Assembly (NCBI GenBank): GCA_950097015.1
Contig: CATNEN010000003.1
Location: forward strand, 15,500,001 to 15,564,000
Reading direction: 5' to 3'
Length of the DNA: 64,000 nucleotides
Source of the DNA: Macrostomum hystrix
Lineage: Eukaryota > Animalia > Platyhelminthes
Shown: positions 1 through 64,000 of the stretch, one piece after another
Position numbering within the stretch: the stretch's first letter is position 1
How the letters are laid out: each line of letters begins with the position of its first letter
Position numbers and translations under genes: made by a program
The notes under the pieces: generated by a model
What the model saw: the letters and a program-made list of their open reading frames with translations, nothing else
The model's database searches: none
Told to the model about the DNA's origin: nothing

Positions 1-260
1 CTAACAGGTGACACTCCTGTCTAACAGGTGACACTCCTGTCTAACATGTGAGACTCCTGTCTCACAGGTGAGACTCCTGTCTAACAGGTGAGACTCCTGT
101 CTAACATGTGAGACTCCTGTCTAACAGGTGAGACTCCTGTCTAACAGGTGACACTCCTGTCTAACAGTGTGACACTCCTGTCTAACAGTGTGACACTCCT
201 GTCTAACAGGTGACACTCCTGTCTAACAGGTGAGACTCCTGTCTAACAGGTGAGACTCCT
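1..260. repeat. Minisatellite, 20-bp unit CTAACAGGTGAGACTCCTGT (runs off window start)
   Basis: About 13 tandem units read directly; each unit has an internal inverted repeat ACAGG...CCTGT. Confidence 0.95.
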
Positions 261-526
261 GCATTAGTAAAATAAGAGTTCTCAGTAAAAATGAAATCTC
301 AAATGCTCTTATGTAACGAACGTTAATTTAAAGTTTAGAAATAAATTGCGTTACTTTGCGTTACTTGAAAATCGAGTTTACCCGATATTAACTTGGATCT
401 CATAGTTAGTTTAGTGATAATTAGTGTGTGTAAATTTTGTGTACCCAATACTTGTCGTTTTGCGGTAATATTTTATTAAGACAGGTAGAATTATTTCTTC
501 CTTTTTGAGATAGGTTTTAATATCAC

Positions 527-1768
527 AAATCCTTCAGGCCATGGGATAATCAAATCCTCTAAACCATGGGATAATCAAATCCTCTAAACCATGCATGGGA
601 TAATCAAATCCTTCAGGCCATGGGATAATCAAATCCTCTAAACCATGGGATAATCAAATCCTCTAAACCATGGGAAAATCAAATCCTCTAAACCATGGGA
701 AAATCAAATCCTCTAAACCATGGGAAAATCAAATCCTCTAAACCATGGGATAATCAAATCCTCTAAACCATGGGATAATCAAATCCTTTAAACCATGGGA
801 TAATCAAATCCTCTAAACCATGGGAAAATCAAATCCTCTAAACCATGGGAAAATCAAATCCTCTAAACCATGGGATAATCAAATCCTCTAAACCATGGGA
901 TAATCAAATCCTCTAAACCATGGGATAATCAAATCCTCTAAACCATGGGATAATCAAATCCTTCAGGCCATGGGATAATCAAATCCTCTAAACCATGGGA
1001 AAATCAAATCCTCTAAACCATGGGAAAATCAAATCCTCTAAACCATGGGATAATCAAATCCTCTAAACCATGGGATAATCAAATCCTCTAAACCATGGGA
1101 TAATCAAATCCTCTAAACCATGGGATAATCAAATCCTCTAAACCATGGGATAATCGAATCCTCTAAACCATGGGATAATCCAATCCTCTAAACCATGGGA
1201 TAATCGAATCCTCTAAACCATGGGATAATCAAATCCTCTAAACCATGGGATAATCAAATCCTCTAAACCATGGGATAATCAAATCCTCTAAACCATGGGA
1301 TAATCGAATCCTCTAAACCATGGGATAATCAAATCCTCTAAACCATGGGATAATCGAATCCTCTAAACCATGGGATAATCAAATCCTCTAAACCATGGGA
1401 TAATCAAATCCTCTAAACCATGGGATAATCGAATCCTCTAAACCATGGGATAATCGAATCCTCTAAACCATGGGATAATCAAATCCTCTAAACCATGGGA
1501 TAATCCAATCCTCTAAACCATGGGATAATCAAATCCTCTAAACCATGGGATAATCAAATCCTCTAAACCATGGGATAATCAAATCCTCTAAACCATGGGA
1601 TAATCAAATCCTCTAAACCATGGGATAATCAAACCCTTCAGGCCATGGGATAATCAAACCCTTCAGGCCATGGGATAATCAAACCCTTCAGGCCATGGGA
1701 TAATCAAACCCTTCAGGCCATGGGATAATCAAATCCTTTAAACCATGGGATAATCAAATCCTTCAGGC
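527..1768. repeat. Minisatellite, 25-bp unit AAATCCTCTAAACCATGGGATAATC
   Basis: About 50 near-identical tandem units; variant units (CCTTCAGGCC) concentrated at both ends. Confidence 0.97.
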
Positions 1769-2354
1769 CGCTACGTTCTTACTGAGACAAGATACAAATA
1801 AAAAATTAGCATTTCAATGTTTAAAAAAATATAATTTTTGTGATACGTGCTTTTAAGAAGCATAGTTTTTCCTGTTTGAACTTAAACTTAGAGTTTTTTC
1901 TGTGTACACTGTTGTCAAGGATAATGTATCTCAACTGTCATATCTTAAAAGTAGTAAATATGTGTGCTTATAGTTTATATTTTATAAATATTTTGCCCCA
2001 ACCAGACTTAACACGAATAATCACACTCCGTTTCTGTCTGCGTGTCTGTGTGATGGATTTTTTTTCAAAAAACGGCAGAAATTTTTTTTACTAATGTTTA
2101 CTAGTTTTTAGTAGATGTTCAGAGTATTTTTCGTGCGCTGTACTTTTAAAAGCAGTTTTAATTAAGTGTTTTATGACAATCGTTGATATAAAAATACAAA
2201 TTTGTTGTAAATCCAAAAAGTTTACAGAAATTTATGCTGCTTTGATTTTTCCCCTTTGAATACTTTTACATTCACATTCTTCTAATCTCTCCCTTCTCTC
2301 ACCCTTAAGAATACTCATTCATTTCCATTCTCAATCCCTAATCTCGAGTTCTCT

Positions 2355-2862
2355 TTTCCCAGTCCCTCTCTTCCCAGTCCCTCTCTTCCCAGTCCTTCTC
2401 TTCCCAGTCCCTCTCTTCTCAGTCCCTCTCTTCCCAGTCCCTCTCTTCCCAGTCCCTCTCTTCCCAGTCCCTCTCTTCCCAGTCCCTCTCTTCCCAGTCC
2501 CTCTCTTCCCAGTCCCTCTCTTCCCAGTCCCTCTCTTCCCAGTCCCTCTCTTCCCAGTCCCTCTCTTCTCAGTCCCTCTCTTCCCAGTCCCTCTCTTCCC
2601 AGTCCCTCTCTTCCCAGTCCCTCTCTTCCCAGTCCCTCTCTTCTCAGTCCCTCTCTTCCCAGTCCCTCTCTTCCCAGTCCCTCTCTTCCCAGTCGCTCTC
2701 TTCCCACTCCCTCTCTTCCCAGTCCCTCTCTTTCCATTCCCTGTCTTCCCAGTCCCTCTCTTCCCAGTCCCTCTCTTCCCAGTCCCTCTCTTCCCATTCC
2801 CTCTCTTCCCAGTCCCTCTCTTCCCAGTCCCTCTCTTCCCAGTCCCTCTCTTCCCAGTCCCT
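2355..2862. repeat. Minisatellite, 15-bp unit CCCAGTCCCTCTCTT
   Basis: Direct tandem array; explains the spurious (GREGL)n ORF 2315..2962. Confidence 0.97.
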
Positions 2863-4225
2863 CCTTTACAATTTCCTCTTTCCCTATCTCTTTGTTTCCA
2901 TCTCTTATCCTTCCTTTTTTCCTTATCTTTCTCTCTCTTAATTCTCTCTCCTCTTCTTTCAATCCAATTTTCTCCCTTCTCTCTAGTTCTCCCTGCCTAT
3001 AACGAACCCACTTGAGTGAGTCTATCTACGTGTAATTTGCAGTTATTTTATTATGAAAATTAGTAAAAATCCAATTCAGTAAATAGAATGTCTACATCAT
3101 TTAAAGTAAATTTTATTTTTTTCAAAAAGTACATCTTAATTTCTTTAAAATGATAGAAATAATAATTGACACCTTAGCCAACAAATCACTGTCTGCTGGT
3201 CGCTATAACGTTTGATTCGGAAAAATTGTCGAGATTATTCAGGCGGATTAAAGCAACTTCTGCGAGAGAACCAGCAGCTTAAGGATTAGCTTTAGGATTA
3301 GGAGCAATATTTTCGTGACCAAGTGTGAGATGCTGAGGATTGTTAGTGGGAGTTCCAGAGCCCAGAAAATGATGAAAACCCTAGCGCAGATGGGATCTCT
3401 GTGTGAGCTCTAGCTTATAATCTATTCGGGCTGCAAATACGGGAAAACTGGGAGTCATTGGAAACCTTTGAAGGAGGTGCGATATGAATTTTCACGGTTA
3501 ATCCCGTCTCGACTTGTCTTATCTTTCATCCTGACAATTGTTTTATCCCATTCATTATCCCATAGATTCTCAAATTCAGACGAGAACACTTAAGCGATTA
3601 GTTAGTTAAATAAGCGGCTTCTGCTATTTTAAAATGGAATAAAATAATCGTGGATTATAATACTCTTATAGGTGAGTAAGACTCTGACTTAGATCCTGGT
3701 TTCATGTTTATTAAACTGGCGTACCTAACACTTACAATTTTTTTATTTACAATGTTGTCCTTAGTTTAACTTTTAATATAAGAGTCTCGACAAAAAAGGA
3801 GGCGTTGTTCAAACTACTCTACTTACAGTAACTACAAGGAAATTGGCAGGATTTTTTTGTGTGACTAATGAATTTAACATAATACTAATTAGCAATGCTT
3901 CCAAAAAAGGCACACTGAATAATCCTATTTCGACGCCAAGCTTAGCACACAATAAACTATTTGCGTCACATGGCGCAATCACTAAGCGAAGTTTAAAATT
4001 GATACTGATCTGTTATAGCAGTGACAAAAGGGTCACTCACAGTGACAAGGGTTACTGGGTGCGTTGTACAAGAAAAAACGATTTAAAAGATTATAACTTT
4101 AAAGAAATAATTACGGGATAGAATAGGAGAGAGAGAGTAGATTTGAAATTCACGTTCACTGTAACTATTTCATTGTCAATGTGACTTATTGCACCCTTGC
4201 CCTTGAAATACACGATATAGCATTT

Positions 4226-4382
4226 AAAGGTCGAGGGTTCGATTCCGGCCGGAACCCACTAGAACAATTCGCAACACTTGACTCTGCATTGCAGTTGACT
4301 CAGCAGCTAAATGGGTACCAGCATCAGCTGGGATAATTGAAGGTGGGTGTGGCGTCCCCCAGTCCATGGACTGGACAGCCAC
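4226..4382 (+). mobile_element. tRNA-derived SINE family A, truncated copy
   Basis: B-box GGTTCGATTCC followed by AAATGGGTACCAGCATCAGCTGGGATAATTGAAGGTGGG, matching the reverse complement of 5040-5210 and the copy at 30984. Confidence 0.8.
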
Positions 4383-4499
4383 GGCCTTTTTTCGCTGACC
4401 CCGAACGGAGCAAAGCAAACACACGAAACTCAAGGACACGGGCCAAATTTTCCCATTCCCATTCCCTCTCTTCTCATTCCCTCTCTTCCCAGTCCATCT

Positions 4500-4880
4500 C
4501 TTGTCGGCCAGCTTTTTAGACCGTCGAGATATTCAATGGTTCTGGCCGAAGGTCGGATTTTTTCCGTAAAAGCGCTAGTGTATTTCATGCACCCCTATGC
4601 ACGAATTAGCACTGCGCCTCAGCGCGGCCTTGCCTGGCCTTCAAAATTTATCAGCAACGTCATCCGAATGTGCCTGCATCATCTCCGTCTTCGGTGGTCA
4701 CCTACCTTTATCTAGACGGACTGCTGGACCTTCAAGGGCTACAACAGGTGGAAATAGGCCACTATGGACACCCATTTGGCCATAGACGCGAATTTCTCCG
4801 ATTTCATTGATCAAGCCTAACCACAGTACACCCTCGCCTAGTCTGTCAACCAATCAGTCACCACCCAACGCTATTGACAT
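4500..4880 (-). pseudogene. Degenerate non-LTR retrotransposon reverse-transcriptase fragment
   Basis: Minus-strand translation across frameshifts and stops gives RWVVTDWLTD, GCP and MQAHSDDVA, resembling the WxxxWLTDR / GxPQG / xAYADD motifs of LINE RTs. Confidence 0.45.
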
Positions 4881-4929
4881 TCAGGCGCTGCCAAAAAATT
4901 AATGTGGCAGGTGTAATTAATTTTGCATT

Positions 4930-5256
4930 TTAATAATAAAATAATAATAATTTATTACACCTGCCCCAATTGGGTCAGATGTGCAGCCGAAAGCACAGCC
5001 GCAGCTAATGCGCGGCGCATCTTAAGGCTGCGTACAGCTGTTCAGTCCATGGACTGGGGGGACGCCACACCCACCTTCAATTATCCCAGCTGATGCTGGT
5101 ACCCATTTTGTCACCCATTTAACAGCTGGGTGAACTGAAGCAATGCAGAGTTAAGTGTCTTGCTAAAGGACACAAACTGTTCAGGGGAGTCGGGAATCGA
5201 ACCCCCGACCTTCAAGTTGTGAGCCCGACGCCCTAACCACTAGGCTACAACCTCTC
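4930..5256 (-). mobile_element. tRNA-derived SINE family A, near full-length copy
   Basis: Reverse complement starts GAGAGGTTGTAGCCTAGTGGTTAGGGCG (A-box), has GGTTCGATTCC (B-box), a central CACCCAGCTGTTAAATGGGT block and ends in an (ATT)n tail at ~4930-4950. Confidence 0.88.
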
Positions 5257-5879
5257 TTACACTGAAGGTCGTCCCAGTTTCTCTCCTCCCATTCCCTCTC
5301 TACCCAGTCATTATAAACAATGATTTGCATTTTGCATTAACTACCAAAGGGTTCGAAGAAAAGAGTGTGAGAAAAAAATGGCGGCAAAATATCTTGTTAG
5401 TCCTACTGTTTAATATAATATTGGTCAGTTAATTAAAGTCCAGATAGGCAACAAAGTCATAAAAAATATCGTAATGCCGTATTTAGTAATTGACACAAAC
5501 CGCGTCACTTCAAGGTCAATCAATAATGCGATATGCATAGGAATTTGCCATATATTTAGCTAAATATTATCAATCGAGCCTCATCAAGCCAGACATATTT
5601 TACTTCTAAATACTGTTAGAAGGGTAGATAGGAGTACAATAATGTACAGTCACTTAAAAAACGTTAAAATGACACAGAAACCAAAAAAGTTTCAAAGCTG
5701 ACAAAAATAGGTGGGTTATGTAGCACAAGTAGCACAAAGTGGTACGAGCTAAATAAAATCTAAATTTGCGACAGTCCCCATTTCACTGGCTGATATGTTA
5801 TATATAAATACACCCTTAAGCGAAAATAAAATTTTAGAAATTAGTTTGTGAACAAAATTTTGAAAATCCAAAACTATGG

Positions 5880-7210
5880 GGATCAGAATCCCGGATCAGG
5901 GAAATCCCAATTATTTATCTTAGGATCAGAATCCTAGATAAGGGAAATCCCAATGATTTATCTTAGGATCAGAATTCCAGATCAGGGAAATCCATTTCGC
6001 GGGAAATCCCAATGATTTATCTTAGCTTCAGAATCCTAGATAAGGGAAATCCCAATGATTTATCTTAGCTTCAGAATCCTAGATAAGGGAAATCCCAATG
6101 ATCTATCTTAGCTTCAGAATCCTAGATAAGGGAAATCCCAATGATCTATCTTAGCTTCAGAATCCTAGATAAGGGAAATCCCAATGATTTATCTTAGCTT
6201 CAGAATCCTAGATAAGGGAAATCCCAATGATCTATCTTAGCTTCAGAATCCTAGATAAGGGAAATCCCAATGATTTATCTTAGGATCAGAATCCTAGATA
6301 AGGGAAATCCCAATGATCTATCTTAGCTTCAGAATCCTAGATAAGGGAAATCCCAATGATTTATCTTAGCTTCAGAATCCTAGATAAGGGAAATCCCAAT
6401 GATCTATCTTAGCTTCAGAATCCTAGATAAGGGAAATCCCAATGATCTATCTTAGCTTCAGAATCCTAGATAAGGGAAATCCCAATGATTTATCTTATCT
6501 TCAGAATCCTAGATAAGGGAAATCCCAATGATCTATCTTAGCTTCAGAATCCTAGATAAGGGAAATCCCAATGATTTATCTTAGCTTCAGAATCCTAGAT
6601 AAGGGAAATCCCAATGATCTATCTTAGCTTCAGAATCCTAGATAAGGGAAATCCCAATGATTTATCTTAGCTTCAGAATCCTAGATAAGGGAAATCCCAA
6701 TGATCTATCTTAGCTTCAGAATCCTAGATAAGGGAAATCCCAATGATTTATCTTAGCTTCAGAATCCTAGATAAGGGAAATCCCAATGATTTATCTTAGC
6801 TTCAGAATCCTAGATAAGGGAAATCCCAATGATTTATCTTAGCTTCAGAATCCTAGATAAGGGAAATCCCAATGATCTATCTTAGCTTCAGAATCCTAGA
6901 TAAGGGAAATCCCAATGATTTATCTTAGCTTCAGAATCCTAGATAAGGGAAATCCCAATGATCTATCTTAGCTTCAGAATCCTAGATAAGGGAAATCCCA
7001 ATGATCTATCTTAGCTTCAGAATCCTAGATAAGGGAAATCCCAATGATTTATCTTAGCTTCAGAATCCTAGATAAGGGAAATCCCAATGATTTATCTTAG
7101 CTTCAGAATCCTAGATAAGGGAAATCCCAATGATCTATCTTAGCTTCAGAATCCTAGATAAGGGAAATCCCAATGATTTATCTTAGGATCAGAATCCTAG
7201 ATCAGGGAAA
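5880..7210. repeat. Minisatellite, 43-bp unit AGAATCCTAGATAAGGGAAATCCCAATGATTTATCTTAGCTTC
   Basis: About 30 tandem units with degenerate units at both edges. Confidence 0.97.
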
Positions 7211-7937
7211 TACTAGATTCAAAACTAAGGATCAGAAACCTAGATTATGCTAATCCTAATTATCGATCTTAGAATCGAAATCCATGTTTAGGTAAATTCC
7301 AATTACCAAGTTAGGGATCAGAATCCTAACATCAGGAATAATCCTACTTAACAGAATCGAGTTGTTGATATTTAAAGGGATAAAGGGATTATTAATACTA
7401 ATATTTTCGTTTATATAGAAGTATTATCAACACCTAGATATGCAAGACAATGTACAGAGATGAAATTGTTTGAGAAGTGTACATTCAGTAGTTCAACTAA
7501 TGCCTGTGATGGAGTCTAATTGCGATTTTTTTTATTACACAGTAAAGTAATTACAGAATCGATTAATATTATTATCCCAGTACTAACAATTGACAAGCCT
7601 CATTGCTGAATTGTCATATTTTGAGTCTGAAGCAAACGATATTATACAATTGAGCATGTGAAGAATTAAAAATAAATAGAAATCATATTTATTGTGCTTT
7701 GGCTGCATGTAGACGGAATACTTAAACGTTATTAGAACAAAAAGTACAGACAGGAGACGTACAAATTATAATGGGATTCGGGAATGCAAGCCTAATACTT
7801 AAGGCGTTAACATTTTTTCATTCCGGCCGGCATTATTAATTAGCCGACTATAAACCAAGAAAAATAATTACGTGACTTAGCTGCCTAAATATGACATTTG
7901 TACTGTCTCAAGGTAAGTCATTATTAATATATTATTA

Positions 7938-10900
7938 TTAAGCAGTGGTTGCTTGCGGAAGCGCCGCAGAGGAAGAGGTAGCAACAGCAGCTGCTGCTGC
8001 TGACGATGCTGTTGAATTAGACGGAGTGGAGTTCTCGTCAAGCAGAACTTCACTGAGCGGTCGTTGGCGCCTTTTAGTTGCAATGCGGTCAGTTGCGGTA
8101 ATGGCAGATCGCTGCTGCTGCTGCTGTTGCTGGGCGGTGAAAGACATTTTAGACATTGCACTGACAGTGGTTGGACTGTTTGCACAGCTAGCCACTATTG
8201 AAGCAGCGGAGGCGGCCGTCAGACAGAATCTTTTCTGACGCTTCGCTTCTGAGCAGGATGAGTCTGAGTCCTCTGCTGTTGATGCCGAAGACTCCGATTG
8301 CTGCTTTTGCTGCTGAAGTTGGCGTTCGAATTCCAAAAGTTGTCCAAGAAAATTGAAATTCGGACTAATACTAGGCCGGCGAGCTTTAACGTAGCTAAAA
8401 ACAGAAGAAGTTACTTTGTTAGGTTGCACATTTTGAATTAGCCTTTTTAAAAATGCATATCGCTTATAAAAATAAAATTCCGCTCACCGATAAGCCTCAT
8501 CTTGAGTCATATTGAGATGCTGCATAATGTATGCAATCACCATGGTTGGAGAGCGAGACACGCCAGCAAGGCAGTGTACAAGGCAGCGACCGTTGCTACG
8601 CCGGACATTGTCTAAAAGTAAGAGAACGAAGTTATAAATTATTTTTTCGATACATATAGGCTTTTTTAATATTGCCAAAAAACTATTTTTCGATACATAT
8701 AGGCTAAATAAAATGTACATTTTCGGTGCCTATAGCCTAGAAAAACGTTTTTCAGGTAAAACGAACACTTACCAAGAAACTGGAAAGCCAGTTTGAAATG
8801 CGGCAACAATTTGTCGGCGTAGCCGTCGTTAACTGGAACGCGCATGAAATTAGCCTCGTCGACGTGTTCAGACTGGGGACAATTGGCGCTCACATTCAAT
8901 ATGTGGGTAATGCCGTGACGCCGGATCACATCTGAGTCGCAGGCGTCAGTTTGAGAGCCGACGTAGACAAAACTTAATAGTTCAGTCGGTCCCTGATTCG
9001 TGGCGTAGTTTGGCTCGACTAGAAACTGTCGCTGCTGCTGCTGCTGACAACACGGGCCGACGCCATCGACACTATCAGCTCCAGCTCGGACAGCCGGGCA
9101 TCTGGACTCGCAGTACTGCGGATAGGCCGCGGCGAAGTGGGCGAAACCTCCTGAAACGATGTTGCGGTTCGTCGGATTTGTAGCTGACTCGGCTAGGAGA
9201 GCCTCCTGAGCGCATGTCACTACTGTGGCTGCTGCCACATTCGAAGATAGGCAACAGTTATGCTGATGAAATGTTAGCTTCTCTGGTCGAAATTTTCTGC
9301 ACAGCACCATGCCTTTTGAAAATCTCGTAGCTATTCTCTCGGGAAAAAAAACTTATAATGTTCAAACGCAAGCTAGCAAGAGTTCGCTGTTGCTGTGCAG
9401 AATTGATATGCTTATTCACCATACAGAGGAGAGGGCTTTATATAATTCATTGAGTGAAGGTATAGAAAAAGGACGATCTAAAAATAGCATATGACTAGAG
9501 CTGACACTCGTCTATTTTTAGAATTGGACAAATGCACATTTGGGGGATTGGATAGACTTTAAGCGCTCCGCCTCAAAACCCTCCGCTCACGCACACGTAG
9601 CGTGCGTGCTTGTCCCCACACTTTTCCAGCACCCGGTTTTTCTATCCAGTTCTCCAGTTCTAGCCCAGCCAACCCAACCCTACAGTGAGTCACACAAACA
9701 TTTCTTTCTCGATAATTCTAGCAAGCTTCCAGAAAAATGTACCTAGCAGAAAGCGCTAACAGAAGGGCGGGGTGGAGGGAATCCTCACTAAGATCGTTGC
9801 TTCTCTTGCTTGAAATAGAGCGAATGACGAAGGGAAAAGTTATGGTAAGAACTAACGATTGGTCACGGGATGAGATGGGGATTACTAAAAATAGACTGTA
9901 AACCGTATGGTTGCTAAGGTGTCATAAAAACAGGGGGGAAATACCCCCTCTTCCCCACTGTAAGAAAAACGGTTCGTGCTTGGTGGAGTTTTCCTGTTTC
10001 AACCGATACGAGACGAAGTGGTGCAGCATGCACGTACCACGTACAATCTGGCCTGAGGCTACATAAGTCATTAAAATCCTACTTTAGTGTAAAGGGAAAA
10101 TGGAATTCCATGTGAAACTCACAAATATTGATGCCCGACTGTACCCTAAGTATAGAAATGTCTTATCAGTACATGACTGCAACAGAAATATCCTTATTTG
10201 TCTACTTCTACATATACAGCTTTATGAAGTGTTGACTGAACTCCCTAAATAGACGACAGATCAACAGAAAACTATTTACTTTAAGAAGATGAGAAGCACT
10301 AAGAAATATTAGTTAAATAAAAGTTCAGATACAAAATGTCGAAAGAATGCGAATAAATATAACTTATCTTGCGTCACTAGTATTAGATAGAAGAAAAAGG
10401 ACAGACTGCTAATAGCGCGTTGAGGTTGAGAAGGAGAAAAAAGAAAACGTGATCATTACTATGAAACAATGTTTGAGGGCTCTTAAGTCTTAACATACAA
10501 CGTCAGGCCATCTCAGTTAAACTATGATGATAAAAAAGCAAATTTATTAAATTAAATACAAAGACATAAAAAAGACTGGAAATGCAACACCTATTGACTA
10601 TTGTCAAGGATTTACGGTGAAAATTAAATATTTAAACAAATCTATCTAGTCAAGGATTAGTGCTAATTACTTAATTTCACGTGACTTCCACAGAAAAGAC
10701 AGGACCGCAGTAAATAAATTAGTCACAGGGTGCTTAAACAGTGCAGTATTTTAAACAAAAAGTATTTAACCAATTATCTGTGAAATCAGCTTGATTTATT
10801 TATTTATTTATTGAAGGTATATTTTTAAAGACCCTCGACTAAGGTGGCCGGCCATCGGCCAAACACTTATAGGTGTGTAGCGCAACGCGTGAATATTAAC

Positions 10901-13900
10901 TAATCATGATTAAATATTTATAAGACCCTCGGGTGAATGATAAGGCCAAAGTCTATATCGTTCGGTATTAAAAATAGATAAGTGTTATGACTGAAATAGC
11001 TAGCAAGCTATAGATAGCTAAAATATGAAGGCAACGATTTTTATAAAAATTCACTGGATACTGCGATAAGAGAAAGGTTAGCTGCAATAGTTTTAATCTA
11101 GACGAAGTTCTGTTTGTTCCTTCACTATTGACTCCAAAATTAGCCCCGAAAAAATGCTGAAAAAAAAGAATTTAAATTAGCTTGTGCTTACCAATCGAGC
11201 GCACTTTTCTATTATTTCTGTTATTATTATTTATCATAGGCCTATTAAAGTTGCTTAGCGTACAATTTGGCGACAACGGACTCAATGGACTATTTTGGCT
11301 GACAAGTGGGGGGCGATTTGGTTGGGTTCGCCTCAAATTCAACAAGCTAGGCCTAGTAGTCGTTGTAGTGCCAACAGTAGCAGCAGCTGCAGCAGTAGAT
11401 ACGTCAGAATTTTCAGCGCGACTTTGTTGACGATGTCTAGCAATCGGTGACGTTGACGTAGGCATTTCTCTCTCAACTTATTGATGATAAATCGTGTGAG
11501 TTAAAAAAATTGGCTGCGAAGCTTGTGAGAGAGGGATCGAGTGAGTAACAAGGATTGTTAATTGTTTGTGCGCCTATAGACAGGACAGGCAAGCTGGACA
11601 AGGAAGGGGAAAGGCCGAAGTGCTGACTAAACAGGCGGGGTACGGCTGGGGGAGGGCCAGACAGGGAAGGAAAGCAGAGCGAACGAGAAACACCCGCCCC
11701 AGTCCGGGAACCAATAGGAAACCGCAAAAAATTCCTTAACATTGCAAGCGCGGGCAAGTCCCCAGAATAGGGGAGTCGGACTCAGTCACAAGCGTACGGT
11801 GACTAATTTGACGCTCTATAATCGTTTTAATCATTTTATGAATTATGTTAAAAATTCATAATCGTCGTAAAGTCAAATAAAAATTCCACTTAACACTAAC
11901 ATAAACTACTAGAAGACAAATTCTATCATAAATCCAAACAAATCGAAAGACACTTGCGGTTTCATAGAAACACTTCACTATAAATAAAAAACTTGAATCA
12001 CAAAAATTTTCTTTTAATTAACAGGCAGTAAATATCAAGGATTCGACGAGGTAATGACTGATTTAAAGACAGGACAGGATTGGATGGGGTAATGACTGAT
12101 TCAAAGACAGGGCAGGATCGGATGGGGTAATGACTGATTCAAAGACAGGACAGGATTGGATGGGGTAATGACTGATTCAAAGACAGGACAGGATTGGATG
12201 GGGTAATGACTGATTCAAAGACAGGACAGGATCGGATGGGGTAATGACTGATTCAAAGACAGGACAGGATTGGATGGGGTAATGACTGATTTAAAGACAG
12301 GACAGGATTGGATGGGGTAATGACTGATTCAAAGACAGGGCATGATCGGATGGGGTAATGACTGATTCAAAGACAGGACAGGATTGGATGGGGTAATGAC
12401 TGATTCAAAGACAGGACAGGATCGGATGGGGTAATGACTGATTCAAAGACAGGGCATGATCGGATGGGGTAATGACTGATTCAAAGACAGGACAGGATTG
12501 GATGGGGTAATGACTGATTCAAAGACAGGACAGGATTGGATGGGGTAATGACTGATTCAAAGACAGGACAGGATTGGATGGGGTAATGACTGATTCAAAG
12601 ACAGGAAGGATTGGATGGGGTAATGACTGATTCAAAGACAGGACAGGATTGGATGGGGTAATGACTGATTCAAATACAGGACAGGATTGGATGGGGTAAT
12701 GACTGATTCAAAGACAGGACAGGATTGGATGGGGTAATGACTGATTCAAAGACAGGACAGGACAGGATTCGTGAAGACGTTAAATCAAGCATTTTCTGAA
12801 CGCACCTTGCAGCAGGCGTACAGTGGAGTACTTGGCAGCTAGTCGGTTCATGAGCAGTTGAACAAAGTCGGCATTGTCGCTAGCTGTGACTCCACCATAG
12901 TCGGCTCCTTGGAGTACACTGGATTGAATCTCAGCTGGCATCAGGGGTTGAGTGTCGGAGCTTCGATCGTAGAGAACAACGCAGTAGGAATCTGAATTGG
13001 CCAATGGCACTGCTGTACTAGTTGGGGCGGCAGAAGCTGCGGCGGCCGCAGCGACTGTGAATGCCGATTTTGATCGCTGATCGTTGGGAAGCAGATCGTT
13101 GATTGATAGCTGGAGTAGATAGGGATAATGGATGATTTGTTAGGGATATATCGAATCGGAATAATAATAAATCAGTGATTATTTATCCATATTAGGTGAT
13201 CTTGGTGAAGTGAGAGATCTGAGAGAATGGTAGGTTGATACTGAGGATCTGGGAGAATGGTAGGTTGATCCAGAAGATCTGGGAGAATCCTAGGTTGATC
13301 CAGAGGATCTGGGAGAATCGTAGGTTGATCCTGAGGATCTGGGAGAATGGTAGGTTGATCCAGAGGATCTGGGAGAATGGTAGGTTGATCCAGAGGATCT
13401 GGGAGAATCGTAGGTTGATCCTGAGGATCTGGGAGAATGGTAGGTCGATCCAGAGGATCTGGGAGAATGGTGGGTTGATCCATGGAGGATCTGGGAGAAT
13501 GGTAGGTTGATCCAGAGGATCTGGGAGAATCGTAGGTTGATCCTGAGGATCTGGGAGAATGGTAGGTTGATCCAGAGGATCTGGGAGAATTGTAGGTTGA
13601 TCCTGAGGATCTGGGAGAATGGTAGGTTGATCCAGAGGATCTAGGAGAATGGTAGGTTGATCCAGAGGATCTGGGAGAATTGTAGGCTGATCCTGAGGAT
13701 CTGGGAGAATCGTAGGTTGATCCAGAGGATCTGGGAGAATCGTAGGTTGATACTGAGGATCTGGGAGAATGGTGGGTTGATCCAGAGGATCTGGGAGAAT
13801 GGTAGTTTGATCCTGAGGATCTGGGAGAATTGTGGGTTGATCCAGAGGATCTGGGAGAATCGTAGGTTGATCCTGAGGATCTGGGAGAATGGTGGGTTGA

Positions 13901-16900
13901 TCCAGAGGATCTGGGAGAATGGTAGGTTGATCCAGAGGATCTGGGAGAATGGTAGTTTGATCCTGAGGATCTGGGAGAATGGTAGGTTGATCCAGAGAAT
14001 CTGGGAGAATGGTAGGTTGATCCAGAGGATCTGGGAGAATGGTAGGTTGATCCAGAGGATCTGGGAGAATGGTAGGTTGATCCAGAGGATCTAGGAGAAT
14101 TGTAGGCTGATCCTGAGGATCTGGGAGAATCGTAGGTTGATCCTGAGGATCTGGGAGAATGTTGGTTCAAGAATATGAAATAATTGTGATTTGAGGAACT
14201 GGAAGAACTGGAAGGTGGATAGAGGACGAGGGAGAATGGCCGCTGCGTCCTGAAGATTCGGTAGAATGGTCATTTAAGGATCTGGGAGAATGGTTTACCT
14301 AATTTTGAGGACCTGATAAGAAAATTGCTTAATTCTCAGGATGCTGAAGAAGGGGGGCTTAAAAATTATCTCAGATTATATGGGCACAGCCATTCAAGCT
14401 TCAAATTGTGGTTGAGCTTGAAGAAAAAACATAATAAGCCTTTGAATCCTTAAAATTAATTGAGGAGTCGAAAAACTAATTGACACACTTTATGTTTTCA
14501 TGTTTTTTAGTGTGGTGTTTCACGCAATAATTTTTCCTCGATACACTACTTAGCTATGGGAAGGCATTTAAGTAGTTCAATGCGGGCAACGCACTATGAA
14601 ATAAATAGCGGAGAGCTTAAGGCTAAAGAAATATATAGAGGCTTAGGTGAGAAGGCTGGCGGGTGGGGTGGTAAGTGGGGTGGTAAGCAACAGCAGCAGC
14701 AGCAGACAGTCACATTAGAAAAAACTAGTTCAGAAGCATAAATTAATGCACTGAATAATAGCTGGCAACTCAAAGCGGAGGAGGCAAGGATTCTATATAT
14801 GGTGTTTTTCAGGGGGAGATATTTTTCCCTGCCTACGCGCGCGAGTTGCTTCAGGGACCGGAGACAAGGGGGCGTGGGCACAAGGCGGGTGCATGGAAAC
14901 ATAGCCTATAGGTGATTAGTCGCTAGCCTTCATCAAATGAATGAAACCTAATCCCATGGTTCATGCAAATAGCATGCAGCCTGCTAAAAATGGAAAGAGA
15001 TTTGCACGACTTTAAATTCGAAAATCAATTGTCTCGAAGCACGGAGGAGAAGTCGATCTAATTACAAGCTGCAGTGACCTGATGAGTTGTCAATATAACA
15101 AATTCGATAAGTATTGGCCAGATCGACAGTATACCCATTGACTTGTTGAGGTCAAAGAAAATTCAATGACTCAATGATAAGGTGCATTGATTGAGCAGGT
15201 AAACAAAACAACTCACTATACTGAAGGGCACTTGTTTAAGGCATTCTTATCCAGCCAACACTGAATGAGGTTAAAGTTTAAACGAAACACGTACCAAATA
15301 AGGCTAAGGTAAGATAGGTTCATATTTTCAATTTGAAATTCATTTTTATCTTTCAGTCACGCCACTAAAAGCCAACAAATTGCTGACTCGTAATTTTGTA
15401 AATACTTAAAGACCATTAAATGGCGCTCTGTTCGTTAATAGATCATTTCCCTGAGTGTGAAGAGTTGGTGCCTTACAAGAAAAAACAACATTGAGAGTGT
15501 GAAAGTAACAGAAAATATCTATCAAGTCTTTCATGTGCACTGATTTTTATAAACCGTTTTCAACAGTTTGTGAAATCCAAAAAGGCTAACCTTGTATCGT
15601 AGGTTGCATACTGTACAATAATTGCATTGCATTCTAATGCGAGATTAATATTGCAAAGCGAACCAATTTGGTAATATAAAAATGACGTCATTTCTATTTT
15701 TAGATACAGCTAACTAAATACATGCCGGACAAAATGCAATTAACTCTTTTGTTTAAACTGTCTCTTACTAACTATGACCTGTACTGAATATATGCGCATG
15801 CAGTAATCCATATGTGATCTTTGTCTAACGTTTAGTAACACAGACATCAGAGAATGAGTTTTAGAGGATATGTAGGGCTATAATAGTAAAGAACTAGCAG
15901 TCTGCTGAAATGTATACAGACGATATTGAATCAATTATGTATATCAATATCCTAGACAAATACGAGACGGTAGGTTGATCATGAGAATCTGGAAAATGGT
16001 GGCAACATCCTGAGGATCTGAGAGAATGATGCTTTGAGAATATGGAAGAACTTTTTATTTGAGGAACTGGGCGAACGGTGGCTAGAGGATGTGGGAGTAT
16101 GGTTGCTTCGCGAATAGTCGTGCCATAAATAATAATAATAATAATTGCAGGAGGGCTGCGGGCAATGACACATCATTTGGTGACACTAGACCCGCAGTCA
16201 GCGAGGAGGTGATTCTGCAGATTTCGCTGACTCCTTTGCGATACTGTACACAGAGGTGTGTACATCTGCCCTGACTTTCTCATTGTCTGGCAGTGTACAC
16301 TTCACTGTAACTTGGAGGTTGGTCCTCAAGAGTTAAGGGCGTATATTGTACGACAAGCCCCCATGCCTTCTCTCCGCGGCTGCGCCCAAATTAAATGTGG
16401 CCTCGCCGTGGAATCAAAACTGAGGGACCGCGGTGCGAGAGGCAAACGCGTTAAACGCTCTGCCACCGACCCCCATAGTCGTGCCATAGACAGGAAGAGA
16501 ATAGTCGTGCCATAGACAGGACGAATTAATGAATTCAAGGCAACTTTTCTTAACTAGAGCTCAATAGAAAAAATCTTTATTAACAACGCATATTATCTCA
16601 TTCTCTAAATGAACTATTTACTATGTATATATGAAGTGAGTCAGTTACTATCTTTGCAAACCCATTGTTGCGAGAAATTGCATCTGAAAAAAATATATAA
16701 ACTACTACCAAACTATAAATAAAATAGTGTTGACGCAAGAAATAAAGCTATTCACTTTCATTCCAACAGAATCTCAGTAAGACAGTACATTTCTATTATA
16801 GGCTAGTTTAAGAAGGCCGTGCTTCTCAAAAACAAAGCAATCTACACAAACTGGTTTGAACAGTGCAATTTATACATATAAACTTTCATCACACGATTAT

Positions 16901-18026
16901 CATTTCCAAATCTACCATGAAAATACCCAACACATAGCTTATTATAAAAAAATGACTGCAGACTTTTAGTACAGAACTAAATAAAGTCAGAACTGTGTGT
17001 CATAAACATAAAATGACAAAGACAGCAACAGTTAACCAACCTTTCCCTGCAGTAGGCGCCTTCGAACCAATCTGGAGCAGCACACGTTAACAGCTGTTCT
17101 GATGCAGCCCAAATTGAATTCCAATAGAGAGCGACTGTCTATGATTAGCAGCTGTGGGTGTTTTTAGGTTTTGGAGAAACTATGCTAAGGATTGCTTGTG
17201 AGACTGAGTATGTCAGGATTGCTGACATGGGGAGTCAGTCACGTCAGGATTGCTGACATGGGGAGTCAGTCATGTCAGGATTGCTGACATGGGGAGTCGG
17301 TCATGTCAGGATGGTTGACATGGGTAGTCAGTCACGTCAGGATGGCTGACATGGGGAGTCAGTCATGTCAGGATGGTTGACATGGGGAGTCAGTCATGTC
17401 AGGATGGCTGACATGGGGAGTCAGTCATGTCAGGATGTTTGACATAGGGTGTCAGTCATGTCAGGACGGTTGACATGGGGAGTCAGTCATGTCAGGATGG
17501 TTGACATGGGGAGTCAGTTATGTCAGGCTGGTTGACACGGGGGAGTCAGTCACATCAGGATGGCTGACATGGGGAGTCAGTCATGTCAGGATGTTTGACA
17601 TAGGGTGTCATTCATGTCAGGATGGTTGACATGGGGAGTCAGTCATGTCAAGATGGTTGACATGGGGAGTCAGTTATGTCAGGCTGGTTGACACGGGGGA
17701 GTCAGTCATTTCAGGATGGTTGACATGGAGAGTCAGTTATGTCAGGCTGGTTGACATGGGGGAGTCAGTCATTTCAGGATGGTTGACGTGGGGAGTCAGT
17801 CATGTCAAGATGGTTGACACAGGGGAGTCAGTCATGTCAGGATGTTTGTTTTGTATACTTACCTTAGATGAAATAAGTATGAAAGTATGTATGAAGTATG
17901 TATGAAGTATGTATGAAGTATGTATGAAGTATGAAGTAAGTATGAAATACTTACCTTTGATGGATTAAAAGCTAGTAGCTTCACCAGGCTAGCTGGTGAA
18001 ATCAGCAAGGCTTGCTGTTGATCACC
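7938..18026 (-). CDS. Dual-specificity MAP kinase phosphatase, DUSP8/DUSP16 (MKP-7) type; start codon not located
   Basis: Phase-consistent GT-AG exons 18026-17955, 17151-17041, 13109-12806, 9150-8773, 8611-8488, 8394-7938. Rhodanese domain [37 protein letters not shown] with KIM arginines; catalytic D-loop VPVNDGY; signature [12 protein letters not shown]; [15 protein letters not shown]. Confidence 0.92.
9151..9310 (-). CDS. Putative alternative N-terminal extension (internal start) of the DUSP, contiguous with exon 9150-8773
   Basis: ATG at 9310 opens an unbroken frame ([14 protein letters not shown]...NIVS) into [11 protein letters not shown]; TATA and AP-1 elements lie just upstream. Confidence 0.6.
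9400..9870 (-). promoter_or_regulatory. Putative intronic promoter of a short DUSP isoform
   Basis: TATATAAA on the minus strand at 9437-9444, Inr-like TCAATT ~9401-9406, perfect AP-1 site TGAGTCA 9686-9692, GC box GGGCGGGG ~9765, CCAAT boxes ~9548 and ~9858. Confidence 0.55.
11192..11465 (-). CDS. Putative alternative first coding exon of the DUSP
   Basis: ATG 11465, 274 nt (91 codons +1) ending at a strong donor G|GTAAGC; phase 1 matches the acceptor at 9150; poly-Ala/Thr/Asn tracts like other exons here; GC-rich upstream region with GC box and CCAAT (11580-11810). Confidence 0.65.
12050..12770. repeat. Intronic minisatellite, 38-bp unit GATGGGGTAATGACTGATTCAAAGACAGGACAGGATTG
   Basis: About 19 tandem units. 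Confidence 0.97.
13210..14165. repeat. Intronic minisatellite, 30-bp unit GAGGATCTGGGAGAATGGTAGGTTGATCCA
   Basis: About 32 units; explains the ([10 protein letters not shown])n ORF. Confidence 0.97.
16128..16474 (-). mobile_element. tRNA-derived SINE family B, full-length with TSD
   Basis: Reverse complement starts GGGGGTCGGTGGCAGAGCG, has a degenerate B-box, ends GCAGCCCTCCTGCA+(ATT)n; 14-bp TSD ATAGTCGTGCCATA at 16114-16127 and 16475-16488; homologous copies at 30596 and 45039. Confidence 0.88.
17210..17845. repeat. Intronic minisatellite, ~31-bp unit GTCAGGATGGTTGACATGGGGAGTCAGTCAT
   Basis: About 20 tandem units. Confidence 0.95.
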
Positions 18027-19954
18027 CTGAAATAAAAAGTGTTTTAAAACATATAAAACAGTTGCTAAATATAAACCAATTGAAAGATAAATAAGAATAA
18101 TACTACCATACACTTGGCTTGGCCTAGCTATTGCAATTAAATGTGAGTTTATGACAGCATCAAACTCATAGCACACAATCAAACAAATGTCTAAAAATAT
18201 CAAACGAGTTAATTCTCAATAGACAAAAATAAAAGGTTCATAAAGTATAATCTAATATAAGGTTTATATAAAATCATAAATTAAAACAGCTAAAGAATTT
18301 TTTATAACATGCTAGCCCAGCTTACCAATTTTTGCTATTAAAACAATAAAAACATAGTAATTAGGGACACGGCTGTCATGCCTATAATGCCTGAACTTAA
18401 GGGCATAGTCAATGGTAGAACTAAAATTTTTGTAGGGAGGACCTTTGGTCCATCTTTGGAGTGGACCAAAGGTGAATTATCTTGGACAAGTGGCAGATAG
18501 GGTTTAATGGCTATTTTGTAGAAAAAATTTCTTGTCCCCCCTTACTATCTTCTGGCTTTTCTGGCAGAAAGGGTCCCTTTTTAAGGGGGTGGTCTATTGT
18601 TGCACCAGTCTGCCAGTCTGCAGTCACCAGTGGGCATGGTGGCCATATGTGCAAGAGATATATGTATTTTTGGATCTGCTAGGTTTATGAGTGCAATTGC
18701 ATCAGTACTGCATGTTAGGCCTAGGACAAGCTTGAACTAGGCCCTAATAACATTTTTCTAATGCCAAGAACAGACTTTGCTAGGCCTATAATATGATATT
18801 AAATTCCCATTTCTACTTTACTTAAATCAACTTTTAGGAATGACTGGTTGTTGTCACGAATAGACTATAGTTAATTATATAGGTAATAGCTAAAAAATAT
18901 ATAATTATGCTTTATATTGTAGGTGGACCTAGTTTACAAACTTTTTAACTGCTTTATAACGTTCTGTTCAGCTAGAGAAAGTAAAGCAGAGAATTATTGG
19001 GCTATATAAATATAATGTGCTGAATAATTGTCACAAGATCAACCAACAAGGTTTTCTGATTAAAAAGGCTTTATGTATAAAATAACCATTGAATATCTGT
19101 AGCTCTTAATCTCAAACCTAGGCTAGGCTAAGCTAACGCAGCCGCTATTTACATCTAAAAACGATATTATAATCGCTTTAAATAAAAAACATGACATGAT
19201 TTAGGTAAAATCTAGCTCTTTTGGGACTCATACACATGGCATAGCTCATACATACATACAAGCTTATTCACATGACTTGACAATTATACTTTGTAATGTG
19301 GACACAAAAGTACGTGCTGCTATATTACAGTATAGTATAATTTTTATTCATTCGCGTTTCGTAGAAAATGAAAAGTTATATTATTCTTGTGTTTTAAGCA
19401 GTGAAACAAAACTTCCACATAATTGTATTTTATTGCTCTTCAGAAATAAATTTTTATTGTTTAACTTTGTAAATTGTGTAAGATATTAAACTTTTGTTAA
19501 ACAGTAGTTATAAAAACAAAATTTATTTGGTGACAAATTTCTAAATTGGGCTCGGGAAGCTTTAATAGAATACTGCATTGTTTTATTATTAATGTTAAGT
19601 GCACACCTTTGACTGTAAGACTAAAGGTCGCAATAAAAAGTTTATATATAATAAAGTCTGTAAAGACGATTTGGACCCGTAAACTTAAAAGAAACGATAT
19701 TTAAAATATCGCCGGCTTTATGATGCAACGAAAACTTCTTAAGTTGTGTTTTGAACAGCTTCGATTCTGCGAAACAAAACACTTCGTTTGAGTACTGTAC
19801 ATTTTTGCTGTATCGTAATTTATTATTGGCTTGTACTACATTCAAAATTAAGTCTGCGCCTACAAGTCGACAAAAAATCATTGCAGACTTCGTTAATTCT
19901 CTTGAGTGTGTATGAACTCATTATATTGGTACAATATTGGCACTAGAAATACAA

Positions 19955-22900
19955 ATGAATTTTGGACCATTGTATTTCTCTGGATCAGGAACAGGACAGA
20001 ATAAAACACTCATAAAAAGTGCACTTTATTGGCGTCTTCACAAAGGTATTACAAAATTTAAATATGTTCATTGAATATTTTTATTTTATTTCTATTTTGC
20101 TTCAGTTATCAAGCAAGACTTTATGACAATTAAATGATCCATTTAGTTAGCTTTTCACGTTTAAGTATTGTTTCCTAAAAGCATGGCTTAGTTATAGTAG
20201 TAAAGTAAAATGAACTAAGTAAATTTATCGTTGATGTGCAAGTATAATATATGCTTTGCTGTTGTGCTGCAAAAACATTTTCCTTAAATTTCTTCTTAAA
20301 ACCTGATTTGTCAAATAAAATAAGCTTTGAAAAAATCTCAGACAAATTGTTAAATATTTACAAATAAGGTATAAATAGAGGCACGAGTTTTATATTGCTT
20401 GAGCAATAGGGCATACTAAAAAAATTAGTATGCCCTTTTTGGCATGAAGCACTAAGAAGCTATAAAATACTTTTTTATTTAAACCATTCAAACCAAAACT
20501 TTCTTTTAGACTTGGAATGGACCATAGAGAAGCTATCGCTCGAAAAACAATTTCCTGTTCACAAAGGTTGTGTAAGTAAAATTTAAATAGTAAAACACAA
20601 ATCATTTTTTACGAAATATGAAATGAAATTTTAGGTGAACTCATTGTGCTGGAACTCCACTGGGCAATATTTGTTATCTGGCTCTGATGATCGAAATCTG
20701 GTAATTTCTTCACCATTTAGTCCGAAGGTAAGCTAAATTGCATTGAATATCAAGTAAAAACTAAATTTTGAAAATGCAGCAATCTATGTTTAATTATTAC
20801 TCGTTCAATTAAAAACAATTAACAGCTATCACTGCCCACTATGCTGCTACACTTCTTATTTATATGCCTTTGATATTTCAAAGGTAAAGAAAAATTGAAG
20901 CAAAAATGCAAACATTTTAATATGATTTATTTTTTTGCTATCGTTTGCGCGCTAAGAATTGCACATAAATAGAAGATAACTAATATAAGAGTTAGTCAAG
21001 TTAATTGCCTTTTCAGGATATACTAAACTAAATTCATTAATAACTGGAACAAATTCTGTTATCACCTGACAGCAGACACCCACTTCACTTTAAAAACGCT
21101 ACTCGTAACTTTTTGGAACCCGCCCCACCCCACTCCACTCTTCAACACCCACCTCTCTCTGACACCCACCTCACTCTTCAACACCCACCTCTCTCTGACA
21201 CCCACCTCACTCTTCAACACCCACCTCTCTCTGACACCCACCTCACTCTTCAACACCCACCTCTCTCTGACACCCACCTCACTCTTCAACACCCGCCTCT
21301 CTCTGACACCCACCTCACTCTTCAACACCCGCCTCTCTCTGACACCCACCTCACTCTTCAAAACCCACCTCTCTCTGACACCCACCTCTCTCTGACACCC
21401 ACCTCTCTCTGACACCCACCTCACTCTTCAACACCCACCTCTCTCTGACACCCACCTCACTCTTCAACACCCACCTCTCTCTGACACCCACCTCACTCTT
21501 CAACACCCACCTCTCTCTGACACCCACCTCACTCTTCAACACCCACCTCACTCCACTTTACGAGCGGACATTGTTACAGAATTTTTTTGCCTTTTTTCTT
21601 GACAACGAGCTTTAATGAATCCCGCAGCTGGAGGCTTTGAAAATATTCTCTGGTCATCAGGCGAACATATTCAGCGCCAAATTTTTGCCACATTCTGGCG
21701 ACAAAAATATTATATCCGCTTCCGGCGATGGTAGAGTTAGCCTCGCCGATCTAGGCGTCGCTGCTGGCCTAGAAGGCTTCCGGACATTCGCCAGCCACCA
21801 TGGTGCAGTTTATGACCTCGTTACAAGCCGTTGGGATCCTGGCGTATTCTTCAGCGTCGGCAGCGATGGCACGATCAGACAGTTCGATGTTCGCCAGTCG
21901 CATTGTAGCAGTTCGCTGCTGCTTAACAATCAGAATATGAGGTTTCTGTATCGCGTGCATTTTGCATACATTATCTGCGCAACTTTCCCCAATGTCCTTC
22001 AATCGATTTTCAACAAATTATGATTAAAGCTTTCGACTTCTAGCCAAGAGGTCCGGAGTTCGAATCTTGCTAGTATGTCCCAGTGGCTGCTCATAAGGCC
22101 AGATTGGGTTAAGTTTAATTTATATTTATCTAGATGTTTGCATCAACAATATGCATCATGAATTTTACTCCCATTTTTTTGTCGAGTGATAATTTTAAAC
22201 AGTAATCAGTTTTATACAATATTAAAAATTTATATCCACAGATAAGGGGTTAAAGGCGTCGTACTCGCGACTTAAAGGTCGAGGGTTCGATTCCCGGACT
22301 GCCAGACTTTAGCAGGACACTTAACTCAGTATCGCTCCAGTTCACCCAGCTGTTAAATTGGCACATTTAAACACAAAATATTGAACCTCCATTAGCAGTC
22401 AATCTGGCTTCACTGCGGCAGCGCTCCATCCGTCTGGCTCGGGTCGTCGAATGTTTGTCTCCGATTGCAACGGTTGCATTCTAGAGTTCGATCGACGATT
22501 CCTGCCACCAAGTCAAATTGACTGGGCCAACAACACCGCTTGTTTGAGTCTAACTGAGCCGCCTAGAAGTGACATCTCAGCCTCATCGGTTGGTGCGAAT
22601 GTTGCTAATCGAGTTAGCAGTTTGGAATTTGACCAGCTTGGGGAGAGACTACTGGCCTCCTATTCCTGTGGCAGGATTTGCCTGTTCGATGTTAGCAGAC
22701 ATTTTGAAGACACTGCTTGTCAGCCAAATTTTACTCGCGGCTTAAACTGGTGAGTTCAAAACTAAATCCTCAAGATATCCTCGCGACACAGAATCCTCAA
22801 GATATCCTCTCGACACAGAATCCTCAAGATATCCCCTCGACACAGAATCCTCAAGATATCCTCTCGACACAGAATCCTGAAGATATCCTCGCGACACAGA

Positions 22901-24622
22901 ATCCTCAAGATATCCTCGCGACACAGAATCCTCAAGATATCCCCTCGACACAGAATCCTCAAGATATCCTCGCGACACAGAATCCTCAAGATATCCTCGC
23001 GACACAGAATCCTCAAGATATCCTCGCGACACAGAATCCTCAAGATATCCTCGCGACACAGAATCCTCAAGATTTCCTCGCGACACAGAATCCTCAAGAT
23101 TTCCTCGCGACACAGAATCCTCAAGATATCCTCTCGACACAGAATCCTGAAGATATCCTCGCGACACAGAATCCTCAAGATATCCTCGCGACACAGAATC
23201 CTCAAGATATCCTCGCGACACAGAATCCTCAAGTTATCCTCGCGACACAGAATCCTCAAGATATCCTCTCGACACAGAATCCTGAAGATATCCTCGCGAC
23301 ACAGAATCCTCAAGATATCCTCGCGACACAGAATCCTCAAGATTTCCTCTCGACACAGAATCCTGAAGATATCCTCGCGACACTTTTTTACTTTTACTTA
23401 ATTGCAGGGGGGCCTGGGGCACTTGACGCACAAGCGCAGGAACGGCATGCCCCCAGGCCGGCGAACTAGGCGGGAGTCGCCCATCGCGCCATCTAGACCC
23501 CTGAACACAGGCACCTCATACACAGCCGCAAGCCAAGCGGGGAAGGGGGCGGCTGCCGGAGTGCCTCTCACCCCAGGCCCGCACACGCACAGAGCCGACC
23601 AAACCAGGGGAGGACTTAGATGCCTGAAGGGTAGGGACGAGAGGACCAAGCCACGCGCGCAGACGGCTGGTGAAACCTCGCCGCTCAGAGCACGCATGGC
23701 TGGTGCACACCCGCCCCACCCCCATACAACGCCTCACACCCGGCCCAACGCACAAACACAAACACAAACAAGCAGGCATGCAGAAGGCAGGAGCGAAGCT
23801 ATTATTTCAAGCTTTAATTGCACGAAATATGGTGCACCTCCGCCGGTCGCTACTGTCCATACCCCCCCAACAAGTACCGAAATTAATCGTGACTTGAAGG
23901 GTGAATCGAACTAGCGTCCTTTGGAGTGCGAGGCAGCGACGTTAGCCGCTGACCCCACTCGCCCCTCCCTCGCGACACAGAATCCTCAAGATATCCTCGC
24001 GACACAGAATCCTCAAGTTATCCTCGCGACACAGAATCCTCAAGATATCCTCTCGACACAGAATCCTGAAGATATCCTCGCGACACAGAATCCTCAAGAT
24101 ATCCTCGCGACACAGAATCCTCATGAATTTCATAGGCAAAGTCGAGCCAATGTTGGCTACGCCCTGCTGGAGCAGTTTCGCGGTCATCGCAATTCTCGCA
24201 CCAGCATTCAGCAGGCCACATTCTGGGGCGTCAGTCACATTCTGTCTGGCAGCGACTGCGGTCACATCTTTGCTTGGCGCATCGGCAACTCCCCTTCCAC
24301 TGGCAGTCCTTGTCTAGCTCTTCAAGCTGATCGATGCTTAGTTAATCGCGTAGCTGCCAACCCGGAGCTTCTCTGCTTGGCCACTAGCGGAGTGGAACAC
24401 CTTGTGAAACTGTGGTCTCCGATGCAGCATTCCGAAACGGGTGAGTCCAACGAAGCCAGGCTAAGTCACAAGTCCAATGCCGCCATCTATGCTGAAGAAA
24501 TCGCCCGTCGCAATCAGGAGCTACTAGGCTATCCTACAGTCAATTTCACAATGGCTTCATTGAATCATTTTGCATTGCCGCCAGCTGCTGCTGTTGCTGC
24601 TGTTGCTGCTGCTGGTCTGTGA
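19955..24622 (+). CDS. DCAF6: DDB1- and CUL4-associated factor 6-like WD40 protein (compact form)
   Basis: Phase-consistent exons 19955-20045, 20510-20571, 20635-20727, 21628-21941, 22399-22749, 24136-24622. [55 protein letters not shown] and [13 protein letters not shown] match the N- and C-terminal WD blocks of DCAF6. Confidence 0.85.
21125..21555. repeat. Intronic minisatellite, 36-bp unit CTCTCTCTGACACCCACCTCACTCTTCAACACCCAC
   Basis: About 12 tandem units. Confidence 0.95.
22245..22362 (+). mobile_element. SINE family A, partial copy
   Basis: AAGGTCGAGGGTTCGATTCCCGG followed by CAGTTCACCCAGCTGTTAAATTGG. Confidence 0.7.
22765..24123. repeat. Intronic minisatellite, 27-bp unit AATCCTCAAGATATCCTCGCGACACAG, interrupted by a SINE at 23384-23967
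   Basis: About 23 units left and 6 units right of the insertion; fills nearly the whole last DCAF6 intron. Confidence 0.95.
23384..23967 (-). mobile_element. GC-rich tRNA-headed SINE family C (584 bp)
   Basis: Reverse complement starts GAGGGGCGAGTGGGGTCAGCGG (A-box-like), has GTTCGATTC (B-box), ends CCCCCCTGCAATTAAGTAAAAGTAAAAAA; flanked by an apparent 11-bp TSD CCTCGCGACAC (23373-23383, 23968-23978). Confidence 0.8.
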
Positions 24623-25963
24623 AGCTGTAGGTGTTCTGCTGATAATGTTGGAGTAAACTACACTTTTGACAAAGGAAAATCAGCAACCCATTATTTATTT
24701 TTTTACTTTCTTTCATTGACTATTTTTGTTGTGTTAACTTATCCCGCAGTTGAAAAAACCTGAATTAGAAGTTAGTTTATTTTTTTTCTAGTCGTTCAGA
24801 GTTTTACCAAGTGACTTGCACTTAGCAAGTATTTGTTTATTCGTCACATTTTGTAATTTAAAAGTGCATACTCTAGTCCTTTATTCACTTGCAGTGAATG
24901 ATTTTCTATGCGGACTAAAAATTTTTTAAAGCGATGCATTTCGAATTTTTTTATTACTTACCTTTTTGTTCATACGGAATATTTTTTCATTTCATTCGAA
25001 ACATGAGTTTGTATTCATTCGAATGCATATATTTACAAAGTTTCTTATTTTTCGCTACAATTTTACTTCCTTTTATATTTAGTACTGCATCTTCCACGCG
25101 AAAGAACATAAAATCGCTTTCTCCTGCTCACTTCCCGTTTCTGCCAGCACAAATTTGTCGCATTTTTCGCGTTTTAAATGTCGTATTTTTTAGCGTGTAA
25201 TTTTTTCAGTAGTACGAATCGCATATGTACATCTAAATTCGTTTTTGTGTACAAATTGACTCGCAATATTTTTATGCAGTTTGTAACCTATTTTTAAGGA
25301 GCAAAAGCTACTGTACGTTTGGTTATGAAATTATTATACAGCTTCTTGTAAATACATTTTGTGTTTTATTATCAACAAAGAACGAATCGAACAATAAATT
25401 CGTCTCTCTTTAATTATGTTTGTCTAAAATCGAAAATGTAATCAAGAAAGACACAATGAAAATGAACTAGTCTTCGTTTTTGCTATTTTAAAATAGAATT
25501 AGAAAAGTGTTCTATGCTAAGAAGTCATGGGACTGTTATTTCGAATCGACTTTGATTTGAACATTGTTTCAATAATCCAAATCTAGGCACATAAGCATAG
25601 ACGTAGTGTTTTCATGTACAGTACCATATGTGCTGTAAGTCAGTTGTACCTTCAGTCCGGAAGTTGCTTAACGATCAGTCCTTCTAAAAGAAGATTTCTT
25701 TCTACTGTTTTTGCTGCAGCTTTTTACGTGTTAGGTTCCAGATTCCTTAATCAACTTTTACCGCACAAGATGCAACATCAACGGCTTGTACAGCGCAGAC
25801 CGCGGCACTGCATGCCAATTCTTTTTGGACAGAATCGCAAAGATAAAAACTATAAGCCCAGCTAATTGGCAGCCTATTCTTCAGACAAGCGCACACGTGC
25901 ATCATCCATCACATTGCTGACCATCGATTTCTAGCTCTCTAAGAGCCTACACTAGTCGACTGT

Positions 25964-25975
25964 TATATATAAAAA
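25964..25975 (+). promoter_or_regulatory. TATA box of the secreted Cys-rich gene
   Basis: TATATATAAAAA about 105 nt upstream of ATG 26078. Confidence 0.6.
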
Positions 25976-26077
25976 GTCAGCTGCCTAAAATTTCGCCTTA
26001 TCGGATCCCAGGCAAGCCACTACATTTGATATACACCGCGCACGATCTCTGTGCAATTAAACAAAAAGCTAACAACA

Positions 26078-26404
26078 ATGAAAGCTGCTCTAGAGCTGTC
26101 GATGCTACTGCTGTGCCTCGGCCTGCTGCTGACTTGCCCGCGCGAGTCGCATCAGCTGCCTCTGGAAGATGACGAAGTTCCTGCCTGTTTCCATCCGGTG
26201 CTGACCTGCAAGATCAAAGGCAATTCGTTTGTTTACACCAACATCTGTGGCAAGTCCTGCCGATGCGATCGACCAGATGCGGACATCTGCGATCCCGGAT
26301 GCAACGAGGACACCAAGACCTGGTTCAATGGTCTGACTAGCTATTCGCTCTATTTTAAACGCTGCAAAGATCTTCGTAAAGAGCTCAAGATTGATTACGA
26401 ATGA
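26078..26404 (+). CDS. Intronless secreted cysteine-rich small protein (108 aa), family unknown
   Basis: ACAATG start context, hydrophobic signal peptide MKAALELSMLLLCLGLLLTC, eight Cys in the mature part, coding-like GC content against AT-rich flanks, TATA upstream, AATAAA ~26542. Confidence 0.8.
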   Translation: MKAALELSMLLLCLGLLLTCPRESHQLPLEDDEVPACFHPVLTCKIKGNSFVYTNICGKSCRCDRPDADICDPGCNEDTKTWFNGLTSYSLYFKRCKDLRKELKIDYE

Positions 26405-29176
26405 GGCGTCAATGGCGTCGACAATTGAAATGACTTTGAAACACTCATCCAGTTTCAATCTAGAATCGTACTGATAATTATGAGTTTATGCGTCATAACT
26501 ATTTTCTTGGAAACGCGCATGCAGTCATTTTGAAATAATGAAATAAACTCAGATCGTTGAGCTAACCGATGTAAAAACGCTGTTAGTAATCATTAGACCC
26601 TCATCTCGGAAGAATAAGACATCATAAGATGCTTTTCCATATAAAATCAGAGACTGAACATATGTTCGTATTTTTTCCTTTCACCATACGGAGCAGAAAC
26701 ATCAAGTACAGTATTCCTGCAAGTAATTAAATAATCATAGAACTATTCAATCTATAGCTAGATCCTTAGCAATCCTCAGCAATTTAGGTTAAAACAAAAA
26801 CTCGACCTCGAAATAATTCAATCGGATCGAATTATCGCATATAGTGTAAAAATCTGCATCGGCAGCTGTACATGTTATGATAAACGGATATCCTATCCAA
26901 AACCGAGGTCCTTAATTCAAAACCGAGGTCCTTGCTTAATCCAAAACGGATATCCTTAATCCAAAAGACCGAGGTCCTAAATCAATTTCTTTTAAAAGCT
27001 ATAGCTTTTGAAAATCAGAGCGCAATTAGTTCATTTAACTATACAGCTCAATTTGTATTCGTTAATTCAACTGTAGAGTATTGTCACGCTGTGTAACATG
27101 CAAATCAGTCCTCAAATGTTTATGTATTTACGTTACAGTTTGCGTCGTAAAAAATCGTCATCTTCTCGGCGTACGAGAATTTATTTCTTTTCTTGATATT
27201 TTTATTGTTTATTTCCTGAAAAATTCGCACTGAATGTAAGGTAAATTAGCTTTTTAGACTTTCAACGCATAAAAAATATTTACATTATTATTATTATTAT
27301 TAAAACGCGCACGCCATCTATGGGTGCTGATTTTTTTAATATATTTTTTAACAACACATTTAAATGAACAACGAAAAGCAACATAAAAAGCGAAGAACAT
27401 ACTAAATACTATACTACATACTAAACAGACTGCACCGCACTCATCAAATGATAAGGATTTAAGCTGAGAATATCTCGTAATGGCTAAGAGTGTGCTCAGC
27501 TTCAGATCAACGTCAGAGCAGCTGTTGTAAAAAATCCAGATCAGAGTCTACTTAAAAGTTATTTTTAGCTTTAAATATAAACGTTTTGATGTTGCAACAA
27601 TTTTGATAAGAAAGTACAATATTTACAAGCAACTAACGTTGTTATTCTTGAAATTCGCACGAATTTAACAGACCGTGGGAAACTTTTTTTAAATCAAGTC
27701 TGGTCAAGCTGTAATTAACTGTAGCATTTTTTATTTAGAATTATCGACTGAAAGTATCTCTCTGTCTCTGTGTAATCAATTTGCAAGATTCTATTTATTT
27801 ATTATTGTTTTTTACTCTGCATTTTTACTCATATCTGTTAAGGAATAAATAGCTGTCACAGACAGATTATAACGTCTACAAGACCAAATGTGACATCCTA
27901 AGATATAGCACGGCAATAATTATTTGCTATTTTGTATCTTTTTATGTTTCTGTTATTTGTAAGATTTTTACTATATTTATTACTTTCTTCAATTTTAAGC
28001 CTATAGGTCCATATCAAAGGCTAGCCTGACTTACTTGACTTAGACATTACCTGATGTTCTTAACAGTATTAGGCCCTATTATTAGAGAAACACCAGACTT
28101 TCATAGACGGTTATTTTCTAGGCCTTTGTTATATTTTCTGCCATTCTAGTGAGATTTTTTATTCTAGTAAGCTCTTTTTTAATATTTTTTTCATCAAGGA
28201 GTTCTTGATACTGTCCTTAGTCCTTAGACATGCAATTAGACATGCTTTCTTCATTTTATGCCAGTTTGCACCAAGTAGAAAACTGGCCCTAAAGCTTTAT
28301 ACCTTATTACGCCAATTAGGGGCTGAATGGGATCAAGATTTTTGGGATTGGTCAAGATAGAAAAAATGTAAATTAAAAAACAATAAAAAACCAGCTTTGC
28401 TTTACATTTCTGATTTCTGATTAAAACATTTATAAACAATAACAAAGAGTTTTTTGTTTAGTTATAAATGCTTTACATTGACCTTTTTAGGCCTACTATT
28501 TAACACATTAAAATAAGTAGCCGACAGAAGACCCTAGCCCCCTACTATGACCATAGTTTAAGTTGTCAAGTTGTAACATTAAAAATAATAATGTTATAAA
28601 ATATGTATCATGCTTTTATCATGGTTTAAGTATTTTAGTAGCAGATTCAGAAATAGTAATATGAAATTCTTTAAATATAATTAAATGCTAGCCTAAGTAT
28701 ACTATATATAAAGTATTTAGTTAGTCATATAAATATAGCAACTATAAAGTTATACTATTTACAGCCATATTGCTATCAAAAAGTTATTTTCTAATGATAA
28801 AGTTTCTCTAAAACTGATGCATGCTAGATGCTAGATTATATATTATGCTTCATAACTATGTTTTTTAGTAATTAGTTTACTTATAGTTCTCTATTCAATT
28901 GTCAAGCAGCCTAGCCTAATAAATTCTTACTTAATGAGCATCTTACTTTATATGTGTTACAGCATAATTTGTGTAAAAAATAACAATGTACTAATTGCTG
29001 TTTTTATGTAATATTGCTAATTATCACATTAGTTTTGATCTTGTGTTTTAGTTTGTTCACACATTTGAAATGGTTATTTTATCTAACAATTTCAGACAAC
29101 TATATTTTAAGACAGCTATCCTATAACAAACAATTGCAATCCAATCAAATACAAGAGAGTGATTGCATAAGCAAGA

Positions 29177-32100
29177 ATGGATGGCAAAAAGGTCTGGGCA
29201 CCGCATCCTAAGGATGGCTACAAACTTGGAAAGATAACTGATCTAGGATCAGATAATGTTGTTGTGGAAACATTAAGCACCCCTAAAGAGGTTTGTATGA
29301 TTGCTCCACTTTTTATAATCTAAAAATGGAGTCCAAAATTTATCACAACTTTTAAACAAAAATGACTTGCAGGTTCTAACAGTGCCATACAATCGACTAT
29401 TCCCATCTGAGGAATATGACAATAAAGATGTTGAAGACAACTGTAAGTTTTATTCAACTAATTTCTTGCAAATCTTCTACACATTCAATAAATACTTGTT
29501 AAGGTAAAAATTAACAAATATTTTGAAGGTGCTCTCATGTACCTGAATGAGGCCACACTTTTGAATAATGTTCGCCTGCGCTACATGAAGAATGCCATCT
29601 ATGTGAGTTGCTTTTCATTTACTCATTTTTTTATATCTAGAATCCTAAATCCTAAATCTAGAACCCAAACCCTAAATCTAGAACCCAGATCCTAAATCTA
29701 AAACCTAGATCCCAAATCTAAAACCTAGATCCTAAATCTAAAACCTAGATCCTAAATCTAAAATCCAGATCCCAAATCTAAAACCTAGATCCCAAATCTA
29801 AAACATAGATCCTAAATCTAGAACCTAGATCCCAAATCTAAAACCTAGATCCCAAATCTAAAACCTAGATCCTAAATCTAAAATCCAGATCCTAAATCTA
29901 AAACCTAGATCCCAAATCTAAAACCTAGATCCCAAATCTAAAACCTAGATCCTAAATCTAAAATCCAGATCCTTGATCTAAAACCCAGATCCTAAATCTA
30001 AAACCTAGATCCTAAATCTAAAATCCAGATCCTTGATCTAAAACCCAGATCCTAAACTATGGCCTAGACTCTTAAACTAAAAACGTTTCTGAATTCCTTG
30101 TTCGCTTAAACCAAAAGGCCAAAATCGTCATTTTTAAAACCCACCAAACTGCAGACGTACGTGGCCAATATTCTGATTGCCGTGAATCCCTACTTTGAAG
30201 TTCCAAAACTCTACGCTAAAGAGACAATTAAAGAGTATCAGGGCAAGTCTCTGGGCACCATGCCGCCGCACGTATTCGCCATTGGCGATAAGGCCTATCG
30301 CGATATGAAAGCATTCAAAGCTAGTCAGGCTATCATTGTTAGCGGCGAGAGCGGTTCTGGCAAGACGGAGACTGCCAAGCACATCTTCAAGTATCTGACT
30401 GAGAACTATGGCGCTCACGCAGGACCTATTGAGCAGAGAATTGTCGAATGTGAGTTTAGTAATAGTAATTGCAATCACTTAGTAGAGGCCAAATAAATAT
30501 CTATATAAAATATACAGAACCGAAATTAATGACAAACAAAAAATGCTAAAATTGCTTTCACTTCAGAAGCTAATCCTATGTTTGGAATTCTTTGAGGGGG
30601 TCAGTGGCCGAGCAGTTAACGTGTTTGCGAGGCCACATTCATTTGGGGCGCAGCCGCCGAGAGAAGGCTTGGGGGCTTGTCGTGCAATTTACGCCCTTGT
30701 CTTGCAAGGGCCAACCTCCAAGGCACAGTGAGAGTGTACACTACCTGACAATGAGACAGTCTCGCCAGATGTACACACCTGTGTGAGTGTGTGCCTGCGT
30801 ACAGTATCTGTGTGCGTGTGTGCTCAGGAGTCAGCGAAATGGGCAGAATTGCCTCCTCGTTGGCTGCTAAGGGGGTAGTGTCACCAAATGATGTGCCATT
30901 GGAATTCCTTGACTTGCTATTCAGATACTTGCTAAAAGTAAAAGTGGTTAACTTTTATTGCTTGTATAGTTTTCCTGAGTCTAGGGGGGTTGTAGCCTGG
31001 TGGTTTGGGCGTCGGACTTACAACTTGAAGGTCGGAGGTTCGATTACCGACTCCTCTGGTACAACTTGTGTCCTTTAGCAAGATAACTGTGCATTGGTTT
31101 ATTTCACTCAGCTATTAAATAGGTAACAGCATCAGCCGGGTTAATTAAAGGTGGGTCTCCGTCTATTGACTAAACATCCGTACGCATGTTTCATAGCTTC
31201 AAATAACATTCGCAGCCAATCCACTGCTGGAGGGCTTCGGTAATGCGAAAACTGTTCGCAACAACAACAGCAGCAGATTTGGCAAATTCGTTGAGATCCA
31301 CTTCGACAATCGGTCCCTAGTTACTGGCGGCTACATTTCTCATTACCTATTAGAGAAGAGCCGAATCTGCGTACAAAGCGAAGGCGAACGCAATTATCAC
31401 ATTTTTTATCGACTGTGCGCCGGCGCCGATGCTGCCCTGAGACAGAAGCTTGGCCTACTGGCGCCAGACCAGTTTCATGTAAGTCTGTTGACGATTGAAT
31501 ATGCTCAAGTAAAATTATCGGCTTTAAATCTACTAGGTACTTAAGCCTAAACCTAGGCCCTTGGATCTTTGTCCTTAATTTAAAACCTAGGTCCTTAATC
31601 CAAGACTTAGGTCCTTAATCTAACACCGAGGTCCTTAATCCAAAACGGATATCCTTAATCCAAAACCGATATCCTTAATCCAAAACCTAGGTCCTTTAAT
31701 CCAAAACCTAGGTCCTTAATCTAAAACCTAAGTCCTTAATCTAAAACCGAGGTCCTTAATCCAAAAACCTAGGTCCTTAATCTAACACCGAGGTCCTTAA
31801 TCCAAAACGGATATCCTTAATCCAAAACCGATATCCTTAATCCAAAACCTAGGTCCTTTAATCCAAAACCTAGGTCCTTAATCTAAAACCTAAGTCCTTA
31901 ATCTAAAACCGAGGTCCTTAATCTAAAACCGAGGTCCTTAATCCAAAACGGATATCCTTAATCCAAAACCGATATCCTTAATCCAAAACCTAGGTCCTTT
32001 AATCCAAAACCGAGGTCCTTAAATCCAAAACCCAGGCCATTAATTCAGAACCCAGGCCTTTAGTACAAAACCTTGTTCCTTAATCCAAAATTTTGGTCCT

Positions 32101-35100
32101 TAATCTATGATTTAGAACGTTGAGTATTTTAGAATCTTCTTCTAGTATGAATATTTGTTATAATTGTTGTTACTAAATGTTTTAGTATTCAATTAAATTA
32201 GAGTTTAACAAAACAAAATTTCGGTGCTACAAAATTATGTCGTATTTTGTTTTACTTAAAATCGGATTGTTCCAGACAATGTCATTTTGGTTTCACACAC
32301 AATGCACAAGCCTGTTGTTTGACACTTTCACTTGCAGTATCTTAACCAGGGCAATACGCAGTACTTCTGCACCAAAGCTTCTGAAGCTCTCATACCTAAG
32401 GAGGTGAAGAGTAAGCAGGTAAATAATACATTCTAATGATTTATTAATTGGTTACAAACTAGTTTTCTGTTGTTTTAGTTTCGTTTATTCTAGTTTATTC
32501 AATTGCGTAGTTCCACTAAGATTGGTTATCTAATGTTTAGTCTTTTAAAGCGAGATTAAATAAGTTTATGTGATGTTAATTAATATCGATAAGTATTGTT
32601 TTTGTTTTTGTGCACTCTAGTTCATTTTAGCTTAATTTGTACAGAAAATGTTTTTCTTTTATCTCTTAAAATGTTCAAACAATCGCGATGCCCGCTAAAA
32701 ATAGGGATGTTTCTTTGGGTGATTCCAGTTGGAATCTGCGGTGTTTCCAGAAAAAGAAACAGCCGAACGCTGGAAACATACCAATCGGATGATTCCATGC
32801 TTAGAATCTACCCAACTGGGCGTTTTCTCGGCGCTTCTTGGTGGCGAAATGGAATCACCCAAAGAATCCTCCAGTTCGGAAGATTCCATGCTCAGAAACC
32901 GCCGAGGAATCGCCCTTAAATAATTCTCTGGTTGTCCCATGGGCCACTGGTTCGGGTGATTCTTCGGCGGTTTCCGCACAATTTACGGTTACATCGGCTG
33001 CTTCCTGGGTGGTTTCTTTAACTCTTGCGAGATAGGGGGGGATTTTCATAGATTCCACTCCCATTTTGCACAAAAACCCGCCGAAGAAGCAGCCGAATTT
33101 TTTACAGGGTGAAAATCCAAGATATCGTCGTGAAATTCAAACATTATCTTCGAGGTGTCAGGTGGCACATTTTTTTGTCCATCTTTTTTCTGCTCACAAA
33201 ATGTCATTGTTAGCTGTCCTTGTCATCGACAAGTCCTTGACAAGAACCGCTGAATAACTCGAAGATGCTGACGTTGAAAGTTAGTTCATTGTAAAGAGCG
33301 GAAAATCGTGAACTTTCACGAAAAATCGATCATTCGGTTTTGGAACTATCGTGAAGAAGGCAGTGGATATTTGAAAAATGGGCTTTCTGCTGTGTAATAA
33401 TTAAACTAATATTGATTTCCAAGTTGAGTTTACACCAGTTGATTGCACAATTTTTGAGTTCAGTTTCATCTCCAAATTATTAACGGAAACTTTTCATCCG
33501 CAGTACCTGAAAATCGGTTCCCTAACCGACATTCAACTTGACGACGTTAAAGACTTTCGCAATGTCGACAAAGCCATGACAGATATGGGCCTAACGGACA
33601 GTGAGAAGCACGACATTTATTCGGTTGTGGCCGGAGTTCTACACCTCGGCAATGTCACCTTCGAAGAGAATGCCCAGGCCCAAGGTAAAAACATCCTTTA
33701 TCTGGTAATATAAAAATCTATACTTCTTGTAACTAAATTGTTGAGTAACTTGATATCATTTCAATATTGTTTTCTTGATTTATTTTTAAATCTAGGCGAA
33801 GCTCGATATAATGGTAAAAGAATATAATTTTAATTGTTCAGTTAAAATCTTTCTATCCTGCGTTAATTAATCGTTAGTTTTTCTTTGAAATAACTTCATG
33901 TTACCTAACCTCCTCTAGCCGGTAATAACAAGCCTAGTTAATAGTTTGTGTTGCATTTTATTGCCAATCCGTTTATTTAAGCCTAATTAGTTCTTTGAAA
34001 CTTAGCTTCAGAAATTACTTACTCGTCGATTTGCATTCATTTGCATTCGTTTTTGTCATCTTTGACATGATGCAGCCAAAATGCCTGTTACTATAGCCCC
34101 TATTTGGGTCTGAATTTCCGTTAAACATATCATCTAGATAGTTCTCTTTGGGCAATCAGCTTCAGCCCTTTATCCTCTCTCTCTTCAGTGCTTCAGGCAA
34201 TCAGCCCTTTATCCTCTCTCTCTTCAGTGCTTCAGGCAATCAGCCCTTTATCCTCTCTCTCTTCAGTGCTTCAGGCAATCAGCCCTTTATCCTCTCTCTC
34301 TTCAGTGCTTCAGGCAATCAGCCCTTTATCCTCTCTCTCTTCAGTGCTTCAGGCAATGAGCCCTTTATCCTCTCTCTCTTCAGTGCTTCAGGCAATGAGC
34401 CCTTTATCCTCTCTCTCTTCAGTGCTTCAGGCAATCAGCCCTTTATCCTCTCTCTCTTCAGTGCTTCAGGCAATCAGCCCTTTATCCTCTCTCTCTTCAG
34501 TGCTTCAGGCAATGAGCCCTTTATCCTCTCTCTCTTCAGTGCTTCAGGCAATCAGCCCTTTATCCTCTCTCTCTTCAGTGCTTCAGGCAATCAGCCCTTT
34601 ATCCTCTCTCTCTTCAGTGCTTCAGGCAATCAGCCCTTTATCCTCTCTCTCTTCAGTGCTTCAGGCAATGAGCCCTTTATCCTCTCTCTCTTCAGTGCTT
34701 CAGGCAATCAGCCCTTTATCCTCTCTCTCTTTAGTGTTTCAGGCAATCAGCCCTTTATCATCTCTCTCTTCAGTGCTTCAGCCAATCAGCCCTTTATCCT
34801 CTCTCTCTTCAGTGCTTCAGGCAATGAGCCCTTTATCCTCTCTCTCTTCAGTGCTTCAGGCAATCAGCCCTTTATACTCTCTCTCTTCAGTGCTTCAGGC
34901 AATCAGCCCTTTATCCTCTCTCTCTTTAGTGTTTCAGGCAATCAGCCCTTTATCATCTCTCTCTTCAGTGCTTCAGGCAATCAGCCCTTTATCCTCTCTC
35001 TCTTCAGTGCTTCAGGCAATCAGCCCTTTATCCTCTCTCTCTCTCTATTCAGTGCTTCAGGCAATCAGCCCTTTATCCTCTCTCTCTCTCTATTCAGTGC

Positions 35101-38100
35101 TTCAGGCAATCAGCCCTTTATCCTCTCTCTCTCTCTATTCAGTGCTTTAGGCAATCAGCCCTTTATCCTCTCTCTCTTTAGTGTTTCAGGCAATCAGCCC
35201 TTTATCATCTCTCTCTTCAGTGCTTCAGCCAATCAGCCCTTTATCCTCTCTCTCTTCAGTGCTTCAGGCAATCAGCCCTTTATCCTCTCTCTCTCTCTAT
35301 TCAGTGCTTCAGGCAATCAGCCCTTTATCCTCTCTCTCTTCAGTGCTTCAGCCAATCAGCCCTTTATCATCTCTCTCTTCAGCTTCAGGCGTTTATCCTC
35401 CTCCTTCAGAGCCTCTATAAATCAGTTCTATTTTCCTATTAAAATTGTTTTGCATTAAAGTAACACTGTCGCTTTGTTTTTTTTCTTTTAATATTTCTTT
35501 TGAGTTAGTACTCCAGATAATTATTGCAAAAAACTCTACGATCTTCTTCTGTACTTTTTCGATGCATTTTCTAGCAACTCAGTGTTTAGACGTTTATTTC
35601 CCTATCCCCTTCTGTGTGTGTGTCTTTGTGTGTTTTTTGGCCACGCCCTACAATCATTGCAGTGCTGTTAGTTAATTCCCCACAGTTTGAAAGAACGGTT
35701 ACTGCATGCAAATTCCATTTGGTTTGTTGAAAAATTTCTATCTTATAGAATAAAATAATGTTTGAATAATGTGTTTTTGTTTCTTACGTTTGTTTTCCTG
35801 CATTAGTAGAACTATATAGTCTAATTACCACATACTATATAAAGACCCGCTTTTGTTGTTTAATAAACCCCAGTCTAATTACTTATAGTTATATTGTCTC
35901 TTTGGTGACTGTCGTTGATTTTTTATTTTAATTTTATCGTTCTATTTACTTTTTTTCTCAGCGAAGTACGGCTTTGAAATTATTTGAAAAAATACGTTAA
36001 AATAAATGCAAACTACTCTACTTACCAGATTCTAAGTAGTACGCACTGAAAACCCATCTATACGCTTATCCAGGCGTTGTTAACGTGACCCAGGCCTCGC
36101 GACCGGCCCTAGACAAAGCCGCCCAACTGTTGGGCGTCGATCCGGCCCGCCTAGAGGAGTCCCTCATCACTCGCATCACCCAGGCCGCGCGAGGCGGCGC
36201 CCAGGGCGGCATTGTGCGCATCGCCCTACGCCTTGACGAGGCCGCTAGCGCCAGGGACGCCCTAGCCAAGGCGGTCTATTCTCGCCTATTCGACTATATT
36301 GTACTGCGCGTCAATCAGGCTCTGCCGTTCTCCAACTCGCAGAGCTACATTGGCGTCTTAGACATTGCCGGCTTCGAGTATTTCCAACGGAATAGCTACG
36401 AACAGTTTAGCATTAATTATTGCAATGAGAAATTGCAGCAGTTCTTTAACGAGCGCGTACTCAAAGAGGAGCAGCAGCTCTACCAGAAGGAGGGCCTCAA
36501 TGTCAAACGGATCGAGTTTGTTGACAACCAGGTTAGTCGCGAGATTTTCCTGCCTGAAAACACGATAAATCCCATCGGGATTATAAAAACATATTAATAC
36601 CGTCCGGATTATCCCAAAAAGATTTATCCCATCGAGATTAATCCCTTCGAAATTATTCCAACAACAAGAATAATATAGAGATTTTCAACAAGATGCAACA
36701 AGATTAATCGCATAGAGGTTATCCAACTAGGTTTATCCCATCGAGATTATCCAGGCTTACATTAATCTCATCAAGCTCATTCTAACAAGGTTGATCCCAT
36801 AAAGATAAATCCCATCGAGATTATCCCAAAAATGTTAATCCTATCGAGATTATCCCAGCAAGATTAATCCCATTGAGATAATCCCAGCAAGGCTAATCCC
36901 ATTCCCGTTGAGATGGCCCCAATATTAATGGTCCTATTTTAGGATATCGTATGGGATATTATACCATTAAAATTTGTTATCCGAAAAGACAATTGGGATC
37001 TTTTCTCCCTAGATATATTACTCATCAAATCCCATAAAAATTTTGTCCTTTAACTTGGCCACTTACATTTTCAACCCACAAAGCTTCTACAATTTTTTTC
37101 AACAAAAAGTACTGTGGTGTGCTGTGTAGAAAGTTTGTGGTGTAATGTACTCCCATTTATGAACTGTGTGCAGTTGTATAGAATACCTGCGAGAATATTT
37201 TCTAGAACAATAGGTCTCCTAATCCTATAGGCAAAACCTTTTTGTTTAAACAAAAAAGTCAACAAATCTTTCTAAAAACTTCCATTGTTGATTTATCGAA
37301 TCGATATTGCTCTGTATAACTAGGGTGTGTGAATCGCCAGGCAATGGATATAAATAAATCAGCAAATCAAACAGTCGATAAATGAAAAATCTAAATGTTT
37401 GCAAGACTGCAAAGACTTTTTTGTGGTAATTACACACCGACATTATTGTCTCTTCTCTACTAATATACTCCCAATCATATACATTACTATCTATTCCCAA
37501 TCAGATATAATCCCCTCTACTCCCAATCGGATATAATCCCACTCTATTCCCAATCAGATATAATCCCACTCTATTCCCAACCAGATATAATCCCCTCTAC
37601 TCCCAACCAGATATAATCCCACTCTATTCCCAATCAGATATATCACACTCTATTCCCAACCAGATATAATCCCACTCTATTCCCAACCAGATATAATCCC
37701 ACTCTATTCCCAACCAGATATAATCCCACTCTATTCCCAACCAGATATAATCCCCTCTACTCCCAATCGGATATATCACACTCTATTCCCAATCAAATAT
37801 AATCCCACCTACTCCCAATCAGATATAATCCCAATCAGATATATCCCACTCTATTCCCAATCAGATATAATCCCACTCTATTCCCAACCAGATATAATCC
37901 CACTCTATTCCCAATCAGATATTATCCCACTCTATTCCCAATCAGATATAATCCCCTCTACTCCCAATCAGATATAATCCCACTCTATTCCCAATCAGAT
38001 ATAATCCCACTCTTTTCCCAATCAGATATAATCCCACTCTATTCCCAATCAGATATAATCCCACTCTATTCCCAATCAGATATTATCCCACTCTATTCCC

Positions 38101-41100
38101 AATCAGATATAATCCCCTCTACTCCCAATCAGATATAATCCCACTCTATTCCCAATCAGATATAATCCCACTCTTTTCCCAATCAGATATAATCCCACTC
38201 TATTCCCAATCAGATATAATCCCACTATAATCCCAATCAGATATATCCCACTCTATTCCCAATCAGATATATCCCACTCTACTCCCAATCGGATATATCA
38301 CACTCTATTCCCAATCGGATATATCACACTCTATTCCCAATCGGATATATCACACTCTATTCCCAACCAGATATAATCACACTCTATTCCCAATCAGATA
38401 TAATCCCACTCTATTCCCAACCAGATATAATCCCACTCTATTCCCAACCAGATATAATCCCCTCTACTCCCAATCGGATATATCACACTTTATTCCCAAT
38501 CAGATATAATCCCACTCTATTCCCAATCATCCCCTCTACTCCCAATCGGATATATCACACTATTCCCAACCAGATATATCCCACTCTACTCCCAATCAGA
38601 TATAATCCCAATCAGATATATCCCACTCTACTCCCAATCAGATATAATCCCAATCAGATATATCCCACTCTATTCCCAATCAGATATATCACACTCTTTT
38701 CCCAATCAAATATAATCCCACTCTATTCCCAATCAGATATAATCCCACTATAATCCCAATCAGATATTATTAGATAGATAAAGCCGCACTATGTTGAATC
38801 AAGAATTCTGACATTTTCTAATATCCTAAATCCTGTATCAATCGAGGTTTCAAATCGAATCAGCAGTTAAATCCCATCTGAACCCCCATCCCGCCTGCAG
38901 GACTGCATCGATCTAATCGAAGCTAAAGGTAGCGGCATATTTTATCTCCTAGACGAGCAGTCTAAACTGCCGAAGCCCAGTCCTGAGACCTTCACCCAGG
39001 AGGTGTACGCCAAGAACAAGGGTCATTTCCGTCTGGCCTATCCGCGCAAATCCAAGCTAAAGAGTCACAGAGAGCTCCGAGACGACGAAGGCTTCCTAAT
39101 TCGTCACTTCGCTGGCGCAGTGTGCTATCACACCGATCAGTTTATTGAAAAGAATAACGACGCCCTGCATGCCAGCTTAGAGGCTATTGTGAAACAGTCG
39201 AGTTCTTCGCTAGTTCGCAGCCTATTTGACGACGCAGCCGGTTCAACTGGCGTTGTCGGCGCCGATGGCTCGGTTAGGAAGCCGGGCTCCCAGCCTGGCA
39301 CAGGAAAATTGGCCTTCATCTCTGTTGGCTCCAAATTCAAAGCTCAATTGGCGCAATTGATGGACAAGCTCAGATCCACAGGCACTTGTTTTATTCGCTG
39401 CATTAAGCCCAACGTGCGCATGGTTGATCACCTGTTTGAAGGCGCCGACATCTTGTCCCAGTTGCAATGCTCCGGCATGGCTTCCGTGCTAGACTTGATG
39501 CAACAGGGCTATCCAAGCCGGACCAAGTGAGTTGGACTACCGGTTTAGTCTTTAGATTCACACTTCTAGTGTACAAGTCCACCTTTCTAATCCATTAATC
39601 TACCCTTATGATGTACAAATCTACCCTTCTAATCAACAAATCTACCCTTCTAATCAACAAATCTACCCTTCTAATCAACATATCTATCATTCTAATCTAC
39701 AAATCTACCCTTCTAATCAACAAATCTACCCTTCTAATCTACAAATCTACCCTTCTAATCTACAAATCTACCCTTCTAATCAACAAATCTACCCTTCTAA
39801 TCAACAAATCGACCCTTCTAATCAACAAATCGACCCTTCTAATAAACAAATCTACCCTTCTAATCAACAAATCTACCCTTCTAATCTACAAATCTACCCT
39901 TCTAATCAACAAATCTACCCTTCTAATCAACAAATCGACCCTTCTAATCAACAAATCGACCCTTCTAATAAACAAATCTACCCTTCTAATCAACAAATCT
40001 ACCCTTCTAATCAACAAATCTACCCTTCTAATCAACAAATCTACCCTTTTAATCAACAAATCTACCCTTCTAATCTACAAATCTACCCTTCTAATCAACA
40101 AATCTACCCTTCTAATCAACAAATCGACCCTTCTAATCAACAAATCGACCCTTCTAATAAACAAATCTACCCTTCTAATCAACAAATCTACCCTTTTAAT
40201 CAACATATCTATCATTCTAATCAACAAATCTACCCTTCTAATCAACAAATCTACCCTTCTAATCAACAAATATACCCTTCTAATCAACAAATATACCCTT
40301 CTAATCAACATATCTATCATTCTAATCTACAAATCTACCCTTCTAATCAACAAATCTATCCTTCTAATCTACAAAATCGACCCTTCTAATCAACAAATCG
40401 ACCCTTCTAATAAACAAATCTACCCTTCTAATCAACAAATCTACCCTTCTAATCAACAAATCTACCCTTCTAATCAACAAATCTACCCTTTTAATCAACA
40501 TATCTATCATTCTAATCAACAAATCTACCCTTCTAATCAACAAATCTACCCTTCTAATCAACAAATATACCCTTCTAATCAACATATCTATCATTCTAAT
40601 CTACAAATCTACCCTTCTAATCAACAAATCTATCCTTCTAATCTACAAAATCTACCCTTCTAATCAACAAATCTACCCTTCTAATCAACAAATCTACCCT
40701 TCTAATCAACAAATCTACCCTTCTAATCAACAAATCTACCCTTCTAATCAACATATCTATCATTCTAATCAACATATCTTTCATTCTAATCAACAAATAT
40801 ATCCTTCTAATATACAAATCTACCCTTCTTATCTGCAAAATTTCCCTTCTAATCAACAAATCCATCTATCTAATCTAGAAATCCACCTATCTAATCTACA
40901 AATCCATCTATCTAATCTACAAATCCATCTATCTAGTCTACAAATCCATCTATCTAATCTACAAATCCATCTATCTAATCTACAAATCCATCTATCTAAT
41001 CTACAAATCCATCTATCTAGTCTACAAATCCATCTATCTAATCTACAAATCCATCTATCTAATCTACAAATCCATCTATCTAATCTACAAATCCATCTAT

Positions 41101-44100
41101 CTAGTCTACAAATCCATCTATCTAATCTACAAATCCATCTATCTAATCTACAAATCCATCTATCTAATCTACAAATCCATCTATCTAGTCTACAAATCCA
41201 TCTATCTAATCTACAAATCCATCTATCTAATCTAGAAATCCACCTATCTAGTCTACAAATCCATCTATCTAATCTACAAATCCATCTATCTAATCTACAA
41301 ATCCATCTATCTAATCTACAAATCCATCTATCTAGTCTACAAATCCATCTATCTAATCTACAAATCCATCTATCTAATCTAGAAATCCACCTATCTAGTC
41401 TACAAATCCATCTATCTAATCTACAAATCCATCTATCTAGTCTACAAATCCATCTATCTAATCTACAAATCCATCTATCTAGTCTACAAATCCATCTATC
41501 TAATCTACAAATCCATCTATCTAATCTACAAATCCATCTATCTAATCTACAAATCCATCTATCTAGTCTACAAATCCATCTATCTAATCTACAAATCCAT
41601 CTATCTAATCTACAAATCCATCTATCTAATCTACAAATCCATCTATCTAGTCTACAAATCCATCTATCTAATCTACAAATCCATCTATCTAATCTACAAA
41701 TCCATCTATCTAGTCTACAAATCCATCTATCTAATCTACAAATCCATCTATCTAATCTACAAATCCATCTATCTAATCTACAAATCCATCTACTTTTGAA
41801 ATTTTTAAAACCATTTTTTAATTCACCTATTTTATCTCAAAATCAGTCCGAAGCTCCTATTACTTGGCTACAGTCCAACTCAGTGTCCATCCTGTCAGAC
41901 TTCAAATTTAAAGTTCCTATTTGAAACAAACAATCCTCTTTCAGGTTTGACGAGCTCTATCAGCTGTACAAGGGCCGTCTTCCTCCCCAGCTCAGTCGTT
42001 TAGATCCGCGCCTATTCTGCAAGCTGCTGTTTCACGCGCTGGGCCTAAACGAACACGACTTCAAATTCGGCATCTCCAAGGTGTTTTTTAGGCCGGGAAA
42101 ATTTGCCGAATTCGATCAATTGTTGCGCTCTGATCCGGAGAACATTGCCGTGCTGGTGGCCAAAGTGAAATCTTGGCTAGTTCGCTATCGATGGCGCAAA
42201 GCTCAGTACTGCGCTTGGGAGGTGGTGAAGCTGCGCAGGAAGATCGCCTGGCGTCGCGAAATGCTTGTTAAAGTACAGAAGACCATGCGAATGTGGATCT
42301 GCGTCAAGAAGTTTAGACCGAGAATTCGCGGCCTAGCCAAAGTGCAAGCGTTGCGTAATAAGCTCAACGCCATGAACGACATTGTTAGCCAATTGAAGGC
42401 CGACAAAGAGTCCGCCAAGAAGTCTGTGGACAGCCTTATCGCCGATGTTGATGCCGTTGTCAAACAGATCAAGGTTAGTGAGACTTCTGTATTGCGATTA
42501 TTAATGATTCTTTTTTCAACTAAAAACCTCCGCTGTCACATCTCCGTGTCCATTCTTCCTCCGTTATCTCCCCGTGTCTCTTCTCCTCTGTTGTCTTATC
42601 TCCCCGTGTCCCATCTTCCCCGTTGTCTTATCTCCCCCGTGTCTCATCTCCCGGTGTCTCATCTCCCCGTGTCTCATCTCCCCCGTGTCTCATCTCTCCG
42701 GTGTCTCATCTCTCATTTGTCTCATCTCTCATTTGTCTCATCTCCCTCGTTTCTGCTCTCCCTTTGTCTCATATCTCCCCTCTTATCTCCCCCGTGTCTC
42801 ATCTCCCCTCTTATCTCCCCCGTGTCTCATCTCCCTCGTGTCCTCTCTTTCCGGTGTCTCATCTCTCCCCTCTCATCTCTCCTTTGTCTTATCTCTCCCG
42901 TTGTCTCATCTCTCCCGTTGTCTTATCTCTCCCGTTGTCTCATCTCTCCCGTTGTCTTATCTCTCCCGTTGTCTCATCTCTCCCGTTGTCCTATCTCTCC
43001 CGTTGTCTCATCTCTCCGGTGTCTCATCTCTCATTTGTCTTATCTCCCTCGTTTCTCCTCTCCCTTTGTCTCATATCTCCCCTCTTATCTCCCCCGTGTC
43101 TCATCTCCCCGTGTCTCATCCCCCCGTGTCTCATCTCTCCCGTGTCTCATCTCCCCCGTGTCTCATCTCTCCCGTTGTCTCATCTCCCTCGTGTCCTCTC
43201 TTTCCGGTGTCTCATCTCTCCCCTCTCATCTCTCCTTTGTCTTATCTCTACCGTGTCCTATCTCCTAGTTGTCCTATCTCTCCCGTGGTCTCAACTCTCC
43301 TGTTTCATTTTTCACCCTTCTCGTCTCTCACTGTCTCATCTTGCATGTCTCATTTATCCGCTGTCTAATCTCTCTCCTTTCTTGTCTCTTCATTTTCTGA
43401 TCTCTCCTGTCTGATCTCTTTACACGTGGCCCCTACTGAATTAAGGCAATTTGATACAAATATTTATCGGAAATGGACGAGTTTAGACTTGTGTTTTAGT
43501 TATAGTGAATCAGCATCGAAGTGTGTTTTATTTACTTCTATCTTTGTATGCCAGAAAATTAGCGAATAAAGTGCATGCATAAAATACGGGACAATTCTTA
43601 TTGGCCAGTTCGCTGCAGTTGTATCCAATGGGCGATGTATGTACTCGTAGACTTGAAAGAATAGTAGATCACATACTTCATACCCATATATATATATTGT
43701 AGTTAGCCTACGCGTGTTGAAATATGGTTGAAACTAACGTCAGCCAGCCCTCTGCTGTTGCTATCATCGAATTCAACACGCGTAGGCTAGCTAGAAACCG
43801 CGTTTCAGCCCTCTGCAGCCTATCAAAATCGGTATTGATGTGTATATATGTGCGGTTCAAGTACAGTAACGCCTTCACTAACGCCCAGTGAAAATGCGCA
43901 TAGTACGAGCTGTTTTAGCTGCACTGTGTCTGGCCTACATAGTTTTCTTCTTCATTGTTAGCTTCAAGAATAATCTGAAAGCGAGAATTGCTTATCAACT
44001 AACTAATCAGCCTGATCTAAACGCGTCAGAGAATGTCGACAAGCTGCAATCCGATAGATTTATAACACGCATTGTGCATCACAGCTGGAAAGTTCGTCAG

Positions 44101-46579
44101 TTGCCAACCAAACGAGCAGAAGCCTGGAGCGCCAGTTGGAGAAAGTGTTTTCCGAACTGGCAGTGGCGGCTATGGACAGATGAGGATAATTTGGCTCTAG
44201 TACGGGATCATTATCCTTGGTTCTTGCCCGTCTACCTTAGCTTTAGTAAGTCGATTGAGAGAGCCGATGTGGCCAGATATTTCTACATGTTTCACTACGG
44301 CGGTATTTATACGGATCTGGACAATGTGTGCATAAGAAACTTTGAGCACCTGCTCAATTCTACGGCCCTACTATTTGGCGGCATGGATGGCATCTATGAT
44401 AATGAGCCGCTGCTTGGGACCTACGTGCAAAATTCTTTCATGGCCTCCCGACCCGGGCATCCGTTCTGGATGCGTCTAATCAGTCTAATAATGATCTATA
44501 AGCTTCACGGTCGGCCTCGCGACAATGGCCGGCCGGCCTACATAACTGGCCCGGAGGTTCTCATGGAAGAGCTTAGACAGTATCGTCGAGGAGCGTTTAA
44601 AGATGCTCAAATCTATCCTGGAATGTACTTCAATCCGTTTAGCTGGTACAGAAACAATGTGACAGCCTGCAAGGATCTTGGCCGGATGACAGATGTGGAC
44701 GAAGCTCGTTGCATTGCCGCATTTCCTAATGCTTTTGTTGTTCAATTGCACACCCAGAGTTGGCTACTGGGCCATCTGTAACTGTGCTTAAACCAGAGAC
44801 TGTTTTTAGTTTCGATGATTTCTAATCGTTTCAGCTCAACTACTCGTACTTAACACTTCCTTGCTTGTCAACTTTGCGTGGAAAAAGAAATCCAATTATA
44901 TAAAAATAAAACTGGTGACAGAGATCACATTGTATAACGAACGAGTAAAATAACAAATCGGTAGATTTTACAAACTATTATTAAGATAAATATGAATGAA
45001 ATTAAATGAAAATGGGCAGGTAACAAGCTAATCCGAAAGGGGTCGGAGTGGCATAGCGATTAGTGCGTTTGTCTCTCGCACACCAAGGTCCCTGAGCTCG
45101 ATTCCGCGGCAAGGCCGCGTTGAGAAAGTACAGAAACGATGTACAACTTGTGTGTGAGCGTGTGCCTGCATACGATATCTGTGTGCTTGTGTGCTCAGGA
45201 GTCAGCGAAACGGGCAGAATTGCCTCCTCGTTGGCTGCGGGTCTAGTGTCACCAAATGATGTGCCACTGCCTGCAGCCCTCGTGCAATTATAGGTTTTTC
45301 CGGTCAAGTAGCAGACTAGCCTACTCAAGAGCAAATATCGCAGTTCAAGTGCGACATATTCAAGTCAAGTGGCAACAAGCGAAATCAAGTTGCAAATTGT
45401 CTATTCAGAGTTACCAAAAGAGCAAGTCAAGTGCAACATAGTCAATTCAAGAAGCAACTCATTCGTTTCTATGTGCATTTCAAATGAATCCTCGCAATTC
45501 TCGCTCAAATGATTCTATCAGTCGCTGCTTGTCCCCAGCGGGTATTCTGGCTCGTGCGGCAGCCATTTGCTGTTGAGTTGGCTTTGTCGCACTTGGTTTG
45601 GCCTTTTCTCTCTGTCGTCGTCATTGCGCAACAGTGGGGGTATATAGAGAAGCGCTCTGATTGGCTAATTTGCAATTGAACTGCGTTTGCACTTGACTTG
45701 GCTATTTTGGCAGATCAACTGACTTTCATGGACTTGAGAAGGCTATAGTCTGCTACTTGACCGGAAAAACCTATATTACGAGTATTTTTAATTATTCTTA
45801 TATAGGACAAATTCTATTGTCCTATTGTATCAAAATTAGTTAAAAATAAAAGCTCATTGGATTTATCAAACCTTGCTCCCACTCGTAAAAAGGTCTTAGA
45901 AGCCCTAGCTAATTTGACATTATGCTTTTTAAAAATCGCCACATAAAGACTGATGCCCTGTGGTTAGAGGTCAGGAGTTCGATTTCGGGAGTAATTGCGT
46001 CTTAAATAAATAAAACTCGGAGTGGTTTGCCTCGCACATTCCGACGCAATTTATAACTCGAATTCTCGCACAAATAAACAATCAAACGCAGACAGCGCAG
46101 CGAATGTCCTACGCGGAAGTTGACGCCAGCTACACTAAGCTTACTGTGAAATTCGACACTGGCTTCGCCGAGCTCAAGAAGCGCTTGGAGCAGCAGAAGA
46201 TACGCGAGGAACAGGAGCGACTGCGCCGCATCCAAGAGGATATGGAACGCGAGCGGGCCAAGAAGGCCGAGGAGGAGCGCCAGCGTCAGCTAGCCGACGA
46301 GGAGAAGCGGGCCCGCGTCGAACTGGAAGATCGCCGTCGACGAGAGGAGGCCGAGCGAAAGAAGCAAGAGGAGGCCGATAAAAAAGCAGCCGCCCTTTTG
46401 CAGAAGCAGATGGAAGAAGAGGCCGAAGCTAATAAGAAGCGATCGCAGGACGAGGAGCAGGAGAGGCTGGACAGAGAATTGGCGCTGCGCTTGGCTAGCG
46501 AAGATGCTAATCAGGTGAGACATTGCCGATGACCTATTATTAACGACCGATATACTATTATTATATTATATTATCAATA

Positions 46580-46614
<35 letters not shown>

Positions 46615-49600
46615 AACGATTGTTTAATGACCGATTGGTAATGACAGATTATAAATGACTGTTTTTTAAGGACAGTTTTTATGACCGACAGTTAATGACC
46701 GACTATTTATGACCTACTGTTAATGACCGACTGTTTACGACCGACTGATAATGACTGATCGTCGATGACTAATTTTTGATGACCGATTGTTAATGACCGA
46801 TTTTTATTGTCCGACTGGTAATGACCAATTGTTGATGTCTGATTCCAAATGACTGATTGTTAATGACCAATTGTTGATGTCCGATTCTAAATGACCGACT
46901 GTTAAAGACCAATTGTTGATGTCCGATTCTAAATGACCGATTGTTAATAACCGATTGTTAATGACTGATCGTTGATGACGGATTGTTAATGACCGATTGT
47001 CAATGACCGATTGTTAATGACTGATCGCTGATGACGGATTGTTAATGACCGATTGTCAATGACCGATTGTACATGTTTCCGGGCGAATTTAATCATATGG
47101 CAATTTTGCCCATTTTGTTGACTTCTCGAATGTTCTTCGACGATGACCGATTGCTCATTGGCGATGACCGATTGCATATTGACGATGATCGATTCTTAAT
47201 GACAGATTGTTTTTGGGTAATGAGAGTTTTGTAATGACAAATATTCCATTGGGTGATACTCAGTGTTTTATCGATTGGATAGGTGGTAATAATATATTTT
47301 TAAGTAGCAATTGTTTGAAATGTCGTTTTCAATAGATACTTTCTTGGCATAGGCACTTTCTTCAAAACAAACTGCCTTGAATTTCTCAACCTCGCAAGGT
47401 TGAAGATCTTCAGCAGGGCCAGGCGGTTGGCGGTGGCCTGACACGCGGCGCAAATGTTCTACAGAAGCGTGCCCAGATTAGCAATAGCAAATACGATCTG
47501 AGCAAATGGAAATATGCCGAATTGAGAGACACTATTAATACTTCGTGCGATCTGGAACTGCTGGCCGCCTGTCGCGAGGAATTCCAACGCCGATTGAAAG
47601 TTTATCACGAATGGAAACAGAAGAATAAGCAGCGTGGCGGTGGATCTAATGCTGCTGCTGCTGCTGCTGCTGCTGGTGGTGGCGGCAAGACTGAAGGATC
47701 CAGGGCTCCACAGTCCGTTCTTGAGAATGGTGAGTTGCTTCTCCACATTGCCTCTTAATATTTGTGCTAGTAAGAATAGTGTAAAGTTACAGTACCTACG
47801 GTGGATAATCGTTAAATATTTGTCATTTATCGGATAGGAAATTAACTATGTGTATTTGGTTGGATTAAAAAATACTAGTCATTTGTTGGGTAGGATAGGA
47901 GGCTACGATTGGTCATTGGGTCGGGTAGGATGAAATGACTGGTCATTAATTGGGTAGGGTAGGATGAAATGACTGGTCATTCATTGGGTAGGGTAGGGTT
48001 AAATGACTGGTCATTCATTGGGTAGGGTAGGATGAAATGACTGGTCATTCATTGGGTAGGGTAGGGTTAAATGACTGGTCATTCATTGGGTAGGGTAGGG
48101 TTAAATGACTGGTCATTCATTGGGTAGGGTAGGATGAAATGACTGGTCATTAATTGGGTAGGGTAGGGTTAAATGACTGGTCATTCATTGGGTAGGGTAG
48201 GATGAAATGACTGGTCATTCATTGGGTAGGGTAGGATGAAATGACTGGTCATTCATTGGGTAGGGTAGGATGAAATGACTGGTCATTCATTGCGTAGGGT
48301 AGGATGAAATGACTGGTCATTCATTTGGTAGGGTAGGATGAAATGACCGGTCATTTTATCAGGTTGGGTAGAGGCAATGAATTGTCATTCATTGGGTCAT
48401 TGGGTAGTGTAGGATAAATAACTGGTCATTCATGGGGTAGGGTGGAGGCAATGATTGGTCATTCATTAGGTCATTGGGTAGTGTAGGATAACATGACTGG
48501 TCATTCATGGGTTAGGGTAGAGGCAATGATTGATCATTCATTGGGTCATTGGGTAGTGTAGGATAACATGACTGGTCATTCATGTGGTAGGGTAGAGGCA
48601 ATGATTGGTCATTCATTAGGTCATTGGGTCGGGCAGGAGGAAATAACTGGTCATTTATTGGCTTGAGTATGATAAGACTACGGATCATTCATAGGGTCAT
48701 TGGGAAGGATTGAGGCAGTCATTGTTCATTCGTTTAGTAGTCTAGGAAGTAACGTTCTCCACGTAGTGTGTAACGCCATAACTTCCTCATATAACTTTAA
48801 TTAAACACGAAATGTTAAGTTGGGGTTTCATAAATTAAAAATAGTCATTAAAGCTAGTAATAGATTATGAATTGTAGATTTTAGCTAAATTCCAACTTAT
48901 TTAATGCTTTATAGACAGCCATTCACCAACCGCATCAAGTTGTGAGTAATTAAAATAGATCAACTGTTAAATGTTCAGTTCACATGTTCGAAGACCTTCT
49001 AAAGTGTACTGTTATTAGCCGAGTGTTTGTTTGGCGGGTAAATCAAATTAAAACTTTTATTTCATTTTCATTTGAATTTCAGCGAAGCCAGCTGTAAAGC
49101 AAGGTAAATTATCGAGTCAGTTTGCTTAAGTTAGCATATATATAGGAAATCTTTTAAGTATAGTTAGTGATATTGCACCGGTTTTATGCGGTGTTGGGAA
49201 ATATTTCGCTTTGCCTTCTCAATCCTCGTAGACCAGTTTTCTATTTGTTTTTAGTCGAATGAAGATTTTTGTCGTAAAATTTAAAAGGACTAAACAGTCT
49301 ACTACTACTGATTACTAAGCTTTCTGAATTGTCCTGGTTTGCCTCTCATTGTGAACATAAATCGTTCTCAAATCATTTTTCGCTACATATAGGCAATTAT
49401 TTTCTAATCTAAATTGAGAAGCCTCATTTGTCTTGAGCAAGAGCAAGAGTAATTTAGAGCGAGGCATGTCGGATTTAATGAATTTTCTAAATCAGTTAAA
49501 AAACTGTTACTAATTAAATTCTAGTATTATTGCTAGCTTAGTCAATACGTTGTTCCGTGCTGCGGTGATGTGGAATGAAGTTATTTTAAACCGATGTCTA

Positions 49601-50864
49601 AGGCAACATTTTTCTTTTGGAATATTTGCTTCTGTTTGCATTTCCTTTGCATCTTCGATTCAAATAATTTCGTTGCTTAAAATACTATACTAATGTATGT
49701 TTTGTGATTTCAGCAGAAAGAAATTCAAAATTCATTTTATACTACTTGATTTTATTTAGTAGCATTTTTGCAAAAATGCTCTTATTTTCTAATATGCGTC
49801 TAGAATTTCGCTTAGAAAAATTCATTCGTTTAATAAAAATCTAGAAAACTATTAAAAACCCTGTTATTTGAGCCAACAATAATTGTTCATAAATTCCTAT
49901 AACAGAAGAACTATTTAAACTAACAGTTACAGCTAGAGATTACTATTTACGCTCGATGTAAATATTTATAGTGTCTTCTAGGCTTACCAATTATATATGC
50001 CAACTAAATATGTATTCGTTTTCGTATTTAAATTTGATAAAAAAATTGAGAATTTCTTCTTAATATAATTACTATAATTTGAAGCATAGGGTAAATTTAA
50101 AAGAATGGATGAGTTTTTGTGTTAAAATACGTTTTTTGCATAGCGGCAAAATTTAACTACAACAGTACCGACTAAAAAAATGATTCAAATTTGATGAAAG
50201 TATTAAAAATGTCTTTTAAGCTTGATGATTATAATTTAAAGCATCGCGCCAATTTAAATTGAGTTCTTCGTTTTCGTTTTAACATGCTTTTTTCTATACA
50301 TATCGGTTGGACTGTATTATCGCCATGATTAAAGTTATGTATTATTCGAAACATGTATGCCTTTCTTCATTGACAAATACTCATACAAGCACATACACGT
50401 TTTTCAAAACATATCGGCTTCTCTCTACCCTTGAAAAAATCTCAGCCGTGACTGTGGAAGGCGCCGTAGCCGCCCAGCGTCAGCTAGCCGGTCGCATTGG
50501 CGAGCCTGGCGATCCTAAATCGCAGCGCTATTTTCACATCCCATTCGCTCGTCCGTCCGAGTTGAATCGCGGCACGGACGCCGATCAGCACTCCGGCGGG
50601 CAGTGGTGGGCCCACTTCGACGGCCGCTGGATCGCTCGCCAGATGGAGATTCAGCCCGGCCAGCCGGCTGTGCTACTATTAGCCGGCGTTGACGATATGA
50701 ACATGTGCGAATTAGGCTTAGAAGAGACCGGCCTGCCGCAGAAGAAGGGCGCCGAGATTACAGCCGCAGAGTTTAATCGCGAATGGGAGAAGCACGGCGG
50801 CGCCGCCCTGCTCAAACAGCATCGAGCTGCGATGTCGTCTCTGTTTTTGAAGAAAAACATGTGA
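29177..50864 (+). CDS. MYO6: Unconventional myosin VI
   Basis: Exons 29177-29290, 29373-29442, 29529-29602, 30155-30449, 31216-31478, 32338-32418, 33504-33684, 36074-36531, 38901-39526, 41945-42473, 46092-46514, 47399-47729, (48915-48941, 49083-49103), 50446-50864, all phase-consistent. [11 protein letters not shown] start, P-loop GESGSGKT, switch [10 protein letters not shown], switch II DIAGFE, reverse-gear insert-2 ([17 protein letters not shown]), IQ, E/R/K-rich SAH, cargo domain [23 protein letters not shown] and [13 protein letters not shown]. Confidence 0.97.
29636..30057. repeat. Intronic minisatellite, 20-bp unit CCTAAATCTAAAACCTAGAT
   Basis: About 21 tandem units. Confidence 0.95.
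30596..30898 (+). mobile_element. SINE family B, internally deleted copy
   Basis: GGGGTCAGTGGCCGAGC head and body matching the reverse complement of 16150-16474. Confidence 0.8.
30984..31185 (+). mobile_element. SINE family A copy
   Basis: GGGGTTGTAGCCTGGTGGTTTGGGCGTCGG head, GGTTCGATTACC B-box, body matching the reverse complement of 5030-5256. Confidence 0.82.
31570..32100. repeat. Intronic minisatellite, ~20-bp unit AATCCAAAACCGAGGTCCTT
   Basis: Tandem units with a repeated higher-order block; related short array at 26880-26980. Confidence 0.92.
32691..33109. mobile_element. Non-autonomous DNA transposon (CMC/EnSpm-like MITE), copy 1
   Basis: Termini CCCGCTAAAAA...TTTTTACAGGG, 2-bp TSD TG; 419 bp, nearly identical to 51259-51677. 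Confidence 0.88.
34150..35385. repeat. Intronic minisatellite, 39-bp unit CAGCCCTTTATCCTCTCTCTCTTCAGTGCTTCAGGCAAT
   Basis: About 31 units; explains ORFs 34148..35458 and 34188..35150. Confidence 0.97.
37490..38770. repeat. Intronic minisatellite, ~27-bp unit ATATAATCCCACTCTATTCCCAATCAG
   Basis: Long tandem array with minor variants. Confidence 0.96.
39615..41792. repeat. Two abutting 21-bp intronic minisatellites (AAATCTACCCTTCTAATCAAC, then AAATCCATCTATCTAATCTAC)
   Basis: Switch between related units at ~40860; almost G-free on the + strand. Confidence 0.97.
42530..43420. repeat. Degenerate CT-rich tandem repeat (TCTCATCTCCCCGTG-like)
   Basis: Begins right after the myosin donor at 42473; creates the spurious low-complexity tails of ORFs 42081, 42574 and 42623. 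Confidence 0.9.
43894..44781 (+). CDS. Intronless GT32 (DXD sugar-binding) glycosyltransferase, SUR1/CSH1 mannosyltransferase-like, nested in myosin VI intron 10
   Basis: N-terminal type II anchor, [39 protein letters not shown] (DxD), [22 protein letters not shown]-terminal HTQSW; TATA-like ~43843 and AATAAA ~44905. Confidence 0.92.
   Translation: MRIVRAVLAALCLAYIVFFFIVSFKNNLKARIAYQLTNQPDLNASENVDKLQSDRFITRIVHHSWKVRQLPTKRAEAWSASWRKCFPNWQWRLWTDEDNLALVRDHYPWFLPVYLSFSKSIERADVARYFYMFHYGGIYTDLDNVCIRNFEHLLNSTALLFGGMDGIYDNEPLLGTYVQNSFMASRPGHPFWMRLISLIMIYKLHGRPRDNGRPAYITGPEVLMEELRQYRRGAFKDAQIYPGMYFNPFSWYRNNVTACKDLGRMTDVDEARCIAAFPNAFVVQLHTQSWLLGHL
45039..45290 (+). mobile_element. SINE family B, internally deleted copy
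   Basis: GGGGTCGGAGTGGCATAGCG head, B-box-like GCTCGATTCC, 3' end GCAGCCCTCGTGCAATTA. Confidence 0.82.
45291..45773. mobile_element. MITE with 28-bp terminal inverted repeats
   Basis: TAGGTTTTTCCGGTCAAGTAGCAGACTA ... TAGTCTGCTACTTGACCGGAAAAACCTA, flanked by TA (or TATA depending on boundary); inward subterminal CAAGT/ACTTG repeats. Confidence 0.88.
46555..47200. repeat. (ATT)n microsatellite followed by a degenerate ~14-bp repeat GACCGATTGTTAAT
   Basis: Read directly. Confidence 0.85.
47925..48720. repeat. Intronic minisatellite, 34-bp unit GGGTAGGGTAGGATGAAATGACTGGTCATTCATT, degenerating into a dimeric higher-order form
   Basis: About 12 clean units then diverged units; palindromic core AATGAC-TG-GTCATT. 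Confidence 0.93.
48915..48941 (+). CDS. MYO6: Putative 27-nt myosin VI microexon (DSHSPTASS)
   Basis: TTTATAG|...|GTGAGT, symmetric phase 1, no stop. Confidence 0.65.
49083..49103 (+). CDS. MYO6: Putative 21-nt myosin VI microexon ((S/A)KPAVKQ)
   Basis: Long T-rich tract plus ATTTCAG|...CAAG|GTAAAT, symmetric phase 1, no stop. Confidence 0.65.
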
Positions 50865-51258
50865 ACTGGTGTTTTCAGTTTTAGAAAACTAAAATAATAC
50901 GCAACAAAACTACTTGCTTTGATCTAAGTAGTATAAATAGACTTTTTGGTTTTTTAATTCGGTTCTTTTGTTTACTGTTTTATCCTCGCTTCGTCAAAGT
51001 ACTTATTTAGCCGATAAGTTTTTCTAAATTTCTAACTACACTTTCGTAAATTAACTGAGAAGGCTGTCTTATCAGAATAGATTAGCTGCTAATTAATTTC
51101 GTTAATTCATTACTTTCATCGTCTGATTATCATAATATTTTGCTATTCTAGTTCTAGTAGTGTAGTATTAGAAGGAAAAAACTAACTACTTGCTCATTTC
51201 AGAAACATAATACAAATACGTTCTGTACTACTTAGGTAGCGTTGGTTTTAAGTAGCAT

Positions 51259-51677
51259 CCCGCTAAAAAATAGGGATGTTTCTTTGGGTGATTCCAGTTG
51301 GAATCTGCGGTGTTTCCAGAAAAAGAAACAGCCGACCGCTGGAAACATACCAATCGGATGATTCCATGCTTAGAATCTACCCAACTGGGCGTTTTCTCGG
51401 AGCTTCTTGGTGGCGAAATGGAATCACCCAAAGAATCCTCCAGTTCGGAAGATTCCATGCTCAGAAACCGCCGAGGAATCGCCCGTAAATAATTATCTGG
51501 TTGTCCCATGGGCCACTGTTTCGGGTGATTCTTCGGCGGTTTCCGCACAATTTTCGGTTACATCGGCTGCTTCCTCGGTGGTTTCTTTAACTCTTGCGAG
51601 ATAGGGGGGGATTTTCGTAGATTCCACTCCTATTTTGCACAAAAACCCGCCGAAGAAGCAGCCGATTTTTTACAGGG
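51259..51677. mobile_element. Non-autonomous DNA transposon (CMC/EnSpm-like MITE), copy 2
   Basis: Same 419-bp element as 32691-33109, here with 2-bp TSD AT. Confidence 0.88.
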
Positions 51678-53199
51678 ATAGAGTGAAAAAAAACAGAAAA
51701 CATAAATTACGAATGCAGTATACTTTTATAATCACATAAATTTTTTTAACAATTGGCATGGTAATTTTATTTCGTAAAAATGCACTACTTTTTTATCATA
51801 TACTACTTGATAAATTCAGATTTTATTATTGGCTTACCACTCTGCTATTATTAAGTAGCTTATGACTATTTATACAAGAAATGCACGTCATTGAATATGC
51901 ATGTTATTCGGGACCAATGCTGTCAGTTGTTTGATTTCAATTACAAATTTTCAGTTCCAACCGACACCAATTTCTGCTTCTAGAGGCATTCCTTTCTATG
52001 CGACCGCATTGTTATTTTTTCTATTCGTTGTTTAGACTGTTCAAGCTTGTCTTCTATCAACGGATATTTATGAACTAGTTTTCTTTAGTTTATAAATTTC
52101 ACCTGTCGCTCACCTAGAAAACTACTTATTGCTTTGTTTATCCTTGCGCCTCTTCTAGCTAATAAAAAATATTGACGTTCCTCCACGCTTTGATTTGTGA
52201 TTCCTAATCAATTTTTAAGTGTTTTTTTTCAGAATTTTAGCACTTATTATGTTCGTTATTAGCTATTACTAAACCTGAAGCTAATTACTACTTTCCTACT
52301 ACTACTTAACAGTGCACATAGTACTACTATCAGTAGAAATGTCTTAAAAATAATCATTTCTTTTCTAGGTTTGAGTTTCGTTTTATTTTATTAAGCAATT
52401 GTTGAAACTAAACATTCCATTTTGTTCGTCCTATTTGTTTTATCCAGGGTTTTTAAGTCGATTCGATTTGCTTAATTAAGGGTTTTTTTGGTTTTTTTTA
52501 AATGCTTTGGTGTCCACCCTGTGTGCGTAGGCTCGTGCCAACTTCTTATTTAGCAACACAATTCGACCTGGAAATATTAAAATCTAGTTATTATCATAAC
52601 TGCTCTACTTGTAATGATGTTAATTTAGTCAATTTGTTTTTTTCTGTATTCGAGATCAGTAAAGAAAGATAGCCAAAGATTGTTATTGAAGCAAAAAGTA
52701 TTTTTTTGTTTAAACTGACCCACCAGCTAGCGCACATGTTAAAAAATTCTTTTTTAGCACATTTTAGATTAAAATTTTTTTTAACAAACAATATCTGATA
52801 AGACGCTAGATTTTCCAACATAATGTAATATAATTTGACATGTTTTTACACTTTATTTTACCTACTGACACAAAAGCACGAATATTGATTTTAACAATTT
52901 CTATTTTAACAATAGAAGTTAGCATACATATTTAATTTAACAGGACTATTGTACTTTATTTATAACATTTTATATACTTCTAACTACTTCATATGTTATA
53001 AAACTTATTTTATTGTCAATTAGACTCACTGTGTCTACTACTTTTTATGTCTTGAATAAAATATATGTGTTATTATTTCACTAAGCTTTAATTTTATTAG
53101 GACACCGACATAATTTGCCAATTACTAGTTCTCTGCTTTGATTGCTTTCGTTATAATCTTGAACTGATCTTGTGCCAATTTTTTTCGGCTTCTGGTCTT

Positions 53200-53650
53200 T
53201 TAGTTGGTCCTCGTTTTCTTCTACAACAGGTCCTCGTTTTCTCCCACAATACCTGGTCCTCGTTTTCTCCTACATTTGGTCCTAGTTTTCTTCTACAACT
53301 GGTCCTCGTTTTATCCTTCTCATTGTCCTCATTTTCTCCTAAATGTGGTCCTCGTTTTATCCGTCTCCTGGTCCTTGTTTTCTTCATATTTGGTCCTCGT
53401 TTTCTCCTACACCTGGTCATCGTTTTCTCATACACCTGATCCAAGTTTTCTCCACATTTGGTACTAGTTTTATCCTACCTTTGGTCCTTGTTTTATCCCA
53501 CATTTTGTCCTTGTTTATCTGACTCCTGGTCCTCGATTTTATTGTACACCACCCGGTCCTCGTTTTTTCTGACTCCTGGTCCTCGTTTTCTTTGACTTCT
53601 TGACCTTCAGTTTGGTCCTCGGTCCTCATTTTCTCCGACTCCTGGTCCTT
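53200..53650. repeat. Degenerate tandem repeat built on GGTCCTCGTTTTCTCC
   Basis: Motif recurs about every 24 bp. Confidence 0.85.
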
Positions 53651-53719
53651 CACTTCTATAATATCTGGTTTCAGACGATTACGGGCCTATTTAACGCGCT
53701 TCTATCGTTTTAATTTCAG

Positions 53720-55929
53720 GCCGAAGAACAAGAAATTAACCTGCGCTGCCTGCTGCTCTCCTCCAAGGAGGGTGTACCGCTTGGCGAAATCACCAGGGAC
53801 TATCGTGTCCTAGCATCCAAACAGTTGGATCTGAATGGCAAATCTAGTCTGGTTGAGTATCTGTTATCCCTTCCTCATGTTGTCAGGTTGAGACCAGATC
53901 CATCAGCTAGCGGCGGCTACACCTGCTTCGGCATTGTGACGGAATCTGCCAGAGGAATTGTCGATTTAATTAGTCGCCAAAAATCTAAAAGCAAGAAAAG
54001 ACGCAGCAGACGCAAATTGATAAGTTCGAATCCTTCAATTAGTCGTCAGGTGGCAAATTGCTCGAAATCTAAGCCGCCTTCGCTGCCACCTCCGGCTTCC
54101 CGACAATCGTTGACACACGTGCCGTGAGTTTTACTGAATTTCTTAACAGGTCATTAACGTAGAATAGTTTTCTACGCTTCTTTAGACTAGCTTTCTTCGA
54201 TTCCTTAGATCAGCTTCCTTCGATTCCTGAGATCAGCTTCATTCGATTCCTTAGATTAGCTTCCTTCGATTCCTTAGATCAGCTTCCTTCGATTCCTTAG
54301 ATTAGCTTCCTTCGATTCCTTAGATTAGCTTCCTTCGATTCCTGAGATCAGCTTCCTTCGATTCCTTAGATTAGCTTCCTTCGATTCCTTAGATCAGCTT
54401 CCTTCGATTCCTTAGATCAGCTTCCTTCGATTCCTGAGATCAGCTTCCTTCGATTCCTAAGATCAGCTTCCTTCGATTCCTGAGATCAGCTTCCTTCGAT
54501 TCCTGAGATCAGCTTCCTTCGATTCCTTAGATTAGCTTCCTTCTATTCCTTAGATTAGCTTCCTTCGATTCCTGAGATCAGCTTCCTTCGATTCCTTAGA
54601 TTAGCTTCCTTCGATTCCTTAGATCAGCTTCCTTCGATTCCTTAGATCAGCTTCCTTCGATTCCTTAGATTAGCTTCCTTCTATTCCTTAGATTAGCTTC
54701 CTTCGATTCCTTAGATTAGCTTCCTTCTATTCCTTTGATTAGCTTCCTTCTATTCCTTTGATTAGCTTCCTTCTATTCCTTAGATTAGCTTCCTTCGATT
54801 CCTTGGATTAGCTTGCTTCGATTCTTCAGACTAGCTTCCTTCGATTCCTTAAATTAGCTTCCTTCGATTCCTTAGATTAGCTTCCTTCGATTCCTTAGAT
54901 TAGCTTCCTTCGATTCCTTAGATTACCTTCCTTCGATTCCTTCGATTCTTCATGCTTTCTACCTTCGACTCTTCAGTCTAGGTTGCCTTGAACACCCCAA
55001 TCGTTTTAATTTGTGTTGACACGAATGTAATAAATACACACTTATGCATTTCACACAGACCCTATAATCTTCGAAGTCAACAAAATCGAATATTTAAGCC
55101 GCTGCAGCAACTGCAACAAGTACCGCAGCAGCAGCAGCAGCAGCAAAAGAAGACTGCAGGTCAATCTATTCGACCCCTCCTGCAGGCGCAGCCGTCGCGA
55201 AAGCCTCTTGGCTTCTTCGAGACCTGCTGCATCGACCTATTCAGCACGAGGCTGATCGGTCATGAATTTATTGCGCGCTATCAATTATTGGATTCGGAAA
55301 ATCTCGCAGCCATTGAAACTGTGACAGCGCTATCGTTGAAGAAATCTGTTAGATCGGCTATTGATGAGGCTGAAGCTCTTTTGAAACAATTATCAGACAA
55401 ATTTGGCGAAAATCTTTTCTGCGGCATAGCTAGCAAGGCCGACATATTTCTTAATGACGAAGTCTACCTGTTGCAAGTTGACAAGAATTTAGTCCGATGC
55501 ACTCTGACGCAGTTTGATGGCAACTACGCCGAGGTGCTTCTTACAGACGGACCAGTTTGGGGTGTTGGTCGCACTCGAATTAAACTAGATAGACTGATTC
55601 GTCTGCCACCGGCTTGTCGCGTGTTGAGTAGGCGTTTATTAAAATTCTTCACTAACAAGTTAGATAACAATAACGATAACAGCGATGCGATTGAAGCTGA
55701 AAGAATCGGATTGGCTCAACAGATAAGCCTGGCTAGGATAGGATTAGCCAGTTTGCCGCCTATCTGTGCCTATGTCCGTTGTCAACTAAGAAATCCTTAC
55801 ACAATCGCTGCTTCTGCTAACGGAATGAAATCTGATATCAACGACTGGCTGCCGGCTAGGAAAATCCGTCTGTTGGTACCAGGCGATAAGGCTGTCGGAG
55901 CGTCTCCGCTGGTTGAACTACTGGATTGA
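53720..55929 (+). CDS. LOTUS (OST-HTH) domain protein with degenerate Tudor region, TDRD5/Tejas-like; start codon not located
   Basis: Exons 53720-54123 and 55059-55929 (phase 2 join). INLRCLLLSSKEGVPLGEITRDYR...LVEYLLSLPHVVRL...TESARGIVDLISRQK fits an extended LOTUS domain; LVRCTL..AEVLLTDG..IKLDRLIRLPP and LPPICAYVRCQL resemble an extended Tudor fold. Confidence 0.8.
54185..54950. repeat. Intronic minisatellite, 23-bp unit GATTAGCTTCCTTCGATTCCTTA
   Basis: About 33 units. Confidence 0.96.
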
Positions 55930-56024
55930 ATTTCTGCGTTTTTTTAAAGGCCTCGACTAATAAGACCATCGAAGTTTAATTTGTTCTTTTTATTTCCTTT
56001 TAGCTGTAGTTTTAATCGTCCTGG

Positions 56025-56600
56025 GGGATTCCCTGATCGCTCAGGTGTAAAAAGTCATTAGGGATTCCCTGATTGGTCAGGTGTAAGAAATCATTAAGGA
56101 TTCCCTAATTGGTCAGGTGTAAGAAGTCATTAGGGATTCCCTGATTGGTCAGGTGTAAGAAATCATTAGGGATTCCCTGATCGCTCAGGTGTAAGAAGTC
56201 ATTAGGGATTCCCTGATTGGTCAGGTGTAAGAAGTCATTAGGGATTCCCTGATTGGTCAGGTGTAAGAAGTCATTAGGGATTCCCTGATTGGTCAGGTGT
56301 AAGAAGTCATTAGGGATTCCCTGATTGGTCAGGTGTAAGAAGTCATTAGGGATTCCCTGATTGGTCAGGTGTAAGAAATCATTAGGGATTCCCTGATCGC
56401 TCAGGTGTAAGAAGTCATTAGGGATTCCCTGATTGGTCAGGTGTAAGAAGTCATTAGGAATTCCCTGATTGGTCAGGTGTAAGAAGTCATTAGGAATTCC
56501 CTGATTGGTCAGGTGTAAGAAGTCATTAGGAATTCCCTGATTGGTCAGGTGTAAGAAGTCATTAGGGATTCCCTGATTGGTCAGGTGTAAGAAATCATAG
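56025..56600. repeat. Minisatellite, 36-bp unit GGGATTCCCTGATTGGTCAGGTGTAAGAAGTCATTA
   Basis: About 16 units just downstream of the LOTUS-Tudor stop. Confidence 0.96.
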
Positions 56601-57129
56601 TAAGAAAAAAAGTTTTTTAGTCTCGCGTTTCCCTGATTGGCCTATTGTTCTAGTTGCTAAGGCTTTTTTTGTTGCTGTAACTTTCCTTGTGCGAACAAAT
56701 AAATTTAGATTACGCTCATAAATTAGTTGTATTTTTGTGTATGTAATTTCTTGAAAACGCATTTTAGTTGAGAATAACCTCTTTCTTATAGAATAAGAGC
56801 CCATTAGTTTTCACTCTAACGTGAAACTCTAATTAACATATTTTCCGGTCCAGCGCTATTATAGCTTTCAAAGCACCAAGACTTCTTTCATTTCCTTGCG
56901 TGTCAAGGCAGTAAATTTACTAATTTCATTTTTCTCACGACAAAAATATTTTTTCGCTAGTTTGTTCTATTTTTATATCCCCAAAATTCAAATGGTGCCT
57001 TTGTTTGTGTTCCATTTGTGCGAATAAAATCCGCTTCTTCAAACTAAAAAGTAACGGCACAAGCCTTGTCTTAAAAGTGCACTATAAGAAAGTTTTCTTT
57101 ATCCTATTTGGGTTCTTTGATAACTAAAA

Positions 57130-57725
57130 TCGGATCTTTAAAGTCTGATTTGGCATCTTTGATGTCTGATTTGGGATCTTTGATGTCTGATTTGGGATCT
57201 TTGATGTCTGATTTGAGAGCTTTGATGTCTGATTTGGAATCTTTGATGTCTGATTTGGAATCTTTGATGTCTGATTTGGGATCTTTGATGTCTGATTTGG
57301 AATCTTTGATGTCTGATTTGGAATCTTTGATGTCTGATTTGGAATCTTTGATGTCTGATTTGGGATCTTTGATGTCTGATTTGGGATCTTTGATGTCTGA
57401 TTTGGGATCTTTGATGTCTGATTTGGGATCTTTGATGTCTGATTTGAGAGCTTTGATGTCTGATTTGGAATCTTTGATGTCTGATTTGGAATCTTTGATG
57501 TCTGATTTGGAATCTTTGATGTCTGATTTGGGATCTTTGATGTCTGATTTGGGATCTTTGATGTCTGATTTGGGATCTTTGATGTCTGAATTGGGATCTT
57601 TGATGTCTGATTTGGGATCTTTAATATCTGATTTGGGATCTTTGATGTCTGATTTGGGATCTTTGATGTCTGATTTGGGATCTTTGATGTCTGATTTGGG
57701 ATCTTTGATGTCTGTTTTGGGATCT
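57130..57725. repeat. Minisatellite, 21-bp unit TCTGATTTGGGATCTTTGATG
   Basis: About 28 units; explains the (KDPKSDI)n ORFs. Confidence 0.96.
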
Positions 57726-57827
57726 TCGGATTCAGAAAGGCATCCAAGTTGAAATAGTTTTATTTCTAAGTTAATCAAATTATAGCAAATATTTTTTCTT
57801 GTATTTTCTTAACAATCGCAATTTCAG

Positions 57828-58232
57828 GATGCTGTCGTGGCGCCAGTTGAAGGGGAGGATGCTGAGCAGCAGCAGCAGCAGCAGCAGCCAGAAGTGTCTG
57901 AGCAAGAGCTGTATCTGCGAGCTGTACTGCTCTCGGCTAGGCGAGGCGTTCCACTGCCCTCTCTGGAGCGTCAGTATCGGCGCCTGTGCTATCGGCCCCT
58001 GGAGTGGAGTTTCGACGGCCGTCACCCGAGCCTGCGCCATTATTTAGAGTCTTTGCCCCACGTTGTCCTATTGGAGGTGTCCCAGAATGGTCGCCGGATT
58101 ATCTGTCACGGAGTTGTAACGCCCAGGACTGCTCACATTGTGAGCCTGATACGTGCCGAGCGACCGCAGCCTCCGCCCCCGCCTAGGCCGGTGATTGTTG
58201 TGAATCCGTTCGATTCGGCCCCTGCAGCTTGA
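57828..58232 (+). CDS. LOTUS-only small protein, paralog of the upstream LOTUS domain; start codon not located
   Basis: Acceptor ATTTCAG|GAT in frame; EQELYLRAVLLSARRGVPLPSLERQYR...LRHYLESLPHVVLL...CHGVVTPRTAHIVSLIRAE aligns with 53720-54000; Pro-rich tail then stop. Confidence 0.8.
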   Translation, partial: DAVVAPVEGEDAEQQQQQQQPEVSEQELYLRAVLLSARRGVPLPSLERQYRRLCYRPLEWSFDGRHPSLRHYLESLPHVVLLEVSQNGRRIICHGVVTPRTAHIVSLIRAERPQPPPPPRPVIVVNPFDSAPAA

Positions 58233-59717
58233 GATGCGATCTAAAGACATCCGCGGTTCAGTCCGCGGACCGGGCTATCCTTGGCACCAATCTAAATTTG
58301 AACAGTAGGGGGAGCCTTAACTCTAATATTGTGCCAAAAAAATTGTCCAATTGTCCAAGCCGTTAAGTACGTCATGTAATTTTGCTAGCTCTATAAAATT
58401 GTATACCGTAAATGTTGTCTTAGCTTTCTTAACAATATGAAAAGTATTTTTAAGTTGAAATATGAATTTTTCTAACCGAATTGGTTGTTATTTTTTATAT
58501 TTAACAGCACTACTTTGTTTTCTTTTTTTTAAGCAGTGTGTTTTTTAACAAACATTGTTTTTAGGCCCACTTGCCGTAGCGTTGAAACGAATTTTTTTTA
58601 ACTTTCGGTACGTCGTTCTAAATAACTATTATTTCACCGATGTTATGCAGCCAAGTATTTAGGGCATATAATAATTGCTTTCCATTTGCAGAACTTTCTT
58701 TACACCGGCCTTCGACATTGTATTTATGCTGCAATAATTATTTCGGCGTGTGCGTGATTCATAACACATTATTTTCTGCTTCTAAATTGCTTGTTTGCTT
58801 GCTATTCGCCGCTTTTACTTCTTTTAGCTATGTAATTACTATTGAATAATCGGTTCGTATTATTCTACTGTTTACTATTCCTTTATGTTAAGTTTACATC
58901 ATTATTGTTTTGCCAGTTTTTCTGACGTTTTCTAACATTTAACTTTTTACTAAAAAATTGTCTCGTTTCCTGTTTTTCTTCTAACATTTAATCATTTTTA
59001 CTGTTGTCGTAAACATTATCATTATCTAAACAATATTTATTTGTAAAGTTCAAATTTATTAATTTAACTTGTGTGGATTTACAATTTTGCTGAAGATGCG
59101 CTTTTATTGTCTTCTCCCTGAACCTCGTATTTAAATAGATATTTAGAATTGGCGTATCTTACTCGAATAAATATACTTGACAAATGATTTCGCAGCACTT
59201 AAATAACTGTCATAACACCAGTTAAATCTTAACGAATCAGATGGATTGAAATTTTTATTGGTTTCTCTGTTTTCATGTTATCTGTATGTCAAATAATATG
59301 ACTTTATAGTTATAAATTGTATCAGCCAATTATTGAATTAGTACGAGTTAATACAATATCGTGGGAATAACGAGGCTTATCTGGCTTATCCGCTGTCGCC
59401 AGCAATGGCTCCAATTAAAGACGTATATTTTAAGCGTGCCAGTGCCAAAAATGACAGATATTAACAAAATGGGACTTATAGCTAGTGAACCATGCAATTT
59501 TAGATCTCAAACGTGCATTCTCTTGACGCCAGAGACAGTGAACTTTGTCAGGTCTATATTGCTCTTAGACCCATCAAGCAACAAACTGCGTATAAGCCTT
59601 TCGTTATTGCCGCGGTATCATGTGAATAAGTACGACACAAACCTGTTAATATTTATCACTTGCAGCAAAATTTATATGCGCCTAATATTTATTATTAATA
59701 AATATGCGCCTTCAGAA

Positions 59718-59979
59718 CATAGGCGTAGGAACGGGGGGGGACAGTGGGGCCATGGCCCCCCCCACTTTTTAAGTTGGGGGGCCAGTAATGAGATCTGCCC
59801 CCCCACATTTTAAATGCGAAATGTTGACTTTTTTGCAAATTTTTTACTATTTTTTACTATTTTTACTGCAAGGGCAATATTGAAATAATAACAATTGTCA
59901 TTTTTGGGATTTTTTCGGGGAAATGGATCCTCCCCTTGGCCTTGGCCCCCCCACTTTTTTAATCATTCCTACGCCTATG
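59718..59979. mobile_element. MITE (hAT- or P-type) with 8-bp TSD
   Basis: TIR CATAGGCGTAGGAA...TTCCTACGCCTATG; TSD CTTCAGAA at 59710-59717 and 59980-59987. Confidence 0.92.
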
Positions 59980-60775
59980 CTTCAGAATAATTTTTTCAAT
60001 GCCCTAAGCCACATCAAAATGTGTCTGCATATTACGAAGTTAAATATACGAGTTTGACGTACGAACATATAGTGTCGACGGTATGAATTTGAAATTCACG
60101 TTTCCAAGAAGTATATATAATATTTAAGCACATCAAGCTCGCGAACAATTGTTACTACAACTTGTGTGAATTGTGAAAAGTTGACTAAGGCAAAATTTGT
60201 TTCGGCCACGTTCTGAAAAATATTCTTGGAATATCGTGAAATCTTTTCAGAAAGTATTTTTTCTGGAAAGTCATCAATTTCTTGACTTAAGCCAAATTAA
60301 TAAAACCAAGTACAAAAGTACAATGCCTGCGATTAAGCGCAATTTATGTCGAATGTCATCGCATTCTTATGTGTAAGTATGTGTGCTTATTTTTAGCTCA
60401 ACTGTAGATTATTTCTGCAGATAGGCTATGATATTTTGCCTTCATAATTTTATGTCATCCTAGTTGGATTAGGCTAGCTGGATTTGAGCCTATTAACTTA
60501 AGGATGTTATTAACTAGAGTTTTTTTTCATTTAATCACCTTAATTTTTCGCCATAGTAAATATGTCTAATCTGGCTCCTAGTGTAATTAATGGCATTTTT
60601 TGACTGCATATTTACAATTTTATACTAATAGATAATATCCATTTGTAACTAATCTGTTTACATTTTGTTTTAATCATTATAATCATCTGCACATCAACAT
60701 TTGGTTCACCTTCATTCATACTATGCTACATAAAACTGCTATAAATGTTAAAAATTCAAAAAGCTGTATATCTAC

Positions 60776-63613
60776 TGTCGTAGGGCTACTTTAATTCTAC
60801 TGCTGTTACCAAAGTTGTCGTAGGTGGAGATTAACGATCCCACCGCTGTTACCAAAGTTGTCGTAGGGCTACTTTAATTCTACTGCTGTTACCAAAGTTG
60901 TCGTAGGTGGAGATTAACGATCCCACCGCTGTTACCAAAGTTGTCCTAGGCCTCTGTCTATATTCAATATTGATTCTAACAATGCCACCAAAGTTGTTAC
61001 TGGGCCTTTTTATACTTTTGTCAATCTTATGAAGCCTTTAATTATTCGCTTTATGTATTTCTTATCTCAATTCAAATTGGTAACATTTATGTATTCAAAT
61101 ATGGTAGCGTTATGTATTCAATCTGGTAGCGTTTATACTTTCAGTATGGCCGGTATCTTTCCTCTATATTTCCTTCTGTTTATAACTTTACTGTATTAAG
61201 TACTTTGTATCAATCTTTATCCGTCTTTATCAGTCTTTATCCGTCTTTATCAGTCTTTATCCGTCTTTATCAGTCTTTCAATTATCATTCAGTTAACCTT
61301 CAATTTAGTCTTCAGTTCAGTCTTCAATTTCAATCTTCAGTCCGTTTCATAGGGCTTTCCAGTGGTTCTAGAGTTACAGCTTTCTCTTTACTCTATTTAT
61401 TTCTCTTTCGCAATGTCTCTTCTTCTCAAATAACTTTAACACGAACACTTCAAATTCAAGCTTTCTTTATGCTGAACTTCGTCAGGTACGAGGTTAGTTT
61501 TTCGCTTTTCACTTCGGGTGTATTTATACCAAAAATTGCCTTCGCCTCCGTGACTTCAGTAAAACTATTATTTTTGGTGCAAATAAACAAACGGTGCATT
61601 TTAACAAAATTTTCGTAGCATTAAAACAAAATGTTTAATTTCGCGGGAATTCAAAAACGAGGCCCTATTGCACTACATTCACAGTAGCTATAACAATGTG
61701 GTGCATGTATCATTTTGTTTATTAAATTATTTTCTTTTCGGAAAACAAAACTGCAAGTAATTTCAGTAATGAATAACAAGTGGGAATAACAAATTTAACA
61801 AGAACAAATGCTGTTGAGGGCAGCTGGGCTCATGCAAACTGCAAAATCTGCCAGATGTATGGAACCAAGGACTCCATGTTTGAGATGCACCTACAGGAGT
61901 ACCTGTGGCGCAGACAGTTTCTGTGCCCAGTGCTTGGACACTTCCTAAGGTGTGTCGCCCAGCAATATCCACTTTAAAAGAAGCTAACAATCAACCTGGA
62001 ATTTGTTCTTGTTAAATTTGTTATTCCCACTCGTTATTCATTACTGAAATTACTTGCAGTTTTGTTTCTGAAAAGATAATATGGAGGACAATCAGCCATG
62101 TTGAAATCAAGTTGAACTCAGAAATCAAACTCAGTTGAAATTGCCATTTTATACCCCACATCAATTTGAGCCATAGAATACTGCGTGGCACTTTCACTTT
62201 TTGCCACATCAGTTAAGTGAATTTAAATTGCTGCAACAATCATATTTTGTGCCCACAAATTCAAATCTGCTGTCAAAATAATTTAAAGAAACAAAACAAC
62301 ACATGCTAAAAATGTTAAAAAGCCAAATTATAAAGCTGATATAACTTCATATATATGCTTTTCATAATTGCAGAGATTGAAGTCTGAAAAGAAAGAAGTA
62401 TATGAAATACCAGATAAAATTTTATTATCAGCTAGCACAACAGAAACAGTTAGCCTTGCAGCTCTATATAGGAAAAGTGACTTTCATTAACCTAGTTAAA
62501 ATTTAACTCACATTTTATACTTTTTTGTGTAAAAAGGCCTTTAATTTGAAAGATCATATTGTTTCTTTCTGAAAATTACTGTTGGGAATGGGGTTTTGAC
62601 TAAATTAAGTGTATTCACATTCATGCAATAAGGGCCATCTACACTTAGCTAGTGCCTTTTCTACATTTTATATTGGCCTAGCTACCTTTTATTTGTTATT
62701 CCTTGGTCCATAACAGCAAAAGTAACACAATATTTATAGTTATTAAGTATCAGTAGGTCGCAGGTTGTATTGTTTGTCTTTATTGTTTAGTAAGCCAAAT
62801 ACTCTATATGAGATAGGGTTTCCGATTGTTTTATTTTTCCTAGAAATTGCTCCCGCGAAATTAAATATGTTTTGTTTTAATGCACCATTTGTTTATCTGC
62901 ACCAAAAATATAATAGTTATACTGAAGTCGCGGAGGTGAAGAGAATTTTAGTATAAATACACCCGAAGCAAAGAGAGAAAAACCAACTCTTACCACCTCG
63001 GTTGGGAAAAGAGTTCACAGTAAAGAAAGCTTGAATCTGAAGTGTTCATATTAAAGTTATTTGAGAAAGAGACATTGCAAAAGAGAAGTAAATAGAGTGA
63101 AGGCAAGCTGTAACTCTAGATCCACTGGTAAAGCCCAAAAGACGGACTGAAGATTAAATTGAAGGTTAACTGAATAATAAATGAAAAGTGATTAAGACAG
63201 ATAAAGACGGATAAAGACTGATAAAGACTGATAAAGACGGATAAAGATTGATACAAAGTACTTATAGAAATAATACAGTAAAGTTGTAAGTAGAAGGGAA
63301 TATAGAGGATAGATACCGGCCATATTGAAAGTATAACGCTACCATATTGAATACACAAACGCTTCCAATTTGAATTGCAATAAGAAAGTGCATAAAGCGA
63401 ATAAAGTAAAGACATTTATAAGATTAACATAACGACAATATTTGAATAAAGTATATAAGGAAAGAGGCAGGCCTAGAACAACTTTGGGAACAGCAGTTGG
63501 ATCGTTAATTTCCACCAGCAACAACTTTGGTGACATTCAGTGGAATCTTAAATATTATAAAATAGCCCTACAACTACTTTGGTGGCAGCAGTAGGATTAA
63601 ATTAGCCCTACAA
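60776..63613. mobile_element. Long diverged inverted repeat (arms ~60776-61648 and ~62851-63613) with a ~1.2-kb spacer
   Basis: Collinear reverse-complement matches along both arms, e.g. CTTCGGGTGTATTTATAC / GTATAAATACACCCGAAG, TTTAATTTCGCGGGA / TCCCGCGAAATTAAA, (CAGTCTTTAT)n / (ATAAAGACTG)n. Confidence 0.85.
61790..61960 (+). pseudogene. Merlin / IS1595 (ISXO2-like) DDE transposase C-terminal remnant
   Basis: TNAVEGSWAHAN...MYGT....HLQEYLWRRQF matches the TNxIEGxW...G...xLxExxWR C-terminal motifs of IS1595/Merlin transposases. Confidence 0.7.
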
Positions 63614-63636
63614 CATATTTATAGAACAATTCTCCA

Positions 63637-63859
63637 GGAACTGGCCATGGAATTTTATAGTCAAGCAATTGAAATCATTTATTTGACTGGAACTCTATAA
63701 ATGTTCTGTTTCTGCTTTTATTCTTTCTGCAAGTAAGAACTCAACTCAATCTTTCTATTCTGGCTGATTCTTCCATATAGCATGACAAATCAAGTTGTCT
63801 ATTGCTAACTTTCTCTTGTGAATCCAAATGCTTGGCCATAGAATTCCATGGCCCATTCC
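63637..63859. mobile_element. Small degenerate MITE-like element with ~40-bp imperfect inverted ends
   Basis: GGAACTGGCCATGGAATTTTATAGTCAAGCA versus TGCTTGGCCATAGAATTCCATGGCCCATTCC; no clear TSD. Confidence 0.55.
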
Positions 63860-64000
63860 ATTCTGCAGATCTACAGTTCCACATGGCACAACAAAAGCAA
63901 TACTTTATTTATTCAATAAAAGTGAAATATATTTATTGAAAGAGATTTATTAAAATGTAGATACTTTGCTTAAAACGTTAACAAATAGATTCTCAAAACT

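What the first reader, a model, noticed from the sequence alone, without database searches (positions are those of the whole stretch)
8773..11810. MAPK phosphatase with swappable docking modules: two internal N-termini, each with a JIP1-type RPxxLx(L/F) motif
Seen: besides the rhodanese/KIM exons, the intron before the catalytic exon holds two ATG-initiated N-termini that join the catalytic domain in frame. One is exon 11465-11192 (phase-1 GTAAGC donor) encoding RPSLLNL plus SPLSPLSP; the other is the contiguous extension from ATG 9310 encoding [10 protein letters not shown]. Established: RPxxLxL is the JNK-binding D-motif of JIP1 (RPTTLNL), and SP sites are MAPK phosphoacceptors. Inference: one gene makes three phosphatases with different MAPK-targeting modules, the two short ones lacking rhodanese as Drosophila Puckered does.
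Basis: partly seen in the sequence, partly recalled or inferred. Interest (0 to 1): 0.85.

Follow-up and report, generated by a model that had tools for sequence, protein, structure and literature searches.

The report
Flatworm JNK phosphatase with alternative N-termini
A flatworm gene for a JNK/p38-type MAP-kinase phosphatase really does make three transcripts with different front ends, and the main one swaps the usual folded kinase-binding domain for a short conserved tail that matches a known JNK-docking motif, though binding is untested.

Summary
On the minus strand lies a DUSP8/DUSP16-type MAPK phosphatase gene of a macrostomid flatworm; the best named relative is Macrostomum lignano.

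RNA contigs from two runs of one study show all three predicted forms:
- the rhodanese exon joined to 9150
- exon A joined 11192->9150
- transcripts running unspliced from about 9400 through ATG 9310 into the catalytic exon. This form has by far the highest contig depth, after a TATA box at 9436-9444.

**Short form (ATG 9310, 372 aa).** It is conserved. Two orthologues and a rhodanese-less paralogue group all start MVLCRK-x-RP-x-x-L-x-F. The core positions of the JIP1-class JNK docking motif are invariant, the x positions vary, and the tail is predicted disordered.

**Exon A (410-aa form).** It is a minor transcript. Its frame is too long and too well phased for chance, but no homologue was found anywhere, so its RPSLLNL motif stands on one sequence.

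**Precedent and limits.** Human MKP5/DUSP10 has a validated N-terminal JIP1-type motif. Rhodanese-less DUSP8/VHP-1 isoforms are annotated in vertebrates and nematodes. The M. lignano short form is already deposited as a hypothetical protein. This is therefore a new variant of a known kind. Docking to JNK is inferred, not tested.

The parts
17037..17151 (-). Rhodanese exon of the long form. It carries the kinase-interaction motif ([10 protein letters not shown]). The boundaries are inferred.
   Evidence: tblastn of rhodanese-bearing DUSP8/16 homologues gives 53-65% identity over 17154-17035. Translation. No RNA was laid here.
12806..13054 (-). Second rhodanese exon, ending in phase 1 with donor GT at 12805-12804. 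It joins to 9150 and gives LLQ-G-GFAHF.
   Evidence: Sequence. The loose end at 9152 in X3 and X4 is the reverse complement of this exon's 3' end. The 5' boundary is inferred.
11192..11594 (-). Exon A, an alternative first exon. The 5'UTR runs from about 11594 to 11466. The CDS is 11465-11192 (91 codons plus 1 base).
   Evidence: Contigs 11191-11583 (X3) and 11191-11594 (X4) are spliced to 9150, at depth about 8. The first ATG is open to the donor in phase 1, which only 0.1% of shuffles match at 60 or more codons. The region is single-copy in the genome.
11334..11354 (-). RPSLLNL, residues 38-44 of exon A. It matches the JIP1-class pattern.
   Evidence: shuffle P = 0.014. Conservation is unknown.
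11268..11291 (-). SPLSPLSP cluster: three Ser-Pro sites about 20 residues after the motif.
   Evidence: One search lists SP at residues 59, 62 and 65.
9436..9444 (-). TATA box (TATATAAAG) of the internal promoter for the short form.
   Evidence: Sequence. The contigs' 5' limits (9351, 9373, 9398) lie just downstream. Truncated genomic copies begin at about 9406-9412.
9478..9521 (.). Pair of MEF2-type sites CTA(A/T)4TAG, 34 bp apart. A third site lies at 9885-9894.
   Evidence: 6 in the window against 2.2 expected, with 3 of them here. The C7 paralogue has a pair 35 bp apart upstream of its ATG (3 against 0.06 expected).
9151..9410 (-). Short-form first-exon extension. The 5'UTR runs from about 9410 to 9311. 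ATG 9310 is followed by 53 codons unique to this form and is contiguous with the shared exon.
   Evidence: Contigs 9123-9373 (X3, depth 91), 9123-9351 (X4, depth 164) and 9123-9398 (X1). There is no upstream ATG in the supported 5'UTR.
9269..9289 (-). RPEKLTF, residues 8-14 of the short form. It is the JIP1-class core inside the conserved 14-mer [14 protein letters not shown].
   Evidence: Invariant M V L C R K. R P.. L. F in P0001-P0005 and the own-genome C7 paralogue. Shuffle P = 0.004. The equivalent residues in the P0001 model are disordered.
8773..9150 (-). Shared exon: last rhodanese helix ([15 protein letters not shown]), linker, and first half of the DSPc domain.
   Evidence: Pfam DSPc. 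Joint 8611/8773.
8488..8611 (-). Shared exon with the catalytic loop HCLAGVSRS (8550-8576).
   Evidence: Pfam DSPc E = 2.5e-15. Joints 8394/8488 and 8611/8773.
7938..8394 (-). Last coding exon: end of DSPc, the FNFL segment (8346-8357), a Gln/Ala-rich tail, and stop TAA at 7940-7938.
   Evidence: The FNFL of MKP7 is the JNK1-binding segment (PMC4802042).

Best explanation
This is a DUSP8/DUSP16 (MKP7/VHP-1)-type MAP-kinase phosphatase gene of a macrostomid flatworm, transcribed from three start regions.

The far upstream promoter gives the classical form with a rhodanese kinase-binding domain and KIM.

An internal TATA promoter at about 9440 gives the main product, a 372-aa rhodanese-less enzyme. 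Its disordered N-terminal tail begins [14 protein letters not shown].

A weaker start at or upstream of 11594 gives a 410-aa form. Its 91-residue N-terminus carries RPSLLNL followed by three Ser-Pro sites.

Proposed mechanism: in the short form, the catalytic domain's FNFL segment holds JNK at its F-site, as in human MKP7. The N-terminal R-P-x-x-L-x-F motif occupies JNK's D-groove, as the JIP1 motif and the N-terminal motif of human MKP5 do. Loss of the rhodanese domain removes the p38-binding surface. The short form would then be a JNK-biased phosphatase.

Shown here: the three transcript forms, the reading frames, the subfamily, the conservation of the 14-mer, and its predicted disorder.

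Inferred: binding to JNK, loss of p38 binding, and any function for exon A.
For: Transcripts:
- Spliced contigs in X3 and X4 show the joints 8394/8488, 8611/8773 and 9150/11192.
- There are continuous contigs 9123-9373 and 9123-9351.
- The loose end at 9152 matches the rhodanese exon.
- Contig depths for the extension are 91 and 164, against 138 and 177 for the shared exon and about 8 for exon A. Intron depth upstream of 9400 is 0-7.
- X1, from another organism, also carries 9123-9398. Its only difference inside the extension ORF is synonymous.

Subfamily:
- The best solved relatives are the DUSP16 and DUSP8 catalytic domains, at about 170 bits. DUSP7, DUSP6 and DUSP10 score about 125-127 bits.
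- The FNFL segment is present.

Conservation:
- P0001 is a 360-aa transcript-derived protein, 74% identical.
- M. lignano BOX15_Mlig006006g1 (P0002) starts [14 protein letters not shown].
- Paralogues P0003-5 and the own-genome C7 copy start MVLCRKNRPCGLKF.
- The sequence after residue 14 is not alignable.
- The C7 paralogue has no rhodanese exon within about 27 kb upstream. It sits among 14 AP-1 sites in 10 kb, against 1.55 expected.

Disorder: residues 1-56 of the P0001 model have pLDDT below 50.

Precedent:
- MKP5/DUSP10 residues 18-24 are a validated JIP1-type motif that binds JNK, while its rhodanese domain binds p38 (PMC4670726).
- The MKP7 catalytic domain, not its rhodanese domain, binds JNK1 (PMC4802042).

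Three JNK-like genes with the TPY loop exist in this genome.
Against:
- The whole 14-mer is invariant, including MVLC, which the JIP1 pattern does not explain. Another function could drive the conservation, such as lipidation at Cys4, a degradation signal, or a generic D-motif for p38 or ERK.
- Exon A has no detectable homologue, so its motif could be chance (P about 0.014), and its transcript is minor.
- Contig depths are a poor measure of abundance.
- All strong RNA evidence comes from one study.
- No capped 5' ends were seen, so the start sites are inferred from contig limits and a TATA box.
Confidence: 0.6

Rival explanations
1. The short form is real and conserved, but its N-terminal 14-mer is not a JNK docking motif. 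It would serve another purpose: membrane or compartment targeting through Cys4 next to basic residues, a stability signal, or a general basic-hydrophobic D-motif that replaces the lost KIM for p38 or ERK.
For: - MVLC is as invariant as the RP..L.F core.
- The string also fits the loose generic D-motif consensus quoted in PMC4670726.
- MKP7's catalytic domain alone already binds JNK1, so an extra JNK motif is not strictly needed.
Against: - The positions that vary between paralogues are exactly the x positions of the JIP1 class.
- Arg, Pro, Leu and Phe never vary.
- The subfamily is JNK/p38-specific.
- MKP5 sets a direct precedent.
Confidence: 0.25
2. Exon A is a young, weak, lineage-specific alternative start with no selected function, and its RPSLLNL and Ser-Pro run are chance features of a low-complexity peptide. 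Only the long and the ATG-9310 forms would matter.
For: - Depth is about 8, against 134-177 for the shared exons.
- No homologue was found among 1.84 billion representatives.
- None was found among proteins of 50-159 aa.
- There is no other copy in the genome.
- None of the Macrostomum proteins retrieved starts this way.
- Motif shuffle P is only 0.014.
Against: - The first ATG of the transcribed exon stays open for 91 codons to a donor in the correct phase, which 0.1% of shuffles match.
- The splice is seen in two runs.
- A D-motif about 20 residues upstream of Ser-Pro sites is the usual layout of JNK substrates (general knowledge, not tested here).
Confidence: 0.55
3. The reads across 9151-9400 are retained intron or unspliced pre-mRNA of the long form, not a separate transcript.
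For: Contigs cannot show 5' ends, and low-depth contigs (2-5) do lie further up the intron in X3.
Against: - Depth of 91-164 stops within 100 bases upstream of the ATG, while the rest of the intron is at 0-7.
- A TATA box sits about 30 bases upstream of the contig limit.
- Full-length orthologous transcripts start with this very ATG.
- A paralogue has only this form.
Confidence: 0.04

Closest known systems
Human DUSP10/MKP5 N-terminal JIP1-type D-motif (residues 18-24; Zeke et al. 2015, PMC4670726)
   Same: Both are JNK/p38-class MAPK phosphatases. Both carry a JIP1-class linear motif close to the N-terminus, in a disordered stretch, and separate from the rhodanese domain. In MKP5 the motif binds JNK and the rhodanese domain binds p38.
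   Different: MKP5 carries the motif and the rhodanese domain in one protein. Here the motif-bearing forms lack the rhodanese domain and arise from internal promoters. The catalytic domain is nearer to DUSP8/16 than to DUSP10. Binding is untested here.
Human DUSP16/MKP7 and DUSP8; C. elegans VHP-1
   Same: These are the best sequence matches for the catalytic domain, with the FNFL segment that binds JNK1 in structure 4yr8. The long form has the same rhodanese domain plus KIM layout. Rhodanese-less isoforms that start just before the GGF exon are also annotated in vertebrate DUSP8 ('isoform X2') and in nematode VHP-1-like genes.
   Different: Those short isoforms have other N-termini (for example MPLDVVIAP...MRLKIRVRR in vertebrates) with no JIP1-class match. 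The flatworm proteins lack the long MKP7 C-terminal region.
JIP1 D-motif (RPKRPTTLNLF)
   Same: Both motifs here have Arg-Pro, two free residues, Leu, one free residue, then Leu or Phe. These are the four positions mutated in the JIP1 control of Zeke et al.. Basic residues precede the core in both.
   Different: JIP1 is a scaffold, not a phosphatase. No structural or binding data exist for the flatworm peptides.
Drosophila Puckered
   Same: It is a JNK-directed dual-specificity phosphatase in an AP-1 feedback loop. The C7 paralogue here sits in a dense AP-1 site cluster.
   Different: A review calls Puckered the MKP5 orthologue (PMC10487481). The claim that it lacks a rhodanese domain could not be checked in the papers held.

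Membership tests
MAPK phosphatase, DUSP8/DUSP16 (JNK/p38-specific) subfamily | DSPc catalytic domain with the HCxxGxxRS loop | tested here: met
   Pfam PF00782 on all three catalytic exons and on orthologue P0001 at 7.5e-41. HCLAGVSRS is encoded at 8550-8576.
MAPK phosphatase, DUSP8/DUSP16 (JNK/p38-specific) subfamily | Closer to DUSP8/16 than to other MKP subfamilies | tested here: met
   DUSP16 scores 169.9 bits and DUSP8 169.3 bits, against 127 or less for DUSP7, DUSP6 and DUSP10. No tree was built.
MAPK phosphatase, DUSP8/DUSP16 (JNK/p38-specific) subfamily | N-terminal rhodanese (kinase-binding) domain with a basic KIM | tested here: met
   Met for the long form only. The exon at 17151-17037 carries [10 protein letters not shown] and matches rhodanese-bearing homologues. 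The exon ending at 12806 is joined to 9150 in RNA. Pfam did not score the second exon on its own. The two short forms lack the domain.
MAPK phosphatase, DUSP8/DUSP16 (JNK/p38-specific) subfamily | FNFL (FXF-type) segment in the catalytic domain | tested here: met
   [14 protein letters not shown] is encoded at about 8330-8365. The motif is defined in PMC4802042.
JIP1-class MAPK D-motif | Pattern [RK]-P-x-x-L-x-[LIVMF]. The exact regular expression is in a figure of PMC4670726 that is not held, so the pattern is used here as recalled. It is consistent with the JIP1 R160/P161/L164/L166 mutant in that paper. | tested here: met
   RPEKLTF and RPSLLNL both match. The paralogue's RPCGLKF matches too.
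JIP1-class MAPK D-motif | Lies in an intrinsically disordered, accessible segment | tested here: met
   Met for the short form: pLDDT is 36-45 over residues 1-40 of the P0001 model, with no secondary structure. Not tested for exon A.
JIP1-class MAPK D-motif | Core positions conserved among relatives while neighbours drift | tested here: met
   Met for ATG-9310: R8, P9, L12 and F14 are invariant in 7 sequences from two paralogue groups. Exon A is inconclusive because no relatives were found.
JIP1-class MAPK D-motif | Binds the D-groove of JNK | not testable with these tools
   The JNK genes of this genome are split over several exons.

The most novel reading that the evidence does not exclude
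In macrostomid flatworms the folded rhodanese kinase-binding domain of a DUSP8/16 phosphatase has been functionally replaced by short linear JIP1-class motifs supplied by alternative first exons. One gene would then issue a p38/JNK form, a dominant JNK-dedicated form, and a third form that is both docked and phosphorylated by JNK through RPSLLNL plus its Ser-Pro sites. A duplicate gene that kept only the motif form would have become the AP-1-driven feedback phosphatase.
Probability: 0.25. Interest if true: 0.65.

Novelty: new variant of a known kind. Interest (0 to 1): 0.5.

Why it matters
How MAPK phosphatases choose among JNK, p38 and ERK is usually ascribed to the rhodanese domain. For JNK, however, the known contacts are the catalytic-domain FNFL segment and, in MKP5, a linear JIP1-type motif.

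Here a natural gene offers the same catalytic domain with or without the rhodanese domain. A conserved linear motif takes its place, and a paralogue has kept only the motif form.

If the motif binds JNK, this is a clean natural example of a folded docking domain traded for a short linear motif through promoter choice. The system is also testable, because Macrostomum allows RNAi and transgenesis and its regeneration involves stress-kinase signalling.

If the motif does not bind JNK, the finding reduces to an ordinary alternative-promoter gene with a conserved N-terminal tag of unknown role.

Tried and rejected
**Searches for exon A relatives**
- The exon A peptide against 1.84 billion cluster representatives gave 0 hits.
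- Against proteins of 50-159 aa it gave none.
- Against the own genome it gave only itself, at both protein and DNA level.
- These blanks have little power, because no congener genome was reachable.

**Tools and steps not available**
The contigs behind P0001 and the M. lignano gene could not be fetched, and exon A could not be sought there.
- Complex prediction was not sent. The three JNK-like genes of this genome are each split over several exons.
- Exons were handled one by one by reference, and the complete orthologue P0001 stood in for the whole protein.
- The first pattern for JNK was too long for the tool and was shortened.

**Limits of the read laying**
The rhodanese-to-9150 joint is therefore seen only as a loose end.
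- The joints 8003-8015/9026-9031 have short sides of 20-22 letters between two CAG-repeat tracts. I read them as assembly chimeras, not splicing.

**Ideas that did not hold**
- AP-1 sites as evidence for a feedback promoter in this window: not enriched, 5 against 8.8 expected.
- Extended promoter similarity between this gene and the C7 paralogue: none beyond the paired MEF2-type sites.
- The Puckered domain layout could not be verified. PMC316530 is not held, and the other papers are silent on it.


Full report
**What is in the sequence**

The stretch lies inside a minus-strand gene. Its shared 3' part has three exons:
- 9150-8773
- 8611-8488
- 8394-7938, with the stop TAA at 7940-7938

These exons encode the last helix of a rhodanese domain ([15 protein letters not shown]), a linker, and a complete dual-specificity phosphatase domain. 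The domain has the loop HCLAGVSRS and the segment FNFL.

Upstream lie two rhodanese exons:
- 13054-12806 has a phase-1 donor.
- About 17151-17037 carries the basic kinase-interaction motif [10 protein letters not shown].
- A still earlier start exon was not located.

- Exon A runs from ATG 11465 to 11192 (274 nt, phase 1, donor GT at 11191-11190).
- ATG 9310 reads without interruption through the acceptor at 9152-9151 into the shared exon.

**Are they expressed?**

One search for sequencing runs returned six holders. I laid four of them on 7310-12030.

Runs X3 and X4 come from the same study. Their contigs match the window without differences, and they are RNA in all but label:
- They hold spliced contigs across 8394/8488 and 8611/8773 at depth 134-177.
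- The introns are at 0-7.

The same runs show all three predicted forms:
- A joint 9150/11192 with GT..AG ends. The contigs reach 11583 and 11594 at depth about 8.
- Unbroken contigs 9123-9373 (depth 91) and 9123-9351 (depth 164) across the acceptor.
- A 255-letter loose end at 9152 that is the reverse complement of the end of the rhodanese exon.

So all three forms exist as RNA. By unitig depth, which is a rough guide only, the ATG-9310 form makes up most of the message. Exon A makes up about 5%.

Run X1, from a roughly 99%-identical organism, also has a contig 9123-9398. Its one difference inside the extension ORF (9215) is synonymous.

**Start of the short form**

- Coverage stops at 9351-9398.
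- A TATA box (TATATAAAG, 9444-9436) lies about 30-40 bases upstream of that limit.
- There is no ATG between the limit and 9310.
- Truncated genomic copies of this gene on contigs C5 and C2 begin to resemble it at about 9406-9412.
- Two MEF2-type sites CTA(A/T)4TAG, 34 bp apart, sit at 9478-9521, with a third at 9885-9894.
- The C7 paralogue has a pair 35 bp apart upstream of its own start. Three sites occur in that 10 kb, against 0.06 expected.

These points indicate a true internal promoter. No capped end was seen.

**What kind of phosphatase, and whose**

- A transcript-derived protein, P0001 (360 aa), is 74% identical over the first coding exon of the short form.
- With P0001 as proxy, the nearest solved structures are the catalytic domains of DUSP16/MKP7 and DUSP8, at about 170 bits. 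DUSP7, DUSP6 and DUSP10 score about 125-127 bits.
- The nearest named protein is Macrostomum lignano BOX15_Mlig006006g1, P0002.
- The genome is 220 Mb in 42 contigs.
- I take the organism for a macrostomid flatworm and the gene for a DUSP8/16/VHP-1-type, JNK/p38-class MKP.

**Conservation of the short form**

- P0001 and P0002 start [14 protein letters not shown]. The window has [14 protein letters not shown].
- A second paralogue group starts MVLCRKNRPCGLKF. It comprises P0003-P0005 (one of them annotated in M. lignano) and a copy on contig C7 of this genome.
- Across all seven sequences the pattern M-V-L-C-R-K-x-R-P-x-x-L-x-F is invariant.
- The four x positions vary, and the next 20 or so residues cannot be aligned.
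- In the AlphaFold model of P0001, residues 1-56 have pLDDT below 50 and no secondary structure. The catalytic domain is above 90.
- The C7 paralogue has no rhodanese exon within about 27 kb upstream, so there the motif form is the only form.
- A third paralogue on C37 has the ordinary acceptor and no such N-terminus.

**The docking-motif claim**

R-P-x-x-L-x-(L/F) is the JIP1 class of JNK-binding D-motifs. The four positions correspond to the JIP1 R160/P161/L164/L166 mutant used by Zeke et al. (PMC4670726).

That paper validates a JIP1-type motif at residues 18-24 of human MKP5/DUSP10. It states that in MKP5 the rhodanese domain binds p38 and the linear motif binds JNK.

Liu et al. (PMC4802042) show that the MKP7 catalytic domain binds JNK1 through FNFL. 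Its rhodanese domain does not.

The mechanism I propose for the short form is built from these parts. FNFL sits on the F-site and the N-terminal motif sits in the D-groove. No rhodanese domain means no p38 surface.

Supporting this, the conservation pattern fits, the subfamily fits, and three JNK-like genes exist in the genome. Residue shuffles give the pattern in 0.4% of extension peptides.

Against it, MVLC is equally invariant and unexplained, and nothing here measures binding. I put the JNK-docking reading of this motif at roughly 55-60%.

**Exon A**

The transcribed exon (11594-11192) has its first ATG at 11465. It stays open for 91 codons to a donor in the phase that the next exon needs. 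Only 0.1% of shuffles do as well at 60 or more codons, so it is probably coding.

It holds RPSLLNL (shuffle P = 0.014). Three Ser-Pro sites follow about 20 residues later.

Against a selected function:
- The transcript is minor.
- The exon is single-copy.
- No homologue turned up in any search.
- None of the Macrostomum proteins retrieved begins this way.

These blanks are weak. I put a functional docking role for exon A at about 25-30%.

**How new is it?**

- Rhodanese-less isoforms that start just before the GGF exon are annotated in many vertebrate DUSP8 genes and in nematode VHP-1-like genes. The vertebrate ones are labelled 'isoform X2' and start MPLDVVIAP...MRLKIRVRR.
- The M. lignano short form is already in the databases as a hypothetical protein.
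- A JIP1-type motif at the N-terminus of a JNK/p38 MKP is published for MKP5.

New here is the combination:
- a DUSP8/16-type gene whose dominant product has the linear motif in place of the rhodanese domain
- conservation of that motif across a gene duplication
- a second, different motif-bearing first exon in the same gene

I found no paper on this in Macrostomum. I class it as a new variant of a known kind, of moderate interest.

**Limits**

- The joined isoform proteins were neither searched nor folded. Exons were used one by one by reference.
- No complex prediction was sent, because JNK is split over several exons.
- The strong RNA evidence rests on one study.
- Depths come from contigs.
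- The claim about Puckered's domain layout is unverified.

Noticed in passing
L015 (G000:C7:11427000-11436999). The gene is on the minus strand, with its ATG at L015 2475.: This rhodanese-less paralogue (MVLCRKNRPCGLKF...) sits among 14 AP-1 sites TGA(C/G)TCA in 10 kb, against 1.55 expected; none of 200 shuffles reached 14. It looks like a JNK/AP-1 feedback phosphatase.
   Followed up: partly
window 9478-9487, 9512-9521 and 9885-9894; L015 2801-2810 and 2836-2845: Paired MEF2-type sites CTA(A/T)4TAG with the same 34-35 bp spacing lie upstream of the short-form start in both paralogues. There is no other promoter similarity. This hints at muscle or neuron expression.
   Followed up: partly
G000:C5:1679927-1684475 (tandem) and C5:1723259-1726730; C2:8130827-8131938 and C2:8180728-8181839; C1:11965614-11965829 (loci L011-L014): Many truncated, intron-bearing copies of this gene exist, 81-95% identical. 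They start at about window 9406-9412, the inferred transcription start. A 31-nt deletion has removed the start codon. Some lie beside an endonuclease-like ORF of non-LTR retrotransposon type. They look like pseudogene fragments spread by a mobile element.
   Followed up: partly
Proteins P0003-5, P0010, P0011, P0013, P0014, P0017, P0018, P0020, P0028-30, P0040, P0056 (alignment A4, columns 544 and 608): Many protostome DUSP8/16 orthologues (nematodes, mites, the Macrostomum paralogue) carry a second RP-x-x-(L/V)-x-(L/F/I) match 85-135 residues after the catalytic Cys. It falls in only two alignment columns. The window gene has RPLSEVL at that place, which does not fit the pattern.
   Followed up: partly
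Proteins P0052, P0068-P0117 (vertebrate 'DUSP8 isoform X2'): Fishes, lungfish, coelacanth, birds and lizards share a conserved alternative N-terminus MPLDVVIAP...MRLKIRVRR. It replaces most of the rhodanese domain and joins at the same GGF exon. The internal promoter at this intron may be ancient in the family.
   Followed up: no
window 12038-12762, 13216-14161, 17210-17848, 21129-21553, 22765-23383: The introns of the long form are packed with minisatellites of 27-38 bp units, 12-31 copies each, at 88-96% identity.
   Followed up: no
window 8003-8015 and 9026-9031: Contigs in X3 and X4 join two CAG-repeat tracts, with sides of only 20-22 letters and foreign letters between them. These are most likely assembly chimeras at poly-Gln repeats, not splicing.
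   Followed up: no
L019 (C24:1724017-1727051), L020 (C39:17350362-17353396), L021 (C3:8436493-8439527): There are three JNK-like genes with the activation-loop string MTPYVVTRYYR(A/S)PE. Each is split into several exons.
   Followed up: partly

What the first reader, a model, noticed from the sequence alone, without database searches (positions are those of the whole stretch)
50864..58232. Start-codon-less LOTUS genes opening at phase-0 ATTTCAG acceptors: candidate spliced-leader-supplied AUG and operon
Seen: both LOTUS genes start at ATTTCAG|G (53720, 57828) with the frame open from the first base and no ATG before the domain. The DUSP first exon (18026) does the same, and the myosin 5' UTR acceptor (29095) is also ATTTCAG, whereas only one of about 25 internal acceptors I traced has this heptamer. 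Established: flatworm spliced leaders end in AUG, which can act as initiator, and SL trans-splicing resolves polycistronic transcripts. Inference: these ORFs may receive Met from the SL, and MYO6-LOTUS1-LOTUS2 (co-directional, 1.9-2.9 kb gaps) may be an operon. Tiny cis ATG|GT exons remain an alternative.
Basis: partly seen in the sequence, partly recalled or inferred. Interest (0 to 1): 0.8.

Follow-up and report, generated by a model that had tools for sequence, protein, structure and literature searches.

The report
Flatworm genes borrowing their start codon
Two neighbouring LOTUS-domain genes of a Macrostomum-type flatworm have no usable start codon in their DNA, and their RNAs carry a spliced-on leader ending in an in-frame AUG that likely starts the protein, a mechanism already known from parasitic flatworms.

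Summary
Confirmed for both LOTUS genes. Contigs of public runs begin at the AG of 53720 and 57828 and run on into 22-24 non-genomic letters. These match the 3' end of the published Macrostomum spliced leader (SL), which ends in ATG. The letters are printed for 1 of 4 runs at LOTUS1 (2 more have an overhang of the same size) and 3 of 4 at LOTUS2. All come from one study. The SL AUG is in frame in both genes. Without it LOTUS1 (424 codons, two exons) has no in-frame Met before residue 391, and LOTUS2 (134 codons) has none. M. lignano orthologs of LOTUS1 are deposited as 5'-partial, and two gene models read FQ at the same spot, as the acceptor does here. No contig uses the proposed cis ATG|GT exons. 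Initiation at the SL AUG is inferred, not measured. LOTUS1-LOTUS2 meets the published Macrostomum operon rule (703 bp after repeats); inclusion of MYO6 is open; no polycistronic RNA was seen. The DUSP and myosin acceptors were not tested with reads. The mechanism is known from schistosomes and tapeworms, so these are new members of a known kind.

The parts
53713..53719 (+). SL trans-splice acceptor of LOTUS1 (ATTTCAG)
   Evidence: SL loose end before 53719 in X4; X2 and X3 contigs start at 53719 with 23 and 22 unlaid letters
53720..54123 (+). LOTUS1 exon 1: extended LOTUS domain from the first codon, no genomic Met; donor GTGAGT at 54124 (phase 2)
55059..55929 (+). LOTUS1 exon 2 (phase 2 match), Tudor-like C-terminal region, stop TGA
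   Evidence: 38% identity to the M. lignano ortholog; Tudor is a lead only
57821..57827 (+). SL trans-splice acceptor of LOTUS2 (ATTTCAG)
   Evidence: SL loose end in X2, X4, X5
57828..58232 (+). LOTUS2: intronless 134-codon ORF, stand-alone extended LOTUS domain, no in-frame Met; out-of-frame ATG at 57829
58233..58812 (+). likely 3' UTR of LOTUS2 (contigs reach 58408-58428; further contigs 58411-58812, strand of RNA unknown)
55930..57820 (.). LOTUS1-LOTUS2 spacer with two tandem arrays (56025-56598, 57106-57726); stop-to-acceptor gap 1898 bp, 703 bp without the arrays
50865..53712 (.). MYO6-LOTUS1 spacer: dispersed repeat about 51253-51677 (97% copy at 32691-33109), covered stretch 51636-52904 (possible long MYO6 3' UTR), AATAAA 53055, degenerate array 53204-53591
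29096..50864 (+). myosin VI-like gene with its own ATG at 29177; candidate SL acceptor 29089-29095, where an SL AUG would open a 5-codon upstream ORF (untested)
   Evidence: family name recalled from the translation
17955..18033 (-). DUSP first coding exon (18026-17955) behind ATTTCAG; long form has no in-frame Met until residue 118; SL joining not tested

Best explanation
Both LOTUS RNAs are joined to the Macrostomum spliced leader at their first coding base, and the leader's terminal AUG, which lands in frame, likely serves as the initiator Met for two predicted germ-granule (Vasa-regulating) proteins. Shown: a non-genomic leader at both acceptors, identical to the published SL 3' end; frame 0; no other usable Met. 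Inferred: the spliceosome uses the unpaired YTNCAG acceptor to replace the outron with the capped 35-nt SL; ribosomes start at the last SL codon (G at +4 in both genes) and make M-AEEQ... (425 aa, eLOTUS plus Tudor-like region) and M-DAVV... (135 aa, eLOTUS alone). Inferred with lower confidence: LOTUS2 is cut from a precursor shared with LOTUS1 (about 0.6), and MYO6 heads the same unit (about 0.4). DUSP's long form probably uses the same device (about 0.7, no reads).
For:: 22-24-letter loose ends before 57827 in 3 of 4 runs, laid part without differences or gaps; the fourth run (X1) has no contig there; the same 22 letters before 53719 in X4; X2 and X3 contigs start at the same base with 23 and 22 unlaid letters. 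With the shared G these equal the last 23-25 nt of the 35-nt M. lignano SL (PMC8629364); the letters are not in the window. First in-frame Met without SL: residue 391 of 424 and none of 134. Residue 2 of the M. lignano paralog P0008 (MADDQKINLRC) aligns to 53720. In 38 of 42 LOTUS hits examined the Met lies within 19 residues of the L-R motif, median 11; SL-Met LOTUS1 gives 8 (two low-complexity hits and P0001 left out). Three M. lignano orthologs are deposited as 'partial'; two other models read ...AFQ-EEQEVNLRC, matching FQ-AEEQ here. That annotation trimmed SL sequence before mapping (PMC5730564). SL AUG as initiator is established in flatworms (passages in PMC5832876, PMC3510090, PMC12582326).
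Against: All SL evidence is from assembled contigs of one study (X2-X5); the second study's run (X1) reaches neither 5' end. The runs are not on record as RNA; I infer RNA from spliced contigs. Contigs drop rare variants, and cis- and trans-splicing often share acceptors in parasitic flatworms (PMC12582326 section 11). The SL AUG has U at -3, and LOTUS2 has a competing out-of-frame ATG one base after it. M. lignano models P0004/P0005 contain an in-frame Met 11 residues upstream of the FQ, so an unspliced start is possible in that species. No translation or protein data. No contig bridges the genes.
Confidence: 0.86

Rival explanations
1. Tiny genomic ATG|GT exons (51758-51760, 56992-56994) are cis-spliced to the acceptors and supply the Met, as the main route.
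For: Each spacer holds exactly one ATGGT, phase-compatible; the one at 51758 has a fair donor (GTAATT). Shared cis/trans acceptors are common in parasitic flatworms.
Against: No joint from 51760 is listed and contigs of X1 and X3 cross it unspliced. The sequence 5' of either ATG differs from the loose ends. Six contigs (3 per site) run through the junction unbroken, which suggests one dominant 5' form (inference from how such contigs break at branches). 56994 lay outside the stretch laid, so it is excluded only through the loose-end letters.
Confidence: 0.03
2. The RNAs are SL-spliced but the SL AUG is mostly bypassed: LOTUS2 RNA makes the 72-codon +1 peptide or nothing, and LOTUS2 is a decaying duplicate or non-coding RNA.
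For: U at -3 of the SL AUG; ATG at 57829 directly follows. No close ortholog of LOTUS2 among 45 hits, best identities 27-55%.
Against: The frame-0 ORF keeps the LOTUS core and the C-terminal extension without stops, and the second ATG has the weaker context (U at -3, C at +4). LOTUS1 has a full-length ortholog with the same layout in M. lignano. A Met-less 134-codon ORF is easily left unannotated, which could explain the missing ortholog (inference).
Confidence: 0.08
3. SL-supplied AUG is right, but the genes are monocistronic: each has its own promoter and short outron. This rivals the operon part only.
For: In M. lignano only about 40% of SL genes are assigned to operons. Raw gaps are 1.9-2.9 kb. 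From the MYO6 stop or the contig end at 51034 the repeat-adjusted gap to LOTUS1 is about 1.9-2.0 kb.
Against: LOTUS1-LOTUS2 is 703 bp after repeats, under the 1-kb rule. If the covered stretch 51636-52904 is MYO6 3' UTR, that gap falls to 256-427 bp.
Confidence: 0.4

Closest known systems
Flatworm SL 3'-terminal AUG as initiator Met (Schistosoma, Cheng et al. 2006, PMID 16230357; Echinococcus granulosus, PMC3510090)
   Same: SL ends in AUG, joined in frame to an ORF that needs it for a conserved N-terminus. In E. granulosus 143 of 187 SL clusters were full length with the SL ATG, and some need it (passage).
   Different: Here the host is a free-living Macrostomum-type worm and the genes are LOTUS proteins. 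Neither has a spare in-frame Met near the start. Initiation was not measured here. Cheng 2006 itself was not held.
Macrostomum lignano SL trans-splicing and operons (PMC8629364; PMC5730564; PMC10468722)
   Same: Same SL 3' sequence, acceptor fits the reported [T/C]TNCAG motif, spacers inflated by repeats. PMC10468722 notes in a figure legend that the SL likely contains the final ATG start codon.
   Different: The passages I read name no gene that depends on the SL AUG. The window is probably another Macrostomum species: 72-77% identity in LOTUS, 38% in exon 2, 76% in a DUSP exon against M. lignano.
eLOTUS proteins TDRD5/Tejas, TDRD7/Tapas, Oskar (PMC5458760)
   Same: N-terminal LOTUS domain with the C-terminal extension that binds and stimulates Vasa; LOTUS1 has one Tudor-like region, as TDRD5 has one Tudor domain.
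   Different: LOTUS1 is short (425 aa) and its Tudor domain is not confirmed; LOTUS2 is a lone domain with an acidic/poly-Q leader and a proline-rich tail; orthology and Vasa binding untested.

Membership tests
Flatworm SL-AUG-initiated genes | [quoted passage not shown] | tested here: met
   SL sequence from PMC8629364
Flatworm SL-AUG-initiated genes | Acceptor matches the trans-splice motif (YTNCAG in M. lignano, UUNYAG in parasites) | tested here: met
   TTTCAG at both sites; motifs
Flatworm SL-AUG-initiated genes | SL AUG in frame with the main ORF | tested here: met
   contigs laid from 53719 and 57827 without gaps; first exon codons GCC and GAT
Flatworm SL-AUG-initiated genes | SL AUG required to make the conserved N-terminal part | tested here: met
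   next in-frame Met at 391 of 424 and none of 134; N-terminus aligns with homologs' Met
Flatworm SL-AUG-initiated genes | Initiation at that AUG in vivo; trimethylguanosine cap | not testable with these tools
   needs ribosome profiling, proteomics or cap analysis
Flatworm SL-AUG-initiated genes | SL RNA gene in this genome | not testable with these tools
   no genome held; none in the window
Flatworm SL-AUG-initiated genes (DUSP at 18026) | SL joined at the acceptor | not tested
   read-laying cap spent on the LOTUS sites; sequence only
Macrostomum operon (PMC8629364 rule) | Adjacent, same strand, downstream gene SL-spliced, repeat-adjusted gap under 1 kb: LOTUS1-LOTUS2 | tested here: met
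   703 bp from stop codon to acceptor after removing two arrays
Macrostomum operon (PMC8629364 rule) | Same rule: MYO6-LOTUS1 | tested here: inconclusive
   256-427 bp if MYO6 ends at 52904-53075, 1878 bp if at 51034; 3' end unknown
Operon (biological definition) | One promoter and a polycistronic precursor | not testable with these tools
   only contigs were available; none bridges the genes in the rows shown
eLOTUS proteins (TDRD5/TDRD7/Oskar) | LOTUS core | tested here: met
   E 1e-8 and 1.2e-7 to solved TDRD5/TDRD7 domains; Pfam below cut-off
eLOTUS proteins (TDRD5/TDRD7/Oskar) | C-terminal extension (alpha5) | tested here: met
   by sequence only: LOTUS1 aligns through the TDRD5 extension; LOTUS2 through Oskar's to residue 109 and in alignment A2
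TDRD5/TDRD7 | Tudor domain C-terminal to LOTUS (LOTUS1) | tested here: inconclusive
   no Pfam hit, no Tudor chain in PDB search; Atlas features 0.93 to Tudor clusters but recognition 1733, below 2300; fold job did not finish
eLOTUS proteins (TDRD5/TDRD7/Oskar) | Binding and stimulation of Vasa | not tested
   no Vasa sequence from this organism in hand

The most novel reading that the evidence does not exclude
LOTUS1 and LOTUS2 form a germline operon whose two Vasa-regulating proteins cannot be translated at all without the spliced leader, so SL supply would gate germ-granule assembly. The dependence is conserved between Macrostomum species, which would put obligate SL-Met initiation outside the parasitic flatworms and imply a class of Met-less Macrostomum genes now filed as partial or non-coding, LOTUS2 (a lone eLOTUS micro-regulator) among them.
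Probability: 0.35. Interest if true: 0.55.

Novelty: new member of a known kind. Interest (0 to 1): 0.36.

Why it matters
The mechanism is not new, but these are clean, read-supported cases in a free-living model genus with transgenesis, where my four literature searches listed no gene-level example. They give a direct reporter for SL-AUG initiation, including a natural AUG-G-AUG competition in LOTUS2. They also point to an annotation blind spot: trimming the SL leaves such genes as 'partial' (three M. lignano LOTUS1 orthologs) or may hide them, which matters for inventories of piRNA and germ-granule genes.

Tried and rejected
No genome is held for this window, so no genome-wide count of Met-less SL genes and no SL RNA locus search. 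The run search listed no holder on record as RNA; X1 gave no contig at LOTUS2 and none reaching the LOTUS1 5' end, which is no evidence either way. The low or absent cover of the spacers next to the acceptors (53094-53636, 57730-57826) is not used as evidence. The heptamer as a predictor by itself: rejected (13 seen, 18.6 expected). Homolog search with LOTUS1 exon 2 alone found nothing although a 38% ortholog exists, so blanks there are weak. Five exact window ORFs are not in the protein collection. The search of 50% representatives found no close LOTUS2 ortholog. The structure job for exon 2 never finished, so no fold search was run. Rfam found only a tRNA. Three look-ups in earlier scan findings were empty. 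Cheng et al. 2006 is not held. A paralog as the cause of contigs stopping at 54108 is not needed: a GT follows at 54109.
Full report
Setting. No genome is held. The window is 39% GC and rich in tandem arrays. It holds a DUSP gene (minus strand), a WD40 gene, a myosin VI-like gene and two LOTUS ORFs (the myosin class is recalled from the translation). The best named homologs of LOTUS1 and DUSP are from Macrostomum lignano at 72% and 76% identity, so the source is probably another Macrostomum species. The M. lignano LOTUS1 and DUSP homologs (PAA66246.1, PAA66250.1) lie on contigs of the same length, 310,231 bp, four accession numbers apart, from which I infer conserved linkage.

Observation. ATTTCAG ends at 53719 and 57827, and both frames are open from the next base. 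In-frame stops lie 3 and 6 codons upstream in genomic DNA. LOTUS1 is exon 53720-54123 plus exon 55059-55929 (phase 2 on both sides, 424 codons, first in-frame Met at 391); the M. lignano ortholog matches both exons. LOTUS2 is one exon of 134 codons with no in-frame Met but out-of-frame ATGs at 57829 and 57859. Among 23 internal acceptors traced by eye, 0 have ATTTCAG, 2 TTTCAG and 6 YTNCAG. The heptamer is not enriched in the window, 13 against 18.6 expected.

Read test. Five runs hold the LOTUS1 stretch: X1 (organism A) and X2-X5 (organism B, one study); none is on record as RNA. They behave as RNA: contigs start at exon edges (50445, 53719), X1 joins 48941 to 50446 across GT..AG, and loose ends at donor 54123 continue into exon-2 sequence. 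At LOTUS1 (X1-X4 laid), X4 shows a 22-letter loose end before 53719. X2 and X3 have contigs of 413 and 412 letters of which 390 lie on 53719-54108; their overhang letters were not among the rows shown (13 rows cut). X1 starts at 53831. At LOTUS2 (X1, X2, X4, X5 laid), X2, X4 and X5 show the same letters, 22-24 long, before 57827; X1 has no contig. With the G shared with the acceptor these are the last 23-25 nt of the 35-nt M. lignano SL, which ends in ATG. They are absent from the window at up to 3 mismatches. The SL is reported as highly conserved among three Macrostomum species (figure and supplements not seen). The joined reading is ATG GCC GAA and ATG GAT GCT, both in frame. Limits: one study, contigs only, rare forms invisible.

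Is the SL AUG the initiator? Not measured, but nothing else can make the LOTUS domains. Residue 2 of an M. lignano paralog that begins MADDQKINLRC aligns to 53720. In 38 of 42 LOTUS hits examined the first Met is within 19 residues of the L-R motif; SL-Met LOTUS1 gives 8 and LOTUS2 30 (P0010, P0037 and P0001 were left out). Three M. lignano orthologs are deposited as partial, and two other models run through ...AFQ-EEQEVNLRC, where the window reads FQ-AEEQ across its acceptor. I infer a conserved phase-0 acceptor; the M. lignano DNA was not seen, and those two models have an in-frame Met 11 residues further up. The M. lignano annotation trimmed SL sequence before mapping, which would produce such partial records. 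Against: U at -3 of the SL AUG and, in LOTUS2, a second ATG one base later, though in weaker context.

Operon. The published Macrostomum rule is same strand, downstream gene SL-spliced, repeat-adjusted gap under 1 kb. LOTUS1-LOTUS2 gives 703 bp from stop to acceptor and passes. For MYO6, organism-B contigs cover 50445-51034 and 51636-52904, around a dispersed repeat, with AATAAA at 53055. If that is one 3' UTR the gap is 256-427 bp; if MYO6 ends near 51034 it is 1878 bp. The strand of the covered stretch is unknown and no contig shown bridges the genes. In parasitic flatworms downstream operon acceptors have the least cis-splicing, which fits the unbroken SL contigs but does not prove an operon.

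DUSP and myosin. Not tested with reads. DUSP exons 18026-17955, 17151-17041 and 13109-12806 are in frame with the first Met at residue 118, after most of the rhodanese-like part (domain identity recalled). Two cis ATG|GT candidates exist upstream (19089, 18109). Homologs from M. lignano and an unnamed assembly start instead at a genomic ATG matching 9310, so a short form needs no SL. An SL AUG at 29096 would give a 5-codon upstream ORF before myosin's own ATG at 29177.

Proteins. Both domains match TDRD5/TDRD7/Oskar LOTUS structures and carry the C-terminal extension by sequence, the feature needed for Vasa binding (PMC5458760). A germ-granule role is inferred from family knowledge only. The Tudor assignment of LOTUS1 exon 2 is a lead not confirmed by Pfam or PDB sequence search.

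Literature seen. PMC8629364: parts 1-3 of 4, the whole main text. PMC9851317: part 1 of 4. PMC12582326: passages and section 11. PMC5832876, PMC10468722, PMC3510090, PMC5458760, PMC12147562, PMC5730564: passages. Cheng et al. 2006: not held, known from those citations and recall. Four searches listed no paper on these LOTUS genes or a gene-level SL-Met case in Macrostomum; most hits were seen as listings only, subscription journals are missing, and no supplements were read, where such gene lists could stand.

Verdict. It is a new member of a known kind: SL-supplied initiator AUG in a flatworm, confidence 0.86; LOTUS1-LOTUS2 operon about 0.6; MYO6 included about 0.4. Interest 0.36.

Noticed in passing
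window 54123 (donor of LOTUS1 exon 1): A second exon-2 sequence follows this donor: alone in X1, and (worked out by eye from the blended consensus) beside the 55059 exon in X2-X4. It is not in the window. It may be a cassette exon lost in the 23-bp array 54160-54947, an exon beyond 64000 (which would nest LOTUS2 in a LOTUS1 intron), or a paralog.
   Followed up: partly
window 54108-54110: Contigs of X2-X4 all stop at 54108, just before a GT: a possible alternative donor 15 nt upstream, same phase.
   Followed up: no
window 9310-8773 (minus): DUSP has a conserved genomic ATG at 9310 that reads through the internal acceptor at 9150; homologs P0050 and P0051 start there, suggesting a short isoform without the N-terminal domain.
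   Followed up: partly
window 43882-44781 (+): Intronless DXD glycosyltransferase ORF (Pfam Gly_transf_sug, E 1.8e-15) nested on the same strand in a myosin intron.
   Followed up: no
window 19956-24622 (+): WD40 gene, DCAF6/8-like by recall, divergent from DUSP with about 1.9 kb between its ATG and the DUSP exon at 18026.
   Followed up: no
window 25965-26404 (+): Small Cys-rich ORF with a hydrophobic N-terminus and a TATA-like box upstream; no Pfam hit.
   Followed up: no
window 51259-51677 and 32691-33109: Dispersed 420-bp repeat, 97% identical copies, with many contigs and varied flanks in the runs.
   Followed up: no
window 51636-52941: Non-coding stretch covered by contigs in all four runs laid, 98-99% alike in organism A: long MYO6 3' UTR or a separate RNA; AG sites at 51202, 51954 and 52232 could be acceptors.
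   Followed up: partly
window 5182-5255 (minus): tRNA-Val(CAC)-like gene, weak Rfam score 35.6 bits.
   Followed up: no
window 61777-61974 (+): 66-codon stretch behind another ATTTCAG (61760) that resembles a transposase remnant by recall.
   Followed up: no
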